DNA from: a virus
Length of the DNA stretch: 64,000 nucleotides
Virus record (IMG/VR): IMGVR_UViG_3300044615_001997
Strand: one strand, 5' to 3'
In this document: positions 1 through 64,000 of the stretch, in pieces
Layout: each line of letters starts with the position of its first letter
Position numbering within the stretch: position 1 is the first letter of the stretch
Made by a program: the position numbers and the translations under genes
The notes under the pieces: generated by a model
Told to the model about the DNA's origin: nothing
The model's database searches: none
The model's input: only the letters and a program-made list of their open reading frames with translations

Positions 1-4
1 TAAA

Positions 5-439
5 ATGTACTGGAAACGAGTTGGGCACGTTAAACGCTCAAGACTACCCGAAGCAGTGACTTGTCCTGTAGAATATGATGCCTGGGAACTTTTAAAAGCA
101 CAAGCGCTGCACGACGGTTATCAATATGTTGTATTTTGTAAACCTAGATTGACAGAGCATACTTACTTTAATATTTATTGTAACCTTTATTATAGAAGGG
201 AACAACCTAGAGAGAATTTTGACGGAACCCGTCGATATTGGGATTATATTTTCTTTAAATTTAAATACCCAAATTTAAAGCCGGAAGCGTTAGCAAATAA
301 ATCAGAGTATCAGCAGGAGACAATTTTAGAAAACAGCGTACATGATTTCAGTGGAATACCTTACGCACATTTCAACAATATCTCCAAGATAACTGAAGCT
401 ATATTTCGTTACGGAAGCGAATATTTTACCATAAGATGA
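5..439 (+). CDS. hypothetical protein
   Basis: 144-aa ORF whose stop overlaps the next start (ATGA); no motif recognised. Confidence 0.6.
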   Translation: MYWKRVGHVKRSRLPEAVTCPVEYDAWELLKAQALHDGYQYVVFCKPRLTEHTYFNIYCNLYYRREQPRENFDGTRRYWDYIFFKFKYPNLKPEALANKSEYQQETILENSVHDFSGIPYAHFNNISKITEAIFRYGSEYFTIR

Positions 440-846
440 ATAGATTTGAAAAATTGGTAGAGTTGGCTAAAGCGATTCAGCCGGACGTTATTGTTAATAA
501 CTTCCATGTGTCTTTTGTCCTGTATAAAGGCAGAATAGTATCTGTAGGTATAAACAGTAAAAAGACACACCCACTCAATTTAAAATATCCAAAAATAAGC
601 AGGGAGGGTGTAAATGTGAGTCCACATAAATTTACATGCTCTGAATTGAATGCGTTCGTTAAGTTGAAAAATTTAACGAACGTACCATTCAATAAATGCT
701 CTGTTGTAAATGTAAGAATTTTAAAAAATGGAGATCTAGGTTATTCTGCTCCTTGCCAAAGCTGCAAATCACTGATATCTTATCTAGATATTAAAGAATT
801 ATATTACACAGATTTTACTGGAAAATTTATCAAATATAGCAGATAG
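436..846 (+). CDS. zinc-dependent cytidine/deoxycytidylate deaminase-like protein
   Basis: H.S...KG.I.S.G.N N-terminus, C-S-E (H/C-x-E) motif and PCQSC motif. Confidence 0.75.
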   Translation: MNRFEKLVELAKAIQPDVIVNNFHVSFVLYKGRIVSVGINSKKTHPLNLKYPKISREGVNVSPHKFTCSELNAFVKLKNLTNVPFNKCSVVNVRILKNGDLGYSAPCQSCKSLISYLDIKELYYTDFTGKFIKYSR

Positions 847-853
847 TATTGAT

Positions 854-1411
854 ATGAAGACAGATATACAAATCTTAAAAGATGAAGATGCGCCAGTGGC
901 GGCCCTTTTATCTGTTGTGATAAAAAAATATGGGGTAGAGTGCTTTGAATGGGAATCAGTAATTTTAAGAAATGAAATTGAAACTGATTTTGATTTTGAG
1001 TTAACAGATTTACAGTCAGACAAAATACAGGCAGGGATTACCGTGTTAACTACCGACATGTATGAAAGCGATATAAGAACTTTCGAGGTTTGTACAAGAC
1101 TGTTTAATTCCGCTGCACAAGATTTCGAAGACTTTGAACCTTTAGAGGCGGAAGAGTTGATTTCTGGTATGACTGAAGTTATGTTGCTGAAAATGGAAAA
1201 CTTAGATTTTACTCCAGATGTGAATGCCTACGCTGGCGAAGTGTTTTTTAACTACGGTTTCTGTAAAGCTCCTAAACTGTTTCCTACAGCCATAATACCT
1301 GATGGAAAACCTGTTACGTGCGACGACTCAGAAAAAAACGAAGCTCTCCAAGAAATCTTTGACGAGAGAATAAAAACAGTTAAAGATTTCTTGGACAAAA
1401 TGATAAGCTAA
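854..1411 (+). CDS. hypothetical acidic protein
   Basis: 185-aa ORF in operon-like packing. Confidence 0.7.
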   Translation: MKTDIQILKDEDAPVAALLSVVIKKYGVECFEWESVILRNEIETDFDFELTDLQSDKIQAGITVLTTDMYESDIRTFEVCTRLFNSAAQDFEDFEPLEAEELISGMTEVMLLKMENLDFTPDVNAYAGEVFFNYGFCKAPKLFPTAIIPDGKPVTCDDSEKNEALQEIFDERIKTVKDFLDKMIS

Positions 1412-1413
1412 CT

Positions 1414-2577
1414 ATGGATAATTTATTGCCAGCCGAGCGTAGTTATGTTGGGATGTTTGAAAAACCTTCTGGTCTGGCGCATCTCAAAATAGAGTATTTG
1501 TATAATTTAATTTTTGGAAAATTACCGTCTCGTCTATATATACAAGATCCATTAGACATATTAAAAACATTGGCGTACATCCAGGAAAATTTTGAAAAAT
1601 TGTCCGTGGATTACGCTTTTAGAAATAGTAATTTACACGAAACAGCTTTTTGGAGAGGTTTAGGTAAATACGAAGATGTTGTGCTGGAGGTAACCGAAGC
1701 CAAGCATACAAAGTTTGGGGATCATTTATCCGAGCTAGTAGACGAGATCTATGGAGACGTCGGAGAAACTACCGAGCTGACTAAGAATGAGATTACTACG
1801 TGCAAGGTAAATTTAGCTTCATCAAGTCCAGAAAAGTTAAAAGAGCTATGCTCAGAATTTGCTAAATATACTTCTAAAAAAGCTTCTAAGATACATTTAT
1901 TAACAAACAGTTATGGTGATGTTGTTTTACAGCCTATAGATATAACACCTTCTACTGTCGACCTAGAATTAAATTATGGTAAAAAATTTGTAGAGATACA
2001 TGACCAAATTATAAACTCTTTGAGTAACAAACTTTCCGGGTTATATTTGTTTTACGGTGATCCGGGAACTGGTAAATCTTCTTACATTAAATATCTTTTA
2101 AACTCGGTAACTTCGCGAAAAATTGTGTATGTTCCGATTAATCTTATAGATAGTTTAATTTCTCCGGACTTTCTTCCACTATTAATATCAAATAGAAATT
2201 TAATACTTGTGATAGAGGACGCTGAAAAGGCTCTTCTTTCGCGCGAAGAAAACACAGGCAATTCTTCCATTGTCTCAGCTATACTAAATTTAACAGACAG
2301 CTTTATTGGAAATGCGTTGAATGTAACGATTATAGCTACATTTAACACTAAAAAAGACAATATCGATAAAGCTCTTTTGAGAAAGGGTAGGCTCAAGTTA
2401 AGTCATGAGTTTAAAAAATTAGAAATAGCAGAAGCTCAAAAATTAATAAATTCATTAAACTTTGAGCATACAGTTGAAGAGCCTATGAGCTTGGCTGAGA
2501 TTTATTATCTATACGAAGATAACAAATTTAAGGAAGAGCGCGATAAAGATCGTATTATTGGATTTGGGAAGGCTTAG
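1414..2577 (+). CDS. AAA+ ATPase (single domain, BCS1-like)
   Basis: Walker A GDPGTGKS, Walker B LVIEDAE, SRH DKALLRKGR. Confidence 0.85.
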   Translation: MDNLLPAERSYVGMFEKPSGLAHLKIEYLYNLIFGKLPSRLYIQDPLDILKTLAYIQENFEKLSVDYAFRNSNLHETAFWRGLGKYEDVVLEVTEAKHTKFGDHLSELVDEIYGDVGETTELTKNEITTCKVNLASSSPEKLKELCSEFAKYTSKKASKIHLLTNSYGDVVLQPIDITPSTVDLELNYGKKFVEIHDQIINSLSNKLSGLYLFYGDPGTGKSSYIKYLLNSVTSRKIVYVPINLIDSLISPDFLPLLISNRNLILVIEDAEKALLSREENTGNSSIVSAILNLTDSFIGNALNVTIIATFNTKKDNIDKALLRKGRLKLSHEFKKLEIAEAQKLINSLNFEHTVEEPMSLAEIYYLYEDNKFKEERDKDRIIGFGKA

Positions 2578-4274
2578 TCTTCCCTGGCACTTGAGCTAGG
2601 TCCCAATAAACCGACGTCTCCTATAGCCATATAGGCTGAACAAGCGGCATATACAAGGCTGTGCATGGCGTCATCGGGTTGATTGTCGTTATGTGTATAG
2701 AACATTTCTTGACCGTAAAGACCATCTTTCACTTCGATATATACATTTAAAAGATCTTGCATATAGTCAGAAACATCTTCCCAGGCAGGAAAGTGGATCT
2801 TTCCTTCTTTAATTTGACGAATAATGAGAGATATTACATCTGAGCGATGCAGAATCCACCTATTCTGTCTCCAGTCGTAATCTCCTTGATCGTAGTATTG
2901 TATAACTTTAGATCTGCGATAAGCAGCTAATTGTGATCTTGTAGGACTTGTGAGTTCGCACAGCTTAATTCCACGTATAGGATCAGGACCAGAGTCACAA
3001 ACACAGTAGGCATTTAAACCGTTAGCAATGTCAGCTATTTGGCGTATATGCGCTTCGTGGTCAAATCCACGAAATATTTTTGTATAAACCACATCAAAAG
3101 TTCCGTCGTTTTTTATACCTCCAACCGTCATCACGGTTCGGCTTTGAACCATTGACACACCCCAGTCAACACCTACAGTATAAATTTTATATTTTAATTT
3201 ATTATCATCCACTATACGCATTTTACTTGAAGCATTTTCCATTCTACCTAATGTGCAGACTTTACGTAATTCTTCTTCGGTGATTGGTTTTGTTCCTATA
3301 TCAAAACTTAAACCAAAAACCTCATTCATTATTTTTTTCTGGTCATATTTACCACTAGTACATTTTATATAAATTTCTTTCCATTCTTTTTCAGTCTCGT
3401 TAAAAAACGGTAATATGGGTTGAGCTAAATGATACCCAGCCATTAAATAGTTTTTTGGATTACCTGCCGCCCATTCTCCAGAACGAGCATTTAACTTTTT
3501 AGAGCATTTAGAACAACTTAAACCATGAGACATGATCATTTTCATAGGCTCGTTGCCTTCGGTCAAGCTGTTCCAATGCCCACATCCACACCTCATCATC
3601 CATTCCAACTGACTACTCGTTTTCCACAGACTGTGTATAGTATTAGTGCTGTCTAATGGAGTTCCTGCAAATATTTCACGTTTATACGGAGACAATGCCA
3701 TTGTTTCTTGGATAATCGGTATTTGATCATAATTGATATCTTGAACTTCATCGTAAACAATACAATCAACCGCAGGTCCACGAACACGTGTAGCATCATC
3801 TTTTACATATCTAAACAATATACTACTTCTTGTGTCGCCCATTATTTTCTCAAATACATCATTCTTAGCCCAGCCTTTCACCAACATTTTTTTAACCTTA
3901 GGGCTATCAAATCTAGGTGGAAGATAATTACTCGAAAAATATTTTACCGTTAATTCCTGAGGGCCGACATAGAGCATCTTATAATAGTTCCAACGAATCA
4001 AATTCAAACACACAAAGTTACTGAGCAGCGTACTCTTTAAAGTTTTACGGCTGCATTTTAACAGTAATTTTTGAGGCATGTGGTCATACACATGTTTCAG
4101 CATCGGGAAGTCAGTTAAAACCTGAAGCCGCCCCTCATTATCAAACAAATAGTTCTCGACAAAATGAGAGGGAGGAAGTACCGAAAACATCAATTGTCGG
4201 GCTCGAAAAGCTGACTCCTTATTTCCGGAGTTCAAAAGCTTTTCAACAGTATCTTTGATTTCTATATGGGACAT
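2574..4274 (-). CDS. terL: terminase large subunit, lambda gpA-like
   Basis: SRKTLKST Walker A-like, RGPAVDCIVYDEVQD Walker B, GTP coupling motif, CGCGH..CSKC Zn finger, nuclease motifs GVDWG and PDDAMHS. Confidence 0.85.
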   Translation of the reverse strand: MSHIEIKDTVEKLLNSGNKESAFRARQLMFSVLPPSHFVENYLFDNEGRLQVLTDFPMLKHVYDHMPQKLLLKCSRKTLKSTLLSNFVCLNLIRWNYYKMLYVGPQELTVKYFSSNYLPPRFDSPKVKKMLVKGWAKNDVFEKIMGDTRSSILFRYVKDDATRVRGPAVDCIVYDEVQDINYDQIPIIQETMALSPYKREIFAGTPLDSTNTIHSLWKTSSQLEWMMRCGCGHWNSLTEGNEPMKMIMSHGLSCSKCSKKLNARSGEWAAGNPKNYLMAGYHLAQPILPFFNETEKEWKEIYIKCTSGKYDQKKIMNEVFGLSFDIGTKPITEEELRKVCTLGRMENASSKMRIVDDNKLKYKIYTVGVDWGVSMVQSRTVMTVGGIKNDGTFDVVYTKIFRGFDHEAHIRQIADIANGLNAYCVCDSGPDPIRGIKLCELTSPTRSQLAAYRRSKVIQYYDQGDYDWRQNRWILHRSDVISLIIRQIKEGKIHFPAWEDVSDYMQDLLNVYIEVKDGLYGQEMFYTHNDNQPDDAMHSLVYAACSAYMAIGDVGLLGPSSSARED

Positions 4275-4427
4275 CGCTCGAAAAAAAGAGTAAAGAAAAA
4301 ATTAAAGTATGGTAATAACTTAGTATATATGTATGATTATGCAAATAATTCTTTAGGTGTATTATTTGATACCATATATAAAAACTTACCTAATTGCAAA
4401 AAGTATTATCGCGTTTATAAGTCTTAA
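4266..4427 (+). CDS. small basic hypothetical protein (53 aa, not in ORF track)
   Basis: MGHRSKKRVKKKLKY...YKS stays open across a very AT-rich gap; its stop TAA overlaps ATG 4427. Confidence 0.4.
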   Translation: MGHRSKKRVKKKLKYGNNLVYMYDYANNSLGVLFDTIYKNLPNCKKYYRVYKS

Positions 4428-4702
4428 TGTATAATAGATGCATGAGTAAAACAACAAGGTTTTATAGCGTTCGAGACAGACTTAATCGTTACAGAAAAAC
4501 AATTAAGGATATCTTTCGCAGCAGTTATTATACGGAAAGCAGTAGATCACACAAACGTAAAATTATAGCCGAAGATCGAATCAATACTATTGATGCTATA
4601 CAAAAAAAAGATGATAAATTGCAAGGAGCAGGAAATGTTGTCCTTCCCTTATCGTCTGAAGCTAAAATGCATGTACATCACCGGTTAGATCGTCCAAGCT
4701 AA
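4427..4702 (+). CDS. basic hypothetical protein (alternative start 4442)
   Basis: ORF track; TATAAT at 4430-4435 lies 6 nt before ATG 4442. Confidence 0.6.
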   Translation: MYNRCMSKTTRFYSVRDRLNRYRKTIKDIFRSSYYTESSRSHKRKIIAEDRINTIDAIQKKDDKLQGAGNVVLPLSSEAKMHVHHRLDRPS

Positions 4703-4709
4703 AGTTAAA

Positions 4710-5123
4710 ATGCCTAGACATTTATCTGTAAAAAAATCACATATTATATCGGCACCTAAGAAAAGAAGAGGAAGACCTCCTAAAATAAATAAAACAACTT
4801 CTTTTGCACCTGAAGTTAGTTCTGTGGTAAAAAGACGAGGTAGACCTCCTAAGATTAAAACCACAGATCTTCCTAAGAAAAAAGAAGTCGTTGTAGAACA
4901 AAAAACTCCTCAAGAAAAATTGATGGAGGGACATTGTTTTTATCCAGCTGCACAGTGGATAGAAAATAACATAGATCATATGGAGGAAGCCTACCTCCGT
5001 AAGATAGCAAGAAAACACGGATTGACCATGATGCAGGCCATAATGGACCACATGCTTGGTTATTTTTCTATCAGAGGTTCTGAATTAGGAAAAGCAATCA
5101 GAGAATCTAGAAAACACACATAA
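4710..5123 (+). CDS. AT-hook DNA-binding protein
   Basis: two motifs, KKRRGRPPK and KRRGRPPK. Confidence 0.75.
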   Translation: MPRHLSVKKSHIISAPKKRRGRPPKINKTTSFAPEVSSVVKRRGRPPKIKTTDLPKKKEVVVEQKTPQEKLMEGHCFYPAAQWIENNIDHMEEAYLRKIARKHGLTMMQAIMDHMLGYFSIRGSELGKAIRESRKHT

Positions 5124-6688
5124 TGGAGTTTTTAACAAAATTTAAAAATTATTATGCTTCTGGTTATTCAAGTTTATTTATTTTGACACACGAAGAACAG
5201 CGTGTAGTTAAAGATATTATAACTTTAACCGAGGAGCACGAAGATATAACAATACATGAATGGGATGCCCAAACAGGGCTTGTACGTTCAAAAGACCGAG
5301 AAGTCTTAGGAGAAAATCTACAAAACAGTACAGAATTACTTCGGTTTATTCAAAATGTAAAGTCTCAAGGAAATATCTTTATTCTAAAAGACTTCCATCT
5401 TCACTTTGACAAAGTGATCAATATTCGCATGCTGCGCAACGCATGGAATTTGATGAAGAGCCGTGGAAACATGATTGTGTTTGTAGGGCACAAATTCGCC
5501 ATACCGGCAGAATTAGAAAAAGAAATACAGTTGATTGACTATGATTTACCTGATGAAAAAAGCATCGGCGAAAGACTTCAATATATAATTGATTCTGTCA
5601 ACAAACTCAGAGTCGAAAAAGATAAAGAAGCCTTGGTTGTAGATAAACACATAGCAGATGGAGCTATCGAAGCCGCTAAGGGAATGACCTACGGCGAGAT
5701 AGAAAATGCTTTCGCTATGGCGTACACAACCAATAAAAACTTCGATCAAAGCTTCGTCTCAACTGTATTTGACGAAAAGATAGCTCAGCTAAAAAAGAAT
5801 GGTTTATTGACCTATATTCCAGCCGACATATCTTTTGATAATGTTGGCGGGCTAGGTGGATTAAAGCGTTGGTTACGCTCTCGTAAAAAGGCCTATACCC
5901 AGGAAGCCAGGGATTACAAACTACCTTTACCTAAGGGATGTATGTTCTGCTCTGTTCCTGGTGTAGGTAAAACAATGCTGGCCAAAGCCACTGCCAACGA
6001 ATTTGATTGTCCACTATTCTTATTCGACATGGGTAATGTTTTTGGTTCACATGTTGGTGATAGCGAACGTAACATGAGAGAAGCCATCAAAATCATTGAG
6101 AGCATTGGAAAATGCGTTATCTTGATTGATGAAATAGAAAAAGCTATGAGCAAAGATGCTGTGAGTGGTCGTGGAGATACTGGTGTGAGTTCACGTATAT
6201 ACGGAACTTTTCTAACCTGGCTCAATGACCGTAAAAATCCAGCCTTTATCATTGCTACCTCTAACGATCACACCATTCTACCTTCTCCCTTGATTCGCAA
6301 AGGCAGATTTGATCAACTGTTTTGGATAGACCTTCCTTCTGAAACCGAGAGAGAAGAAATATTCAATGTAGTGATTAAGAAGTACGGTAGAAATCCCGAA
6401 GACTTCGTGGTTTCTAGATTTGTAGCAGCTACCGAAGAGTTCACGGGCGCTGAAATAGAAGATGTTGTTAAATCTGCACTATTCAGAGCATTTGACAACG
6501 GTGGAGAAATATCCGATAAAGACATTATGGAGGAGATCACTGAGTTTATTCCTTTTGCTAAATCGCACGAGGACGAACTTCATCAAATGCGCCTCCAAGC
6601 CAGAGGAAAATTGGTTGTTCTTTCGGAAGAAGGAGAAACACAAACAGTAGATAACGCTCTTCGTAAGTTGAGCATAGGACTTAACTAA
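5123..6688 (+). CDS. Ycf46-like AAA+ ATPase
   Basis: degenerate N-terminal domain (THEEQR, LKDFH), VGGL..LK.WL, SVPGVGKT, ILIDEIEKA, LIRKGRFD, FTGAEIE. Confidence 0.88.
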   Translation: MEFLTKFKNYYASGYSSLFILTHEEQRVVKDIITLTEEHEDITIHEWDAQTGLVRSKDREVLGENLQNSTELLRFIQNVKSQGNIFILKDFHLHFDKVINIRMLRNAWNLMKSRGNMIVFVGHKFAIPAELEKEIQLIDYDLPDEKSIGERLQYIIDSVNKLRVEKDKEALVVDKHIADGAIEAAKGMTYGEIENAFAMAYTTNKNFDQSFVSTVFDEKIAQLKKNGLLTYIPADISFDNVGGLGGLKRWLRSRKKAYTQEARDYKLPLPKGCMFCSVPGVGKTMLAKATANEFDCPLFLFDMGNVFGSHVGDSERNMREAIKIIESIGKCVILIDEIEKAMSKDAVSGRGDTGVSSRIYGTFLTWLNDRKNPAFIIATSNDHTILPSPLIRKGRFDQLFWIDLPSETEREEIFNVVIKKYGRNPEDFVVSRFVAATEEFTGAEIEDVVKSALFRAFDNGGEISDKDIMEEITEFIPFAKSHEDELHQMRLQARGKLVVLSEEGETQTVDNALRKLSIGLN

Positions 6689-6708
6689 AACCTTAACAAA
6701 TTAATATT

Positions 6709-6969
6709 ATGGAAAAATATACAAAAATTATTAGCAGAGAACAAATTACCGAACTTCTTAACGGTAAAAATATCGAAAACGTAGAAACTAAAAGATTCAA
6801 AGGTGTACTCACGCAGTATGCAGATATCATCAATACTCTACGCGAAACACACAAACTGAGCTATTTGCAAATTCATAAATTTTTGCAAGCTGAGTGCAAT
6901 TTAAAATGCACTTATCTTACGTTGCTCAACTTCATCAAAAAAAATCAAAATAACAAAATCCAAGACTAA
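6709..6969 (+). CDS. small helix-turn-helix-like protein
   Basis: I..LR...LSY.QI..FL......Y.TL..F helical pattern. Confidence 0.5.
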   Translation: MEKYTKIISREQITELLNGKNIENVETKRFKGVLTQYADIINTLRETHKLSYLQIHKFLQAECNLKCTYLTLLNFIKKNQNNKIQD

Positions 6970-7967
6970 TGGACTACAAAATAACAGAAACACTGCAAAA
7001 GTACTACGACCAGGTTTTCCAAGACGGCAAACTCGTCAATCTACATATTGCAATGTGGGGCATGAGCTATAGTCTCACTGAAGACGATATCAAATTGGAT
7101 AAACGCCTTCCGGAGATTATTAAGCTAGGTAAGAAAATGCTTATCAGACCCTCGGTCTATAATGCTTTTCGTAATCTACAAAGCCGTGCCCGTAATTATC
7201 TGTACGGTCATTCGTTCTCATTCCCACTTGTTCCGCAGGCACATTTCGTGCCTCGGACCAAGTACTTGGAAGTGAACAATAAATTGAATGAATATAGGAC
7301 GGAATTCCTAAACTTAAAGCAGGAGTTTATAGAAAATTATAATAGATATAAAGAACAGGCTTTAGAATACTATGCTCAACACGCAGATCAATTAAACATT
7401 GAGAGCTTAGAAGCCTTGTATCCTGATATCGATTATGTTGCTAGTAAATTCTCATTCGAGGTTGTTTCATTTGAAGTGAAGCTCCCTACAGAATTTGCCA
7501 ATATTGATATTCATACTGAAGTTGCTCGTGAACTTGCTGCGGATGCAGCTAAACAAGAAAAGTCTCAAGAGTTTCAGCAGGAATATCAAAATCAATTAAG
7601 TACACACATGAGTAAAATCAATGAATTTGTGGGTGAGGTAATTGATACCTTACGCTCAAAAGTCATCGAACATTGCTCTATAGTACTTAAAAAGATTAAG
7701 AAAAAAGACGTTGTAACTGATGCTAGCATTAAAATGTTGATGACTCACATCAACGAATTCAGGAGCCTTAACTTTATTGAAGACAAGGCTATTGAGACAG
7801 AGCTACTGAAAGTTGAAAAATTGCTTGTGAGTGGTAACGACTTTGCAAAAGACAAAGACGCAGTTCAAGAATTGCAAAATTGCCTTAATGGTGTTATCGA
7901 CGAAGCAAAAAATATGTCAGATGTGGCAAATATTTCAGGTGAATATTTCCGTAAATTAGAGGTATAA
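6969..7967 (+). CDS. DUF3150-like helical/coiled-coil protein
   Basis: LG.K.LI...ARNYL...S..F....HFVP pattern; typical neighbour of Ycf46-type ATPases. Confidence 0.6.
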   Translation: MDYKITETLQKYYDQVFQDGKLVNLHIAMWGMSYSLTEDDIKLDKRLPEIIKLGKKMLIRPSVYNAFRNLQSRARNYLYGHSFSFPLVPQAHFVPRTKYLEVNNKLNEYRTEFLNLKQEFIENYNRYKEQALEYYAQHADQLNIESLEALYPDIDYVASKFSFEVVSFEVKLPTEFANIDIHTEVARELAADAAKQEKSQEFQQEYQNQLSTHMSKINEFVGEVIDTLRSKVIEHCSIVLKKIKKKDVVTDASIKMLMTHINEFRSLNFIEDKAIETELLKVEKLLVSGNDFAKDKDAVQELQNCLNGVIDEAKNMSDVANISGEYFRKLEV

Positions 7968-7968
7968 T

Positions 7969-8283
7969 ATGAGCACATTCGGAGACGATAGTGCCACCAT
8001 GAAATTACCTTCCTACGATATGCTTTGGATATCTTACGATAAACCAGAAGCAGATACGCCTCCACAATTCGCAGTAGTCCTACCCTACTGCGAAGTTGCG
8101 GATGGTGATATCGTGGAGTTGAATCCTGGTGGTATTGTTATAAATAAAAAAGAAGAACTTATAAATTTAGACTATCCTCAATTTGTAAAATTAATTGAAA
8201 AGGGTATGCAAAATGGAAAAATTACTTATCTTATGGTGCAGATGAAAGAGTCTCCTAAGGTAATACAAATTCCCGTCAAATGA
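7969..8283 (+). CDS. hypothetical protein
   Basis: 104-aa ORF coupled to neighbours. Confidence 0.65.
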   Translation: MSTFGDDSATMKLPSYDMLWISYDKPEADTPPQFAVVLPYCEVADGDIVELNPGGIVINKKEELINLDYPQFVKLIEKGMQNGKITYLMVQMKESPKVIQIPVK

Positions 8284-8669
8284 GTCATTCAGTAAATGTT
8301 TTAACTCAATTTAAAGATATTAAATTATTGCAGTCTGTTTTTGAATCGTTTGACTGGAATATCAAGACAGATACAAAATGTAGAACTTATCCAACCGATC
8401 CCAGCAAGGACGTGGTGCACCAATATGTTGCTGTAAACCCACTTTCTCATGGATACGATGTAGGTATCGATGTAGACTCTGATGGAAATGCCGTATTTAC
8501 ATGCGACTTTTTCGACAGATCTATTGAAGAAAAGTTAGGAAAAAACCTTAAAAATATTAAACAAGGTTATTCTCTCTCTAAATTGAAAAAATTTATGAGT
8601 GAGGAAGATCTAGATTACAAGGTAGAAACCTTAAACACCGGTGAACTTAAAATCATTGCCACTAAATAA
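8280..8669 (+). CDS. DUF1257 (Ycf35-like) protein
   Basis: MSH.V.V.TQFKD...L, YDVG, D.FD, KQGYS, GELKI pattern. Confidence 0.75.
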   Translation: MSHSVNVLTQFKDIKLLQSVFESFDWNIKTDTKCRTYPTDPSKDVVHQYVAVNPLSHGYDVGIDVDSDGNAVFTCDFFDRSIEEKLGKNLKNIKQGYSLSKLKKFMSEEDLDYKVETLNTGELKIIATK

Positions 8670-8670
8670 T

Positions 8671-8937
8671 ATGTCCGAAACTAAAGACTTCAATCAATAT
8701 AAATCACGCCTGGCTAAATCGTTACACGAAACGCTACTGAGGGATTGTGATCCTCAACCAGATGAGCTACACATTCCATATAACCTAATCGTAGAAGATA
8801 AGGACGAGCCTTGGCATGCCTATGCCAAAGTGACATACATTGTGTTTTGCCCCACAAAAAAAGTGCATACTGTTACCATTCGTTTTCAATACGATAAGTT
8901 TGGTAAGTTTATGCTAGAGACGATGAAATATGTCTAA
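8671..8937 (+). CDS. hypothetical protein
   Basis: ATG 8671 follows the upstream stop; coupled to next gene. Confidence 0.6.
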   Translation: MSETKDFNQYKSRLAKSLHETLLRDCDPQPDELHIPYNLIVEDKDEPWHAYAKVTYIVFCPTKKVHTVTIRFQYDKFGKFMLETMKYV

Positions 8938-9127
8938 GCATATAGAATTTTCTATAGATGTAGAAGGCAATGTAAAAATCCAGAAATTAGAAGGTTATGG
9001 ATCTGGTTGTGTAGAGGCTACAAAATTTCTGGAAAGATCTCTCGGTAATGCCGACGAAAGCTCCAGAGAATACACCGAAGAAATAACCAAGTCTGCGAGC
9101 AGCGCAGATGACTACATCACATTATGA
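8930..9127 (+). CDS. DUF2997 family protein
   Basis: IEF.ID.EG.V....EG.GSGC.EATK.LE.SLG.....T.E pattern. Confidence 0.8.
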   Translation: MSKHIEFSIDVEGNVKIQKLEGYGSGCVEATKFLERSLGNADESSREYTEEITKSASSADDYITL

Positions 9128-9417
9128 CCGAAACCGTGTATATAGATGCTGATGGCTCTATACACGGTTTAAATGGTTTTATACTAGACAATGTAGAAAT
9201 GGGACCAAAGAAGGTATCTAGAGTTTCTAACATCGAATTCAATCATTTCATTCAGCTATGGGAAGCCATTGACGCTGAGGGAAATCTTATCGGTAGAAGC
9301 AGCTCTAGAGCCTCCTTGGTCGATCTAGAAAAAGATTATTTAAACAATAAAATAGAAGCAAACTATGCGTCGAATAAGAACGGCTTTTTTCAAAAAGATA
9401 AACAAACGAGTAACTAG
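9124..9417 (+). CDS. small protein of Ycf46/DUF1257/DUF2997-type modules
   Basis: ID.DG.I....G.....R.S.IE.....W.A........R......E..YL pattern, as recalled from planctomycete modules. Confidence 0.55.
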   Translation: MTETVYIDADGSIHGLNGFILDNVEMGPKKVSRVSNIEFNHFIQLWEAIDAEGNLIGRSSSRASLVDLEKDYLNNKIEANYASNKNGFFQKDKQTSN

Positions 9418-9730
9418 AGACTATGTTCTTGAGTTGGTAGAAAGTTCTTCTGGAAGTTATTATCTTCTAGAAAATGAGCTAGATTATGATAACGGAGAGT
9501 TTAAAAAAACTGAACTTTTTAAAAGTCACACCGACTTGGAAGAAATTGAAGATTACTTTAGAGCACAGTGCAGTAAGAAGTTAAAAGAGAAATATTCGCT
9601 AGCTGAAAATGGCGATACGTTTAATCATGTAAAGTTTTTACTGGATTATTCTGAACAGCACATTAATAAAGCTGAACAACAAACAGCACTTGAAACTACC
9701 GAAGAAATGCCTAGATTAATTAGACTATGA
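9365..9730 (+). CDS. hypothetical protein, possibly a degenerate WGR-like fold
   Basis: beta-rich N-terminus (RDYVLELV..Y.L) and KLKEKY end; WGR motif itself absent. Confidence 0.4.
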   Translation: MRRIRTAFFKKINKRVTRDYVLELVESSSGSYYLLENELDYDNGEFKKTELFKSHTDLEEIEDYFRAQCSKKLKEKYSLAENGDTFNHVKFLLDYSEQHINKAEQQTALETTEEMPRLIRL

Positions 9731-10821
9731 AATTTCTAGTCATATCAGATCAGCATTTAGGACATAAGCTATATAATTTCCCTGAGCTTGAAAACGATTC
9801 CAGGCAATTATTTTCTTCGGTTGTGGACCTGGCGCAGAGCTTAAAAGTAGATTATTTGGTCTCTGTCGGAGACCTTTTTGACAATAACCGTCCTACATCA
9901 GAACTAATCGACTTTGTGTCATTTGAGCTGGATCGATTGAAGGAAGCTGGTATAGGCGCTGTAGCCATTGCTGGAGATCATAGCAAACCATTGGATGGCG
10001 TTACTTGGGAAAAGATCTGTGGATTTAAACCCATTAACTCTGTTCCTGAGTTTGTTGGAATTGACTACAATGATAATCCCAAACAAACACTGGAGTTACT
10101 TAACAAGGAATTAAACAACCGGCCTGAAAATAGCGTTAAGTTTATTTTTATGCATCAACAAATTCCCGAGCTTTGGCCGTTTTGTGACGAGAAGAAAATA
10201 ATACCTTTAAAAGACATAGATTTTTCTAATCATTGCCACTCATTAAAGGCTGTGTTTTTGGGCGATATTCACAAACGCAAAGAAATGTGGTATAAAGATC
10301 CTGTCTGTAACTCGAAAATATTCATAGGTTATTGTGGAAGTTTAGGTGTTACTGCCTCGGATGAAACTGAAAAAGAAGGTTTGTATCTTTGGGCCGACGA
10401 TTCTTTGAACTTGGTGGAATATTCATTGCCTAGACAGTTTATCAGCATTACGATCAATAAGGACAACATCGATACATTAGTAAAATCTCAGTTTGATAAA
10501 TATCAAAATTCAGACAGTAGACCTGTATTTATATGTAAATATTCTCCAGATGTTTCTGAGCAGCTGAATAAGCTAAATTTCTTGTATGAGTTAGGAATAG
10601 TTAAATTCACGAGAGTTAGGATAGATAAAACAGAGGCAGAAGAATACATAAACATACGTTCTGAATTAAAGACAAACGACAGAATTTCTATTGTTTTAAA
10701 AAATTTGATTAATGGTCGAAAAGATGGAAATGTATTGTACGATTATGGATATCGTTTACTGCTGGATGAAGATCCAGCTAACGTTCTAGATGAATTAAAA
10801 TTAAATTATATAACAAACTAA
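9727..10821 (+). CDS. sbcD: Mre11/SbcD-like DNA repair nuclease
   Basis: SDQHLG, GDLFD, GDHS, MHQ, LGDIH, YCGS metallophosphoesterase motifs. Confidence 0.88.
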   Translation: MKFLVISDQHLGHKLYNFPELENDSRQLFSSVVDLAQSLKVDYLVSVGDLFDNNRPTSELIDFVSFELDRLKEAGIGAVAIAGDHSKPLDGVTWEKICGFKPINSVPEFVGIDYNDNPKQTLELLNKELNNRPENSVKFIFMHQQIPELWPFCDEKKIIPLKDIDFSNHCHSLKAVFLGDIHKRKEMWYKDPVCNSKIFIGYCGSLGVTASDETEKEGLYLWADDSLNLVEYSLPRQFISITINKDNIDTLVKSQFDKYQNSDSRPVFICKYSPDVSEQLNKLNFLYELGIVKFTRVRIDKTEAEEYINIRSELKTNDRISIVLKNLINGRKDGNVLYDYGYRLLLDEDPANVLDELKLNYITN

Positions 10822-10822
10822 T

Positions 10823-11149
10823 ATGAGTAAAAACATAGTTAAAAAAGTCGAACCTACCGGAGATGTTTGCGTTAAATTCACTGAAGAAGAAATGCAGCAA
10901 TTAAATATCGCCCCTGGAGACAAGTTCTCAATGGACATTGTCGATGGCGGTATCATGCTCAAAAAATTCGTCAAAGTAGAAATAGATATATCAGATTGGT
11001 CCAGAGAACTGTTGGAAAGCTTGATAGATGTTTCTTGCACGGAAGATATCAGCGTAAATGAAGTTATATCAAACATCATTAAAAAAAGAATATCTAAAGA
11101 TGGCGTTATTTCTGGTGACGTAGAGCCACACGAAATACCGGAATGGTGA
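10823..11149 (+). CDS. AbrB/MazE-like DNA-binding protein
   Basis: GDVCVKF.EE..QLNI.PGDKF swapped-hairpin pattern. Confidence 0.6.
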   Translation: MSKNIVKKVEPTGDVCVKFTEEEMQQLNIAPGDKFSMDIVDGGIMLKKFVKVEIDISDWSRELLESLIDVSCTEDISVNEVISNIIKKRISKDGVISGDVEPHEIPEW

Positions 11150-13203
11150 TGGAATTAATCCAATTAAATCTTAAAAACTTTAGAACTCACAAAAAACTAG
11201 AGCTATCCTTCAAGGAAGGAATTACCGGCATCATTGGAAATAATGGTGCCGGTAAGTCTAGTGTGATTGAGGCTATATCCTTCTTGTTAACTGGTGAAGG
11301 CTATGGAGCTAAGGCAGACATGTTGTCTGTAGGAGAAACATCTGGGTATGTATTAGGTCATCTAAAAATAGATGGGAAAGAAGCTGTCCTGGAAAGACAT
11401 TTAGATACTTCTAAAGTTGCTTTTAAATATGACGGAATTATTTATAAAAAAGCCGGAGAAGTATCTGCCATATGGGAACAATTGTTTCAAATAGATAAGA
11501 ATATATTTAAAAATATAATTATTTCCAAGCAGGGTGAAACAGCCTTATTGTTTTCTGGTGATAATAGTATAAAAGAAAAAATATTTCAAAAGATTTTCTT
11601 AGTACCTAACACCACAAAAATACGTGACACCATCTGGAATAAGTATATTAAAAGTGCTCCACCAGAATATCCGGTTCTAGATGAAGAACAAACTTTAAAA
11701 GACCTGATTAATTTGGAAAGCCAGATTATCGCCAAGAAAGAAAAGCTTAGCCGATTTCCAGTTAATATCGACTCAGAACATATCAGTTTATCTAGCCGAC
11801 AAACTTATTTGATAAATTGTAAAAATTCTGAAGCATATAAAGATTCTATTTTATCTAAAATAGCTGCATTAACTCAGGAGCAAGAACAGGTTAAAGCTGA
11901 GATAGAAACTAGCAAAACTAAGTTATCTTTAATAGATTACAATCAAATTAACGCAGCTTTACAGCAATTAACACTGAGTAAGCCAAAACATGATCAAAAA
12001 ATAAAGATTGAAAAAGATTTACACGAGATTAAAGAAAGCTTAAATAGTCTAGACTCTAAAGATTTTTCTAAATTAGAGGGGCTAGCCAGCCGTAAAGCTG
12101 AAATAAGTGCTGAATATGTTTTGTTCGATAAAGAGTATAACAGCATTAAGTCTAAGATAGATAAATTTAAGTCTAATGATTTAACTGAGGCTGAAGCTTG
12201 TCCTTACTGTGGTTCTGAGTTGAAAGACTTGGCAGCCTACTTAACGCATTTAGAAGCTAAGCTTCCAGAGCTGATTAATAAGATAGACAGCTACAGCCAA
12301 ACACTCGAACAACTCAAAACCGAATACACTGATTTATCTAAAAAGAAATTAGCGTACGAAAGTTTAAATAATGAGTTTTTACAGTTAAGTAATTCTTTAG
12401 ATGCGCTTAAAGATATTCGTTTTGATGAGGGGGAGTATAATTTATATAACAGCGTCATCAACCAGTACAACGAACTCAGCGCTAAAAAAGACGAACTAAA
12501 TGCCAGAGTTCAAGACTTGTCAGCCAGTATCATAGATCAAAATGTAAAACTTATATCTGTGGCTATTTACGATAATGCTACTAAGTCTCTAGATGAAGAG
12601 CTTTCTCAGGTTGTAAAAGACCTAGAAAAAATTAAAACAGACTTAGCCTCTAAAAAAGAGCTTGAGCTGGGTTTAGCCAAAGATGAGCAAGTTTTGGCTA
12701 TTACTCAAAAAACATTTGAAAATAACAAAGAAATTAAAGCTAAGAATGAGCAACGTAATAAGTATCTTTATATACTGAATGAATTGTATGAATTATTTCA
12801 TACTTCTCAATTTCCTAGAAAATTGATACAGACCTATGCTGGCACAGTGTCTGAATATCTCAACGAGCATCTTCAATTATTTAATTTTCCATACAACGCC
12901 AAGGTTAATGATAATTTTGGAATAGATGTGACTCACACTAATGGACATAAACTTCCATCAGTTTCAGGTGGTCAAGAAATTATGATTGGTGTTGCCCTGA
13001 GATTAGCTTTACATAATATGTTCGGTTCGGCTTTTCCCATGATGATACTTGATGAAGGTTCAGTACATTTATCTGCAGAATCTAAAAAAAGCTATTTTGA
13101 AATTATTAAAAATTTAAAGAAGATTAGCAATTTTAAACAAATAATAATTGTAGACCACGACGATGACTTATCTTCTGTGGTCGACAACACTATAAAACTA
13201 TGA
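11149..13203 (+). CDS. sbcC: Rad50/SbcC-like SMC ATPase
   Basis: LKNFRTH, GNNGAGKSS, CPYC zinc hook, signature SGGQ, ILDEG, VDHD. Confidence 0.92.
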   Translation: MELIQLNLKNFRTHKKLELSFKEGITGIIGNNGAGKSSVIEAISFLLTGEGYGAKADMLSVGETSGYVLGHLKIDGKEAVLERHLDTSKVAFKYDGIIYKKAGEVSAIWEQLFQIDKNIFKNIIISKQGETALLFSGDNSIKEKIFQKIFLVPNTTKIRDTIWNKYIKSAPPEYPVLDEEQTLKDLINLESQIIAKKEKLSRFPVNIDSEHISLSSRQTYLINCKNSEAYKDSILSKIAALTQEQEQVKAEIETSKTKLSLIDYNQINAALQQLTLSKPKHDQKIKIEKDLHEIKESLNSLDSKDFSKLEGLASRKAEISAEYVLFDKEYNSIKSKIDKFKSNDLTEAEACPYCGSELKDLAAYLTHLEAKLPELINKIDSYSQTLEQLKTEYTDLSKKKLAYESLNNEFLQLSNSLDALKDIRFDEGEYNLYNSVINQYNELSAKKDELNARVQDLSASIIDQNVKLISVAIYDNATKSLDEELSQVVKDLEKIKTDLASKKELELGLAKDEQVLAITQKTFENNKEIKAKNEQRNKYLYILNELYELFHTSQFPRKLIQTYAGTVSEYLNEHLQLFNFPYNAKVNDNFGIDVTHTNGHKLPSVSGGQEIMIGVALRLALHNMFGSAFPMMILDEGSVHLSAESKKSYFEIIKNLKKISNFKQIIIVDHDDDLSSVVDNTIKL

Positions 13204-13406
13204 GCAATAAATACGACGACATAATACCTGCCATTTTGACTGCTGCTTCAGCAGTTTATCTAGGTATGAACAGGCAGGGTAAGAAATTAAAAAATGTGGC
13301 AAAAGACTCTATACATTGCCTCTTAGACGACGGTCATAAAAAACCCAACAGGTTCAGAAAAAAATCTCGTGCTAAATTTAGAAGAAAAGAAGAGACAACT
13401 GTATAA
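13200..13406 (+). CDS. small basic hypothetical protein
   Basis: 68-aa coupled ORF. Confidence 0.55.
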   Translation: MSNKYDDIIPAILTAASAVYLGMNRQGKKLKNVAKDSIHCLLDDGHKKPNRFRKKSRAKFRRKEETTV

Positions 13407-13563
13407 CTTGCCTACAGGATACAGAATAACTATGGCTGTAGCCATATTTGTTTCTTTTCTGTTAGATAAACCTTACAGTAATTTTATCATGGGGGGTATA
13501 GCAGGAATACTGCTATACCCTCTTGTGGAATATTTTATCTACGTAACTTCCGATAAATCTTAG
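13369..13563 (+). CDS. small two-TM membrane protein (start uncertain)
   Basis: two hydrophobic segments. Confidence 0.5.
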   Translation: MLNLEEKKRQLYNLPTGYRITMAVAIFVSFLLDKPYSNFIMGGIAGILLYPLVEYFIYVTSDKS

Positions 13564-13565
13564 CT

Positions 13566-15035
13566 ATGCATATAGAAATAACCAGGTTTGATGGTGGGTT
13601 GAGGTTTAAGCCTTTTCCTCCGTATTTAACAAAATATTTAAAATATCACCATCGAGAAATGCAAACCATACAATACAAACGCGAATGTGTGTTTGTGGAA
13701 AAACTTCTCTATTCTGTAGATGCTTCTGGGTATGCATTCACTCTTCCTGGATTTTTTAAATCTGTAGTTGAATTAATACATAAGCATCATGACACGTATA
13801 ATGTAGATGATTTGAGAACAGTTCTTCCTCCTACAGACTGGGACAGAATTAAAAAGTTTAAATTAAGGGATTATCAAATCCCGTTAGTGGCTGAACTCAT
13901 ACTTAAAGGTGAAAACGATAGTGGGGTTATTAATGCTGCTGGCGGTATCGGCAAAACTCATTTAGCTGCCGTTACGTATGCCGCATGGAATAACTTAAAC
14001 ACCATACTAGCCATACCTCTAAAAGAAGTGGTTCGACAGACTTATCAAAAGTTTAAGACTTTTTTTCCTGAAAAACATGTTGGAATAATGGGGGATGGAA
14101 TGAATGATCTCAGTAACGACATAACTATAACTACGTTCAAAAGTCTAAAAAATTGTGCATTGGAAAAATGTGAATTGTTGTTGGTGGATGAGATGCAGTC
14201 TGCTGGTAGTCCTACCTTTAGAAATTGCATGAATCTAATGAAACCTGTACGTATGTTCGGGTTCAGCGCAACAACGGACGGCTTATTTAACAATACCGAT
14301 AAGTTATTAATAGGTCTTTTTGGTGAAGATTTAATTTATTTTCCTTATACAGAAGCTGAAGATGTGGCTGCAGTTGTTCCAGGAGTTGTCTACATGATTA
14401 AAATGCCTGAAAATTACTACATGTCTGATTACTCGAGTATAGAAAACAAAATTAAACACGGCATCAAAAAATGTGATGCTAGACATGAAATAATAGGTGA
14501 AGTCTGCAAAAACGTACCTGCAGATTGGCAAACTATTATATTTGTCGATCACGTTAAAGATCATTTAGTGCCGCTATATAAATATCTTCCCACAGGGACA
14601 AAATATTTGCATAGGGAATCTAGTAAAAAAGCTGTAGGCTCTTTTGCGCTCACTAATAAAGAACAGAAAACTACCGCAGAAAGTTTTTCCAACAACGAAT
14701 TTCAATTCTTGGTAGCTACAGACGCTTTCAGAGCGGGTGTAGATATACCTAATTGCAGAGTTGTTATACAGGCTTCTGGAGGATCTTCTAAAGTTGAAGT
14801 ACTTCAGGAGGCGCTACGTGGAAGCCGTATTCTTCCTGAAGAACAGCGAGCTAAATTTGATTTAACAGAAAAAACACACTTCATACTGATTGATATGATG
14901 GATAACCATGACGATGTATTAAACGGAATGGCTAAAAAAAGAATTCAGTATTATAAAGAGCAGGGCTGGACAGTCAATATCATAGACTCCATTAAAGATA
15001 TTGATTGGTTACAGATTAACACAAAATCGATTTGA
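13566..15035 (+). CDS. superfamily 2 helicase (UvsW/XPB-like)
   Basis: LRDYQ, AAGGIGKT, DEMQ, SAT, GVDIP, QEALRGSR. Confidence 0.88.
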   Translation: MHIEITRFDGGLRFKPFPPYLTKYLKYHHREMQTIQYKRECVFVEKLLYSVDASGYAFTLPGFFKSVVELIHKHHDTYNVDDLRTVLPPTDWDRIKKFKLRDYQIPLVAELILKGENDSGVINAAGGIGKTHLAAVTYAAWNNLNTILAIPLKEVVRQTYQKFKTFFPEKHVGIMGDGMNDLSNDITITTFKSLKNCALEKCELLLVDEMQSAGSPTFRNCMNLMKPVRMFGFSATTDGLFNNTDKLLIGLFGEDLIYFPYTEAEDVAAVVPGVVYMIKMPENYYMSDYSSIENKIKHGIKKCDARHEIIGEVCKNVPADWQTIIFVDHVKDHLVPLYKYLPTGTKYLHRESSKKAVGSFALTNKEQKTTAESFSNNEFQFLVATDAFRAGVDIPNCRVVIQASGGSSKVEVLQEALRGSRILPEEQRAKFDLTEKTHFILIDMMDNHDDVLNGMAKKRIQYYKEQGWTVNIIDSIKDIDWLQINTKSI

Positions 15036-15037
15036 CA

Positions 15038-15074
15038 TGTGGGTGTAGTGAGATAACTTCAAGCTACACCCACA
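15038..15074 (+). terminator. stem-loop after helicase gene
   Basis: perfect 11-bp inverted repeat TGTGGGTGTAG/CTACACCCACA; weak U tract. Confidence 0.5.
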
Positions 15075-15080
15075 CCATTT

Positions 15081-15194
15081 ATGAAAAAACTATTTTTAAT
15101 ATCGTTGTTTTTGTTTAGCTATTCATTGTTTATAGCTTTAAATACTTTCGTTATCACGTCGACAATTCATTACACACTCAAGTTACTTTCTTGA
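15081..15194 (+). CDS. 37-aa hydrophobic peptide (not in ORF track)
   Basis: MKKLFLISLFLFSYSLFIALNTFVITSTIHYTLKLLS; ends 1 nt before primase start. Confidence 0.45.
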   Translation: MKKLFLISLFLFSYSLFIALNTFVITSTIHYTLKLLS

Positions 15195-15195
15195 T

Positions 15196-16122
15196 ATGGC
15201 TAATGCCGCAATTTTAAAATTACTAAAAAATAAGTTTGGTAAAGCCAAAGGGGTTTCAGGTGGGAATTACCGTGTAAAATGTCCCACCTGCGAATCTAAA
15301 AACAGCGGCAAAATGAAACGCTATATTTCACCGGCGTGGCCTATGAGCAATTGCTTTATTTGTGAAAAGCTTTTAAAAGTAAGCGATCTTTTAACTACTG
15401 AAAGTTTTGCCTTTGTTGCTAATTATGACGTTGGTTCCGAGGAGATAGATGAATACCCTAAAGCAAAAATTTATCCTTTTGAAAAGGTAAACTTTTTGCA
15501 TGCTATGTCGGAAAACGAGCCAGTGATTCAATTCATGAAAAAAGATCATCTGACTGACTTTGCCTACTACTCTTCATTAGGTATAGCCTATATTCCTATT
15601 GATGGTGGAATGAATTTAGAGTTTGACTCTGGCTATAAAATTAACACAGCGGACAGCCTGTTTTTCCCTGTACGCCATAATGGCAGGTATGTCGGTTGGC
15701 AATTACGTTTCATTCCAGGAACAATCAATGGCGATCGTTTGCAGTATATGCGCTATCTCCACATGTTCCCGAAAGGAAATTTTTTGTACAACTACGACAA
15801 CGCTAAAAAACATGACAACGTTATTGTGGTTGAGGGAGTTAAGAAAGCTTTAAAGCTGCCAAATTCCGTAGCAACCTTTGGAAAAGGTATTTCTTCCGCA
15901 CAAAAACAGTTGATTCAAGAATGGAAGCGTATTACATTGATTCTCGACGGAGAAAACCAAACTCAGGAATTAGCACAAGAACTAACCGCCGAGTTTAAAT
16001 ACAATGGTAGGCAGGTAGTGAACGTCGATCTCAGAGATTATGGTTTAACTTCTCCCGACGAAGCCACAACAGGACAACTAAACGAAATAGTCACCAAGTT
16101 ATGGACACCGCTAACTCAGTAG
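15196..16122 (+). CDS. DnaG-like DNA primase
   Basis: CPTC...CFIC zinc finger, FPV....VGWQ.R, TOPRIM VVEG..A.FG..LD..D. Confidence 0.85.
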   Translation: MANAAILKLLKNKFGKAKGVSGGNYRVKCPTCESKNSGKMKRYISPAWPMSNCFICEKLLKVSDLLTTESFAFVANYDVGSEEIDEYPKAKIYPFEKVNFLHAMSENEPVIQFMKKDHLTDFAYYSSLGIAYIPIDGGMNLEFDSGYKINTADSLFFPVRHNGRYVGWQLRFIPGTINGDRLQYMRYLHMFPKGNFLYNYDNAKKHDNVIVVEGVKKALKLPNSVATFGKGISSAQKQLIQEWKRITLILDGENQTQELAQELTAEFKYNGRQVVNVDLRDYGLTSPDEATTGQLNEIVTKLWTPLTQ

Positions 16123-16646
16123 AATTAGAGCAAATTAAAGCACGCTTAGAAGAAAATTATTCTTATATCAGAAGCGTCATTCAACCAGGTTATGAATATC
16201 ACCCTTCACCAAAATTTGATAAAGCTTTTATTAAAGCAAGCAAGTTTTGCAAAGACAACAATTTGTCACCGGAAGAATATGCCTATGGTTTGATGTATAG
16301 TTTGGAACTCGGAAGAAAAGAATGCTTTTATCCTTCCTACTTTGGGTCTGCCACAGCCAATCAAGCTGTGCTCCAATACAAGAAAGAAAAAGCTATTGCT
16401 TACGAAGACTTACTAGAACATCAAAAAGACTTATTGTATATACAGATCAATAAGTTGGGGCGTGATTACAAAGCTGTTCTAATGGATCCCAGGTTAAAAT
16501 TCCATGCCTGGTTCAGGATATTGGCTACTGCCAACCCCGAACCAGACATTATCAACAAGTATAGCGATACAGCCAGAGCTGAAATGACGCCTGAATTGTT
16601 GGCTTTTTTGAAACAAAACAACCTAGATCTAGATAGAATATTATGA
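16101..16646 (+). CDS. hypothetical protein between primase and helicase
   Basis: 181-aa coupled ORF. Confidence 0.7.
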   Translation: MDTANSVELEQIKARLEENYSYIRSVIQPGYEYHPSPKFDKAFIKASKFCKDNNLSPEEYAYGLMYSLELGRKECFYPSYFGSATANQAVLQYKKEKAIAYEDLLEHQKDLLYIQINKLGRDYKAVLMDPRLKFHAWFRILATANPEPDIINKYSDTARAEMTPELLAFLKQNNLDLDRIL

Positions 16647-18043
16647 ATAAAAACTTATACGAAGATTCCGATTTCATTGAATTAGTCATTAAGCATATTG
16701 TTAGAGATAACAATATCTACAATTTGGCTAAAGCTTATGACTTCGGTATGGATGATGTTGGAAGTATAGATATATACAGGGCGTTCATCAAAATTGTTTT
16801 TGATGTAGGTGAAGTGCCTATCAGCATTAACTTGTTCCTGCTAAAGATCAAGGAGGCTTACTTACACGGACTACTAAATCAAACACAGGAAAATCAAATA
16901 CTCCAATTTCTTTACTGGATCTATGATGAACAACCACTCGATTCAAAATATATCGAGGAGCATATTCCTAAAATGCTGAAGCATAGAAGAATGGGAGCCA
17001 TCTTAAACTCAAAGGAAAAAGATTTCGACAAGATTGCACAAAATCTCAGTTCGTTGGCTTTTCAATTTGAGTCGGCTAAAGATTCTGAAGACGACACAGT
17101 GTTTTACCCATTCCTGAACCCAGTGTTCAAAACAAAGCAAGAAGCCTATGGAACAGGATTTATGGAAATTGACGCAGTGGCAGCAGGCCTAACACGTCAG
17201 GAATTTGGCTTGATTATTGGATATTCTGGTTCGGGTAAAACTGCTGTGGCGGTACATTCAGCACTACAAAACGCACTCAACGGAGTTAAAGTGCTCTATA
17301 TATCTCTTGAGGAGTCTTCTCCCAATATCTCAAATCGTCTCTATGCAAATTATTTTAATATAAATTATAGCGACCTTCACCACGTTAGAAACGGTGCCAA
17401 TGCCGAACTGCAGAGCAAAATTTCAGAAATGAAACCTGAAGAGCTTGATGTTCTGAAAAATATCAGAATTGCCCCACTAAAAGACAAGGCTCCTGTTACT
17501 GTGAGGTTTATAAAAGATTATCTAGACAACCTATATAAAACCGAAGGTTATGCGCCTGAGCTAGTATATATAGATCAGATGGATTATCTCGAACCTTCTG
17601 AAGATTGTGATGCTTCATGGGAAAAATACTCCAAAGTTGCTTTCGAGGTAGACGATTTATCTAACCACCTCATTGGTGGGGAGAAGCCCTTCTCGTTATG
17701 GTTACTTCATCAAGCCTCTGGAAAAATGAAACGTTACTTCACCAATGCCGACATTTCGGGGTTTAAAGGAATTATTAAACCGGCTGACTTTGTTTTGGGT
17801 ATTGGTAAAGATAAACCTGAAGATGAGACTGTTTCGCTGTTCTCCTTAAAATGCCGACATTCTAAAAATTTCACTTTTGATTACTTTGCTGACTTGGCCC
17901 ATATGCGTTTTGGAGCCATGAATAAGGGAGGCGAAGCAAGAATCAAAAAAGAAAAAGAAATGTTGGGGAAATCTACGAGACGCTCACACTTCAATACACC
18001 TAAACAACAAACATTACCATCACCCGACGGTGCTTTTGATTAA
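16643..18043 (+). CDS. dnaB: DnaB-like replicative helicase
   Basis: TGF.EID, GYSGSGKT, YISLEE, YIDQMD, LHQ, KCRH. Confidence 0.9.
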   Translation: MNKNLYEDSDFIELVIKHIVRDNNIYNLAKAYDFGMDDVGSIDIYRAFIKIVFDVGEVPISINLFLLKIKEAYLHGLLNQTQENQILQFLYWIYDEQPLDSKYIEEHIPKMLKHRRMGAILNSKEKDFDKIAQNLSSLAFQFESAKDSEDDTVFYPFLNPVFKTKQEAYGTGFMEIDAVAAGLTRQEFGLIIGYSGSGKTAVAVHSALQNALNGVKVLYISLEESSPNISNRLYANYFNINYSDLHHVRNGANAELQSKISEMKPEELDVLKNIRIAPLKDKAPVTVRFIKDYLDNLYKTEGYAPELVYIDQMDYLEPSEDCDASWEKYSKVAFEVDDLSNHLIGGEKPFSLWLLHQASGKMKRYFTNADISGFKGIIKPADFVLGIGKDKPEDETVSLFSLKCRHSKNFTFDYFADLAHMRFGAMNKGGEARIKKEKEMLGKSTRRSHFNTPKQQTLPSPDGAFD

Positions 18044-18594
18044 TGCTATTTACTGACGACATACATTACTGTGCTAGCTACGTTCCAGAAAATTTTGAGT
18101 TTGTTGTTTTGGGTACCACCCAAATACTCAGAGATATTCCAGAGCTAGCTTATCCTGTGGTAAAAGAAACTATCATTGGAGATAATAAATTCATATCACG
18201 TAGTTATGATGACGTTTATTTAATACCCATAGCCTCTAGGTTGGAATACACCAAAGAGGCTATGGAAATCCCCCTAGAACTTAAATATGACGAATACAAG
18301 AAGCTCAAAGAGATAGATTTAAAAGATTTTAAATTAGACGATGAGACTGAAACGTTATTAGTAAGATACCCGCTTTCATTCACTCCGGACGTTGATAAAG
18401 AAATAAAGCTTAAACTGCACGAAGGCAAGTTATATAAACGAATTAAATTATCCGAAGATGGAACTATAATGAGCGATGATTGGGAATTAATACATCCCAA
18501 CCACCCATTCATAAACTCATTCATGAATGACATGGTGGAGGATATATTAAAAGAATTATCGCTCGGAGAACCACAAGACGAAAATGAATACTAA
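18043..18594 (+). CDS. hypothetical acidic protein
   Basis: 183-aa coupled ORF. Confidence 0.65.
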   Translation: MLFTDDIHYCASYVPENFEFVVLGTTQILRDIPELAYPVVKETIIGDNKFISRSYDDVYLIPIASRLEYTKEAMEIPLELKYDEYKKLKEIDLKDFKLDDETETLLVRYPLSFTPDVDKEIKLKLHEGKLYKRIKLSEDGTIMSDDWELIHPNHPFINSFMNDMVEDILKELSLGEPQDENEY

Positions 18595-19018
18595 AGAACA
18601 AACATTTACAATTAAACAATTTGACACCTGCTCGAAGAGCTTTCCTACCGTTAAATTTGAAATGCCTGAATCTTCATCATTAGATGATGTCATCGAAGCA
18701 TTTGAAGCATTCTTAATAGGTGTGACTTTCGAGCTGCCTAAAGGAGCCAGGCTAGGATTGGTATACGATGAGGAAACAGAAAGACAGAAGTTGGAAGAAA
18801 AATATGGTAAAGACGAAGATAAAATTGACTCTGGAAAAGAATATCAAACATTAGCAGGAACTACACCTGATGGTGGAGGTTGGTCGATTTCTCATCCTGT
18901 GTGGTCGGAGTCTTTTACTTATCCAACAACTCAAACACTCACCACTTCTACTCCAATAACACCAGCACCGGCAAAGACCGCTAAAAAAAAGAAGAGTAAA
19001 AAGAAGAAAAATAAATGA
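18584..19018 (+). CDS. hypothetical protein with Thr/Pro linker and Lys-rich tail
   Basis: 144-aa coupled ORF. Confidence 0.65.
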   Translation: MNTKEQTFTIKQFDTCSKSFPTVKFEMPESSSLDDVIEAFEAFLIGVTFELPKGARLGLVYDEETERQKLEEKYGKDEDKIDSGKEYQTLAGTTPDGGGWSISHPVWSESFTYPTTQTLTTSTPITPAPAKTAKKKKSKKKKNK

Positions 19019-22000
19019 AAGCTAAATTAGCTATAGGACGTCGACTCACGGCGAGTGAAGATATTTTAAAATGCGAGATAGCTGAACTTCGCCATGAAAC
19101 TGCAAAAAAACTTGGTTTGAAGGATCAGCATGGTCTGACTGGTTCAGATGAGTCTAGACTCGAGAAACATAAAGTTGGTGTTGGTGGAGAAATAGCTGCA
19201 GCTGCTTGTTTAAAAATTGAAAATTTTATTCCTGGCGAAGGAGGGTTCAAGAGAATTCCAGATATAAATCTTGTTTGGCGTGACGGTAAGTATGTTTATG
19301 ACCCAAAACAAGACCACGGAGGTTTAGAAATCGAAGTCAGGACTTCTACCACACACGACGGAGCTCTTATTATAAGAGATAGCGATAGGAAATATGGAAC
19401 TTCTAGACCCTTTATTCTCGAGACTTTTGAAAATGGTCAATATGTTATGCGGGGTTGGATTCCAGAAGGAAGGTTAGCTTTTCAAGATAAATATTATACA
19501 GACAACAACAATAATCGTACTAAGGCATATTTTATGCCTCAAGAAGATTTATACCCCCTTGAATCGTTATATGAATTAGTAGGAATAAACGTTGAGGATG
19601 TATTATCTACACCAGGTATAACAACCGGAGATACTGAAATAAAAGAAAAAGTACGTGTAGCTCCTCGTGGTAAGCGTGGAGCAAAGTACATGCTTATCTA
19701 TTCGCATCCCGGCAAGGACGATCTGCAATCTAAGATGTTTGGTTATGCTGGTTACGCTGCCGAAGAAACTATCGCAGCGTTAAAGTCTGTGGGAATTGAC
19801 CCACAAGAATGTTATTTCACTGGAATGGTTAAGGAGGGTATTGGTAACAAGCCCAAGCCCACAGCAGAGCAAATTGAAAAATGGGCGGCTGAACTTGACC
19901 AGGAGATAGAGATAATTAAACCTAAAATAATCATCAGCTTGGGTGCCGAAGTATTTAAGCGGGTGATGAAAACAAATATCAAGGTAGGAGACTACATTGG
20001 AGAAATTATAGATTCTCCGTATGGAAAGCTTCTAGCTAATTATTCTCCTGCTATGGTGGTTGTTCAAGACCCAACCAAACGACCCGAATTCCAAGATATA
20101 TTTGAATTGGCTAAAAAAGCCGTAGAGAATAACTTGGAATACGACAAATATACTTACAAGGTAATTTCAGATCCTGCTGAAAATATAGCGGTATTGCAGA
20201 GTTACATCGACAGAGGTATGTTTAGTATTGGTTATGACGCTGAGTGGTTCGGGGCTAAATTCACCGATGATGAGGTGATGTACGAATTTCAATATAGCTG
20301 CGAAAAAGACGTAGCCATTATATTGAATATATCTCCTGATGGTAAAACAGAAAATCGTGAGCTGCTCAACACAATGAAGCTCATACTGGAGCATCCCAAA
20401 GCTGATAGGCTAGGATGGAACATCAGGGCTGATGACATTAGACTGGTTTATCGTGGGTTTAATCTCGCAGATGAAACTTTGGGGTTTGATGGAATGAAAG
20501 CTGTGGCTTTCTATGACTCTAGACTCGGTAAGGGATTAGAAACTGGGATTAAAAAATTTACAAATTATCCACCATATTATGTCCCATTTAATCGCAAGAT
20601 GAAGGAGCATAAGCTGGCTAAAAATGAATTGGCAAAACTCAAGTTTTTTGAACCCGATGTTTATTATAATTATTGTGCTGGTGACGCCGTGGCTCATCGT
20701 GAAGCATGTTTAAATATGCGTGACGGGTTTCCACAGGAAGTCTGGCCATATTATAAAAACGTATACTTACCATTGACTAATTACTTCTTGGATATGGAGC
20801 TTACCGGTATTCCAATAGATATGGATGTGTTGGAAGATATCACTGGAAAGTATATGTCTAAGTATGAAGAAATTAAGCTGGAGTTGGGGAATTTTCTAGA
20901 ACAGAGCTATGGAATAAAGGAATTTAATCCTAACTCAGCTCTACAGAAAAAAGAGTTCTTGTTTAAAACTTTAGGGTTGAATCCTGCTTATTATACAAAA
21001 GCAGGTAAATCACCTAAGTCTAGGACATGGTGGGAGAGACAAAAGCCACAAACTCAAAAGTTATTCTCTCCTTCCACCAACGGTAAATCTCTATCCACAA
21101 TTAAATTTGAATTGGAGGAAGAGATGGCTAAAAACAATTCCCAAGATCTAAAAAACGCACATCAGGCAATTAGTTTATTGTTAAACTTGAACAGAGTTAG
21201 TGTTTTTGCCAATAAGTTCTTGTCCAAGAAAGGTATAGTTGTGACTGAGGATGATGACGATGAACCACTGAAACAGAGTTATTGGGCGGCTATTTCTAAG
21301 GATGGGAGAATACATCCCAGCTTTTTTGAGTTGCTTAAAAACTTCAGATCTTCGAGTTCACCAAACGTACAGAATCCAGCTTCCAAGGTGTTGACTTACA
21401 TTCCGGATATTTTTATCCCGGGATATAACAAACTAACTAAGGAGGAGCAATCACAACATGACTCCAAACTACCGGCAAACTTACGCAATATATTCTATCC
21501 AGGACATAAAGATTTTAACTGGGTAGAGTTGGACATTGCTGGTGCTGACCTGGCTATTATGGCCTTCTTGAGTCAAGATCCTAACTTTATTGGTGACATT
21601 CGAGCAGGAAACTTCCACCAGACTAAAATGAGGGAATACTTCCAGGATGAAACATTGAGCAAAAAGGACACGGCAAAGTATGTTATATCGAAAGGTATTA
21701 CTTTCCGAGTATCGTATACTGCAGGTCTTGATTTTGCTGCGATACCTATTCAGGCAGACATCTATGCTGAAAATGGACTACACGTTCCATTGCAGCTAAT
21801 TGAGTTTGCGTTGGAAACTTGGAAGCGTTATGAAACCTATATGCGCTATAGACAGCTCTGCAACCTTGAAGTACAAGAAAATAAAAGTATAACTTGTGCC
21901 AGAGGAATGCGACTCAACTTTGAAGAAACAGATAATTTTGGAATTCTTGCCGGATGGATGAATGAAAGTTTAGCCTTTCCGGTAGCCTCAGAATTAGCTC

Positions 22001-22308
22001 TCTTCATGTGGGAAGCGTCTGTTAATGTAAGAAACTTGTTGAAACGCGAAGGCTTATGGATGCGCTGGATTTACCCTGTGAATGTGGTGCATGATGCCAA
22101 TTACTGGATAGCTCACAAAGACTTGCTCAAGGGCAATTATCTTCCTGAGCTACTGAGAACAGTGTTTTGTAAAAGCACAAAAATTGCCACCGGCGATAAC
22201 TTAGGCTGTGAATTAGTCGTGAGTGATCGTTGGAAAGGCAAAGAAAAAATATTCGAAAAAGAAACCGTTTGGAATAACGAACTTAATGAATGGGTTTGGA
22301 GTTCTTAA
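19015..22308 (+). CDS. polA: family A DNA polymerase with N-terminal PD-(D/E)XK-like and UDG-like domains and 3'-5' exonuclease
   Basis: ExoI YDAE, ExoII WNIRADD, ExoIII YCAGD; DGRIHP, PNVQN, motif A DIAGADLAIMAFLSQD, motif B KGITFRVSY, motif C VHDA. Confidence 0.88.
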   Translation: MKAKLAIGRRLTASEDILKCEIAELRHETAKKLGLKDQHGLTGSDESRLEKHKVGVGGEIAAAACLKIENFIPGEGGFKRIPDINLVWRDGKYVYDPKQDHGGLEIEVRTSTTHDGALIIRDSDRKYGTSRPFILETFENGQYVMRGWIPEGRLAFQDKYYTDNNNNRTKAYFMPQEDLYPLESLYELVGINVEDVLSTPGITTGDTEIKEKVRVAPRGKRGAKYMLIYSHPGKDDLQSKMFGYAGYAAEETIAALKSVGIDPQECYFTGMVKEGIGNKPKPTAEQIEKWAAELDQEIEIIKPKIIISLGAEVFKRVMKTNIKVGDYIGEIIDSPYGKLLANYSPAMVVVQDPTKRPEFQDIFELAKKAVENNLEYDKYTYKVISDPAENIAVLQSYIDRGMFSIGYDAEWFGAKFTDDEVMYEFQYSCEKDVAIILNISPDGKTENRELLNTMKLILEHPKADRLGWNIRADDIRLVYRGFNLADETLGFDGMKAVAFYDSRLGKGLETGIKKFTNYPPYYVPFNRKMKEHKLAKNELAKLKFFEPDVYYNYCAGDAVAHREACLNMRDGFPQEVWPYYKNVYLPLTNYFLDMELTGIPIDMDVLEDITGKYMSKYEEIKLELGNFLEQSYGIKEFNPNSALQKKEFLFKTLGLNPAYYTKAGKSPKSRTWWERQKPQTQKLFSPSTNGKSLSTIKFELEEEMAKNNSQDLKNAHQAISLLLNLNRVSVFANKFLSKKGIVVTEDDDDEPLKQSYWAAISKDGRIHPSFFELLKNFRSSSSPNVQNPASKVLTYIPDIFIPGYNKLTKEEQSQHDSKLPANLRNIFYPGHKDFNWVELDIAGADLAIMAFLSQDPNFIGDIRAGNFHQTKMREYFQDETLSKKDTAKYVISKGITFRVSYTAGLDFAAIPIQADIYAENGLHVPLQLIEFALETWKRYETYMRYRQLCNLEVQENKSITCARGMRLNFEETDNFGILAGWMNESLAFPVASELALFMWEASVNVRNLLKREGLWMRWIYPVNVVHDANYWIAHKDLLKGNYLPELLRTVFCKSTKIATGDNLGCELVVSDRWKGKEKIFEKETVWNNELNEWVWSS

Positions 22309-22587
22309 ATGTATAAAAAACACACACTATACACCTTTCAAAGCAACGAACCATGTCCACACTGTAATTCGACAAAAATTTTGAGCTTTGAAATCGAAGA
22401 AAACTTAAAAGAAATACATGTTGCTCGTTGCCAAGATTGCGGTATCGAAGATGTTGCGATATATGATCTCAGTAACGAGTACATGTACACAGACTATGGT
22501 GACACATACCACGAACCTGGCTATACCAGGGTTAAACAAATTAAGCGGCCTAGAAAGCTTGAATCTGTCCGACAACAGGAAGACTAA
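22309..22587 (+). CDS. zinc-ribbon protein
   Basis: CPHC...CQDC. Confidence 0.6.
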   Translation: MYKKHTLYTFQSNEPCPHCNSTKILSFEIEENLKEIHVARCQDCGIEDVAIYDLSNEYMYTDYGDTYHEPGYTRVKQIKRPRKLESVRQQED

Positions 22588-23296
22588 GTTTTTCTCCGGT
22601 CATAAAAACACATTTGGACTGCGGACAGGTTTACCTAAATATGGTGGAACCTGTCCCAGTGCAACCTTTGGCGAAGGCGGATGTCTATGTGGTAGGGGAG
22701 CTAAAGGCGAACCTACTTGCTATGCTGCCAAGCTGCGTAGAATATACCCTAATTATGGTAAAACCGAAGACTATAATACGGATCTACTTCTAAACGCCTC
22801 GTACGAGGATATGGTGGTCATTATTAGAAATACTGTTATGAAATGGCTCCTTAATGGTGGTCATAAAAAGCAGTACTTCCGCCTACATATGGGTGGAGAT
22901 TTCTTTAATGAAACCTATACTCGTGCCTGGAAGCATGTCATTGACGAATGGCCCCTGGTTAAGTTTTGGACTTACACCAGATCCATGTTCGCTCTACCTA
23001 TTTTGGCAGATTGTAAAAACCTGTCATTATATCTGAGCTGCGATCCTGCCAATGCCGAAGAAGTTCGTAAGGCCTACGAACCATATAAAAGCTACAGTAA
23101 TGTAGCCGTTGCTTGGATGGGGAATAGCTTTCCTGAAGCTGTTCTCAACGACAGGAAATATTTAAAATGTCCTGAAGTAGCCAAGAAGCTAAAAAGTACT
23201 AAAGTCGAAGGTGCATGCTCTAGGTGTAGAGCGTGCATTGACAGACCGTTGAAAGATGGTAAATTGAGGCATATTCAATTTCCTATCCATAAATGA
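22418..23296 (+). CDS. Gp88-like Cys-rich protein (true start probably 22493-22559)
   Basis: TCP.A....C....CYA.K, FRLH..GDF, W.YTR, LS.D, CP...CSRCRAC. Confidence 0.7.
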   Translation: MLLVAKIAVSKMLRYMISVTSTCTQTMVTHTTNLAIPGLNKLSGLESLNLSDNRKTKFFSGHKNTFGLRTGLPKYGGTCPSATFGEGGCLCGRGAKGEPTCYAAKLRRIYPNYGKTEDYNTDLLLNASYEDMVVIIRNTVMKWLLNGGHKKQYFRLHMGGDFFNETYTRAWKHVIDEWPLVKFWTYTRSMFALPILADCKNLSLYLSCDPANAEEVRKAYEPYKSYSNVAVAWMGNSFPEAVLNDRKYLKCPEVAKKLKSTKVEGACSRCRACIDRPLKDGKLRHIQFPIHK

Positions 23297-23697
23297 ACGT
23301 GAATATTCATCAATACAACACTCCTCTTCTAGAGCTAGATAACAATACGGAAGTTGAAAAACTTTTGTTACCTAGCCTAGAATACGCCATGACGATAGCT
23401 TATCCACTACACAAACCCGAAACATTCAGAGTTATATCTGGGTCTAGCGGCGTTAGAAAAAGTGAGTTAGGAAAAATAATCATGGATGTATATAAGCAGA
23501 TCTATAGAGAAGAAGTCGAAGACTCGGGTCCTCCGATGTATCATCCGACAGAGCCCAGACGAATAGAGTCTAGTGGACGTCATGGTATCTGGGGGCATGA
23601 CCTAGAAGATCTCTGGTTGAGCTGGGTTGAAATAGATAATAACTTAAACAAAATAACACCTATTGTTACTACAAAAATAAAAACTTATGAACATTGA
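23293..23697 (+). CDS. uncharacterised viral protein with GIWGHDxxDL motif
   Basis: YPL...Y..IY.EE...GRHGIWGHDLEDL pattern. Confidence 0.6.
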   Translation: MNVNIHQYNTPLLELDNNTEVEKLLLPSLEYAMTIAYPLHKPETFRVISGSSGVRKSELGKIIMDVYKQIYREEVEDSGPPMYHPTEPRRIESSGRHGIWGHDLEDLWLSWVEIDNNLNKITPIVTTKIKTYEH

Positions 23698-24385
23698 TAC
23701 AAATAAAATTAGAAGTACTTATTTTAAGGGAAAGAAAGCCTACTTTGTGAGCGATATTGCTGCACAGTTGGGAGAACGTCCTGTAAATCGACTTACAAAA
23801 AATAAAGCTATCTTCAAAGCTAGGGTTAAGGACGAAGGTAATAGTCAAAATCGTCGTCTGGTATTCCATAAAGATCTACAAAATCTTTCTATGGAAAATA
23901 TTGAAAAGGGAACAGAGAAACTTTCTATGTTTACACGCATTAAAAAATACTATCAAAAAAATAAAGAAAACTTCAAAGGCGCTGAAAAAAAGCAGACTCC
24001 TGTTTTAGTAGATATTTCACTAGATAAAATTCGCAAAACCTCTATTTCTTTGGAAAAAGAGCGCAATAATATGATGAAAGATCGTATTAAGCAGCTCTGT
24101 CAGAATGAGGGTAAGCGTACAGTCGCCGCCAAGAAAAAAGCTGGCGAGACTGTAGATGCTGAGCGTATGGAATATCGTGAGCCGTACCTAGTCATGTATT
24201 CGGCATTTGATCGCTATATGCGTATCGAGCTTAACAAGCTTAACATGACTTTGGAAGACATCGGTTTGGGTCGTGCCCGTAACGAGGGCAAGAAACCCTA
24301 TATCGACAGAATTGCTGAAGCAGGTCAGCTCCATAACTTGCTCGTCGTGGCTGAGGCGTTATTTCAGCCAAAAATCAACAACTAA
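23687..24385 (+). CDS. putative DNA-binding/antirepressor-like protein
   Basis: Bro-N/ORF6N-like start (F.G..AYFVSDIA..LG) and ORF6C-like end (RA....PYIDRI...GQL..L..VA..LF). Confidence 0.5.
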   Translation: MNIDTNKIRSTYFKGKKAYFVSDIAAQLGERPVNRLTKNKAIFKARVKDEGNSQNRRLVFHKDLQNLSMENIEKGTEKLSMFTRIKKYYQKNKENFKGAEKKQTPVLVDISLDKIRKTSISLEKERNNMMKDRIKQLCQNEGKRTVAAKKKAGETVDAERMEYREPYLVMYSAFDRYMRIELNKLNMTLEDIGLGRARNEGKKPYIDRIAEAGQLHNLLVVAEALFQPKINN

Positions 24386-24397
24386 CACATACCATAT

Positions 24398-24655
24398 ATG
24401 GACAGAAAATACACAATCAAAATCTCGGATAACACCGGACATACAGAGCTCTTGGAGCAAACGACAAAACAAACCGTTGATGCTGTGATGGAGAAAGTTT
24501 CGAGCCATGCCCACTGGGTCTGGATCGATGGTCAACTGTTCGAGTTCGAGCAGGGAGATATCAACTCCAAAGCCAACGCCGATAAATTGGCTGCTCGTCT
24601 CGAAACTGCCAATGACCCCACAGTGGTCTTGTCAGGTACCCTCATCGGGGGTTAA
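24398..24655 (+). CDS. ubiquitin-like (beta-grasp) protein ending in Gly-Gly
   Basis: 85 aa; beta-beta-alpha-beta pattern, WIDG strand, terminal strand VVLSGTLIGG-stop; E1 and JAB genes 3 kb downstream. Confidence 0.75.
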   Translation: MDRKYTIKISDNTGHTELLEQTTKQTVDAVMEKVSSHAHWVWIDGQLFEFEQGDINSKANADKLAARLETANDPTVVLSGTLIGG

Positions 24656-24677
24656 TCGAGTCTAGAAGACTTAATCA

Positions 24678-24705
24678 AGAAGGGGGAGCTTCGGCTCCCC
24701 CTTCT
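24678..24705 (+). terminator. stem-loop after Ubl gene
   Basis: perfect 12-bp stem AGAAGGGGGAGC/GCTCCCCCTTCT with C(UUCG)G loop, followed by ATTTATT. Confidence 0.7.
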
Positions 24706-24728
24706 ATTTATTGCTAACCCATACACTT

Positions 24729-26792
24729 ATGAATATATCTACCAAAAAATTCAATTCCTTTGTAGACGAGTATAGTAAAGTTAAAAAATTCGTTACCGAA
24801 GGCAATGTAGTGATACGCGAAGATTGGAGCAAGCGTAATTACAACAAGCCAAACAACAACGAAGATGAAGTATATTCTATACACTACGAGAACTTAAAAT
24901 TTAAAAATCTATCTAACGCACATAAATTTACTCAAGTTAGCAGAATCAATGGAAACCCAAAAATACTAACCGTAGAAAATAAAAAAGATCCTAACTCTCC
25001 AGAAGTTAAGATAAAAGAGTCTATCGCTGGCAATCTCTCAGCGGGGTCGTTACTGATGGTTACTACTGCAACCGCACAAAATTTAGCCAAAGATTATAAA
25101 TCTATGCGGTTTATTCCCAAAACTGATCTAGATAATAAGCTCAAGTTTCCAAAAATTATTTCAAAGCCACCGTACGAGATAATGGAGGGAAATAACACCT
25201 ATCGTGTGCTTTGTCGTTCTGGTTACGGTATTTATTTTATCGGTTGCGACACTGACGACATTTATGATTACCTCGATGAAGGATTCTTCATTTTAGGTAT
25301 AACCGGAGTAACGCCTTCAGGTAAAAAGAATCGACACATGGTTGTAACGAACCAGTTGGATATCAATACCATGCATATTTTTATCCTGTGCCAGTTCCAG
25401 CCGAAGTTTTGTGAAATGTTACATAAAGGATGTTTTGTCCACACTAATGATGCACAAATGATGCGTCTTAAAATGGAAAAGAAACTTCCGGAAAAATACA
25501 AAACTAAGTACGAGCATGCCCGTGAAGCCATTGAGAAAGACTATCAAAACAACACCTCACTGATTCTTATTAATAACCTAAATAATAAAGAAATCGCCAA
25601 GGTGGCATTGAATGATATCGAGCTCACCAGTAACTCGGCCTCTTACGACAGAATCAAAATAGAGGCAGACGACCTCCTGAATGTAATCTATTCAAAGGTT
25701 AACTTTGGTGGCGAGTTTGATATTTATTCTGTGGTAGAAACTTATGCCGACCACATTCAAGAAAAAGTGGACGGAGCTCAATTGCCTGAAGAAGGGCAAT
25801 TTAGAACTCTACCTACCATAAAGATCAATGGTTTTAACATTAATATAACCACATCACATACCGGTGTACGTAGAATTAATGGAAAGCGTATCAATAAAGC
25901 AGAAATTAAGGATGCCGTCTACCGAGCTAGTTGTCATCATACTCAAGAAGATTACGACTTATTCTTAAATCGTATCTCGAGAATGAGCTTATTGTGGCAC
26001 GATATTCTGGCAAATGGCTTACCTGTTAAAATTCACGACAACATGACGTGGGATGAGTATAGGGAGCCAGAACCATCTGCCGCCGCTCCGGCAATTAAGT
26101 TCTTTATCGATAAAGAAGATCGTTGCATCAAGATTAAAACCGAGGATCCTAAAGGTTGCCGTGTTCGTTTAGGGCAACTAATTAAGAAAATCGATACAAT
26201 CAATCGTAAAACAAATAATCGCTGGACGCGTGGTGGTATGGAGAGCCGTAACAGTAGGTGGGCCAGAAAAGAGCTAGCTAAAGCCTTGAAAGAGGCCACC
26301 ACGTTTGATGTTAAAACCAAGCGGGAAGACGGAACTGTAGAGACTCGTTCTGTTACAGGTATAACTGCAGCAGACATCACAAAGCTGATTCAAATAGCAG
26401 ATGAATACAAGAAGGCAGCTATCGAGAGAAGCAAAAACTTCCTCGCTACAGCTGTTCAATTCACGGGTGCAAAAGAAATTGAATTTATGGGTAAGCAAGC
26501 CTATAAAGTTGATGGAACGTTGCGTTCGTATGCTGTAGTTATAGAAACTGCCAAGGTGTATGACTATCAGACAAAACAGTATCGTTGTATCGTAAACGAC
26601 AACCATTTCCGTGGTGCAGGTTACGACGACATTGCCGCTAGACTATATGCACTGAAGAATGACTCAGTTATGCAGAAAGTGATTGGAACATTGAAGGGTG
26701 CCGCTCAGCCAGGAGCTGAGAATGCACACAATGACTATGTTCCTGACCGTGCAGTAGATGACGCCGTTCTAGAAGGATTAAATCTAGATTAA
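24729..26792 (+). CDS. large uncharacterised protein of the Ubl locus
   Basis: 687 aa from ATG 24729; C-terminal V.G.LR.Y......Y.CIV....DD...L.AL.ND module. Confidence 0.75.
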   Translation: MNISTKKFNSFVDEYSKVKKFVTEGNVVIREDWSKRNYNKPNNNEDEVYSIHYENLKFKNLSNAHKFTQVSRINGNPKILTVENKKDPNSPEVKIKESIAGNLSAGSLLMVTTATAQNLAKDYKSMRFIPKTDLDNKLKFPKIISKPPYEIMEGNNTYRVLCRSGYGIYFIGCDTDDIYDYLDEGFFILGITGVTPSGKKNRHMVVTNQLDINTMHIFILCQFQPKFCEMLHKGCFVHTNDAQMMRLKMEKKLPEKYKTKYEHAREAIEKDYQNNTSLILINNLNNKEIAKVALNDIELTSNSASYDRIKIEADDLLNVIYSKVNFGGEFDIYSVVETYADHIQEKVDGAQLPEEGQFRTLPTIKINGFNINITTSHTGVRRINGKRINKAEIKDAVYRASCHHTQEDYDLFLNRISRMSLLWHDILANGLPVKIHDNMTWDEYREPEPSAAAPAIKFFIDKEDRCIKIKTEDPKGCRVRLGQLIKKIDTINRKTNNRWTRGGMESRNSRWARKELAKALKEATTFDVKTKREDGTVETRSVTGITAADITKLIQIADEYKKAAIERSKNFLATAVQFTGAKEIEFMGKQAYKVDGTLRSYAVVIETAKVYDYQTKQYRCIVNDNHFRGAGYDDIAARLYALKNDSVMQKVIGTLKGAAQPGAENAHNDYVPDRAVDDAVLEGLNLD

Positions 26793-26796
26793 CTTA

Positions 26797-26831
26797 TAGA
26801 GCCCCTGTAGGCAAATCCTACAGGGGCTCTA
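26797..26831 (+). terminator. stem-loop
   Basis: perfect 15-bp stem TAGAGCCCCTGTAGG/CCTACAGGGGCTCTA, 5-nt loop, no U tract. Confidence 0.55.
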
Positions 26832-26857
26832 ATACATAAACTTAAACAAATAATTAA

Positions 26858-27508
26858 ATGAAAACATATATTATAGACATTGAAACTGCTCCATTACCTC
26901 AAAACCAAATAGAGGCATTTCAGCCAGAATTTAAAGCCGATACTCGTTTGAAAGACCCTATAAAAATAGCGGAAGATATTAAAAATAAAAAAGAAAAGTT
27001 TATAGCTAACGCTGCTTTAAATCCTCTTACTTCGTATATTTGTGCTTTGGGTGTTTGGGAAACTTCTCAAAAAGAACCTGAGTTATATATCTCTAATAGC
27101 GAAAAAAATATCATTGAAGCATTTTTAGAGTTAATCAAAGAAGAAAATTTAACCAGAACAAGAATAGTGACATTTAATGGAATGAACTTCGATATTCCGT
27201 TTTTATGTCGAAGAGGTTTACTCTATGGTCACGATATATTCCCAACATTCTATAGAATAGATGGATGCTTTAAAATTTTAGATAAAGCTCCGGTATTTAT
27301 AGACTTGGCTGCTATATGGGATTGCCGTAGAAAAGACTATATTAGTTTGAATGACTTAGCTATCTATATGGGGGTAGGTAAAAAAAATAAGAATGAAGAT
27401 CTTTTTTATCAATTGCTAGAAAAAAATAAAGATGTCGCTAAGGATTATTTAATTAATGATTTAAAATTAACTAAAGATATAGCAGAAAAATGGGGATTAA
27501 TTAAATGA
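26858..27508 (+). CDS. DnaQ/PolB-type 3'-5' exonuclease
   Basis: DIET, FNGMNFD.PFL, IDL, YLINDL (DEDDy). Confidence 0.85.
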   Translation: MKTYIIDIETAPLPQNQIEAFQPEFKADTRLKDPIKIAEDIKNKKEKFIANAALNPLTSYICALGVWETSQKEPELYISNSEKNIIEAFLELIKEENLTRTRIVTFNGMNFDIPFLCRRGLLYGHDIFPTFYRIDGCFKILDKAPVFIDLAAIWDCRRKDYISLNDLAIYMGVGKKNKNEDLFYQLLEKNKDVAKDYLINDLKLTKDIAEKWGLIK

Positions 27509-27966
27509 GATTAATAGAAAAAATAAATAAGGGGTTAGCTAGAGCTGTAGCTACGGCTACAGTGGAATGCGGTGACTCTAAAGAAGAAGAAGGAGGGATT
27601 ATTCTCACTAATAATCAATCTTCAGGAGCTAGAGATTATAAATTTATAAAAGTTATAAACGACCGACGTGGAACACTCTCTGCTCGAGGACTATATGTGG
27701 CAAACCCTGAAGATTTTGGAAAGCATGTATTTCCATCAATTTCTGAAGGTTGGAATATGTATGCAAGTTTTCATACTCATCCCACCTTTTCAGCTACACC
27801 TAGTTCTCTAGACGAAGATAAATTATTCAGAGGATTTAAATATAATTTTATATTTTCTAACTCTGAAAGGACTGTATCGTGTTCGGAGTGGTCTCCGCAA
27901 AACGATTTGCATACTGTGTATTTAAACATTATAACCTTACTATACTTAGCTAATGAGCAAGATTAA
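27505..27966 (+). CDS. JAB/MPN+ (JAMM) metalloisopeptidase
   Basis: EEGGI ... FHTHP.FSATPSSLD matches E-xn-HxHPx6SxxD. Confidence 0.85.
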   Translation: MRLIEKINKGLARAVATATVECGDSKEEEGGIILTNNQSSGARDYKFIKVINDRRGTLSARGLYVANPEDFGKHVFPSISEGWNMYASFHTHPTFSATPSSLDEDKLFRGFKYNFIFSNSERTVSCSEWSPQNDLHTVYLNIITLLYLANEQD

Positions 27967-28549
27967 AAAAATTGGTATTGCCGGTGCCGGTGGCATTGGA
28001 TCAAATTTACTGGCTATATTATTTGATTACGGTTTTAATCGTAAGCAATTTGACTATTCTTCTGTGGATGTTGATATATACGATGATGATGTGGTAGATC
28101 TAAAAAATCTACTACATCAAAACTTCAAGATGGAAGATATCAGCAAGTACAAAGTAAAAGTTCTTGAAGATAAATACGTTGTGAAGGGCATCACTAAATT
28201 CATGGATGAAAAAGACTTTAAGAAATATGACGTTATTTTCAGCTGTGTAGACAGTATGGAATTTAGACGTAAGCTCTATAACTATGGCTTTGAAAATAAA
28301 ACCAAGCCGTTTTGGATTGATGGTCGTTGCACTAGTCGTCAAGGGGCTATCTTCAACTCTGATGTTGCTGAAACTGAACTAAAAAAATATATTACCGAAG
28401 ACGATATTCGTGGAGGCTGCCTCCTAAATTACGAGAAAGAACAAAACATAAGCCATACTATCCCGCTTGTAGTGGCAGGAATGATGGTACAAACATTCTT
28501 GAATTTCTTGCGTGGTGAAAAGACCGACAAGAAATTATTTATGGTGTGA
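27953..28549 (+). CDS. E1/ThiF-family ubiquitin-like activating enzyme
   Basis: GAGGIGS, D.D.V..KNL.HQ, CVDS..R, WIDGR, candidate catalytic Cys in RGGCL; no CxxC zinc pairs. Confidence 0.88.
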   Translation: MSKIKKIGIAGAGGIGSNLLAILFDYGFNRKQFDYSSVDVDIYDDDVVDLKNLLHQNFKMEDISKYKVKVLEDKYVVKGITKFMDEKDFKKYDVIFSCVDSMEFRRKLYNYGFENKTKPFWIDGRCTSRQGAIFNSDVAETELKKYITEDDIRGGCLLNYEKEQNISHTIPLVVAGMMVQTFLNFLRGEKTDKKLFMV

Positions 28550-28854
28550 TGATTGCTTATAAATTACTCAAAAAAAGAAAAAATGGAACCATAGGTTCCC
28601 TGTTTATAAACAAGAGAGCTGTTTTGGAAACTGGTAAATGGTTGGTGGCTGAAGACCATAAAACAAATGGCTTCTCCCACCGACCAGGATGGCACTGTAC
28701 AGTTGCTGCTAAGGCACCTCACTTAAAAGAAGAAGGACGTGTGTGGTATAAGGTAGAAGTATCTGGTTATCGCACCTTCAATCGCCCCAAGAGTCAGGGA
28801 GGAAAATGGCTCATTGCAAATAAATTAAGAATATTAACACCATTAGAAAATTAA
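28549..28854 (+). CDS. conserved phage hypothetical protein
   Basis: YKL..RK.G..LFIN, GF.HRPGWHC, APHL, QGG.W motifs. Confidence 0.7.
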   Translation: MIAYKLLKKRKNGTIGSLFINKRAVLETGKWLVAEDHKTNGFSHRPGWHCTVAAKAPHLKEEGRVWYKVEVSGYRTFNRPKSQGGKWLIANKLRILTPLEN

Positions 28855-28855
28855 T

Positions 28856-29599
28856 ATGGGATACACACATTACTGGGAAACTTTAAGAAGTTTTACCGAC
28901 GAAGAATGGGACAGTTTAACAAAAGAAGCCAACCGTATTATAGGGTTGGCTAAAAGTTTAAATATATCATTAGGAGATGCTCTTGGTGATTTTGAGCCTG
29001 TAGTGACTAAGAAAAGAATAGCCTTAAATGGCTATGGTAACGCAGGATGCGAGTCCTTTATTTTAATGAAAAATAAAAGAGAAGCTGCAGACTGGGAAAG
29101 AAAACGTGAAAACGACGCAGTTTTTGATTTCTGCAAAACTCGTCAATTACCGTATGATGCTGTGGTAGTTTCTATATTATTTGCAGCCAATAAAATAGCT
29201 CCGGACGCACTACGTCCAAGTAGCGATGGTGGTGATATATTTGAATCTGCTATAGACATAATGGCAGCTAAAATGTTGAGCGCTGCACCGGTAGAAAAAA
29301 ATTATCACGAAACAAATTGCGAGATTGTGGAAAAAAAGATGCGTGAGACGCTTGACAATATCTGCAATCAACTCGATATTAACTTCATGAAGTTTGGTGT
29401 TTCAGAAGACTTACACAAAGCAATATTGTTAAGATTTAATGATATTTATGAACGTGTAGATTCTTTAACAAGTCTCTTCAAAACATATGACTCGTTTTTC
29501 GAGGTGGCCGATGCGCTGAATACTGAAATTAAAAAAGAATACAAATTATTCAAAAATCTAAATGAACTTACTTTAATAACACAATATGCCAATAATTAA
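28856..29599 (+). CDS. conserved phage hypothetical protein
   Basis: MGYTHYW, FCKT..PYD, SSDG motifs. Confidence 0.7.
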   Translation: MGYTHYWETLRSFTDEEWDSLTKEANRIIGLAKSLNISLGDALGDFEPVVTKKRIALNGYGNAGCESFILMKNKREAADWERKRENDAVFDFCKTRQLPYDAVVVSILFAANKIAPDALRPSSDGGDIFESAIDIMAAKMLSAAPVEKNYHETNCEIVEKKMRETLDNICNQLDINFMKFGVSEDLHKAILLRFNDIYERVDSLTSLFKTYDSFFEVADALNTEIKKEYKLFKNLNELTLITQYANN

Positions 29600-30662
29600 A
29601 CCTAGCCTTAAATTCGAGGGTGCTGAAACAGGTACTACTCAAAATACAACACCATATCTACGTGAAGATGTACGCAAAGTTATCTTTAATAAAAATAACA
29701 ATCAAAACGGAGTTTATCTATACTTTCTCCCACCTTATCGAGCGGATAGCTTGGGTAATGGTGTATGGTACAAAAGCATAGAAATACGCGACAATTTTGG
29801 CGATAAGTACAAAGAAAAATATCTGGTTGTCTCTCGTGAAAATGATCCTGCCGAATATTTTGGAAGAAATTTTAAATTACTCTATCCAGAAGAATCCAAA
29901 CCAGGCACAATTGTAAATAACGGAAAAACATTCAAGAAATATCCGAATTACGGCCGTGTCACTAAGCGTGTGCTTTTCAATGTGGCATATGCTAACAAGC
30001 TCGAAGCAGGCCCACATATCTTGGACCTGCCTCTAGCTAACGGTGCCAGCCAGCTATTTGACTGGCTAAGCAAGACCGATATTGCTGGTAACCCTCGTCC
30101 ACTGGTAAATAATCCAGAGGCAGCGTTCCCAGTATTTCTTCAATTAAAAGATTCTGGTACAAATCCTTGGCAATTGAATGTGGAAGCTAGCCAACCAGCT
30201 ATACTTCCTGAGGCAATCGCCACATCAGATAATCTCTACAACTTAGATGAGATTCTAGTGATTCGTTCCAAAGAAGAAATTATCGGAAAACTCCGTGAAA
30301 TGTATCCTCAACATGTATTCGATGACTGCATGAACGGATATCCTGGGTTAAAAACAGCTAAATCTGCTGGTTTTGGTCCTGGGCCTGTTCAGCCGCAATT
30401 CTCTGCCGCAACTGTTAGTCAGTCTAATACTCCTACATTTTCCGCAGCTACGCCCGTAGCGAAACCAGTTCCAGCAGGAAATATTAATCTTCCTATTCCT
30501 GGCACTGCTCCTGGCGTTGTTCAGGCAGATGTACCGGTTAAAACTTCACTACCTAGCGTTACAACCACAGCACCAATAGACCCTTCGGAACTTCCTCCGA
30601 ATCCTATGGCTGCTATGTCGTCCATGACACGCGAACAAGCTGAGAAGTTCTTGGCATCCTAA
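29586..30662 (+). CDS. putative single-stranded DNA-binding protein
   Basis: gp32-like layout (FLPP, FNV) with Pro/Ala/Thr-rich tail; directly upstream of recA. Confidence 0.5.
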   Translation: MPIIKPSLKFEGAETGTTQNTTPYLREDVRKVIFNKNNNQNGVYLYFLPPYRADSLGNGVWYKSIEIRDNFGDKYKEKYLVVSRENDPAEYFGRNFKLLYPEESKPGTIVNNGKTFKKYPNYGRVTKRVLFNVAYANKLEAGPHILDLPLANGASQLFDWLSKTDIAGNPRPLVNNPEAAFPVFLQLKDSGTNPWQLNVEASQPAILPEAIATSDNLYNLDEILVIRSKEEIIGKLREMYPQHVFDDCMNGYPGLKTAKSAGFGPGPVQPQFSAATVSQSNTPTFSAATPVAKPVPAGNINLPIPGTAPGVVQADVPVKTSLPSVTTTAPIDPSELPPNPMAAMSSMTREQAEKFLAS

Positions 30663-30666
30663 TCCT

Positions 30667-31860
30667 ATGGATTTTGACGCTTATTTAAACAGTATCAAGA
30701 AGGACTTTAATAAAGCCTTCAAAGGTTCTGAGGCATCTCTAGAATTAAACTCTGTAGACAAGGAACTTCCTCCTACAGGTATTACTCTAGATAATCCGCT
30801 CTTGGAATATGCATTTGACCGTAGGTTCATAGCCTACGGTAGGTGCTACCTAATCTATGGTAAAAAGGGTTGTTCAAAAACCACATTGCTGTTTGAATTG
30901 GGCAAAATCTTCCAGAGAGCCGGAGGCAAGATGATCTGGGTGGAGACGGAGAATGCTCCTGACTTTGACTATATGAAACGTCAAGGACTGGACCCTGCTA
31001 ACGTCATTTATCATAATCCCAAATCTTTGGAAGAAGCTCTAACACTGATCAAAACCATGATCGAGAATATACCCAAACACGATCCTGAAGGTAAAACACC
31101 TATCATGATTGCCTTGGACTCGATCGCTGGGGCGGCTTCAGAGTATGAGCGCGACCAAGACATTATCGGCCAAACCAAAGTCGGTGAGCACGCTAAACTT
31201 ATGAGTGGGTTTTATCGCCATATCATTCCATACTTAGAATCCGAAAGAGCTATTCTGGTTGTAACAAATCAACTAAAAGAACAAATCGGAGGCATGATGG
31301 GCTTTGGAACTGAAAAACCCGAAGCTCTGATCGGCGGAGAAGCTCAAAAGTTCAACTCTACATATCAATTCAAAGTAGCCAGAATCACTGACCTACTTGA
31401 AGAAGATCATATGGGAGTTAAGCGTAAATGTGGATCAACGCACTCCCTCACTGTGAAGCGTAACAAGCTGGGCCGTGAGGGTAATAGTCAAAAAATCACC
31501 TTTGATATCTATATTAATGGTGGTATTGATTGGTATTCTCCGTTGGTAAAACATTTAGGTGAAAGCTATACTGCTATAGTCGGAAAGACTGGTGGATGGT
31601 ACACATGGAAAACACCTGACTGTAAAGCCACAATCTTGATTGATGGTGAACCAACAGAAGTCGATATCGATACTTCTAAAAAGTATAGAGACAAAGAATT
31701 AGGATTCTTGATTGCAAATAGCCAAGACGCTAAAGAAGTCTGCCGTAAAGCCTTCGGTATACCTGATATGCCGGATGCTCAAACCACCCAAGCTATTGAA
31801 GCCAAGAACAAGAGTAGGAGAAAGAAAAAATCAGACCTAGAATCGGATCTTGAAGAATAA
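30667..31860 (+). CDS. recA: RecA/UvsX-like recombinase
   Basis: YGKKGCSKTT, ETENA, LDSIA, TNQLKE.IG, GGEAQKF, KRNK, GGWY. Confidence 0.9.
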   Translation: MDFDAYLNSIKKDFNKAFKGSEASLELNSVDKELPPTGITLDNPLLEYAFDRRFIAYGRCYLIYGKKGCSKTTLLFELGKIFQRAGGKMIWVETENAPDFDYMKRQGLDPANVIYHNPKSLEEALTLIKTMIENIPKHDPEGKTPIMIALDSIAGAASEYERDQDIIGQTKVGEHAKLMSGFYRHIIPYLESERAILVVTNQLKEQIGGMMGFGTEKPEALIGGEAQKFNSTYQFKVARITDLLEEDHMGVKRKCGSTHSLTVKRNKLGREGNSQKITFDIYINGGIDWYSPLVKHLGESYTAIVGKTGGWYTWKTPDCKATILIDGEPTEVDIDTSKKYRDKELGFLIANSQDAKEVCRKAFGIPDMPDAQTTQAIEAKNKSRRKKKSDLESDLEE

Positions 31861-32051
31861 TGACTGACTATATGCAAAAACTGGCCGATGTAGCCCAGCT
31901 AATCAAAAAAATGGATTTGCCGGAATACAGAAAATCAGTTAAACATAACACAGACTTAAGATGGTTGAAAAATAACTTACATGTAAAAAATGGTAAGCAC
32001 AAAAACTATCAAAAAGTCATAGACATTATAGATACACTAAGTGTAGGTTAA
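31860..32051 (+). CDS. hypothetical protein
   Basis: 63-aa coupled ORF. Confidence 0.6.
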   Translation: MTDYMQKLADVAQLIKKMDLPEYRKSVKHNTDLRWLKNNLHVKNGKHKNYQKVIDIIDTLSVG

Positions 32052-32061
32052 TATTATTACA

Positions 32062-32087
32062 GGGGCGGAGCAATAGGGCTCCGCCCC
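32062..32087 (+). terminator. stem-loop
   Basis: 10-bp stem GGGGCGGAGC/GCTCCGCCCC, no U tract. Confidence 0.5.
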
Positions 32088-32102
32088 ATAGAACTAAATT
32101 TT

Positions 32103-32603
32103 ATGATATATGTAGGAGTAGACAACGGAACATCTTCAAATGGTATAGGTGTAGTTTCAGACAGCGGTAAAAGCTGGCTGTTTAAAACACCTATTAAAAA
32201 AGAATTGAGCTACACAAAAGTAGCCAAGAAAATATCTCGCATCGATTTTCCAAAGATGCTGGAGACATTTGAAGAAATACAGGACTTGGCAATGGACGAA
32301 GAGATGATTGTGGGTCTTGAACGACCTATGGTGAATCCTGGAAGGTTCTTTGCTTCTATGAGTGCCATGAGAGCCTTGGAGTCTACGTTGATAGTCCTGG
32401 AGTTGAACAGTATTCCATACATATATCTCGATAGTAAAGAATGGCAGCATGTCCTGCTACCAAAAGATTTAAAGAAAGATGACCTTAAAAAAGCCAGCTT
32501 AGATATCGGCAAAAGACTATTTCCTAAGCTCACTTTTAAGGGTGACGCAGACGGAATACTCATTGCTGAATATCTGAGAAGGAAAAATAACAAAAAGTTA
32601 TAA
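32103..32603 (+). CDS. RuvC-like Holliday junction resolvase
   Basis: VGVDNG, LERP, EWQ, ADGILIAEY. Confidence 0.8.
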   Translation: MIYVGVDNGTSSNGIGVVSDSGKSWLFKTPIKKELSYTKVAKKISRIDFPKMLETFEEIQDLAMDEEMIVGLERPMVNPGRFFASMSAMRALESTLIVLELNSIPYIYLDSKEWQHVLLPKDLKKDDLKKASLDIGKRLFPKLTFKGDADGILIAEYLRRKNNKKL

Positions 32604-32755
32604 TGGATAACACAGAAGAAGCAGATTTGCAGTATAAAAAAGAAATACAGAATGTATTAAATTATTTTGTAAAAGAGGGGATGGCTAAGGAAATTTCTCC
32701 AGGAGAATATGTCCTAACTGAGGAAGGTAAAAAAGTATCGGCAATTTCTCTATGA
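32603..32755 (+). CDS. 50-aa winged-helix-like protein (not in ORF track)
   Basis: LNYFVKEG......YVLTEEG; overlaps both neighbours (TAATG, ATGA). Confidence 0.6.
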   Translation: MDNTEEADLQYKKEIQNVLNYFVKEGMAKEISPGEYVLTEEGKKVSAISL

Positions 32756-33504
32756 GTTCATCTAGCCTACTACAACTTGATTTTATAGGAAATTATATAA
32801 ACCATGGAGATCAGACAGAGTTATTCAACGAAAGTCTAGAACCTAACCGCAGAATTAGAAATCCACAATACAGTACAGTAGAAAAGTTTTTCAATGGATT
32901 ATCCCGAGACAAAATTGATAGATACTGTGAATATTGGGATAGTATAAAACCCAGGACAGCATCAGAGATATTCCGACGTTGGCTATTCGCCTTCATGTCG
33001 GTACACACAAGCTGGAAATCTAATGTCGAAGGTTACAACGCCATCAAAGATTGGTGGGAATGGTGCGGAAATTATAAAGCTTTATTAAAAGCAATCGATG
33101 GGAGCCGTGTGGGAATGCAGAATAATCGTGCACGTTATATATCACAATTTGCACAGGAGTTCTGGAAAAACGGCGAGTTTTATGAAAAAGGCGACAGTGA
33201 GACTTGGACAGAGTATCGCAACCGCCTGGAAGAGAAAACATTGGGTCTTGGTCCTGCCAAAACCAGTTTCTCTCTCGAGATGTGCTTTCCTACAGAAGCA
33301 CATGTAACTTGTCTCGATACTCACCTATTTCAGGTTTACGGACTGGATCAATCTCGTGATCTCAGACGTTATGAGGAAATCGAGGCACACTGGCTCGACA
33401 TGAGCCGCATGTGGAATGTCCCTGCCTACGTAGCCCGATGTATCTATTGGGACGAAAAGCAACGTAAAGAGGATAGCCGCTACTGGTCATACGTATTGGA
33501 ATGA
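32752..33504 (+). CDS. HhH-GPD superfamily DNA glycosylase/lyase-like protein
   Basis: HhH GLGPAKTSF, CLDTHL, YEEIE; resembles thermostable 8-oxoG glycosylases. Confidence 0.7.
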   Translation: MSSSSLLQLDFIGNYINHGDQTELFNESLEPNRRIRNPQYSTVEKFFNGLSRDKIDRYCEYWDSIKPRTASEIFRRWLFAFMSVHTSWKSNVEGYNAIKDWWEWCGNYKALLKAIDGSRVGMQNNRARYISQFAQEFWKNGEFYEKGDSETWTEYRNRLEEKTLGLGPAKTSFSLEMCFPTEAHVTCLDTHLFQVYGLDQSRDLRRYEEIEAHWLDMSRMWNVPAYVARCIYWDEKQRKEDSRYWSYVLE

Positions 33505-33541
33505 CCTAGGACGAACCAAGGTTCGGCAACACAAATTTTCT

Positions 33542-33817
33542 ATGAATAACACAATTATACACGAGGTGGCAGGCCTGATCATGACTCTATGTTTCATGTT
33601 CTGCTATATACCTCAAATCATCAAAATATTTAAAAACAAATCTTCTCATGACGTGTCCCTGGGACTGATATTAATGTCGATAGGTGGTTACATCTCCGGC
33701 ATGGTATATCTATTCACTGGGACTTTTGGCCTCTGGTGGTTCATGAACTATTGCGTGGGACTGGTGATGTGCAGTATACTAGTCTGGCAATGGTTTCGTT
33801 ACCGGAGGGATAACTAA
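33542..33817 (+). CDS. PQ-loop / SemiSWEET-like transporter
   Basis: 91 aa, three TM helices, YIPQIIKIFKNKSS.DVS. Confidence 0.8.
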   Translation: MNNTIIHEVAGLIMTLCFMFCYIPQIIKIFKNKSSHDVSLGLILMSIGGYISGMVYLFTGTFGLWWFMNYCVGLVMCSILVWQWFRYRRDN

Positions 33818-33823
33818 AAACTT

Positions 33824-33926
33824 TGTGGTATTGGGGCTATGGCTGCTCGGGGGGAAACCTAACCGAAAGGCTTACCGAGTGAACCCGCCCCGAAATGACC
33901 CGCTTCCCTCCACAAGAAGAGCCACA
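33824..33926 (+). ncRNA. putative structured non-coding RNA
   Basis: GC-rich island with nested helices and two GAAA tetraloops, 7 nt upstream of tRNA-Lys. Confidence 0.5.
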
Positions 33927-33933
33927 CTAACCA

Positions 33934-34005
33934 GGGATGGTAGCTCAATGGTAGAGCAGTACCCTTTTAAGGTATTGGTTCTGGGTTCGAGCCCCAGCCA
34001 TCCCA
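33934..34005 (+). tRNA. trnK: tRNA-Lys(UUU), CCA not encoded
   Basis: GGGATGG/CCATCCC acceptor stem, GCTC/GAGC D arm, loop CTTTTAA, TTCGA T loop. Confidence 0.95.
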
Positions 34006-34020
34006 AACTAAAAAATAACA

Positions 34021-35313
34021 ATGAACATTATATCTGAAAATACACAAGAATTATTCTGCTATCACAAGACACGCTGTAATGCATTAAAAGAAATAGGTGA
34101 AGAAGGCAGAGACCTTTTTATATATTTAGCACATAACGTATTAGAACATCATTCTGATTTTTTAAATTATACTGAAGAGCCTATATTTATAGGTGGTTTA
34201 TTAGATGGATTTAGTGGCAAAGATCAATCAAATATGTGTAAAGCTTTATTAATGGCGTTGCATCAACACGGTTTTTGCGTAGAAAATATGGTTTTAGAAG
34301 AATTTTTATATAGATTACTTTATGCTGACTTTACTTTTGTGTTGGATACCGTATCTCACGCTGAAGATGAAGACAGATTAGAACTTGTTAAACCTTGGGC
34401 TAGATTGTTAGCAATTATAGAAAATAAGCCTGGTTTAATGATTCCGACTGAAGAAGATTGGGATTCGTGTTTTGAACCTGCGTTATTTTGGGATGACGAT
34501 TTTCACTTTTTTAATAGTCTCTATGATTCTGGTTGTTTGGGGTTAAAGGCTATACAAACAATTAAAAAAGAGTTAGAAATTTTTGAAAATTTAGATGTAG
34601 CTAGAATGATAGTCGAACCGGAAGATTTATGGAACGACTATAAATTTGATAAAAAAGACATCAAAGAAGCTAAACTTAATAGTTTGATAAAAAAGAAAAA
34701 ACTAGAATTAACTGAAAATCAAACATCTAAAAATGCTGAAAAAGGATTAAAATATATTTCTCCTTCTTTATACCAAGATAGAGACGACTGGTTTTTTGCT
34801 ATAGTGGCTAAAGGTAAATCTCAAGTTAAAAAAGATTTGAATACACGAGATTTAAAAACAGCTCAAACAAATTTGTTAAAATATGTTGCGTCTTTAGGTA
34901 ATAAATGTAGATCTGAAAAAGAGGAAATTCCTGCAACTAGCTCGCCGCCTAAAATAAAGAAACCTAAAATCTACGAAGGACTGGTTTATTGTATTAAAGA
35001 TCAGTCAGGTAGACTTAAAATAGGTGAAACTTCTAGACACATAGTGAAGCGTTTAAAAGCATTACAAACAAGCAATCCAGATAAATTAGAAATTTGTTTT
35101 ACTATATACGTAGCTAATAGACTAAACGCAGAAAGACAAATTCACCACGAACTTAAAGCATTTAAATTAACTGGCGAATGGTTTAATTGTTCTTTAAATG
35201 AAGCTTTCTGTGCTTTTAAAAAAATAGAAAATGCCAAATGGATTCAAAATGACACCGAATATAAAACAACAACTGAAGAAACAAATAAGGAAGTTGAAGA
35301 TTGGGCGGCGTAA
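34021..35313 (+). CDS. GIY-YIG (T5orf172-type) domain protein
   Basis: C-terminal VYCI...LKIGET..KRLKALQTSNP...AER.IH...GEWF; central integrase-arm-like segment. Confidence 0.75.
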   Translation: MNIISENTQELFCYHKTRCNALKEIGEEGRDLFIYLAHNVLEHHSDFLNYTEEPIFIGGLLDGFSGKDQSNMCKALLMALHQHGFCVENMVLEEFLYRLLYADFTFVLDTVSHAEDEDRLELVKPWARLLAIIENKPGLMIPTEEDWDSCFEPALFWDDDFHFFNSLYDSGCLGLKAIQTIKKELEIFENLDVARMIVEPEDLWNDYKFDKKDIKEAKLNSLIKKKKLELTENQTSKNAEKGLKYISPSLYQDRDDWFFAIVAKGKSQVKKDLNTRDLKTAQTNLLKYVASLGNKCRSEKEEIPATSSPPKIKKPKIYEGLVYCIKDQSGRLKIGETSRHIVKRLKALQTSNPDKLEICFTIYVANRLNAERQIHHELKAFKLTGEWFNCSLNEAFCAFKKIENAKWIQNDTEYKTTTEETNKEVEDWAA

Positions 35314-35668
35314 CGACTACCCTGGCGGTGCCAGCGTATTTGCCTATGTCCAGCTTACCCCCAGATACGGTGTTAAGTTTTATAAACGACGTAAGCTTTG
35401 TGAAGATGCTTTCCTGAGGCAGAAGGCGTCCCACAGTATAGGTTTGGCACCTGAAGCTTACTTCATTGTGAGAAAGGGGTTTAAACTTGGTTACGTAACA
35501 CGCCATGCCGAGACAGAGACTCGTGCAAAGCGAGAAGATGTCCGAGAGATACAGCGTACCTGTGTTTCCATGGGCTGGTGTGCCTCGGATATAGATACCG
35601 ACCAGAACGTAGGATACGTCGACGGACGTTTGGTCCTGATCGACTTTGATGACGCAACCTTAACCTAG
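35249..35668 (+). CDS. minimal protein-kinase-like fold protein
   Basis: YGVKF Lys, GLAP, D.....NVG catalytic loop, LIDFD. Confidence 0.65.
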   Translation: MTPNIKQQLKKQIRKLKIGRRNDYPGGASVFAYVQLTPRYGVKFYKRRKLCEDAFLRQKASHSIGLAPEAYFIVRKGFKLGYVTRHAETETRAKREDVREIQRTCVSMGWCASDIDTDQNVGYVDGRLVLIDFDDATLT

Positions 35669-35674
35669 AAATAT

Positions 35675-36010
35675 ATGGAAGAAAATTACTTCGAAGAACC
35701 CAAACCTTTTGTAGATATAAAGAATCAACCTGTCGTGCCTGGTGATTTTATTATGTATCCCGTCATGACTTTTCTGCGCTGTGCTGTGGTGCAGAATGTT
35801 TTGAGCGACAGTTCACTTACCGTGAAATATGTAAAAGGGAGTTATGCCGTGAACGAAAACGATTTAGTGATAGGTCGCCAAACTGTGAATACGTATGAAC
35901 GTAGTGTTTTAAAAATAAACGAAGACCTGCTTAAATCAATTGTCAACAGAGCAGACTTCGACTACTTTATTAGTTGTAGTAGAGGAGTCGTAGAAAAAAA
36001 TCGTAAATAA
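35675..36010 (+). CDS. hypothetical protein
   Basis: 111-aa ORF. Confidence 0.6.
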   Translation: MEENYFEEPKPFVDIKNQPVVPGDFIMYPVMTFLRCAVVQNVLSDSSLTVKYVKGSYAVNENDLVIGRQTVNTYERSVLKINEDLLKSIVNRADFDYFISCSRGVVEKNRK

Positions 36011-36015
36011 TGCAT

Positions 36016-36089
36016 GCGGGATTAGTTTAGTGGTAAAACCCCTGTCTTCCAAACAGGAGATGTCGGTTCGATTCCGTCATCCCGCTCCA
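36016..36089 (+). tRNA. trnG: tRNA-Gly(UCC) with encoded CCA
   Basis: GCGGGAT/ATCCCGC acceptor stem, CCTGT-CTTCCAA-ACAGG anticodon arm, U73 discriminator, one U-U mismatch in T stem. Confidence 0.93.
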
Positions 36090-36143
36090 AATGTCAACTA
36101 CAGTCGACATTAATCCAGTTAATGTCTTAGGAAGTTTACAAAA

Positions 36144-37142
36144 ATGAAATTAGCATCAATAGAAACAATAACAGATCTGATACACCATCCCAATGCCGAT
36201 AAACTAGACATTGTTAAAGTTTTGGGTTGGCAGGCGGTGGTGCAACGTGACGAATTTAAAAAGGGGGACAAGGTGGTGTTTGTTGTGATAGACACTATCC
36301 TACCCAGAGCCCCCTGGTCAGAGTTCTTGGCAGACTCCAAGAAACCTGATGCACCTATAAGACTCAGAACTGCCAAGATAAGAGCATCCTATTCACAAGG
36401 CCTTGTTCTTCCGCTCTCAGTCCTACCTGAAAATATTCAGGGATGGCATGAGGGTGCTGATGTTGGTGGAGCCCTCGGAATTAAAAAATACGAGAAAGAG
36501 ATCCCTGCACAATTGTCGGGTGAAGTACTCGGTGGATTCCCCGGTTATATCTGTGCACAAACCGACGAGGACAACGGGCTCTCCAATCCTGAGTTAGTTG
36601 AGGAGGTGCTGCGTAACAAATGGATCACAGTTACTGAAAAATACGATGGGAGTTCTTGCACCATAATTATCGAAGACAAAAAGATAACACATGTTTGCAG
36701 CCGGAGACTTTCCTTAAAAGAAACAAATGAAAACGCTTTCTGGAGAGTTGCTAGAAAACTTGATTTGAGTAAAATTAACAATGAGCGTTATGTAATCCAG
36801 GGAGAACTAATGGGTCCAGGTGTTCAAGGAAATCAGTTGAAATTGATGGAGCCAGAACTCTATGTTTTTCAAATCAGCCGAAATAATTCATTCGATAGTT
36901 ATTTAAATATGGTTTGGGCATGTCGTAATATGTTTAACTGCAAATATGTTAAGCATATAAGTAATTTCGATACGTCTGCAGGCAAGGTAGACCTAGACTT
37001 CCTACAGGGCCTGGCTGATGCGAGAACATTACCTGACGGTAAACCTGCTGAAGGAATTGTTGTTAGACCTCTAGACTACAGGAGTGCTGGTAACGGTAGA
37101 CCTCTCAGCTTTAAGATAATGAATAGAAACTACGTAGATTAA
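36144..37142 (+). CDS. RNA ligase, DRB0094/Rnl5 family
   Basis: N-terminal OB domain (HPNADKL, GWQ.VV, SQGL), TEKYDGSS, QGELMGPG.QGN, EGIVVR, SFK. Confidence 0.92.
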   Translation: MKLASIETITDLIHHPNADKLDIVKVLGWQAVVQRDEFKKGDKVVFVVIDTILPRAPWSEFLADSKKPDAPIRLRTAKIRASYSQGLVLPLSVLPENIQGWHEGADVGGALGIKKYEKEIPAQLSGEVLGGFPGYICAQTDEDNGLSNPELVEEVLRNKWITVTEKYDGSSCTIIIEDKKITHVCSRRLSLKETNENAFWRVARKLDLSKINNERYVIQGELMGPGVQGNQLKLMEPELYVFQISRNNSFDSYLNMVWACRNMFNCKYVKHISNFDTSAGKVDLDFLQGLADARTLPDGKPAEGIVVRPLDYRSAGNGRPLSFKIMNRNYVD

Positions 37143-37143
37143 T

Positions 37144-37356
37144 ATGACCCGAGAAGAATTACTAGCACATTATAAATTAAAGCTGTCAGACCTCCAGCCT
37201 AAGTATTTATTTATACCTACCGGAGATCATCGTGACTTTGCCATAGCGGTTAAAAACAGGCCCTTCTTTTTCATCCGGTGGATGCAGAGACTGTTTTTTG
37301 GATTTAAATATATGCCTATAGCAAAGGCTAACAAACTTTGGGAAAATAAACCTTAA
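37144..37356 (+). CDS. hypothetical protein
   Basis: 70-aa ORF. Confidence 0.55.
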   Translation: MTREELLAHYKLKLSDLQPKYLFIPTGDHRDFAIAVKNRPFFFIRWMQRLFFGFKYMPIAKANKLWENKP

Positions 37357-37362
37357 TAAAAT

Positions 37363-37809
37363 ATGAATAACGTAAAAATTTATTGGAATAAAAAAGGACA
37401 CACAGTTAGGGCTTGCCCCGCCGACACATTAATTGAAAGTAACTATTGGCCTGATGAAGATTACGGTAACGAAGAAATTGATACCTTGGTCTACATCAAC
37501 CCTATCTTAATTAATTCCGAACGGTTCGAGGCAGATATAACGGTGTCTCCTAAGCGTCAGACCGCTCCAGGGTCTAGGCACATCAAGCATCCCGAGCGTG
37601 GATGGACCTCGGTTCCAGCCAGACTTCCATTATATGTCGTCTATGGTCGCATCGGAAAAGACAACGTTTACAGTCTCCACATAAATCATTATAAGCACGA
37701 TTTCAATACTCTATCTAGCGATCTAGTAAAGCATTGTATTGATGCATTTAGTTTTGGGAGACTACGTTTCACGGAGGTATTTAGAAATGAAAACGCTTGT
37801 TGTACCTGA
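37363..37809 (+). CDS. hypothetical protein
   Basis: 148-aa ORF. Confidence 0.6.
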   Translation: MNNVKIYWNKKGHTVRACPADTLIESNYWPDEDYGNEEIDTLVYINPILINSERFEADITVSPKRQTAPGSRHIKHPERGWTSVPARLPLYVVYGRIGKDNVYSLHINHYKHDFNTLSSDLVKHCIDAFSFGRLRFTEVFRNENACCT

Positions 37810-38572
37810 CATTCATCAAAGAATACATAATGTAGAGAAAGTGTTGGAGAAAGAGGACTATCACGAGGTGGTTTTCTTAGGAGACTGGCTTGATTCCTTC
37901 TACGAACCACCCCAGGTGGCTACATTTGAAGAAACCTGCTACTATCTCAGAAGCCTTATCCTAGATCACCCTAAAAGAGATACGTTCACTTTTCTCGTGG
38001 GTAACCACGACATGAATTATATCTATAATAATAACGGGGAGTCTACTAGAAGACATGTACAGAAAAATGAATATTATTGTTCTGGATATACTCAAAGTAA
38101 ATCTAAAAAGTTTAGACGTGTTTTTTGGGATGAAGGTATGCGTGACCCATTTTTCAATCAGCATTTTAAAATGGCTCATAAAACCCAGGGGTGGCTTCTC
38201 TCACACGCTGGATTTATTCCCGACATCCTACCTTATGGTAAAACTATAGACGAGGTTGTGGATAAAATTTTGCCAGATGTGTGGCTCAATTTCAGAAATA
38301 TGGGATATATGTATAATTATCTAATTTCTGCTGTTGGGCGGGTGAGATATGGAATGCAGCCTTTTGGAGGTGTCCTGTGGTTAGATTGGCGTTTTGAGAT
38401 GGAGCCTTCAGTTGAAATAGGGAATCAGATAGTTGGACATACTACCCTGAAAGAGCCCTATAAAATCACAACACCTAATAAAAAAGTAGCTTGCTGGAAC
38501 CTAGACACCGAGTTACATTATGGTGTAATTGAAAATGAAAAAGTTACTCCTAAATGTTATGCTGACCTATAA
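37787..38572 (+). CDS. calcineurin-like metallophosphoesterase
   Basis: DIH, GDWLD, GNHD, SHAG, GHT; start at MKTLVVPDIH. Confidence 0.88.
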   Translation: MKTLVVPDIHQRIHNVEKVLEKEDYHEVVFLGDWLDSFYEPPQVATFEETCYYLRSLILDHPKRDTFTFLVGNHDMNYIYNNNGESTRRHVQKNEYYCSGYTQSKSKKFRRVFWDEGMRDPFFNQHFKMAHKTQGWLLSHAGFIPDILPYGKTIDEVVDKILPDVWLNFRNMGYMYNYLISAVGRVRYGMQPFGGVLWLDWRFEMEPSVEIGNQIVGHTTLKEPYKITTPNKKVACWNLDTELHYGVIENEKVTPKCYADL

Positions 38573-38822
38573 TTTAATTATGTTGGTAGGCTGCACATCA
38601 AAAGACCTCCAAGTAGCCGGGAACTTGGACTATATGAGAGAAGTAAATTCTCCGCAAGAAACATTAAAAAAAGCCGTTGAGTTAAAGTATCGTCAAAATT
38701 TGCACGAAACTAGAGATAAAAAGTATTTAATATATTTGGGAGGAAAAGTATACGTAGATTACGATGCTTTTAGAAATACCAGTAAGGTAAACACCATGTC
38801 ATCTTTGGGATTGGAGTTTTAA
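38535..38822 (+). CDS. putative lipoprotein
   Basis: MKK + hydrophobic stretch + LVGC lipobox. Confidence 0.55.
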   Translation: MKKLLLNVMLTYNLIMLVGCTSKDLQVAGNLDYMREVNSPQETLKKAVELKYRQNLHETRDKKYLIYLGGKVYVDYDAFRNTSKVNTMSSLGLEF

Positions 38823-39065
38823 ATGACCGAAGAACATTATATTTATTTAACGTCTTTTGTGTTGTTGCTGTCTGTACTTATAAATATTCTTTTATTTATA
38901 AGGCTGGATCTTGCCAATAAATTTATACAATATTCAAGAATATCAATGGCTATTCTTCATCTAGAATTAGAAAAAATAAAATATGAACACGAGTCAACAA
39001 AAAGTAGTGATGGCTCTCAGGAAACACCTTCGACTGAGCCAGAAAATGTTGGATCCTCTGGTTAA
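38823..39065 (+). CDS. single-TM membrane protein
   Basis: N-terminal hydrophobic helix. Confidence 0.6.
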   Translation: MTEEHYIYLTSFVLLLSVLINILLFIRLDLANKFIQYSRISMAILHLELEKIKYEHESTKSSDGSQETPSTEPENVGSSG

Positions 39066-39438
39066 CCAATCACTCAAAGAAAACAATAATATATTTTTTG
39101 ATTTAACTAAATTTGACAAGGACCTACCTGGAGGACTGAAAAATAGAATATTCTTTGTATCTCCAGAAAAGGAAACCAGACTAGGCTATCTATGGAACTA
39201 TGGTAAGTTTGAAAAAACTGGTATATACTCCAGTTATATCGACGCTAGTTATAACTTCGGAACAGACCTGATTTTTTGCTTTGTGGCTATAGACCCTTTT
39301 GTAATTTACGAATCAGAAAGTTATTCAGGTATCGGTGGGATATTCTGTAAACGTGAAAGTGACGTATATATGGGGTTTGTTATCGAACCTCTTAAAAACT
39401 ACCTAGGGTCGATATTTCCTGTTTATTGGGAAAATTAG
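38983..39438 (+). CDS. hypothetical protein
   Basis: ORF track; start uncertain. Confidence 0.55.
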   Translation: MNTSQQKVVMALRKHLRLSQKMLDPLVNQSLKENNNIFFDLTKFDKDLPGGLKNRIFFVSPEKETRLGYLWNYGKFEKTGIYSSYIDASYNFGTDLIFCFVAIDPFVIYESESYSGIGGIFCKRESDVYMGFVIEPLKNYLGSIFPVYWEN

Positions 39439-39469
39439 CTACCCCCCTAGCAAACACACAAGTTGTTGT

Positions 39470-39478
39470 TGGTATAAT
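39470..39478 (+). promoter_or_regulatory. extended -10 sigma70-type promoter
   Basis: TGGTATAAT in an intergenic gap, about 100 nt before ATG 39576. Confidence 0.6.
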
Positions 39479-39575
39479 AAAATGACATAGAGTTATGTCG
39501 TGCTCTTTATTTTTACTATTGGTAGTACGGATAAAGTAGTATCGTTTGGTTAATCCTTAAAAACAAATAAAATAA

Positions 39576-40445
39576 ATGCACATACCCATAGAAGTTGAGC
39601 AAGCTGTTTTAGCTGCTGAAAAACAACAAGATAAAAAATTGTCGGTATCTACATCTGAAGTGGTGGAAGTTTTACATGATGCTCCCGCTACAAAAGACAA
39701 GATTGTTAAAAACCTGGTAGAGAAAAAGACAGACGAGCTGGTTCAAAGCTTTGTAAACCGCCTCATGTTGGACTATCCCCGGGATAACGCTGCAGAAACA
39801 ACTAAACCCAATAAACCCCAGAAAGAGTCCCCAACTTCTTTTAATTTGGTTGAGTTGTTGCGCAACACACAAACCCACATAGATGGTTTAGAAAATGCTT
39901 TTGCTAAAAAAACAGCTATGAAGCATTTAATGAACCCCTTTATGCTGCGTCCTGGTGCATACATAGCAAAGATTATAGACTTGGCTAACGCCAAATTTGA
40001 ACAAGTTAACAGCTTGGAATCTTTAGAAGAGCTGTTTAATTCTATCAATCATGCTGAGATACGCGTAGAAAATTTCTATTACGGAACAGATAAAAAATAT
40101 GTAAAATTACTAAAAGTTCCGGTTCCTTCAAATTATGTTGTTTCTGTAAGCAGCATTAAATTGAAAGATATTCCACGTCAGTATTTTCACGACAAGAAAA
40201 TTACTCTCAGTATAAAGCAAACCAAAAAAGCTTTTTTACCAAATCGGCTTGATTTAGAGATTTGTTGCGAAGAAGCAAAACCAATTTTATCTATTCAGCC
40301 AGGCATGGAAGAATATCAGATCATGTCGATAAAAATAGATAAAAAAACAAACACCATTTTAAGCTGGATGCCTGGGGCACACCCAAAGCATTTCAACCAC
40401 AGCTTTCTTCAAGAACATACGTGTGTTCTTGGTAAATGGGCATAA
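39576..40445 (+). CDS. hypothetical protein
   Basis: 289-aa ORF. Confidence 0.7.
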   Translation: MHIPIEVEQAVLAAEKQQDKKLSVSTSEVVEVLHDAPATKDKIVKNLVEKKTDELVQSFVNRLMLDYPRDNAAETTKPNKPQKESPTSFNLVELLRNTQTHIDGLENAFAKKTAMKHLMNPFMLRPGAYIAKIIDLANAKFEQVNSLESLEELFNSINHAEIRVENFYYGTDKKYVKLLKVPVPSNYVVSVSSIKLKDIPRQYFHDKKITLSIKQTKKAFLPNRLDLEICCEEAKPILSIQPGMEEYQIMSIKIDKKTNTILSWMPGAHPKHFNHSFLQEHTCVLGKWA

Positions 40446-40451
40446 CTCTAA

Positions 40452-40479
40452 AGGAGGGGAGAGGAAACTCTCCCCTCCT
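40452..40479 (+). terminator. stem-loop
   Basis: 12-bp stem AGGAGGGGAGAG/CTCTCCCCTCCT with GAAA loop. Confidence 0.6.
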
Positions 40480-40486
40480 CTACTAC

Positions 40487-40771
40487 ATGAAAGAAAAAAT
40501 AACTCAAACTTTATTCATCATTATATTTATTGGTAGCGTTTTTCAAGGAATCACAACTGATTCTCTTTATCTGTTAAGTTTTAGTTTATTTACTGCGGGC
40601 TGTAGTGGAGCCATTTTAGCAGGAGCGTTATTAAAATATTTCTCTCAACATGAGAGAGATATGAGAGACATGAAGAGAGAACGTAAGCTTATATCAAAGC
40701 AAAAATCGACAAAATCTAAAACAATCAAATCGAGTAAAATAGGTGTTAAAAATTTCGCCGCCCGTAAATGA
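40487..40771 (+). CDS. two-TM membrane protein with basic tail
   Basis: start MKEKITQ after the hairpin; two hydrophobic helices. Confidence 0.6.
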   Translation: MKEKITQTLFIIIFIGSVFQGITTDSLYLLSFSLFTAGCSGAILAGALLKYFSQHERDMRDMKRERKLISKQKSTKSKTIKSSKIGVKNFAARK

Positions 40772-41165
40772 AAATAATATAGATATATTTAAAAAGAATT
40801 TAATATCGGCACCATCAGTATTTTCTTTTGAGGGAATCAGTGATTTTATTAAATTCAATTTTTCAAGAGTAGATAAAAGCCATGACGAGTTTATTTTAAC
40901 TCCATTTAATTTAACAAAAAAAATTAAATTAAAGTTACATAAGCTATGCTTAAAACTTAATTGGCTAGATGACGAAACAATAATTAACAACTTAAAGTTG
41001 CCCGATGTAGATACAATAAAACATGCGCCTTTCAATTACAAATATGTGTTTGATTACGTTTCCACCCACAAAACATTCAGCTATAATCATGACCTTTGTG
41101 TGGCTGAAAAGCTTTTGACTGCCCCAGTCAATCAGAAAAAATTTAAATTGTTTTATTCGATTTAA
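40743..41165 (+). CDS. hypothetical protein
   Basis: ORF track; start uncertain. Confidence 0.5.
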   Translation: MLKISPPVNENNIDIFKKNLISAPSVFSFEGISDFIKFNFSRVDKSHDEFILTPFNLTKKIKLKLHKLCLKLNWLDDETIINNLKLPDVDTIKHAPFNYKYVFDYVSTHKTFSYNHDLCVAEKLLTAPVNQKKFKLFYSI

Positions 41166-41166
41166 T

Positions 41167-41202
41167 AAAAAAGGAAGACCTTAACCGGTTTTCCTTTTTT
41201 TT
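41167..41202 (+). terminator. intrinsic terminator, possibly bidirectional
   Basis: A6-GGAAGACC..GGTTTTCC-T8. Confidence 0.75.
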
Positions 41203-41236
41203 AGCTATTAGATGTGCTATATTATTAACAATTCGT

Positions 41237-41524
41237 ATGCAACGTGGTGACGGTTTTAAATTGCCTAAACATTTCCTCAACCAGTTGGGGGAGTTTACTC
41301 GTGGTTATTATCTTGCTGTGGTTAATGAACGTGGAGAAATAGAGTCTTTTGAGAGTTATGATAATCCTACAATACGTTTAGCAATTATCAATTTTGTAGA
41401 CGCTCAAACTGACGCAATGCAAGACCATTTGCGAAACCAGGCACTTAAATTAGAGGAACAAGCTGAGCGGCCTATTGAGGAAGAAGATGACGACGAAGAC
41501 GAAGATAATTGGCAAAAGTCTTAA
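41237..41524 (+). CDS. small protein with acidic tail
   Basis: 95 aa; TGCTATATT extended -10-like site at 41215-41223. Confidence 0.7.
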   Translation: MQRGDGFKLPKHFLNQLGEFTRGYYLAVVNERGEIESFESYDNPTIRLAIINFVDAQTDAMQDHLRNQALKLEEQAERPIEEEDDDEDEDNWQKS

Positions 41525-42024
41525 AGTTTAGCTGCTTGAAAATGCATCCAATCATAATTTTTAAGTCTTCCTAAACTGATCCAACCCTCAGCTTCCACGA
41601 TTTTCCAAAAGTCTTGGTATTCTTTTTTAGCAAAAGTGGCGCGATCTCGTCCCCATTTTAATTGATTATCATTAGGATCAAGATCCACAGCGGCTCCCCA
41701 AGAATGTATAGACCAAGATGAGCCTCCACGCATTTTACGGACGTTTAAACAACCTCCAAAAAGGTCTAATCTCAATTTTTTTATATTCTCCAAACCATAA
41801 GTTTTTAAAGTTTTTTCAAAGATATTATGGAGAGATTCCGCACATTTTTTATTACAGGTAATTTTTTTAACTACAGTGTCAGTATCCCACGCTAAAACCA
41901 TTGGATAAGGCAAAACTAGCTGTGTTTGATTTTCACCAGGACCACCATAGAAAGCCGTCATAGAAGCATATCCTTGTTTAGGCCAAACGTTATTACTTTT
42001 AATAGGTTTCATGGTCTCGATCAA
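41521..42024 (-). CDS. endolysin, M15-family zinc peptidase
   Basis: R.MRGG, SIHSWGAAVD, DWMHFQ. Confidence 0.88.
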   Translation of the reverse strand: MIETMKPIKSNNVWPKQGYASMTAFYGGPGENQTQLVLPYPMVLAWDTDTVVKKITCNKKCAESLHNIFEKTLKTYGLENIKKLRLDLFGGCLNVRKMRGGSSWSIHSWGAAVDLDPNDNQLKWGRDRATFAKKEYQDFWKIVEAEGWISLGRLKNYDWMHFQAAKL

Positions 42025-42493
42025 AGCTTTCCACCCATTCTAGCGGAGCATAAGATTTATCGTTTTTATAAACTTGCTCGTATTTAGTGGTAGCTTCCGC
42101 TATTCTTTTTTCTTCATATATGGTTTTATCTGTGTGTGATGAAATGCTGCTGTTAGATGAACTACCATACTTCAAGTCGACTACAGCCTGAAAACCTACA
42201 TAGGCCGCTATAACAACAGCCAAAACTTCTATAGTTTTAGAAAAAATGGTGACGTAACCTGTTGTTATCTCTGCATTTTCCGGTAAGAAAAAAAGTATCA
42301 ACACACTGAAGGCATAAAAAAGAGCTATTATCAAAATAGCGGACATTGTTATAAAAAATTTTCTGGAACGAAAATGATTTTTATATTCCATCTCGTATAT
42401 GTACTCTGCGGGAGTATTAGTTGGAGCTGTACCAGGACCACTTTTTAAAAACTTAGCGGCGTTAGTAAAAACATCTTTTATAGCTGAAATCAT
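41999..42493 (-). CDS. holin-like two-TM protein
   Basis: SRKF followed by two TM helices; directly upstream of endolysin. Confidence 0.6.
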   Translation of the reverse strand: MISAIKDVFTNAAKFLKSGPGTAPTNTPAEYIYEMEYKNHFRSRKFFITMSAILIIALFYAFSVLILFFLPENAEITTGYVTIFSKTIEVLAVVIAAYVGFQAVVDLKYGSSSNSSISSHTDKTIYEEKRIAEATTKYEQVYKNDKSYAPLEWVESFDRDHETY

Positions 42494-43011
42494 GGTTGTT
42501 CTGGTTTAGAATATTTTTTCTCATACATTTGCTCTAAATCAGCACTATGTAAAATTTTTATATTGTCATCTATGCCTTTTAATTTAACAAATACTTCTTG
42601 GACTTGTTGAGCTATCTGTACTTGTCCTGAATGTTCTTTAGAGAAGAACCAAATAATCCCGCCGAGCTGAAATATAAAGGCAAAAACACCACTCAGCAGA
42701 AATTTGCCAATCATAGATTTTAATTCTTTATAATTATGGGCGGTTTCACGTAAAAAAAGAAAATCTTCTTTTATTTTATTTACTGTTCCGGAAAGCTCAT
42801 TTATAGCTGCCCTTAAACCATTCTTACCATCAACACCTATAGCTATATGGAGGGTGTCGCGAGCCATATCTCGAGTATCTCTCAATTCAATCTCTAGAGT
42901 TTTAATTTTAACTCTAAGTTCTTCAATATGTACATTTTGTACATTTTCTTCACTATGAGAACCCTTGGAAATAATCATTGTTTCACTCCTGGTAGCTTCT
43001 ATTTGTTCCAT
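42490..43011 (-). CDS. coiled-coil membrane protein of lysis cassette
   Basis: G.DGKNGL coiled coil plus one TM helix. Confidence 0.6.
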   Translation of the reverse strand: MEQIEATRSETMIISKGSHSEENVQNVHIEELRVKIKTLEIELRDTRDMARDTLHIAIGVDGKNGLRAAINELSGTVNKIKEDFLFLRETAHNYKELKSMIGKFLLSGVFAFIFQLGGIIWFFSKEHSGQVQIAQQVQEVFVKLKGIDDNIKILHSADLEQMYEKKYSKPEQP

Positions 43012-43017
43012 CTATAA

Positions 43018-43046
43018 ATAATATAAAAAATAGAACAAAAAGTCAA
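43018..43046 (-). promoter_or_regulatory. sigma70-type promoter, leaderless geometry
   Basis: TTGACT-N17-TATTAT-N6-ATG(43011). Confidence 0.65.
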
Positions 43047-43053
43047 TTTAACC

Positions 43054-46000
43054 TCAATTAACTTTTATATTTATAAACGCCGAAGCATCGAAACGATTGT
43101 TTTCACAATAAACACAAACTCTGTATGTTCCTGGGGCAGAAATTGTTCCTGAAATTTTTCCTGTGGTGGCATCAATACTTAGCCCAGCTGGAATGTTTAA
43201 TATATACCACCCGGTAGGTACACCGACATAGGTGGGAGTAAACTCAAAAGGAGTACCAGCAGCGACTATTACAGTTTGTTCAGGATTAATTTTAAGTAAA
43301 CTTGTAATGGCTGCCACAATTATCTTTATTTTTTCACTACTAGCGCCATAACTGTTTTCAACTTTTATCTCACAATCTACCCCACCAGCAGAGGTAGCTT
43401 GCGTAGGTGTTCCGCTTATTGTGCCTCTTAAAGTATTTAAAGTTAGCCCTTGAGGCAGTGGAGTCAACGCTGCCCATTGTGTGGGAGGAGTTCCTCCAGC
43501 AGATGAAAAAGCTATACTGTATGTTATAAAATTAGCTGTTGATAAATTTATAACTTGATTGGGGGTGATAACGGGTACTTTAGACAATATATTAATTTTT
43601 ATACTAGCGCTTCCAGAAATACCGCTTACGCCCGTAGCAGTAACTACGCCTGTATATTCTCCCGCTATTCCAGGAGTTCCTGAGATTACGCCGGTATTAG
43701 ATATAGTTAATTGAAGAGAGGTAGGAAGATTTGTTAATTGCCATGAAATTGGATTTCCTTGTGTACGTACTGTAGCTGTAAACGGATCTAAAGCATAGCC
43801 ATTAAAGCTTTGTCCGGGGCTTACAACTATAGCTGGCTCATCTACCGCTACAGTGATATTTTCTTCGTCACTTCCGTCTTGATTCCCTGCAAAAATACGA
43901 ATGGTTCTACTACCGCTATATACTGTAGGAGTACCAGATAGCGCACCAGTAGAACCATTTAATATTAAGCCTGCAGGTAATTCACCAGACACTATCCTCC
44001 ACTCCGTCACATTTCCAGAAAATGTTATATTTCTAGAAAATGGTGAATTTAATGTAGCTCTGAATATTTGTCCTTGCGCAATATTAGGAGCATTAACACT
44101 TTCTGTAATTTGAAAATTAATTGTTGCAGGTGCGCTATCGCCAGCAGAATTTGAGGCTATTAATTGTGCAGATGTATTTCCTGCGGTTGTTGGAATCCCA
44201 GACAAGTAACCATTTCGTCCGTCTAGCGTTATCCCGGGATGTAGTAAGGTTTGTGCTGTGGCTAATCTCCAATTTATAGGTGTACCGCCGCTATTTAAAA
44301 ATCCTATAGTGTAATTGAAATTAACTCCCTTTCTTCCGATAAATGTTTGATTTGGTGTTATAACCGGAATCAAGGTTGAGCTGGCTACGATAATAGTTAT
44401 TTCAGCAGTATCACTACCTGACTCATTTTCTACTCTAATTATTGTTGTGAATGTTCCTGTGGCTGAGGGAATTCCAGATATGGTTCCTACTATCGCACTT
44501 AGCGAAGTCCCAGAAGGTAGAGAATTGTTCGGAATATTATCAACTAACCAATTTGTGATAGTACCTGTGGCTTCGAGTTGAAAGCTAAAGTGAGCTCCTC
44601 TGAACGCATTTATAGTTTGATTATTTATAACAGGCGGAATAACGGAAGACACAACATTTATGGCTAAAGTTGTAGTAGCACTTCCGGCAGAATTACTAGC
44701 TGTAACTGTAACAGTTTTATTTTCTACTGCAGAAGGTCTTCCGGAAATTGTTCCTGAGTTAAAATTAACAGACAGTCCTTGCGGTAAATTAGAGGCTGCC
44801 CACGCTGTAGCTATTCCTCCAGAATTTACAAAGTTATAAGGAGTCATGTTGACGTTTCTAATCAATTGTATCGGGCTGAGATTTTGTTCTAATACTGGTA
44901 ATTGCGTGGTTGGTGAAGTCACTGTGATGGAAACAGTTTCAGTATCTGTACCTGCCGAATTTCTTGCAGTTATTATAGCATTAAATACTCCTGCTGTTAG
45001 AGGTCTTCCTTGAAGTCTGCCTGTATTTCCGTCCATACTAACACCGCTTGGCAAATCTTGACTTGTTAGTGTAACCCCAGACCCAGTAAAAAGTATTGTT
45101 GCATTTGTTGTGATAGTTGTATTTAGTGTGAATGTAAAAGTTTGACCGGCCGTTATTTGTGGAATTGTGACAGGTTGAGTTATTATAAACTCCACAGCTC
45201 CGGTGCTACTACCTGCACTATTGGAAGCTGTTATATTACTTGATGTGGTTGTGGCGGCAGCATTTAAAGTTCCTGATATTTGACCTGTGGTTGTAGCGAT
45301 AGCTAATCCTTGAGGTAACCCCGTAGCTGTCCAGCTTGTAGCCGTTCCACCAGTTGTTTGGACGAAGAGGTTGCTTACTTGCTGCCCTGTCACTAAATTA
45401 AACTTTTGTCCTGAGGGTATTTCGGGTTTTATAACTCCCTGAGTAATCGTTATTGTGACATTGACTGTAGGGGAGCGCCCCTTACTGCTTTCGGCAAATA
45501 TACCGACAATAAAAGTACCTGCAGTTGTTGGTTTTCCTGTAAATCTACCTATAGATAACGAAAAAGTTAATCCTGGGGGTAGCTGTGTGGGTATAGGTAA
45601 ACCCCAAGTGATAGGTGTGCCTCCTGTAAAAGCTACCGTAAACTCAGCATCATTAGATGCAGTTCCTGTAAATGTTTGATTAGGTGTTATTACAGGTATT
45701 TCCGCCGATACAACTAAAGCCACGAATGCGCTAGAAGTATTTCCAAAGTTAGTTAAAGTTACTCTTATGTTATAATTACCTGCAGGAGGTGTGGTTCCTG
45801 ACAGTCTTGCTGGATTAAAAAATAGTTGTACTCCGGCTGGAGCAAACTCCAAAGTACCGCCGGTAGGTGTTCCACCGGTGGTGGCGATATTTCTACCAAA
45901 ACTACCGGTCCCCTCCGTTAAATCAAAAATTTGGTTAGGTGTTATTGTTATTGGCTCATCTTTAATTATAAATTTAACTGGCACATTTCCAGTAGAGCCA

Positions 46001-49000
46001 GATAAATTTGATGCGCTGACATTGTGGGATGTTTCTCCCGTTGTTGCTGGGGCTGTTCCTGTAAAAGTATAAGCTGCGGGATTAAAAACTATTCCCGAAG
46101 GTAAAGTTGAGAAAGATATGCTTGTTGGTGTCTCGCCTAAAACATTAAGTTTGTCGGTTCCTGGTAGTGTTGTACTTTTAACAAAAGAAAAAGATTGATT
46201 GTCTGGGATAATTGGTCTTCCATCAGATACAATTATTGTAATTGAAGACGTATCTGTCCCTGTACCATTCGAAGCTATTAAGTCAAAATTATATACTCCA
46301 CTAGTTGTGATTGTTCCAGATATAGTGAATCCGTTAGCGGATTGTACTACTGAAACTCCTTGAGGAAGATTCACACTAAATTCATAGTCATCTATTGCAC
46401 CACCAGCATTAATCAAATTAAATGTAAAAGGAGTATTTAAGTTAGCTCGAATTATAGCGTTGCTTAGGTTAGGTGCAGCTGTACCCCCACCACCACCATC
46501 ATCATCTGAAAATACATCTATAGTTATTTCACATTCGTTAGATACTATATTTTGTAGTCTAGCTAAAACATTAAAAGAAAAAGAACCGGTTACTAATGGA
46601 GTACCTACAATTTCGCCTAACGGAGTAATAGAAAATGGTCCTGCGTTACCACTACTAATTTCCCATGTAGCTGGAATTTCGCCTTCCAAAGGAATGTCGA
46701 CAGAAAACGGTAAATTGACTTCTGCGGTTAAATCTAGAAAACTGGGTATCTCTATAAAGTTTAACCCTACGTTTATGGTGTATGTCTTGGTGGTAGAAAA
46801 AGCGGGAACTATTTCATGCTCGGCAGTTATAATGACCGTATATACTCCATTGGGTACATTAGTGATACCTGTAATTAATCCACCGGAAATTGTTCCTGTG
46901 TTCATGTCCATTGTAACAGCTGTGGTCATACTTAATCCTGCAGGTAAAGGACTATTTAATACCCAACGTGTAGGAACATCTTGAGTATAAGTTAATTGAA
47001 CACTGGCGGACCTACCTCTAACAACATTAATTGTGATATCGGATAATTGTATTTTTCTAAATATTACTATCCAATTAGCTAAAGCAGAATACTCAAAATC
47101 TTCTCCAACTTGAGCCGTTAAATAAAATTGACCTTGTCCTTGTTCTGTAGCCAATCCTCTTATTATACCGGTAACAGGATCTTGAGTAATTCCAGTCGGC
47201 AATCTAAAGTTTCCTGAGTTTGCGGGAGGTACCCAACCAGTTAAAATGCTTGGATCGTTGACAGCTGCCATTAACCCAGGCATCCATCTACCCTGAGCTA
47301 CAAAAGATTGATTCGGAACGACATAAAAATCTTGAGTTCCTTCTACGACTGTAAACTCTTCCGACTTAGTCAAAACTATTCCGCTCGTGTTATATGCTGT
47401 AGCTGTAACATTATAGGTTCCTACTTGAGTAGGAGTACCTTGAATACTCGTATTGGTTGAATTAAAGACCAGTCCAGGTGGAAGATTTGCAAAAAGTAAA
47501 CTTGTAATATTTCCACTTATCGAGATAACTAGGGGAGTTATTGTTATAAATTTAGGAAAAACAGGATTTACCGGCATTGTAAAATCAATAGCATCTACTA
47601 TTGTGATACGGAAAGTTTGTTCTACATAACTAGAATAAACATAAACTCTAATTACGACTTGGTGGATACCGGAAGATTCTGCTACACCCAGTATAACTGG
47701 TTGATCGCCGCTGGGGTCATCCCAATAAAGTCCGCTGTCTTCCAATCCTGTCACTGAAATATCTGTCCAATTAAAATTACCAGAAATTAATATAGGTATA
47801 GGTGTTATGTCTGTACCTAAATTATAAGTTTTATTATCTATCTCTTCTACAGTTAAACCTAAAAGTATCTTAAAATAAAAACCATCACTAATGTAATCAT
47901 CACCGTTCCACAAACGGACGGTCACTCTGGCACCATAATAATCATTTTCAGTCATTTCTAAAAATGTTCCAGAGATTGTTCTTGTGGTTTCATTGTAAGT
48001 CAAGCCGTCCGGTAAATCAGCTAGATTTGGTATAGATACTTTTGTGCATGGGGTTGGTCCGGATGTTTCTAGAACAAGCGAAGACAAAGTAGTGCCTAAA
48101 AGATAAGTTAATGCAGAGTTGGTAACATCTAGTGTTATCTTGACTGTAACTGTTATGGTAAATGATACAGTTCTAACAAGTCCACTGAACGTAGTGACAG
48201 TTATTGTTACCGTTGTACCGTTCCATGGATTGACTTCTGTTGGTGTTCCTTCTATATATTGCCGATCTCCCTCATTAACTAAATCTAATCCTGGCGGTAA
48301 AGTATCAGCGGTTATTGTATCTACTTGTGTTGCTTCTCCGATATATCGGAACACTATAGGAGTCATGGGAGCACCTTTAGCTAAAGTCGTGTTTTGAGGT
48401 GTTATTACTTGGAAAAATTCTACGATTGTGAGACTGAATGTTTCTGATAACGCAATTCCTCCAGGCGCAGTAAAAGTTATGGTGGGATTGAAGTTACCAA
48501 AAACAGTAGAAGAACCTGATATTTGCCTAGTGCTTGCATTATATGTAAAAGTTCCTGCAGGGAAACCAGATAAACTCGCTGTTAGTGTTAAATTTAAATT
48601 AGTTAGCACCAGTGGTACAGCTATTGAAAATTGTTGATTTTGATTAGCTGTGACTGGTGAAATTTCACCTATTGAAAATCCTGGATCTACGAATAGTTCA
48701 AATGCCCTAGATATTTCTTGACCATCTAGGTCGACTGCCACTAGAGTAATTTCGAAATTGCCGGGAGCTGTAGGTGTGCCATATATTCTTAAAGATGTGG
48801 GATTTCCACATTCACCTGTAATACCTTCCCAATCCATCCCGTTGGGCAGGTCATAAGCATATAACTCTAATCCCCAATCGCAAACCTCTCCCTCCATATC
48901 TGCATAAATTTCTATAAACTCTCCTAAAGAATATTCGAAACTTCCTAATTGTGGAGCATCTATATTTAAAGTAAAATTTAAATTTAACTCTAATGTTCCA

Positions 49001-52000
49001 GAATTGCTTGTTGTTGGTGTTCCTTTTTGGGCTCCTCTGATATCTGGGTTAGACGTTTGTGTAATATAGTTATAATTTTTATACCCAATTCTTAATTGTG
49101 GGACGGTGCCTACAAAAGCGTTGTCGGCATGGCCAACTATTTTACCTGTGATATCGCCGGTTCTTATAAATCTAAAATCGTCGTAATATCGACCACTAGA
49201 ATCATGCCCAATTATATGGAGATGTGTAGTATTAGCTAAAATTACAGGAAAATTAAATAAATTTGCTTTGGGGTATGTCCTAACTATACTTGTTACGGCT
49301 GTTGGGCTTGCAGGAACGGATTGATTGCCTACCCATAACCCATCAGCTATTGCCGAAGGAGGAGGAGTGAAATTTGTTTGATATAACGACGTCCCTTTCG
49401 ATATAAAAAGATCTCTAACATAGCCCGAAAATGGAAATCCATCAAAAGCTCCTATAGTTAAATTTTTATTAGTTGCACCACTTAAATCAAGGTAATTTGA
49501 GTTATCGTTGACGTTTGCTACAATACCCGATCCACTAACTAAGATATTTCTCTGCTGACCATTTACGAAAGCCCTGAATATGCCATTAGTTCTAGTAAAA
49601 GCTATATGCACCCATTGATTTAGGGGCAGTGTATCTTGCACCTGAAGCTCTCCTAATAAATAACTTCCAAATTTAATAGTCCCAGGGTATCCTCCTAATT
49701 CGACCCCCCAGCCTTGTGTTAATTGGGCACTTAAAAATCTAGCATATGTAGCATATTGCGTAGCATATGCCCAAAATGAAACAGTGAAATTGTCGGTGCC
49801 AAAAGAAAGTATATTTTTTTGATTTGATAAAACCAAGTGTTTTACAAAGCCATTGTTAAAATGCACACCGTTCCAACCGCCTACAGTGCCAATAGCGAGA
49901 TTTGGTTGAGGATCGCTATAAAAAGGTGTGCTAGTTGTTTGAGTGAGAGACATTCCTCCAAAAGTAAAAGTAGATACTCCCACAGCTTCGTTAAATGGAA
50001 AATATATTGTATTTTGGGGTAGAGAGCCTCCGGTTCCACTAGAGCCGTCGATTAAAATAAAAGGATTAAAATAAGTAGTAATGCCTGTATACCCTGGAGG
50101 CGCATCAACTAGCTTAAAGTTAAATCTTGTTTTCTTAAAATCAGAAGTGTATGTTGAAATAGTTGTTATAGCTTGAGCTAAAACATCAGATTGTTGATAT
50201 TGTTGAGGAGAATCGCCATCCAGAGGGTCTACAACAAATCTCCAATTTTCATCAAATGGGTCTCCGGTTGGATAAAAATATCTAGTTATAGGTGCAGTAC
50301 TGAAAACTTCGTTTCTATTGTGTAATAAGAAGCTTCCTTTGAGGGGTCCGGCGAAAGCCGGAGTCAGCATATCGGCGGTGTATCCACTAGATTGTTGTGT
50401 TCCTGGTTTTGTCCAAATAGATTCACCTTTAGTAATTTGAATATCGCTTACCTTAGCTTTCAAATCATCACATACAGAGATATCTAGTGGTGCACTATAA
50501 ATACCACTCAAACTGCTATGCGTTAAATCGCCGGTGTATGGTTTTACGCCGTTTATATAAACGTTAAAATGCCCTGTAGAAGTTCTTGCAAAGGCTACAT
50601 GAGTCCATTTTTTATCAACATTTGACGTAAAATAAGGCTCATCAAATATAGTCACGCTAGCATTCCAGTCACCTACCACCCAACCTTGGTCGATCATTAC
50701 TCTGAGGGTTAGAGTTCCTGGATAATTTAACTTCAGTTCAATAGTGTAATGGTTAATAGTACCATCACCTTGGTCTACATGAAATAATTGTCCTCCCCAA
50801 GGACTAACAGAGCTATCGATATAAAACCAAGCTTCAAAGCTAAATGGTTGGTTATAAAAAATATCAGAAATATAGTATTCTCTGTTAGGTATATCTATTG
50901 AAGTATTTGAAGCAGTGCCATTTATGGTGAGCTTGTGCTGCTGAAGTAATAACCCCTTTTTAAATTTACCGGTTGTATGTACAGGGCTGTCTTGAGTTGA
51001 AGAAAAAACTATATTTTTTGGAAAAGCTGTGCTGTCATATATCAAAAATTTGTCACCATTAAAATTTTTATTTTTAAAATAATTGGCTGAAATGCTACTA
51101 ATTGTGTTTTTACCTCCAGGAATATATTTTAAAATTTGTGGACCTCTCTCATTTGTAAAAATAAAAACCTCGTAATCATTAATTGGTACTGGAGACAATC
51201 CACAAAATCCTTTTGTCGGTGTGTTTGGATATGCAGCATTAAAACTCGAATCAACCCCCGAGAGTGGAAGATCTCTCACGTGGGTTATCGGTAAAACACT
51301 GCTGGGATTAATGTATGTTCTACGCTGATAAATATTTGCTGTGCCTCTCACTATCTGTATTGTGATTACTGTGTCACTATTTAATCCCAGTATTGCGCCA
51401 CCTATAGGTGTGTTAACGGCACGCTGCGACTGCATTTTAGTCCAGCTAGCTCCGTTATTTAGAGATACAAAATAATTAAGTGTAGCTGTGGCAAAATTTT
51501 GAGGCCATGGAGCTATTTGAAACGCAAGCAATTCTTGTCCAAATGAAATCATTTGCGTAGGACTAATGACAGTATTATCTGACGCTTGAAATGCCAACAT
51601 ATGCCAGTCAGCAGTGCTCCAAATATTTGTAGTTCTTTTAGGAGTTCCGCCCTGATTATAAAAAATATAGTGCCCGTTATGATACACTACATCATAATAG
51701 GGTTGTTGTGCCTGGGGCGATGTAGTTCCTGATGGATAACTATGTATTTCAGTCCAGGTACTTCCATCGGTAGATGCGTGACAAACATAAGATCCTACAG
51801 GATAACTACCCGGACCTTTAAGTAAAAACCAAATATTATTTACAAACTTTATATTTTTAAATTCGTGTGGTTGAGAGTTTAAATTTGCAATTCTAGTCCA
51901 AGAATCTCCGTTATTTGTAGATATATAATTAAAACCTGGAACACTTGTAGTTAAAATCCACTTACCTTGACCAAAAGCTATGTTGTTTATAAAAGCTCCG

Positions 52001-55000
52001 GTAGGTAAATCGTTTCCCGTAGAAACAAAGTTTTTATTTTGAAAATTTGAAAAATTTGAAGTTGTATAAATAATTGGAACATCATTACCCATCCATCTAA
52101 CAAACATAAATAAATTATTTCCATACGTCATGGAATAATACGAAGCTGAACCTCCTGCAATCGAAACCGCTCTCCACTTCCCACCATTGTTGTCAGAGAC
52201 ATAAGCAAAACCCGACAGTCCCTTTTCAATATAGGCTATAGTGCTAGTTCCGTTAGAAGCCATATTTATCTCACCGCTATATACCCAAGGTCCATTTATG
52301 GACTTCATGATATTAGCTACGGAAGTTGTGAATTCTGTCGAAAGAATTGAAATATTTTCACTTAAGGGTTCGTTAGCTAAAATAGTTAATATGTATTTTT
52401 CTGCAGGTGGCGCGAGAGTAGTGTCTTCTTTTTTTGTAACTGTTAAACTTAGCGGTCGATAATAAGGTGAAGAGCTGTCGGCTGGGTTTTTTCTAGGAAG
52501 AGTACACTTAATTTCAACGTCAGTATCGCCTATATTTGGACCGAATATGCTGAAGTTTTTGCTGTCATTGAGGAAGCTTTTATTTTCGAATAATATAAAA
52601 TAAGTTCCTCCGAAAGAATTTAAATGAGTATAGTAACTTGGGTTTGCGGTTTGAAACAGGGGAGTTAAATGATGCCAATATTCGTAATTATTATTTAAAT
52701 AATTAACTTCTTTTTGTTCTGCTAGTAATTCATATATATATCTCGGATTTGTAGAACTAAACCCTCCAAAAAACCATCTAAAATCTGAAGTATTTTCGCC
52801 AAAAGTGAAATTAAATCCTGAAAAAGCATGACTGCTTCGTTTAAATGAGGAACAGCTTGTAAAAATATTAAAAGGGCGTGAGTGAGGCTCTATTGTTGTA
52901 ACAGTTGAAATTATATTAGTTGCGTTGGTTGAAAGGCTGTAAACAGTTTCAACTGCGCCCGAAGCCGTATAATAAACGGTTGTTGGATTATTTGGATTAA
53001 TATTCCCTAAACTATAACCATTAAAAGTTGTTATTGTTTTTATTGAGCTATTACTTAAATCGCTATTGAAATCTCCGGATATTGCTAGTGAATATAAATT
53101 AGACTGTAACAGGTTTGGCGTACTGAAATCAATTTGGTCAGATCTTTTGACTCTTATATACACATGAGACCCGCTAGCTGCCCATTCATAGTCTTGAGGA
53201 TCATCTATCGATAATACAGAGCTATTTATTCCGAGTACACCGCTAGCGTTTCGACCAAAAGCAGAATAAACTTTTTGCTCTAATCTATTTGTACTTGGGT
53301 CATACAAATACAATTTACCTCTAGCATTAATTAAAAATCTACCTGTAGATGGTATATATAAAACAGCTTTATCTGTTAAAATTTCCTCTGTAAATGGCAG
53401 CGCCGGTCCTTGCGATAAATTAAAAGAAGATCTAGAAAAAAAGCTGAGAATTCCACTAGTTGTTTGTCCTGAAGGTAAATCGATATGGTAACGCGCTCTA
53501 TAGGGACGACTTTCTGCAATAGTATTTAATTGCCCATATATTTCTCCTGTTTCAGAGTTAATGCCTAGATTTTCAAAATAATATGAATAATCGTCTTCTT
53601 CATCTACGATATCGTCTGAAAAATAAAAGTTTATCCCGGGCTGATCGTAGTTTTTAATAATTTTTGGAAAAACTGCAAAATGTTGAAAAGCATTTACATA
53701 AATATTATAATTTTGTATCTCAGGAACTAAATATGGCGGTTGTTGTGTTGTGGGTAACGAAAAACTACCATTTGTACCCGTCATGTTATAAACTTGAGGA
53801 TTTTTTGTTAATCTAAAATCGTCTACTAGCCCTAAAAATTTGCTGTCTATCAGATTTCCACCTACATTAAAATTACTGGAAGGTGTCAATATTTGAGTAA
53901 GTCTCCATGTTGCCGTAGGTATCCCATTGTGATAAGCAGTGTAATATTCTCCAGCTTTTACTAAAGCAAAGTGATTCCAGCTATTATACTCCGCTGAGCC
54001 AATAGCTTGACCATTTACACCAGTCGTATAATCATTATTATTTCCTATATAAACTCCAACTAGATAGCCTTGAATTTTATTTAATGGGTCGTCATAAAGG
54101 TCGCTACTGGTCGTTGTTGCCCCGGCAAAAAATGGGCGGCTCGTAATTTTAATCGATCCTCCCAGATCAATCATGGCTTGTTCCCACGCTGTAACCGGAG
54201 GAGACCAGTTAAAATCTTGTAGCAGTGACGGAGAAAAACAGTTATACCAAAACTCTAAAGTAAAATCAGAATTTAGATTTTGATTTGATGCTGCGTTGTA
54301 TGGCCAAGTGACTACACCGTTATCATTTAAACATAATAAAGCACCTTTACCAAATTTAGTTACTTCGTTAGAAAATAAAACAGGAAAATTTGTAAATAAT
54401 TTTCTATTATATCTATTATGTCTACTAGAATCTAATATAGCTGGATTAGGTCCCCAACCACCAACCATTCTAGGAGTGATAAATTTAAAACACACAGCTG
54501 AAACATCTGCCGCTGTTGTTGTTGTTGTGGATGATGTATTATTAAAAATTGGAGATGAGCCTGGACGAATTCCTTCATTTGTTTCCCAGGAGTTTGTACC
54601 TACTTGAATAATATTTTGATAATCTGTGGCAATTAAATTTCCTTGAGAAGTTGTGCCGCCGATATTTTTTTTCCAAATATACCTAAAATTAGGATAAACT
54701 AAGCCATTACTTTCTGCCGTTACCAAAAAATATGTATCTGCTGCGGGTGTAGTAGGAAGCCTATTTAAATGCGACGAAAAATTGTTAAAAGCTGAGTATC
54801 GGTTAGCTGTAATTCCAAAACTTAAACGGTAATCATATACATCTACATATTCCCTACTGTCTGAGGCATCTCCGCATAACCTCAGTACTTTTGTATTATC
54901 TCCCGGAGTCCAACCGCCCATAGTCCAATTGTTTATTTGTTGTTTAAAATTTCCATCTATATGTAGATATGCTACTTGATTAGTCGTGCCTATGCCAAAA

Positions 55001-57606
55001 GGTATGGTTAAAGCAATATGAAACCATCTATGGTAAGGTACTTTAATATCATCAAATCTAAAATTACTGCTACCATCAACTATTCTTAAACTTGCGTTGT
55101 TATCTACCCAAATATCCCAAGGAGCGTTATAAGCACTACTTCCTGGCGTGCCATAATGTTGTAATACGGCACCTGAAGAGGCTACATTAAGTCCACTCCA
55201 ATTTTGTCCAGGCCGTATTCTAAACCAACCTTCAATACATATACGGTTTGCCGACATGGTGGGAACATCGCCAAGAGGAAATTGCACCCAAGCACTTTTA
55301 TACGCGTTATCAGGCTTCCCTATGTTTACGTCTCTCCATCTTTCTATTGAATTGCTGACTCCTGGTGCTGGGTTTGACTGTGGGCTTTGGCTACTCCACC
55401 CACTTGGGGGGACGGTAGTTGAAGTAGAGGTCACAGTGTAGGTTATACCTGCAGAAAAAGTACTTAAAACTGAAATATACCAAACTCCTAGATTGTAACC
55501 TATAGTCGCCTCGGAGTCGTTTTTACGATAGAGTGGTCTACTTTGTTGATAACCTACTAAGGTATACCAGCCATTTAAAGAAGCTACGCCTGCCCCTGAC
55601 ACGAGAACTTGGTTACTTCCTCCGTTAGTAGAGTCAATGTCGTCTTCTGTAGTTGAGCTACCAAAGCCCTCCGTAAAAACAATCGCTTCATGGTTTCTAA
55701 CTGAAGGAACCTCTCCTGAAATGTTTGGTAAATAATCCTCTGGATAGAAAGCTATGCCTTCTTGCTCCAGGTAGTCGAGTGCTGTACCCGTGAGAATTCT
55801 GAAGCCTTTTAAATGTCCTTGAAATCCATTTGCGTGGGACTGATCATAATTTAAATAATTTTTTCTTCTAGCATAAACTTCTCTAACGTCTGCACCTAAA
55901 ATAAACTTTTTTTGATTATAAATCTCGTCTGTATATTCAACAGAAGTTGCTTTGTTGCCGTCTATAAATAGAAATAATTCACCATTTCTACGTTTTACAA
56001 CTATATGATGCCATTCATTTAGTTGAAACCCGTGATAGTAAAATATTGGAGTACTGTTATTTATAACGCAGTAAATTTTTTGCCTGTCTATCGATATTTT
56101 AAAAGCCTGAAAATTATCGTCACCTGAAGTATAGATTGGATATTCGGCACCGTAGTTATTTAATGGAAAATCTGTTAAATTAATAAAAACTTCAACTAAA
56201 AAGTCCTTTTGTTCAAATAGTAATTCTCCTAAAGAATTTTCATATATTTCTATAAAAAATGGATAAAAATTGTTAGAGTTGGCGTTATGAAAAAAAATAC
56301 TTTCAGTATTACTTACGGGAGGGGTTGTATTTCTATTTTTATAGCTATCCGGAAGCTTAATTAACTTCGTATCATTAAAAAGCAAGCGTTCCGCTCCATC
56401 TGCAGCATCATAAACTTTGTTTTCGTCTACTTGGTTAAAATGTAGACAAGACGCGTATTCAAAATCTTTTATTATTAGATTATATGTTTTGGTGGTAGTT
56501 CCACCGCCGCCGGTAGCAGATATTGTTATTGGTGGAGGTGGAATTGCTGGGGCTACCGGTGTAACTGGTGCTGTTGTTGTTCCGGATAGAACTCCGGTAG
56601 AGCTATTTAATGTAATGCCTGTGGGAAGTGTTCCACCAGTAACCGCCCAAGAAACAGGTAAGCTGTAAGTTGAAGCTAACCTAACTGGATAGTTTAAAAA
56701 CATTCCTCTAGTGATGGTTATACTCGAAGCAGTATCTTCTATTACCGGTAGAGCTGTAGCTACAGTTATAGAAACACTTCCACTATTTCCACTTCCTGAG
56801 GCGGCACATGTGAATGTTCCTGCGGCGGCAGGACTACCAGCGATGAAATACTTAAACCCGAGTTTTAGAACAGTTAGTCCTGTTGGAAGACCTGAAAGCC
56901 CTAAACTTGCAGGTGCTCTACCACTATACGGTATTTCGTAAAGCACTCCATGTCCAAAAGTAGTACTTAAACTTCCACTTACTGTGGTTGTTGTTGCGGT
57001 ACCTGAAAATGTTACATTTAATGAATTTGATGTGTGCGCAGAAGTTAAACCGTTAGATGTTACCGTAGATATAGTAGCTGAATTGTTTACGGCGGTAGGC
57101 CATATCGTCCATTGAGTTCTAGTTGTTCTTACCGCATTATTAGCTGTCGCATTGAAATCTAAAACACCATCTCTACCGTTCATGCTAAAAAGATCGGAGG
57201 CAGATAATGAAAAACTGCCTGATGTTTGACAGGCTTTAGCGGCCGGACTGGCTATTATCGAGGGAGCGCCTGTTTTAGGAACAAATTCAATATTTAAAGT
57301 GAAATCTCTAAAAATATTTCCAGGTCTGGTAACTCTAAGCACACAAGAAGCTGTTCCAGAGCTTACAGTGCTATTATTGGTTGTACCGTAATATACCCCG
57401 CATTGTACAGTGGAGATCGGTGTGCCGTCTGAAGCATTTTGTGTACCGCTAACAGAAATATTTTGTAAGCGTAGCTCTGGATCACTAGTACTAACTACGG
57501 AAAAAGTAGCATCTTGTACATTTATACCCCTAAATGTATTAAAATGTCCCCCTGTAAAGTATTTAAACCCATACAGTGTATTCGTGGTTATTGCAGGAAC
57601 AGACAT
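43054..57606 (-). CDS. giant fibre/adhesin-like virion protein (LamG, Asp-box and putative Ig repeats)
   Basis: 4850 aa; five F(T/S).E.W...W.H.A LamG-like units, four S..NG.SW-type Asp boxes, about 20 or more LP.GL....G.ISGTP Ig repeats. Confidence 0.8.
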   Translation of the reverse strand: MSVPAITTNTLYGFKYFTGGHFNTFRGINVQDATFSVVSTSDPELRLQNISVSGTQNASDGTPISTVQCGVYYGTTNNSTVSSGTASCVLRVTRPGNIFRDFTLNIEFVPKTGAPSIIASPAAKACQTSGSFSLSASDLFSMNGRDGVLDFNATANNAVRTTRTQWTIWPTAVNNSATISTVTSNGLTSAHTSNSLNVTFSGTATTTTVSGSLSTTFGHGVLYEIPYSGRAPASLGLSGLPTGLTVLKLGFKYFIAGSPAAAGTFTCAASGSGNSGSVSITVATALPVIEDTASSITITRGMFLNYPVRLASTYSLPVSWAVTGGTLPTGITLNSSTGVLSGTTTAPVTPVAPAIPPPPITISATGGGGTTTKTYNLIIKDFEYASCLHFNQVDENKVYDAADGAERLLFNDTKLIKLPDSYKNRNTTPPVSNTESIFFHNANSNNFYPFFIEIYENSLGELLFEQKDFLVEVFINLTDFPLNNYGAEYPIYTSGDDNFQAFKISIDRQKIYCVINNSTPIFYYHGFQLNEWHHIVVKRRNGELFLFIDGNKATSVEYTDEIYNQKKFILGADVREVYARRKNYLNYDQSHANGFQGHLKGFRILTGTALDYLEQEGIAFYPEDYLPNISGEVPSVRNHEAIVFTEGFGSSTTEDDIDSTNGGSNQVLVSGAGVASLNGWYTLVGYQQSRPLYRKNDSEATIGYNLGVWYISVLSTFSAGITYTVTSTSTTVPPSGWSSQSPQSNPAPGVSNSIERWRDVNIGKPDNAYKSAWVQFPLGDVPTMSANRICIEGWFRIRPGQNWSGLNVASSGAVLQHYGTPGSSAYNAPWDIWVDNNASLRIVDGSSNFRFDDIKVPYHRWFHIALTIPFGIGTTNQVAYLHIDGNFKQQINNWTMGGWTPGDNTKVLRLCGDASDSREYVDVYDYRLSFGITANRYSAFNNFSSHLNRLPTTPAADTYFLVTAESNGLVYPNFRYIWKKNIGGTTSQGNLIATDYQNIIQVGTNSWETNEGIRPGSSPIFNNTSSTTTTTAADVSAVCFKFITPRMVGGWGPNPAILDSSRHNRYNRKLFTNFPVLFSNEVTKFGKGALLCLNDNGVVTWPYNAASNQNLNSDFTLEFWYNCFSPSLLQDFNWSPPVTAWEQAMIDLGGSIKITSRPFFAGATTTSSDLYDDPLNKIQGYLVGVYIGNNNDYTTGVNGQAIGSAEYNSWNHFALVKAGEYYTAYHNGIPTATWRLTQILTPSSNFNVGGNLIDSKFLGLVDDFRLTKNPQVYNMTGTNGSFSLPTTQQPPYLVPEIQNYNIYVNAFQHFAVFPKIIKNYDQPGINFYFSDDIVDEEDDYSYYFENLGINSETGEIYGQLNTIAESRPYRARYHIDLPSGQTTSGILSFFSRSSFNLSQGPALPFTEEILTDKAVLYIPSTGRFLINARGKLYLYDPSTNRLEQKVYSAFGRNASGVLGINSSVLSIDDPQDYEWAASGSHVYIRVKRSDQIDFSTPNLLQSNLYSLAISGDFNSDLSNSSIKTITTFNGYSLGNINPNNPTTVYYTASGAVETVYSLSTNATNIISTVTTIEPHSRPFNIFTSCSSFKRSSHAFSGFNFTFGENTSDFRWFFGGFSSTNPRYIYELLAEQKEVNYLNNNYEYWHHLTPLFQTANPSYYTHLNSFGGTYFILFENKSFLNDSKNFSIFGPNIGDTDVEIKCTLPRKNPADSSSPYYRPLSLTVTKKEDTTLAPPAEKYILTILANEPLSENISILSTEFTTSVANIMKSINGPWVYSGEINMASNGTSTIAYIEKGLSGFAYVSDNNGGKWRAVSIAGGSASYYSMTYGNNLFMFVRWMGNDVPIIYTTSNFSNFQNKNFVSTGNDLPTGAFINNIAFGQGKWILTTSVPGFNYISTNNGDSWTRIANLNSQPHEFKNIKFVNNIWFLLKGPGSYPVGSYVCHASTDGSTWTEIHSYPSGTTSPQAQQPYYDVVYHNGHYIFYNQGGTPKRTTNIWSTADWHMLAFQASDNTVISPTQMISFGQELLAFQIAPWPQNFATATLNYFVSLNNGASWTKMQSQRAVNTPIGGAILGLNSDTVITIQIVRGTANIYQRRTYINPSSVLPITHVRDLPLSGVDSSFNAAYPNTPTKGFCGLSPVPINDYEVFIFTNERGPQILKYIPGGKNTISSISANYFKNKNFNGDKFLIYDSTAFPKNIVFSSTQDSPVHTTGKFKKGLLLQQHKLTINGTASNTSIDIPNREYYISDIFYNQPFSFEAWFYIDSSVSPWGGQLFHVDQGDGTINHYTIELKLNYPGTLTLRVMIDQGWVVGDWNASVTIFDEPYFTSNVDKKWTHVAFARTSTGHFNVYINGVKPYTGDLTHSSLSGIYSAPLDISVCDDLKAKVSDIQITKGESIWTKPGTQQSSGYTADMLTPAFAGPLKGSFLLHNRNEVFSTAPITRYFYPTGDPFDENWRFVVDPLDGDSPQQYQQSDVLAQAITTISTYTSDFKKTRFNFKLVDAPPGYTGITTYFNPFILIDGSSGTGGSLPQNTIYFPFNEAVGVSTFTFGGMSLTQTTSTPFYSDPQPNLAIGTVGGWNGVHFNNGFVKHLVLSNQKNILSFGTDNFTVSFWAYATQYATYARFLSAQLTQGWGVELGGYPGTIKFGSYLLGELQVQDTLPLNQWVHIAFTRTNGIFRAFVNGQQRNILVSGSGIVANVNDNSNYLDLSGATNKNLTIGAFDGFPFSGYVRDLFISKGTSLYQTNFTPPPSAIADGLWVGNQSVPASPTAVTSIVRTYPKANLFNFPVILANTTHLHIIGHDSSGRYYDDFRFIRTGDITGKIVGHADNAFVGTVPQLRIGYKNYNYITQTSNPDIRGAQKGTPTTSNSGTLELNLNFTLNIDAPQLGSFEYSLGEFIEIYADMEGEVCDWGLELYAYDLPNGMDWEGITGECGNPTSLRIYGTPTAPGNFEITLVAVDLDGQEISRAFELFVDPGFSIGEISPVTANQNQQFSIAVPLVLTNLNLTLTASLSGFPAGTFTYNASTRQISGSSTVFGNFNPTITFTAPGGIALSETFSLTIVEFFQVITPQNTTLAKGAPMTPIVFRYIGEATQVDTITADTLPPGLDLVNEGDRQYIEGTPTEVNPWNGTTVTITVTTFSGLVRTVSFTITVTVKITLDVTNSALTYLLGTTLSSLVLETSGPTPCTKVSIPNLADLPDGLTYNETTRTISGTFLEMTENDYYGARVTVRLWNGDDYISDGFYFKILLGLTVEEIDNKTYNLGTDITPIPILISGNFNWTDISVTGLEDSGLYWDDPSGDQPVILGVAESSGIHQVVIRVYVYSSYVEQTFRITIVDAIDFTMPVNPVFPKFITITPLVISISGNITSLLFANLPPGLVFNSTNTSIQGTPTQVGTYNVTATAYNTSGIVLTKSEEFTVVEGTQDFYVVPNQSFVAQGRWMPGLMAAVNDPSILTGWVPPANSGNFRLPTGITQDPVTGIIRGLATEQGQGQFYLTAQVGEDFEYSALANWIVIFRKIQLSDITINVVRGRSASVQLTYTQDVPTRWVLNSPLPAGLSMTTAVTMDMNTGTISGGLITGITNVPNGVYTVIITAEHEIVPAFSTTKTYTINVGLNFIEIPSFLDLTAEVNLPFSVDIPLEGEIPATWEISSGNAGPFSITPLGEIVGTPLVTGSFSFNVLARLQNIVSNECEITIDVFSDDDGGGGGTAAPNLSNAIIRANLNTPFTFNLINAGGAIDDYEFSVNLPQGVSVVQSANGFTISGTITTSGVYNFDLIASNGTGTDTSSITIIVSDGRPIIPDNQSFSFVKSTTLPGTDKLNVLGETPTSISFSTLPSGIVFNPAAYTFTGTAPATTGETSHNVSASNLSGSTGNVPVKFIIKDEPITITPNQIFDLTEGTGSFGRNIATTGGTPTGGTLEFAPAGVQLFFNPARLSGTTPPAGNYNIRVTLTNFGNTSSAFVALVVSAEIPVITPNQTFTGTASNDAEFTVAFTGGTPITWGLPIPTQLPPGLTFSLSIGRFTGKPTTAGTFIVGIFAESSKGRSPTVNVTITITQGVIKPEIPSGQKFNLVTGQQVSNLFVQTTGGTATSWTATGLPQGLAIATTTGQISGTLNAAATTTSSNITASNSAGSSTGAVEFIITQPVTIPQITAGQTFTFTLNTTITTNATILFTGSGVTLTSQDLPSGVSMDGNTGRLQGRPLTAGVFNAIITARNSAGTDTETVSITVTSPTTQLPVLEQNLSPIQLIRNVNMTPYNFVNSGGIATAWAASNLPQGLSVNFNSGTISGRPSAVENKTVTVTASNSAGSATTTLAINVVSSVIPPVINNQTINAFRGAHFSFQLEATGTITNWLVDNIPNNSLPSGTSLSAIVGTISGIPSATGTFTTIIRVENESGSDTAEITIIVASSTLIPVITPNQTFIGRKGVNFNYTIGFLNSGGTPINWRLATAQTLLHPGITLDGRNGYLSGIPTTAGNTSAQLIASNSAGDSAPATINFQITESVNAPNIAQGQIFRATLNSPFSRNITFSGNVTEWRIVSGELPAGLILNGSTGALSGTPTVYSGSRTIRIFAGNQDGSDEENITVAVDEPAIVVSPGQSFNGYALDPFTATVRTQGNPISWQLTNLPTSLQLTISNTGVISGTPGIAGEYTGVVTATGVSGISGSASIKINILSKVPVITPNQVINLSTANFITYSIAFSSAGGTPPTQWAALTPLPQGLTLNTLRGTISGTPTQATSAGGVDCEIKVENSYGASSEKIKIIVAAITSLLKINPEQTVIVAAGTPFEFTPTYVGVPTGWYILNIPAGLSIDATTGKISGTISAPGTYRVCVYCENNRFDASAFINIKVN

Positions 57607-57632
57607 CGAAAAAAATAATTAAATTAAAATAA

Positions 57633-58163
57633 TTAAAAAAACAGCCATACCCAACCCGAAGAAATCAGGGCAGTAATTACCGGAAGTGCAAAAGCATACA
57701 TAGCGTATATCGGTGGAACAAATCGCATAAGCCAAACACCAAATATAAGACCAAATATGCCTCCAACAATAGAAGCTACATATTTTAATTTATGATATTT
57801 TGATAATATTTTTTTATGTTTATCCATCCATTCAAATGACTCGTTTTGTTTAGCTACACCCCAATCTCTTAAGATATCAGCGTTGCGTTGCACAGTAACA
57901 GTATTTTTCTGCGCCTCACCCAGCGATTTAGTGGCATTTTCCAGACTAATCTTTAATTTAGTATTTTCTGTTTTAGCTGACCCTAATTCTAAATTTAATT
58001 CACGTATAATTTTACGAGCCTCTTGAAGATTATTCATGGGAGACTGGGTGACTTCGGCTTTAACCACAGGTACAGGCGTTGCTTTGGGTTTTGGTTTCCA
58101 GAATTGACCGTAGCCTGCACCAGTTAAAATTAAAAATGCTGTAAAAGTAATTAAAGTTTTCAT
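57633..58163 (-). CDS. exported coiled-coil protein with two C-terminal TM helices (spanin-like?)
   Basis: start MKTLITF; signal-like N-terminus, long coiled coil, two TM helices. Confidence 0.55.
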   Translation of the reverse strand: MKTLITFTAFLILTGAGYGQFWKPKPKATPVPVVKAEVTQSPMNNLQEARKIIRELNLELGSAKTENTKLKISLENATKSLGEAQKNTVTVQRNADILRDWGVAKQNESFEWMDKHKKILSKYHKLKYVASIVGGIFGLIFGVWLMRFVPPIYAMYAFALPVITALISSGWVWLFF

Positions 58164-58167
58164 AAAT

Positions 58168-58425
58168 TTATTGTTTTGGTTGAGAAGATTCGATTTGCTC
58201 CAAGATCTTCTCAAGGCGTTCAGCTAGAGTCAGAGCCGTATCAATTTTTTTAGCTACTGCGGTATTTGCCTCACCTGCGTTATTCAATTCTACCTTTGTC
58301 TCTTCTAAAGCCCTCACAACATTGGCAGTAGTTACAGATGGAGGGGCATCTTTTTTACCCCCTTTTACAAATGCGCAACCGGTAGTTAACAGAGTAAAAA
58401 TTAAAATAATGGGTATATTTTTCAT
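58168..58425 (-). CDS. lipoprotein with coiled coil (o-spanin-like?)
   Basis: LLTTGC lipobox. Confidence 0.6.
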   Translation of the reverse strand: MKNIPIILIFTLLTTGCAFVKGGKKDAPPSVTTANVVRALEETKVELNNAGEANTAVAKKIDTALTLAERLEKILEQIESSQPKQ

Positions 58426-58431
58426 AGCCCT

Positions 58432-58460
58432 AAGTTATCATAATGGGCAAGAAAACTCAA
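58432..58460 (-). promoter_or_regulatory. sigma70-type promoter, leaderless geometry
   Basis: TTGAGT-N17(ending TGA)-TAACTT-N6-ATG(58425). Confidence 0.5.
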
Positions 58461-58527
58461 ATAATAGTTACTTAATTAAAAAACTTAAAAATAGCCAACC
58501 ATATTATAAAAATTATAAAATAGTATT

Positions 58528-58722
58528 TCATGCTCCAGAAATAAGTCTGTCTAATCCCACTTCAGCCAAGTCGTAAATAGCATTCATTTTCTCAGTCGAA
58601 AATAAATAATTTATAAACTGTTCAGGAGTTAACCAGCCTATTTCTGTAGCTATTTCTACACCAATATCAATATCTCTTAGTGTATATTCTTTGTTATCTA
58701 TTTTGATAACATAATACGTCAT
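58528..58722 (-). CDS. hypothetical protein
   Basis: 64-aa coupled ORF. Confidence 0.6.
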   Translation of the reverse strand: MTYYVIKIDNKEYTLRDIDIGVEIATEIGWLTPEQFINYLFSTEKMNAIYDLAEVGLDRLISGA

Positions 58723-59180
58723 TACACAGAATTTAAGGTAGTTAAAGCTTCCCTAGCAACATCTTGAAAAGCGAAGGGAGGCCGCCCCCAATCACTTTTA
58801 AAATCCGGTAAAAAAACATCTTCTGATAAAACAAGATTTATCCAATTTATAATTACATCCAGATTTTCAGAGTTTTTGTTGGCTGCTTTTAATTGATTTT
58901 GCAAATTAAATAAAAATATTAGCTTGGTAGAGCTAAAACCATTAAGTTCAAGCCATTCTTCTCCAGAATATTTGACAAGAGGCGGAATTTCATTCAATGC
59001 ATCTATAGTTATATTTGAATTTTGTCTTGTATACCGCACCACTTTATCTCCAGGAAGCATATCTATTCCTCCCACATAGAGAGACAGTTCTCCATCACGA
59101 TAAAGTAATTGTGTTGGAGGAACATCTTCTTCGTGAATAAAATATTCGGATAATTTTTTTAATAGTATTTGATCGTGCAT
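58722..59180 (-). CDS. tail-fibre-associated protein (paralog 2)
   Basis: shares EEW...G.....L..L...W...L...W..P..F....EA pattern with 59182-59643. Confidence 0.6.
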   Translation of the reverse strand: MHDQILLKKLSEYFIHEEDVPPTQLLYRDGELSLYVGGIDMLPGDKVVRYTRQNSNITIDALNEIPPLVKYSGEEWLELNGFSSTKLIFLFNLQNQLKAANKNSENLDVIINWINLVLSEDVFLPDFKSDWGRPPFAFQDVAREALTTLNSV

Positions 59181-59181
59181 A

Positions 59182-59643
59182 TTATGAAGATAATTCTGTG
59201 AAGGCCTCTAAAACAGTTTGTTCAAATGTGTGAGGAGAGCCAGGCCAATTATTGTGAGGCGTTGGATCCATGACGTAGCTAGTCAATATACCATCTAACC
59301 AAGCTCTAACTGCTGTGACTTTTTGAGAAGTTTTATTGGTAAACCTTAATTTATTTTCTAAATCCATTAAAGTAACTATTCTTGTAGGAGTATAGCCCTG
59401 GCTATTTATCCATTCTTCTGCGGTGACAAACTCTTTTTGATAACTTGCGTTATCTATTGGAATAATCTCAATGGCTCCGTTGTTTTTAGAATAGTCGAAA
59501 ACCTCATCACCAGCTCTAACTAAATAAGGAGTTGGTAGCACAGTTACTTCCTCTCCCCTAACTAAAATTCTAGTTACTGGAGTATTCCCATCTTCGTTAA
59601 AAAGATCATTAGGTATATTTTGAATAATTTCTTGTGTAGTCAT
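59182..59643 (-). CDS. tail-fibre-associated protein (paralog 1)
   Basis: directly downstream of tail fibre; paralogous to next gene. Confidence 0.6.
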   Translation of the reverse strand: MTTQEIIQNIPNDLFNEDGNTPVTRILVRGEEVTVLPTPYLVRAGDEVFDYSKNNGAIEIIPIDNASYQKEFVTAEEWINSQGYTPTRIVTLMDLENKLRFTNKTSQKVTAVRAWLDGILTSYVMDPTPHNNWPGSPHTFEQTVLEAFTELSS

Positions 59644-59646
59644 AAA

Positions 59647-62600
59647 TTATGTAACTTTATAGAAGGTTAGTATTACGTCTTGTATAGTGGCTCCGTTACT
59701 GTTGTTGTTATTTCCATAAGCTGCAAAATAAGCAGCATAATTAAACCAGGTGTTTGTTGATGCTATAGGCTCAGAAGTCGACCATACGATTCTATCTCCT
59801 GTAGCTGCTCCGCCACCAAAGTCCTGTAATCCAGGTACTGTGGTTTGGGTACTACCGTCCCAACTTCTAATCATGCAATGTACGCCGTCATTAAACCAGC
59901 TAGTGGTTCTAACTGCAGCAAATATTCTATAATTCGATCCAGGTCCAAAGAAAATTTCTGGATTGAATGTTCTTGGTGTTCCTACGCCAAAAGTACCGCC
60001 CTCCAAAGTATTTCCAAAAGGAGTCATTGTGAAAAACCCGTTAGAAGATGGGGGGCTAAAAGCTGTAGCTCCTGGATTGTAATTACTTGAAGCGAATAGC
60101 AAGTTTCTAAATCTGTTTAACACCAGAGGACCAAATGCTCCTGCAGGTACTTGCCAAGTTTTGTCTCCTCTCAAGAATTGTGCTGCGGATGTTCCTTGAC
60201 CTAGAGAGTTTTCTTTTCCACTTAAACCTGTTTGTACGAATGCCGTGGTGGCAAGCTGTGTTGTATTTGTTCCTGCTGTTGCGGTTGGAGCTGCAGGAGT
60301 TCCTGTGAATGTGGGACTTGCCAATGGTGCGAAACCAGAGATCGACGCTCCTGCGGGAATTGTCACAGTGCCCGTAAATGTGGGAGAAGCTATGGGAGCT
60401 GCTCCGAGGTTGGTGCGGGTGGTGGCCGCTTGATCAAAATAAATAGGAACGCTTGCTTGAATATAGTTGGTAAATACATTCATTGCCTCACCAAATTGAG
60501 CAAGGCTTCCAGAGCTTGGTGGAGGACTTCCCACATAATCTCCAGTAACAAATAAATTTTTAAACGTAACATCATTCGTGGCACCAAGTCCGAGGTTGGT
60601 GCGTGTTTCCGCAGCTCCAGATATAAATGTAATCCCCACTGTACCCAAATCAAGACGCATTCCTCCTGCAGCACGAACATTAAATGTATTTACCGCATTT
60701 GAAATAAAATCTGCTGTTTGACTATCTGCCCAAACAAAAGCTCCTTGATGGTTAGCCTTAGCATTACGCCCTGCAGCAAAACTATAATTACCGCTAGCTT
60801 CCAACCCTGCTCCCAAAGTAACAGAATATTCCCCGCTGGCAACGTTGCCAAAACTTGCACCTTGAAAACTGGCAAAGCCTGTCCCCCTTAAACCTAAATT
60901 AGTTAATGTTCTTTGCCATGCATTGGGTGCAATTAAATCAGTTTCAAACGCCAATCCTAGTGAACCAGCTTTAAAAGTCAAAGCTTGCCCAGAATTAATA
61001 TCTGTGACACTGCCTGTGCCACCACCTGTGCCAACAGAATGCCAAGCACCGTCTCGAAGTTTTAAACGTAACATTGTGTCGCTAGTGTAAGTACCCGAAG
61101 ACGCCCCAGCTGGAACATTTGTAAACGTGCTAGTATAACTTGATCCTGCCCATTGATATTGTCTCAAAATAACACTTCTTCCTAGAACTATACTTTCCAA
61201 GCTAATAAGTAATTCGTCCCCCGCCACAGCTCCATCGACTCCCTGCCTGGGAAGAGTTACTGTGCATGTGGTGTCTCCAGGGCCTCCTCCCACAATTCTT
61301 GCCCAAGTATTAGGTCCACTAGGAATCGTTACAGATATATCCCCATAAAAGGATTGAAGCCATACTTTGTTGTTAGATAAAATAAGCTGATTTCCTTGCC
61401 CGTTTTGATTAAAAATTTCTGCTATTCTTAAATTTCTAGTATCGTCAGACACTACAATATCGTCGCCATTTAATCTCAGCTTAATAGCATCTGTGGACCC
61501 TATCTCGGTACTGTTAGGTGTTTTATTAGTGAGCTTTTGTCCTAAAGTAATCGTGTTGTCTGCTTGGTTAGTACAATTAAATCCATAAATAAATGAATTT
61601 TTTCTATACCATTCAACGGAACTTATTCCACCAAAAATACCCTGTGTTATAACACCCTGAGCAACGCCTGCTGCGTCTGGATAAACATTTCTATGTAGGT
61701 ACCAACCAACGTCAGCAAATGTTTGTTGATGTCCTGGGTCTGTGTTGCCGATATGCACAGACCATCCGGTAGCATCTAAATCTTGAGCATCTTGAAACAC
61801 CGCCCAGTATGTTCCATAAGTAGGTTTCCATGGGAATTTTACAGTAGGTGCGTTAATTCCAGTTTGTCCGTTGAAGGCATCTAATTCTGTGGTATAGAAC
61901 CAGGCATGATATTGTGGATAAAAATTACTTACACGAACATAATAATCTACATTTTCTACCAATGGTTCTGGAAGTTTGGCATTGCTTATAAATTTTACTC
62001 GATGAACTATTTTACCGGCATATAAAATAGAATTAGTTCTATCCAACGAACCCCCAGTCCAGGCTATTGTGTATGTTCCTACACCGCCAGCAGTTCCACT
62101 GACTTGACTCACAATTCTAGCCCCTGTAGCTAGGGAATTATTGAAAGTTTCGTCTCCATTAGATGAAAATAAATTCATCTTTGGCTCTATATTGTACCCA
62201 GTAGAGAGCATTTCTGTAACCGTCATAGTAGTTCCAGATATATTGGCTCTAAACTTTAATCTTTTGTTATTGTCGGAAGGAAACGCATTGATTAAGAGAC
62301 AGAAATCTTCTGAATTTCCTAGAGTTCCATTTAAATTGTGGTCCCCTGGTGCCTTAAATTCATAGACACCCACCATAGCTGTCTCTAACCTTCTCGCTGT
62401 CCCGATTAATATTTCAATAGTATTAGCATCAATTACTTTTAAAACTGTGCAATTCAATCGAGCCGGATTACTAACCACAAAAGATTTATTGAGTAAATTT
62501 AAAATAATGTTTTGTCCTAGAGTTAAACCGTGGGGTTGACTCCAACTGGCTACAAGTTTATCACGTCTACCTGGAACAAGAGTTAAACTAGTTTGATTTG

Positions 62601-64000
62601 TTGGCTGAATTGGAGGTGTGCTGCTTTCAATACTCCATCTACTTGGTCCTGTGCTATTTACTGTTGTGAAATCTGCCATGAATGGATACCATTCGTTTGG
62701 GTTCAGCCCCTGTATTCTAATCGTTAATTTGTATTTCCCAGTCACCCCATTGGGAGCTGTTAACGGTCCTTGCACCCCAGGGGCTACCACAGTTCCAGAT
62801 AAAACTGCTGCAGCGATACCTGCAACGCCTACTGGAAATCTAGTAATTAAAAATTGGTTGGTTGAAACTGTGAAATTGTTGTTAAACCAAAAATCTACTT
62901 CGGCATCCCACCTGGGTGGAGCGGGGCTTGTATTTCCTTCGCTAATACCACCACCTGTTAATTCTACCCTACGAGTATCTATACCATAAGGAACAGAACC
63001 AGAAACTTCACCTTGCCCAAAAAAGAATTGAGTCACTCCGCCCAAGAAAATTTCATTAGCGTCTGCATTATTGGCGTTTTGCATTTGCCAATTTCTCCAC
63101 ATTTGTCTTCCATTCCAATCAAAAAAGCCCAGCTTATATTGAGAATAGTGTTGTGGAGTTCTAAATCCTGCTCCTGAGTTTACGGCTCCGATAAAGCCCA
63201 AGTGAAAGTGGTCTGCTGCTGAAGTAAATCTACCACCACCACCCAACAAGTCTAGTCCGTGTAAATAACCCACTCTACCTCCGACTTGCAATGGAGCTCC
63301 TGGATCCTGTAAATTTCCGTGATATACATTTACATTTTTATTTGTGGTTAAACCATTCCCAAGCCTTAAAATACTTGCTTGATGTTCGCCGTCGTTATTA
63401 ACCGGATTTTCCGGTATAAGCCCATTAAAAACTCCCGTCACAATACGCAATGTCCAACTTCTAGAGCCAAATTGATCTGGAGAGGCTTTGTAGTAAAACC
63501 CAGGAGTCATTCCATATGTTCCGTGAGCACTTTGAGAACCTGGTAACCACGAAGTTGAGTCTAATTTTAGTCTAACTATGACTCTATAACGTTGAGATGG
63601 TGGAACTGCGGTTCCACGAGAATCTGTCGTCGGTATATTTCTTAAAGCTACGTTATCTTGCCATGCGCTTAAAACTCTACCACCATATATTCCTTCCTTT
63701 ATTCCGCCAACATCATGATAAAATTGAAGATAAACTTGAGAGTCTGTTCCTATAGAATATAGGGTTGCTTCTTGCGAAATATCTGAATTTAAAATAGTGG
63801 CGCTATAAGTATTTTGTTCAAACCAAAAAGCAACATCTACCTCAACAGATTGTCCTGGTGCTGGCGTTGGAGGAGTTGGAGTAACCACAGCGGTATCAAA
63901 CCCATATTTATAACCCTCCATCACATGGCTATCCCAAGGCTTATTAAAATTTTCTGTATTCCATTGAACAGAGCCTACTATTTGGGGATTATCTTCAAAG
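59647..64000 (-). CDS. tail fibre protein (5' end beyond window)
   Basis: APLASPTFTGTP.APT..GTNTTQLATTAFV fibre repeat, TRTNLG repeats, YadA-head-like ASG.YS repeats; frame stays open from 63924 to the window edge. Confidence 0.8.
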   Translation of the reverse strand, partial: FEDNPQIVGSVQWNTENFNKPWDSHVMEGYKYGFDTAVVTPTPPTPAPGQSVEVDVAFWFEQNTYSATILNSDISQEATLYSIGTDSQVYLQFYHDVGGIKEGIYGGRVLSAWQDNVALRNIPTTDSRGTAVPPSQRYRVIVRLKLDSTSWLPGSQSAHGTYGMTPGFYYKASPDQFGSRSWTLRIVTGVFNGLIPENPVNNDGEHQASILRLGNGLTTNKNVNVYHGNLQDPGAPLQVGGRVGYLHGLDLLGGGGRFTSAADHFHLGFIGAVNSGAGFRTPQHYSQYKLGFFDWNGRQMWRNWQMQNANNADANEIFLGGVTQFFFGQGEVSGSVPYGIDTRRVELTGGGISEGNTSPAPPRWDAEVDFWFNNNFTVSTNQFLITRFPVGVAGIAAAVLSGTVVAPGVQGPLTAPNGVTGKYKLTIRIQGLNPNEWYPFMADFTTVNSTGPSRWSIESSTPPIQPTNQTSLTLVPGRRDKLVASWSQPHGLTLGQNIILNLLNKSFVVSNPARLNCTVLKVIDANTIEILIGTARRLETAMVGVYEFKAPGDHNLNGTLGNSEDFCLLINAFPSDNNKRLKFRANISGTTMTVTEMLSTGYNIEPKMNLFSSNGDETFNNSLATGARIVSQVSGTAGGVGTYTIAWTGGSLDRTNSILYAGKIVHRVKFISNAKLPEPLVENVDYYVRVSNFYPQYHAWFYTTELDAFNGQTGINAPTVKFPWKPTYGTYWAVFQDAQDLDATGWSVHIGNTDPGHQQTFADVGWYLHRNVYPDAAGVAQGVITQGIFGGISSVEWYRKNSFIYGFNCTNQADNTITLGQKLTNKTPNSTEIGSTDAIKLRLNGDDIVVSDDTRNLRIAEIFNQNGQGNQLILSNNKVWLQSFYGDISVTIPSGPNTWARIVGGGPGDTTCTVTLPRQGVDGAVAGDELLISLESIVLGRSVILRQYQWAGSSYTSTFTNVPAGASSGTYTSDTMLRLKLRDGAWHSVGTGGGTGSVTDINSGQALTFKAGSLGLAFETDLIAPNAWQRTLTNLGLRGTGFASFQGASFGNVASGEYSVTLGAGLEASGNYSFAAGRNAKANHQGAFVWADSQTADFISNAVNTFNVRAAGGMRLDLGTVGITFISGAAETRTNLGLGATNDVTFKNLFVTGDYVGSPPPSSGSLAQFGEAMNVFTNYIQASVPIYFDQAATTRTNLGAAPIASPTFTGTVTIPAGASISGFAPLASPTFTGTPAAPTATAGTNTTQLATTAFVQTGLSGKENSLGQGTSAAQFLRGDKTWQVPAGAFGPLVLNRFRNLLFASSNYNPGATAFSPPSSNGFFTMTPFGNTLEGGTFGVGTPRTFNPEIFFGPGSNYRIFAAVRTTSWFNDGVHCMIRSWDGSTQTTVPGLQDFGGGAATGDRIVWSTSEPIASTNTWFNYAAYFAAYGNNNNSNGATIQDVILTFYKVT

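Follow-up and report, generated by a model that had tools for sequence, protein, structure and literature searches.

Introduction

Textbook accounts of family A (Pol I-type) DNA polymerases assign sugar selection, triphosphate binding and base-pair checking to residues such as the steric-gate Glu, Arg754, Gln849 and Asn845 (E. coli Pol I numbering). In the 2023 reclassification of the family, each of the 19 clusters is taken to have strictly conserved catalytic residues in the motifs TGR, A, B, 6 and C (PMC10201439). Among phage enzymes, N4 gp39, an N4-like UDG-PolA of cluster #17 (Czernecki et al. 2023, PMC10201439), is a replicase encoded beside a helicase; its motif C reads HDA, and it keeps SGR, E710, R712, D732/R754, R841, N845, and Q849. 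The SPO1-like/SP15-like UDG-PolAs (YerA41, phiLo) are family A replicases with a fused UDG that belong to large phages, including jumbo phages that encode RNA polymerases of their own (PMC13697223). Their UDG is active, they are described as having a normal steric gate and normal contacts to the DNA minor groove, and they are accompanied by thymidine-modification genes. The T5 DNA polymerase lacks R712 and E883, reading Y and HDS, and keeps E710, R754, G763, R841, N845, and Q849. The phiVC8 DpoZ (cluster #18), which copies 2-aminoadenine DNA and is accompanied by PurZ and a dATPase, is a natural replicase with non-standard motifs B and 6.

Here, we describe a polymerase, P0001, encoded in a 64,000-nucleotide window of viral DNA (IMG/VR record IMGVR_UViG_3300044615_001997), the whole stretch analysed. 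P0001 shares the HDA motif and the neighbouring helicase with N4 gp39, the UDG fusion with the SPO1-like/SP15-like enzymes, the missing R712 and E883 with T5, and the non-standard motifs B and 6 with DpoZ. Unlike N4 gp39, it has lost the SGR/TGR motif, E710, R712, D732/R754, R841, N845, and Q849; unlike T5, it has also lost G763. Where the N4, T5, and SPO1-like polymerases keep R, N, and Q in motif 6, P0001 reads N, A, and A. DpoZ, in contrast, retains the steric-gate Glu and Q849, with Y at 841, G at 845, and HDS in motif C in our MAFFT alignment; it reads Leu 762 and Phe 766 in a motif B register that is uncertain because of an insertion, whereas P0001 keeps Y766 as Y901 and therefore lacks the Phe at position B4 that marks DpoZ.

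The window most likely derives from an uncultured freshwater (lake) phage of ~190-200 kb, with P0001 as its replicative DNA polymerase. We consider P0001 to be, with a probability of roughly 0.62, a proofreading replicase for canonical dNTPs whose base-pair pocket has co-evolved and been remodelled, two interaction networks having been replaced stepwise. In this large natural clade, a connected residue set has been exchanged in an enzyme that is under strong purifying selection as the sole replicase. Such a clade amounts to an experiment by nature on what the enzyme cannot do without, and offers a new scaffold for polymerase engineering, in which the same positions are mutated for modified nucleotides.

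Domain Organization and Family A Homology of P0001

P0001 consists, in order, of an extra N-terminal domain, a UDG-like domain, a 3'-5' exonuclease and a family A polymerase, encoded as follows.

19015-22308, + strand: polymerase gene, 1097 aa (P0001), from the ORF list and translation
19015-19629, + strand: extra N-terminal domain of ~205 aa, in-frame fusion (phrog_18407, unknown function, E 1.7e-13)
19669-20094, + strand: family-4 UDG-like domain, residues 219-360, degenerate catalytic motifs (Pfam UDG, E 6e-10)
20236-20685, + strand: 3'-5' exonuclease core with Exo I D408/E410, Exo II D492 and Exo III Y553/D557
21340-21348, + strand: 'TGR' motif reading NFR (N776, F777, R778), R668 equivalent kept
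21532-21579, + strand: motif A, with D840 (=D705) kept, D845 at steric-gate E710 and A847 at R712
21610-21618, + strand: N866-F-H868, with D732 lost and H734 kept
21676-21720, + strand: motif B/O helix, with K888-Y889, K893, F897, R898, Y901 and T902
21961-21987, + strand: motif 6, with N983 (R841), A987 (N845) and A991 (Q849)
22090-22098, + strand: motif C, H1026-D1027-A1028

The stretch 21532-22098, singled out in the initial annotation, begins with the codon of the motif A Asp (D840) and ends with that of the HDA Ala (A1028). Residues 218-1083 match the PHROG family phrog_17, 'DNA polymerase' (E 2e-38). The N-terminal domain is no part of the polymerase in relatives, as tblastn detected it in 0 of 21 related loci; neither a stop codon nor an ATG is present at its junction. 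AlphaFold assigned it a pLDDT below 50 from an alignment without homologues of that domain, and a sequence search for relatives with solved structures found none.

In its UDG domain, P0001 resembles cluster #17. Aligned to solved family-4 UDGs, it shows YSHPG in place of GE(A/G)PG, YSPA in place of HPA, and a Glu at an Fe-S Cys position; the motif table covered both the polymerase family and the outgroup. These motifs are not those of a competent UDG, unlike in the SPO1-like/SP15-like enzymes. The SP15-like group further differs from P0001 in its large inserts and C-terminal domain. Similarity to N4 gp39 was confined to short local segments in BLASTP (E 2e-5), so that by this measure the two do not cluster by sequence.

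The pocket residues were assigned by MAFFT L-INS-i alignment with E. coli Pol I (NC_000913.3), T7 gp5, N4 gp39, and the T5, SPO1-like, and phiVC8 DpoZ polymerases. Motif A aligned without gaps, and motif 6 was anchored on the shared Pro847. A profile of the family and outgroups matched Klenow with an E value of 3e-89 and an unchanged register. The Pfam model PF00476 (DNA_pol_A) scored 32.4 bits, below its gathering cut-off of 34.3, over residues 760-902 only, and relatives scored 24-27 bits; the Klenow profile match makes family A homology secure despite these sub-threshold scores.

The AlphaFold model (pTM 0.79; residues 210-1097 mostly at pLDDT >90) has a Klenow-like fold, with exonuclease, palm, fingers, and thumb. 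The motifs lie on the elements expected for them: a strand ends at D840, residues 886-900 form the O helix and residues 975-1011 a long Q helix, and the hairpin of motif C spans 1019-1034. With this model, Foldseek retrieved Klenow (E 1e-27, target TM 0.80) and the Bst large fragment (target TM up to 0.84).

Cultured phages contain only distant relatives. In a tblastn search of 50,697 phage records, no match exceeded 24% identity; most came from T5-like Vibrio phages, and N4-type phages were missing among them; no nucleotide match was found among cultured phage records. Of the cultured phages, T5 gave the best match: its DNA polymerase is 23% identical across the last part of the UDG-like domain plus the exonuclease.

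Clade-Specific Substitutions in the Active Site

The initial annotation had listed, from a by-eye alignment, retained and exchanged residues of the polymerase domain, and these equivalences were confirmed by MAFFT with DpoZ and the SPO1-like polymerase included, by the Klenow profile, and by the AlphaFold model. Retained are D705=D840, R668=R778, H734=H868, K758=K893, F762=F897, Y766=Y901, and H881/D882=H1026/D1027. Exchanged are E710→D845 and R712→A847 in motif A; R754→Y889 (next to a Lys, K888, at 753), G763→R898, and G767→T902 in motif B; R841→N983, N845→A987, and Q849→A991 in motif 6; and E883→A1028 in motif C. The proofreading motifs, described as intact, are indeed so: D408, E410, D492, Y553, and D557 are invariant in an alignment of 76 sequences. 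Two further changes had escaped the initial annotation, namely the NFR in place of TGR and the loss of D732, the covarying partner of R754.

We compared 124 metagenomic family members with the 112 nearest outgroup polymerases. The family shows D710 (122), Y754 (123), R763 (123), T767 (120), N841 (124), A845 (122), and A849 (122), and the outgroup E710 (111/111), R754 (103), G763 (96), R841 (97), N845 (98), and Q849 (95). The first position of TGR is N in 124/124 family members and T in 101 of 110 outgroup sequences. Both catalytic Asp (D840 and D1027), K758 (K893), F762 (F897), Y766 (Y901), H734, R668, and H881 are invariant in all 124 members, as expected of a catalytic family A enzyme. At the highly conserved positions of the 19 published clusters (PMC10201439), which we take to include TGR, the Glu of the steric gate, the Arg of motif B, and R/N/Q of motif 6, the family reads NFR, Asp, Tyr, and N/A/A. 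Judged from these alignments, it is an atypical member of family A, not a non-member.

A systematic rewiring of the active site, as originally claimed, thus stands for a core set: NFR, E710D, G763R, G767T, R841N, N845A, and Q849A are clade-specific, nearly fixed in the family and essentially missing from its nearest relatives. It does not extend to the whole list. HDA is shared with N4 gp39 and with 70 of the 98 outgroup sequences aligned, T5 having HDS, and R712 is also lost in T5 and most outgroups. Since both changes are found in characterised polymerases, an occurrence that the initial annotation had itself named as evidence against its claim, they cannot be counted as special; the loss of R712 and E883 in T5 shows that an efficient replicase tolerates both. 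R754Y is real but recurrent. It arose in other lineages, always alongside D732 loss: the outgroup holds 100 (D,R) pairs at 732/754, and D732 is kept in none of its five Y754 sequences. K or R occupies position 753 in 119 of the 124 family members. The D732/R754 pair thereby offers covarying positions that can be put to experiment.

In the tree, the family forms a single clade with a long stem (1.41 substitutions per site), and the sister group of the family, which has canonical residues, is reached only via a very long branch. An SPO1-like polymerase was the closest cultured match of an outgroup member. Two basal members, P0123 and P0125, keep E710, paired with S849; in addition, P0125 keeps N845 and P0123 keeps D732. 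Both are real genes on phage-like contigs, P0125 directly after a DnaB-like helicase. As these sequences show, the substitutions arose stepwise, with extant intermediates between E710/S849 and D710/A849. The clade comprises at least 124 sequence clusters from many metagenomes, on phage contigs of up to ~235 kb, and on the phylogenetic evidence forms a monophyletic branch within the UDG-fused family A polymerases of phages, one that is as yet unclassified.

Proposed Function of the Remodelled Pocket

We propose that P0001 would copy ordinary DNA with ordinary dNTPs through the two-metal mechanism, with proofreading. The first of the two replaced networks concerns the sugar and the minor groove: Glu710 forms hydrogen bonds with Gln849, Arg668, and Tyr766, with Asn845 and Arg841 placed on the side of the template. 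The crown group has Asp710, Ala849, Ala845, and Asn841 instead, together with NFR for TGR and a new Arg at Gly763 in the O helix. The second is the triphosphate clamp, in which the Asp732-Arg754 pair has been given up for Tyr at 754 and Lys at 753. Helix periodicity and published structures suggest that R898 may touch the templating base and that the phosphate contact may pass to K888. Hydrogen bonds to the minor groove of the template would then matter less for accuracy, and the exonuclease more.

Published work on the canonical residues bears on this model. The carboxylate of the steric-gate Glu bonds the equivalents of Y766, Q849, and R668 (PMC6158600). Klenow mutated at Q849 or E710 is impaired in binding its substrate or in catalysis, misinsertion changes with R754A and Q849A, and N845A lowers fidelity (reviewed in PMC10520511). 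Because such Klenow mutants are impaired or altered in misinsertion, normal activity of P0001 would probably need compensation elsewhere in the pocket. Altered sugar or fidelity selection, as initially proposed, is a reasonable prediction for P0001 from its residues. The corresponding Taq change, E615D, is said to relax sugar selection; our literature search did not find E615D or E710D in a polymerase context. E615 of Taq tolerates mainly conservative substitutions (PMC6158600).

Nucleotide Metabolism and the Chemistry of the Template

The pocket could instead be adapted to non-canonical chemistry, either a nucleotide with a changed sugar or minor-groove substituent or a template carrying such groups, a reading that we regard as unlikely. 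Ribonucleotides, uracil-rich DNA, or another modification would be the candidate templates, for which minor-groove checks would have been dropped and the steric gate shortened. The residues lost, E710 and the template-side readers R841, N845, and Q849, are compatible with this, as are the catalytic and primer-side residues that were kept. A natural parallel exists in DpoZ, which by alignment is also without R841 and N845; its template base, 2-aminoadenine, has an extra minor-groove amino group. The clustering of the losses at the template/minor-groove side and the sugar gate, which changed substrate or template chemistry predicts, is an observation that runs against our main reading. The intermediate residue sets of the basal members, in turn, show a gradual change and speak against adaptation to a new chemistry.

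Gene content was read from relatives G001-G010, which are 65-75% identical, with searches that detect known modification pathways only. The initial suggestion of adaptation to non-canonical nucleotides found no support there. The ThyA family (PF00303), which includes the hydroxymethylase of the 5-hydroxymethyl-dUMP pathway, had no match in five relatives, four of them 93-100% complete, in contrast to the thymidine-modification genes of the SPO1-like/SP15-like phages. PurZ (PF00709), the companion of DpoZ, and DpdA/TGT had no match in the relatives either; an HD hydrolase did not rise over threshold, and MazG was present in 2/10. The RNR large subunit was detected in 5 to 7 of the 10 relatives, which argues for 2'-deoxy substrates.

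Pyrimidine metabolism is more ambiguous. A dCMP deaminase occurs in 7/10 relatives, and G003, a complete relative, encodes a dNMP kinase; dUTPase was not found in the relatives, which are usually also without thymidylate synthase, and these findings favour a non-canonical template. ThyX, however, is present in one of five relatives, a complete one, which argues against clade-wide uracil DNA. Taken together, dCMP deaminase and dNMP kinase, no dUTPase, and ThyX in 1/5 would fit an unusual pyrimidine metabolism as well as our main reading.

A Pfam survey of G003 also revealed several glycosyltransferases and a methyltransferase, which count in favour of a non-canonical chemistry. The survey spanned ~0-135 kb, setting aside the last 70 kb (probably virion genes), proteins >1500 aa, ORFs <75 aa, and the polymerase. 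Since the same genome encodes collagen-repeat proteins and a polysaccharide pyruvyl transferase, glycan or protein glycosylation is the better fit for the glycosyltransferases. By analogy, the polymerases of heavily T-modified phages also speak against such an adaptation: they are described as keeping a normal steric gate and normal contacts to the DNA minor groove, because the modifications sit in the major groove (PMC13697223).

It is quite unlikely, on the same sequence data, that the crown group relaxed sugar and template minor-groove checking because its DNA has an unusual feature. Candidates would be a backbone with modified sugars or ribonucleotides, DNA made rich in uracil through dCMP deaminase and dNMP kinase, and bases modified on their minor-groove side. 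If true, unusual DNA chemistry would mean a new kind of phage genome, and P0001 would be a polymerase that nature has fitted to non-standard nucleic acid.

Operon Context and Selection

The polymerase gene lies among replication genes.

13566-15035, + strand: SF2 helicase (Pfam and PHROG)
15196-16122, + strand: primase (Pfam and PHROG)
16101-16646, + strand: unknown ORF
16643-18043, + strand: DnaB-like helicase (Pfam and PHROG)
22418-23296, + strand: GP88-family gene, immediately 3' of the polymerase (Pfam GP88, E 3e-30)

The order SF2 helicase, primase, DnaB helicase, polymerase is kept in 20-21 of 21 related loci, and the GP88-family gene follows in 19 of 21. Both the whole gene and the motif A-C stretch evolve at a dN/dS of 0.03-0.05. 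The initial annotation had recommended looking for a second polymerase; searches for PolB, Pol III alpha, Prim-Pol, and Y-family polymerases gave no match in relatives estimated to be 93-100% complete, and PolA matches fell in a single gene, the polymerase itself. A sole polymerase, encoded in a replisome operon and under strong purifying selection, contradicts the earlier suggestion of a repurposed enzyme.

These data also bear on a low-fidelity or lesion-tolerant enzyme resembling Pol theta or Pol nu, which would serve repair, recombination-dependent synthesis, or diversification and leave bulk replication to the host replisome. In error-prone family A enzymes, hydrophilic O-helix residues, among them Q2384 of Pol theta and K679 of Pol nu, touch the nascent pair (PMC11871136). 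The Arg of G763R would lie one helical turn further on the same O-helix face, and the lowered fidelity of Klenow N845A (PMC10520511) is in keeping with such an enzyme. The 3'-5' exonuclease, however, is intact and invariant, and the gene directly follows those for the primase and DnaB-like helicase in nearly all loci (20-21/21). No other polymerase was found in complete relatives. A phage equipped with helicases, primase, ligase, and RNR would hardly borrow the host replicase, and we find this alternative very doubtful.

That the polymerase domain has lost its catalytic activity or taken on another role, such as that of a scaffold that binds DNA, with its substitutions the product of decay, is scarcely credible: the Pfam DNA_pol_A score (32.4 against 34.3 bits) and the loss of several residues at which mutation leaves Klenow defective in substrate binding or catalysis would fit, but the catalytic set is invariant (n=124), the substituted positions are themselves near-invariant, unlike products of decay, the enzyme is the only polymerase found in complete genomes, and the motif A-C stretch has a dN/dS of 0.03-0.04.

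Architecture and Active-Site Residues of the Window Polymerase

The stretch at 21532-22098, for which a rewired family A active site had been proposed, lies entirely within a single ORF and runs exactly from D840 (the motif A Asp) to A1028 (the Ala of HDA). Here, numbers up to about 883 attached to canonical residues refer to E. coli Pol I, and D840, D845, A1028 and the like to the window polymerase. The following features were detected.

19015-22308 (+), polymerase ORF, 1097 aa
Residues 11-188, phrog_18407, an unannotated family (PHROGs)
Residues 218-1083, phrog_17 'DNA polymerase' (PHROGs, E 2e-38)
Residues 219-360, UDG domain (Pfam, E 6e-10)
Residues 760-902, DNA_pol_A, sub-threshold (Pfam, 32.4 bits vs cut-off 34.3)

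A profile built from the family and outgroup sequences defined below matched Klenow at E 3e-89, with a register identical to that of the alignments. The AlphaFold model, computed from a 76-sequence alignment, was confident for residues 210-1097 (pTM 0.79), with each motif on the element expected of it (strand, O helix, Q helix, or motif C hairpin). Its top Foldseek matches were Klenow and the Bst large fragment (E 1e-27, target TM 0.80-0.84).

Alignment with relatives and with E. coli Pol I (NC_000913.3), T7 gp5, N4 gp39, T5 pol, an SPO1-like polymerase, and phiVC8 DpoZ, all taken from annotated records, recovered every residue equivalence proposed in the initial annotation. D705, R668, H734, K758, F762, Y766, H881, and D882 are retained. 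The substitutions are E710 to D845, R712 to A847, R754 to Y889, G763 to R898, and G767 to T902, followed in motifs 6 and C by R841 to N983, N845 to A987, Q849 to A991, and E883 to A1028. Two further changes came to light: NFR replaces TGR, and D732, adjoining H734, is missing. The proofreading motifs are intact as described, with exonuclease D408, E410, D492, Y553, and D557 invariant.

Distribution of the Substitutions

The closest cultured matches, the polymerases of T5-like Vibrio phages, are only 23-24% identical, and the protein falls in a large family known from metagenomes. A word-indexed search returned 186 proteins, mostly of ~900 aa and on contigs of up to 190-235 kb, the best 120 of which are 50-100% identical across the polymerase half. 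In an exhaustive HMMER search, a handful of representatives at 39-53% identity were followed by a sharp fall to ≤29%. We tabulated the key positions in 124 family members and in the 112 nearest other polymerases (outgroup).

Table. Residues at key positions (E. coli Pol I numbering)
Position; family; outgroup
710; D 122, E 2; E 111/111
712; A 106; F 48, R 22
754; Y 123; R 103, Y 5
763; R 123; G 96
767; T 120; G 79, Q 14
841; N 124; R 97
845; A 122; N 98
849; A 122; Q 95
883; A 122; A 70, S 16, E 6

The family-specific set comprises T666N/G667F, E710D, G763R, G767T, R841N, N845A, and Q849A, together with loss of the Arg at 821. The observation is confirmed, and this core is genuinely unusual; two of the listed changes are not. 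HDA occurs in 70 outgroup sequences and in N4 gp39, while T5 pol has HDS, and most outgroup sequences lack R712, which is Tyr in T5 pol. Both HDA and a missing R712 are therefore commonplace in this region of family A and shared with well-studied replicases, so that under the refuting condition set in the initial annotation they are discounted. R754Y is present but recurrent: all five outgroup sequences with Y754 lack D732 (S or K instead), whereas 100 outgroup sequences carry the D732/R754 pair, and positions 732 and 754 form a covarying pair. K or R occupies position 753 in 119/124 family members. Of 37 positions with an outgroup conservation of at least 85%, 23 are unchanged in the family and 14 differ, about 10 of the latter being true substitutions within the polymerase domain.

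Phylogeny and Relation to Known Polymerases

In a FastTree phylogeny (220 sequences, 487 columns), the family forms one clade with no foreign member, on a stem of 1.41 substitutions per site, and its sister group carries canonical residues. The basal members P0123 and P0125 already have NFR/NYR, Y754, R763, and N841 and still have E710, partnered by Ser rather than Ala at 849; N845 is also retained in P0125, and D732 in P0123. The crown group combines D710 with A849 and A845. As both basal genes are intact, on phage-like contigs (that of P0125 directly downstream of a DnaB-like helicase), the rewiring is stepwise and its intermediates persist in nature. The sister group (P0163, P0223, and P0239) has THR or TMR for TGR but is otherwise canonical, so loosening may have begun at the Gly of TGR.

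The architecture matches that of the N4-like UDG-PolA enzymes (cluster #17), in which the UDG is degenerate and has been proposed as a possible processivity module (PMC10201439). However, the sequence does not cluster with N4, and the N4, T5, and SPO1-like enzymes, unlike this family, have canonical residues at the family-specific positions. By alignment, the 2-aminoadenine polymerase DpoZ of phiVC8 (L040:26432-28333) has Tyr at R841 and Gly at N845 but keeps Q849 and the steric-gate E710; its motif 6 is therefore a partial parallel, and its alignment is uncertain around motif B, where it has an insertion. Ala for the Thr of TGR occurs in just one of the published PolA clusters (PMC10201439), whereas TGR, A2, B1, and each of the three positions of motif 6 are changed in the present family, which is best regarded as a new, atypical subfamily among the UDG-fused family A replicases. 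In public records, members go by the names 'uracil-DNA glycosylase family 4', 'DNA polymerase', or 'hypothetical protein'. One of the last, P0274 (RTL07782.1), lies on a 226-kb contig in a Candidatus Dependentiae MAG; this contig is probably phage DNA that was binned into a bacterial genome.

A Probably Rebuilt Nascent-Pair Pocket

Family A structures show the carboxylate of the steric-gate Glu hydrogen-bonded to the residues corresponding to Y766, Q849, and R668, and Taq E615 accepts mostly conservative changes (PMC6158600). The changes of E to D and of Q to S/A therefore affect both ends of one bond, beside an altered TGR. [quoted passage not shown] Pol theta Q2384, one turn before 763 on the same O-helix face, contacts the incoming base (PMC11871136), and helix periodicity, rather than coordinates, would position an Arg at 763 over the templating base. 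The substitutions look coupled. We favor, at a probability of about 0.6, a canonical-dNTP replicase that is functional and proofreads, and in which coupled substitutions in a deep phage lineage rebuilt the nascent-pair pocket and the triphosphate clamp. Sugar discrimination, minor-groove checking of the template, and perhaps strand displacement are predicted to be affected.

Nucleotide Metabolism of the Relatives

Adaptation of the pocket to non-canonical nucleic-acid chemistry, as the initial annotation had suggested, appears improbable. The relatives searched contained no ThyA-family enzyme (dUMP or dCMP hydroxymethylase or methylase), PurZ, DpdA/TGT, or dUTPase, and no HD hydrolase over threshold, so that gene content lends the idea no support. 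MazG was found in 2/10 relatives, ThyX in 1/5, and dCMP deaminase in 7/10, usually near the RNR gene (e.g., G003:C1:101247-101558 and G001:C1:12183-12494); the window has a weak deaminase homologue at 436-846 (E 1.4e-4, below the cut-off). G003 is a complete relative, and a Pfam sweep over about 135 kb of it detected a T4-type dNMP kinase, UvdE, DNA and RNA ligases, and PNKP. With neither dUTPase nor ThyA and only one ThyX, the pyrimidine supply either relies on the thymidylate synthase of the host or is itself unusual, and some scope for unusual pyrimidine handling is left where deaminase and kinase occur but dUTPase and thymidylate synthase do not. However, ribonucleotide reductase, present in 5 to 7 of 10 relatives, speaks for deoxy substrates, the single ThyX speaks against clade-wide uracil DNA, and U in place of T would require no polymerase change. 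The YerA41 and phiLo polymerases, which copy heavily modified thymidine DNA, are described as having the usual steric gate and minor-groove contacts, since it is the major groove that carries the modifications (PMC13697223); base-modified genomes are therefore not known to be marked by a rewired pocket.

Also in G003 (about 37-135 kb, L028-L032) are three group-1 glycosyltransferase matches, one family-2 glycosyltransferase, a polysaccharide pyruvyl transferase, a Methyltransf_24 protein, three collagen-repeat proteins, a cobalamin adenosyltransferase, and an ATP-grasp protein. This set suggests phage-encoded glycan synthesis or protein glycosylation.

Probable Replicase Role

In 19-21 of 21 related IMG/VR loci, the genes follow one another as SF2 helicase, primase, unknown ORF, DnaB-like helicase, polymerase, and GP88-family protein. 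Five relatives were searched for a second polymerase; four are 93-100% complete, and one has terminal repeats. They contained no PolB, Pol III alpha, Prim-Pol, or Y-family enzyme, and PolA matches were confined to the polymerase under study. Pairwise dN/dS among relatives was 0.03-0.05 for the whole gene and the motif A-C stretch alike, with dS saturated in more distant pairs. Together, these observations make a dead enzyme, or the repurposed one considered initially, very unlikely.

22418-23296, GP88-family gene (PF17338, phrog_1392), after the polymerase in 19/21 loci (L003-L023)

Its product could be a conserved accessory factor.

Other Features of the Window

18043-19629, about 1.6 kb from the DnaB-like helicase to the polymerase proper
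18043-18594 and 18584-19018, two small ORFs 5' of the polymerase, matching 1 and 3 of 21 related loci
43054-57606 (-) and 59647-63924 (-), very large ORFs of 4850 and 1425 aa

The stretch also includes a domain of 205 aa, joined in frame to the polymerase, that had no match in any of the 21 related loci. In relatives, the polymerase follows the helicase with almost no gap. The 1.6-kb stretch resembles an inserted cassette, the last gene of which became fused to the polymerase. The very large ORFs have comparable giants in G003, of 3616, 2237, and 1773 aa.
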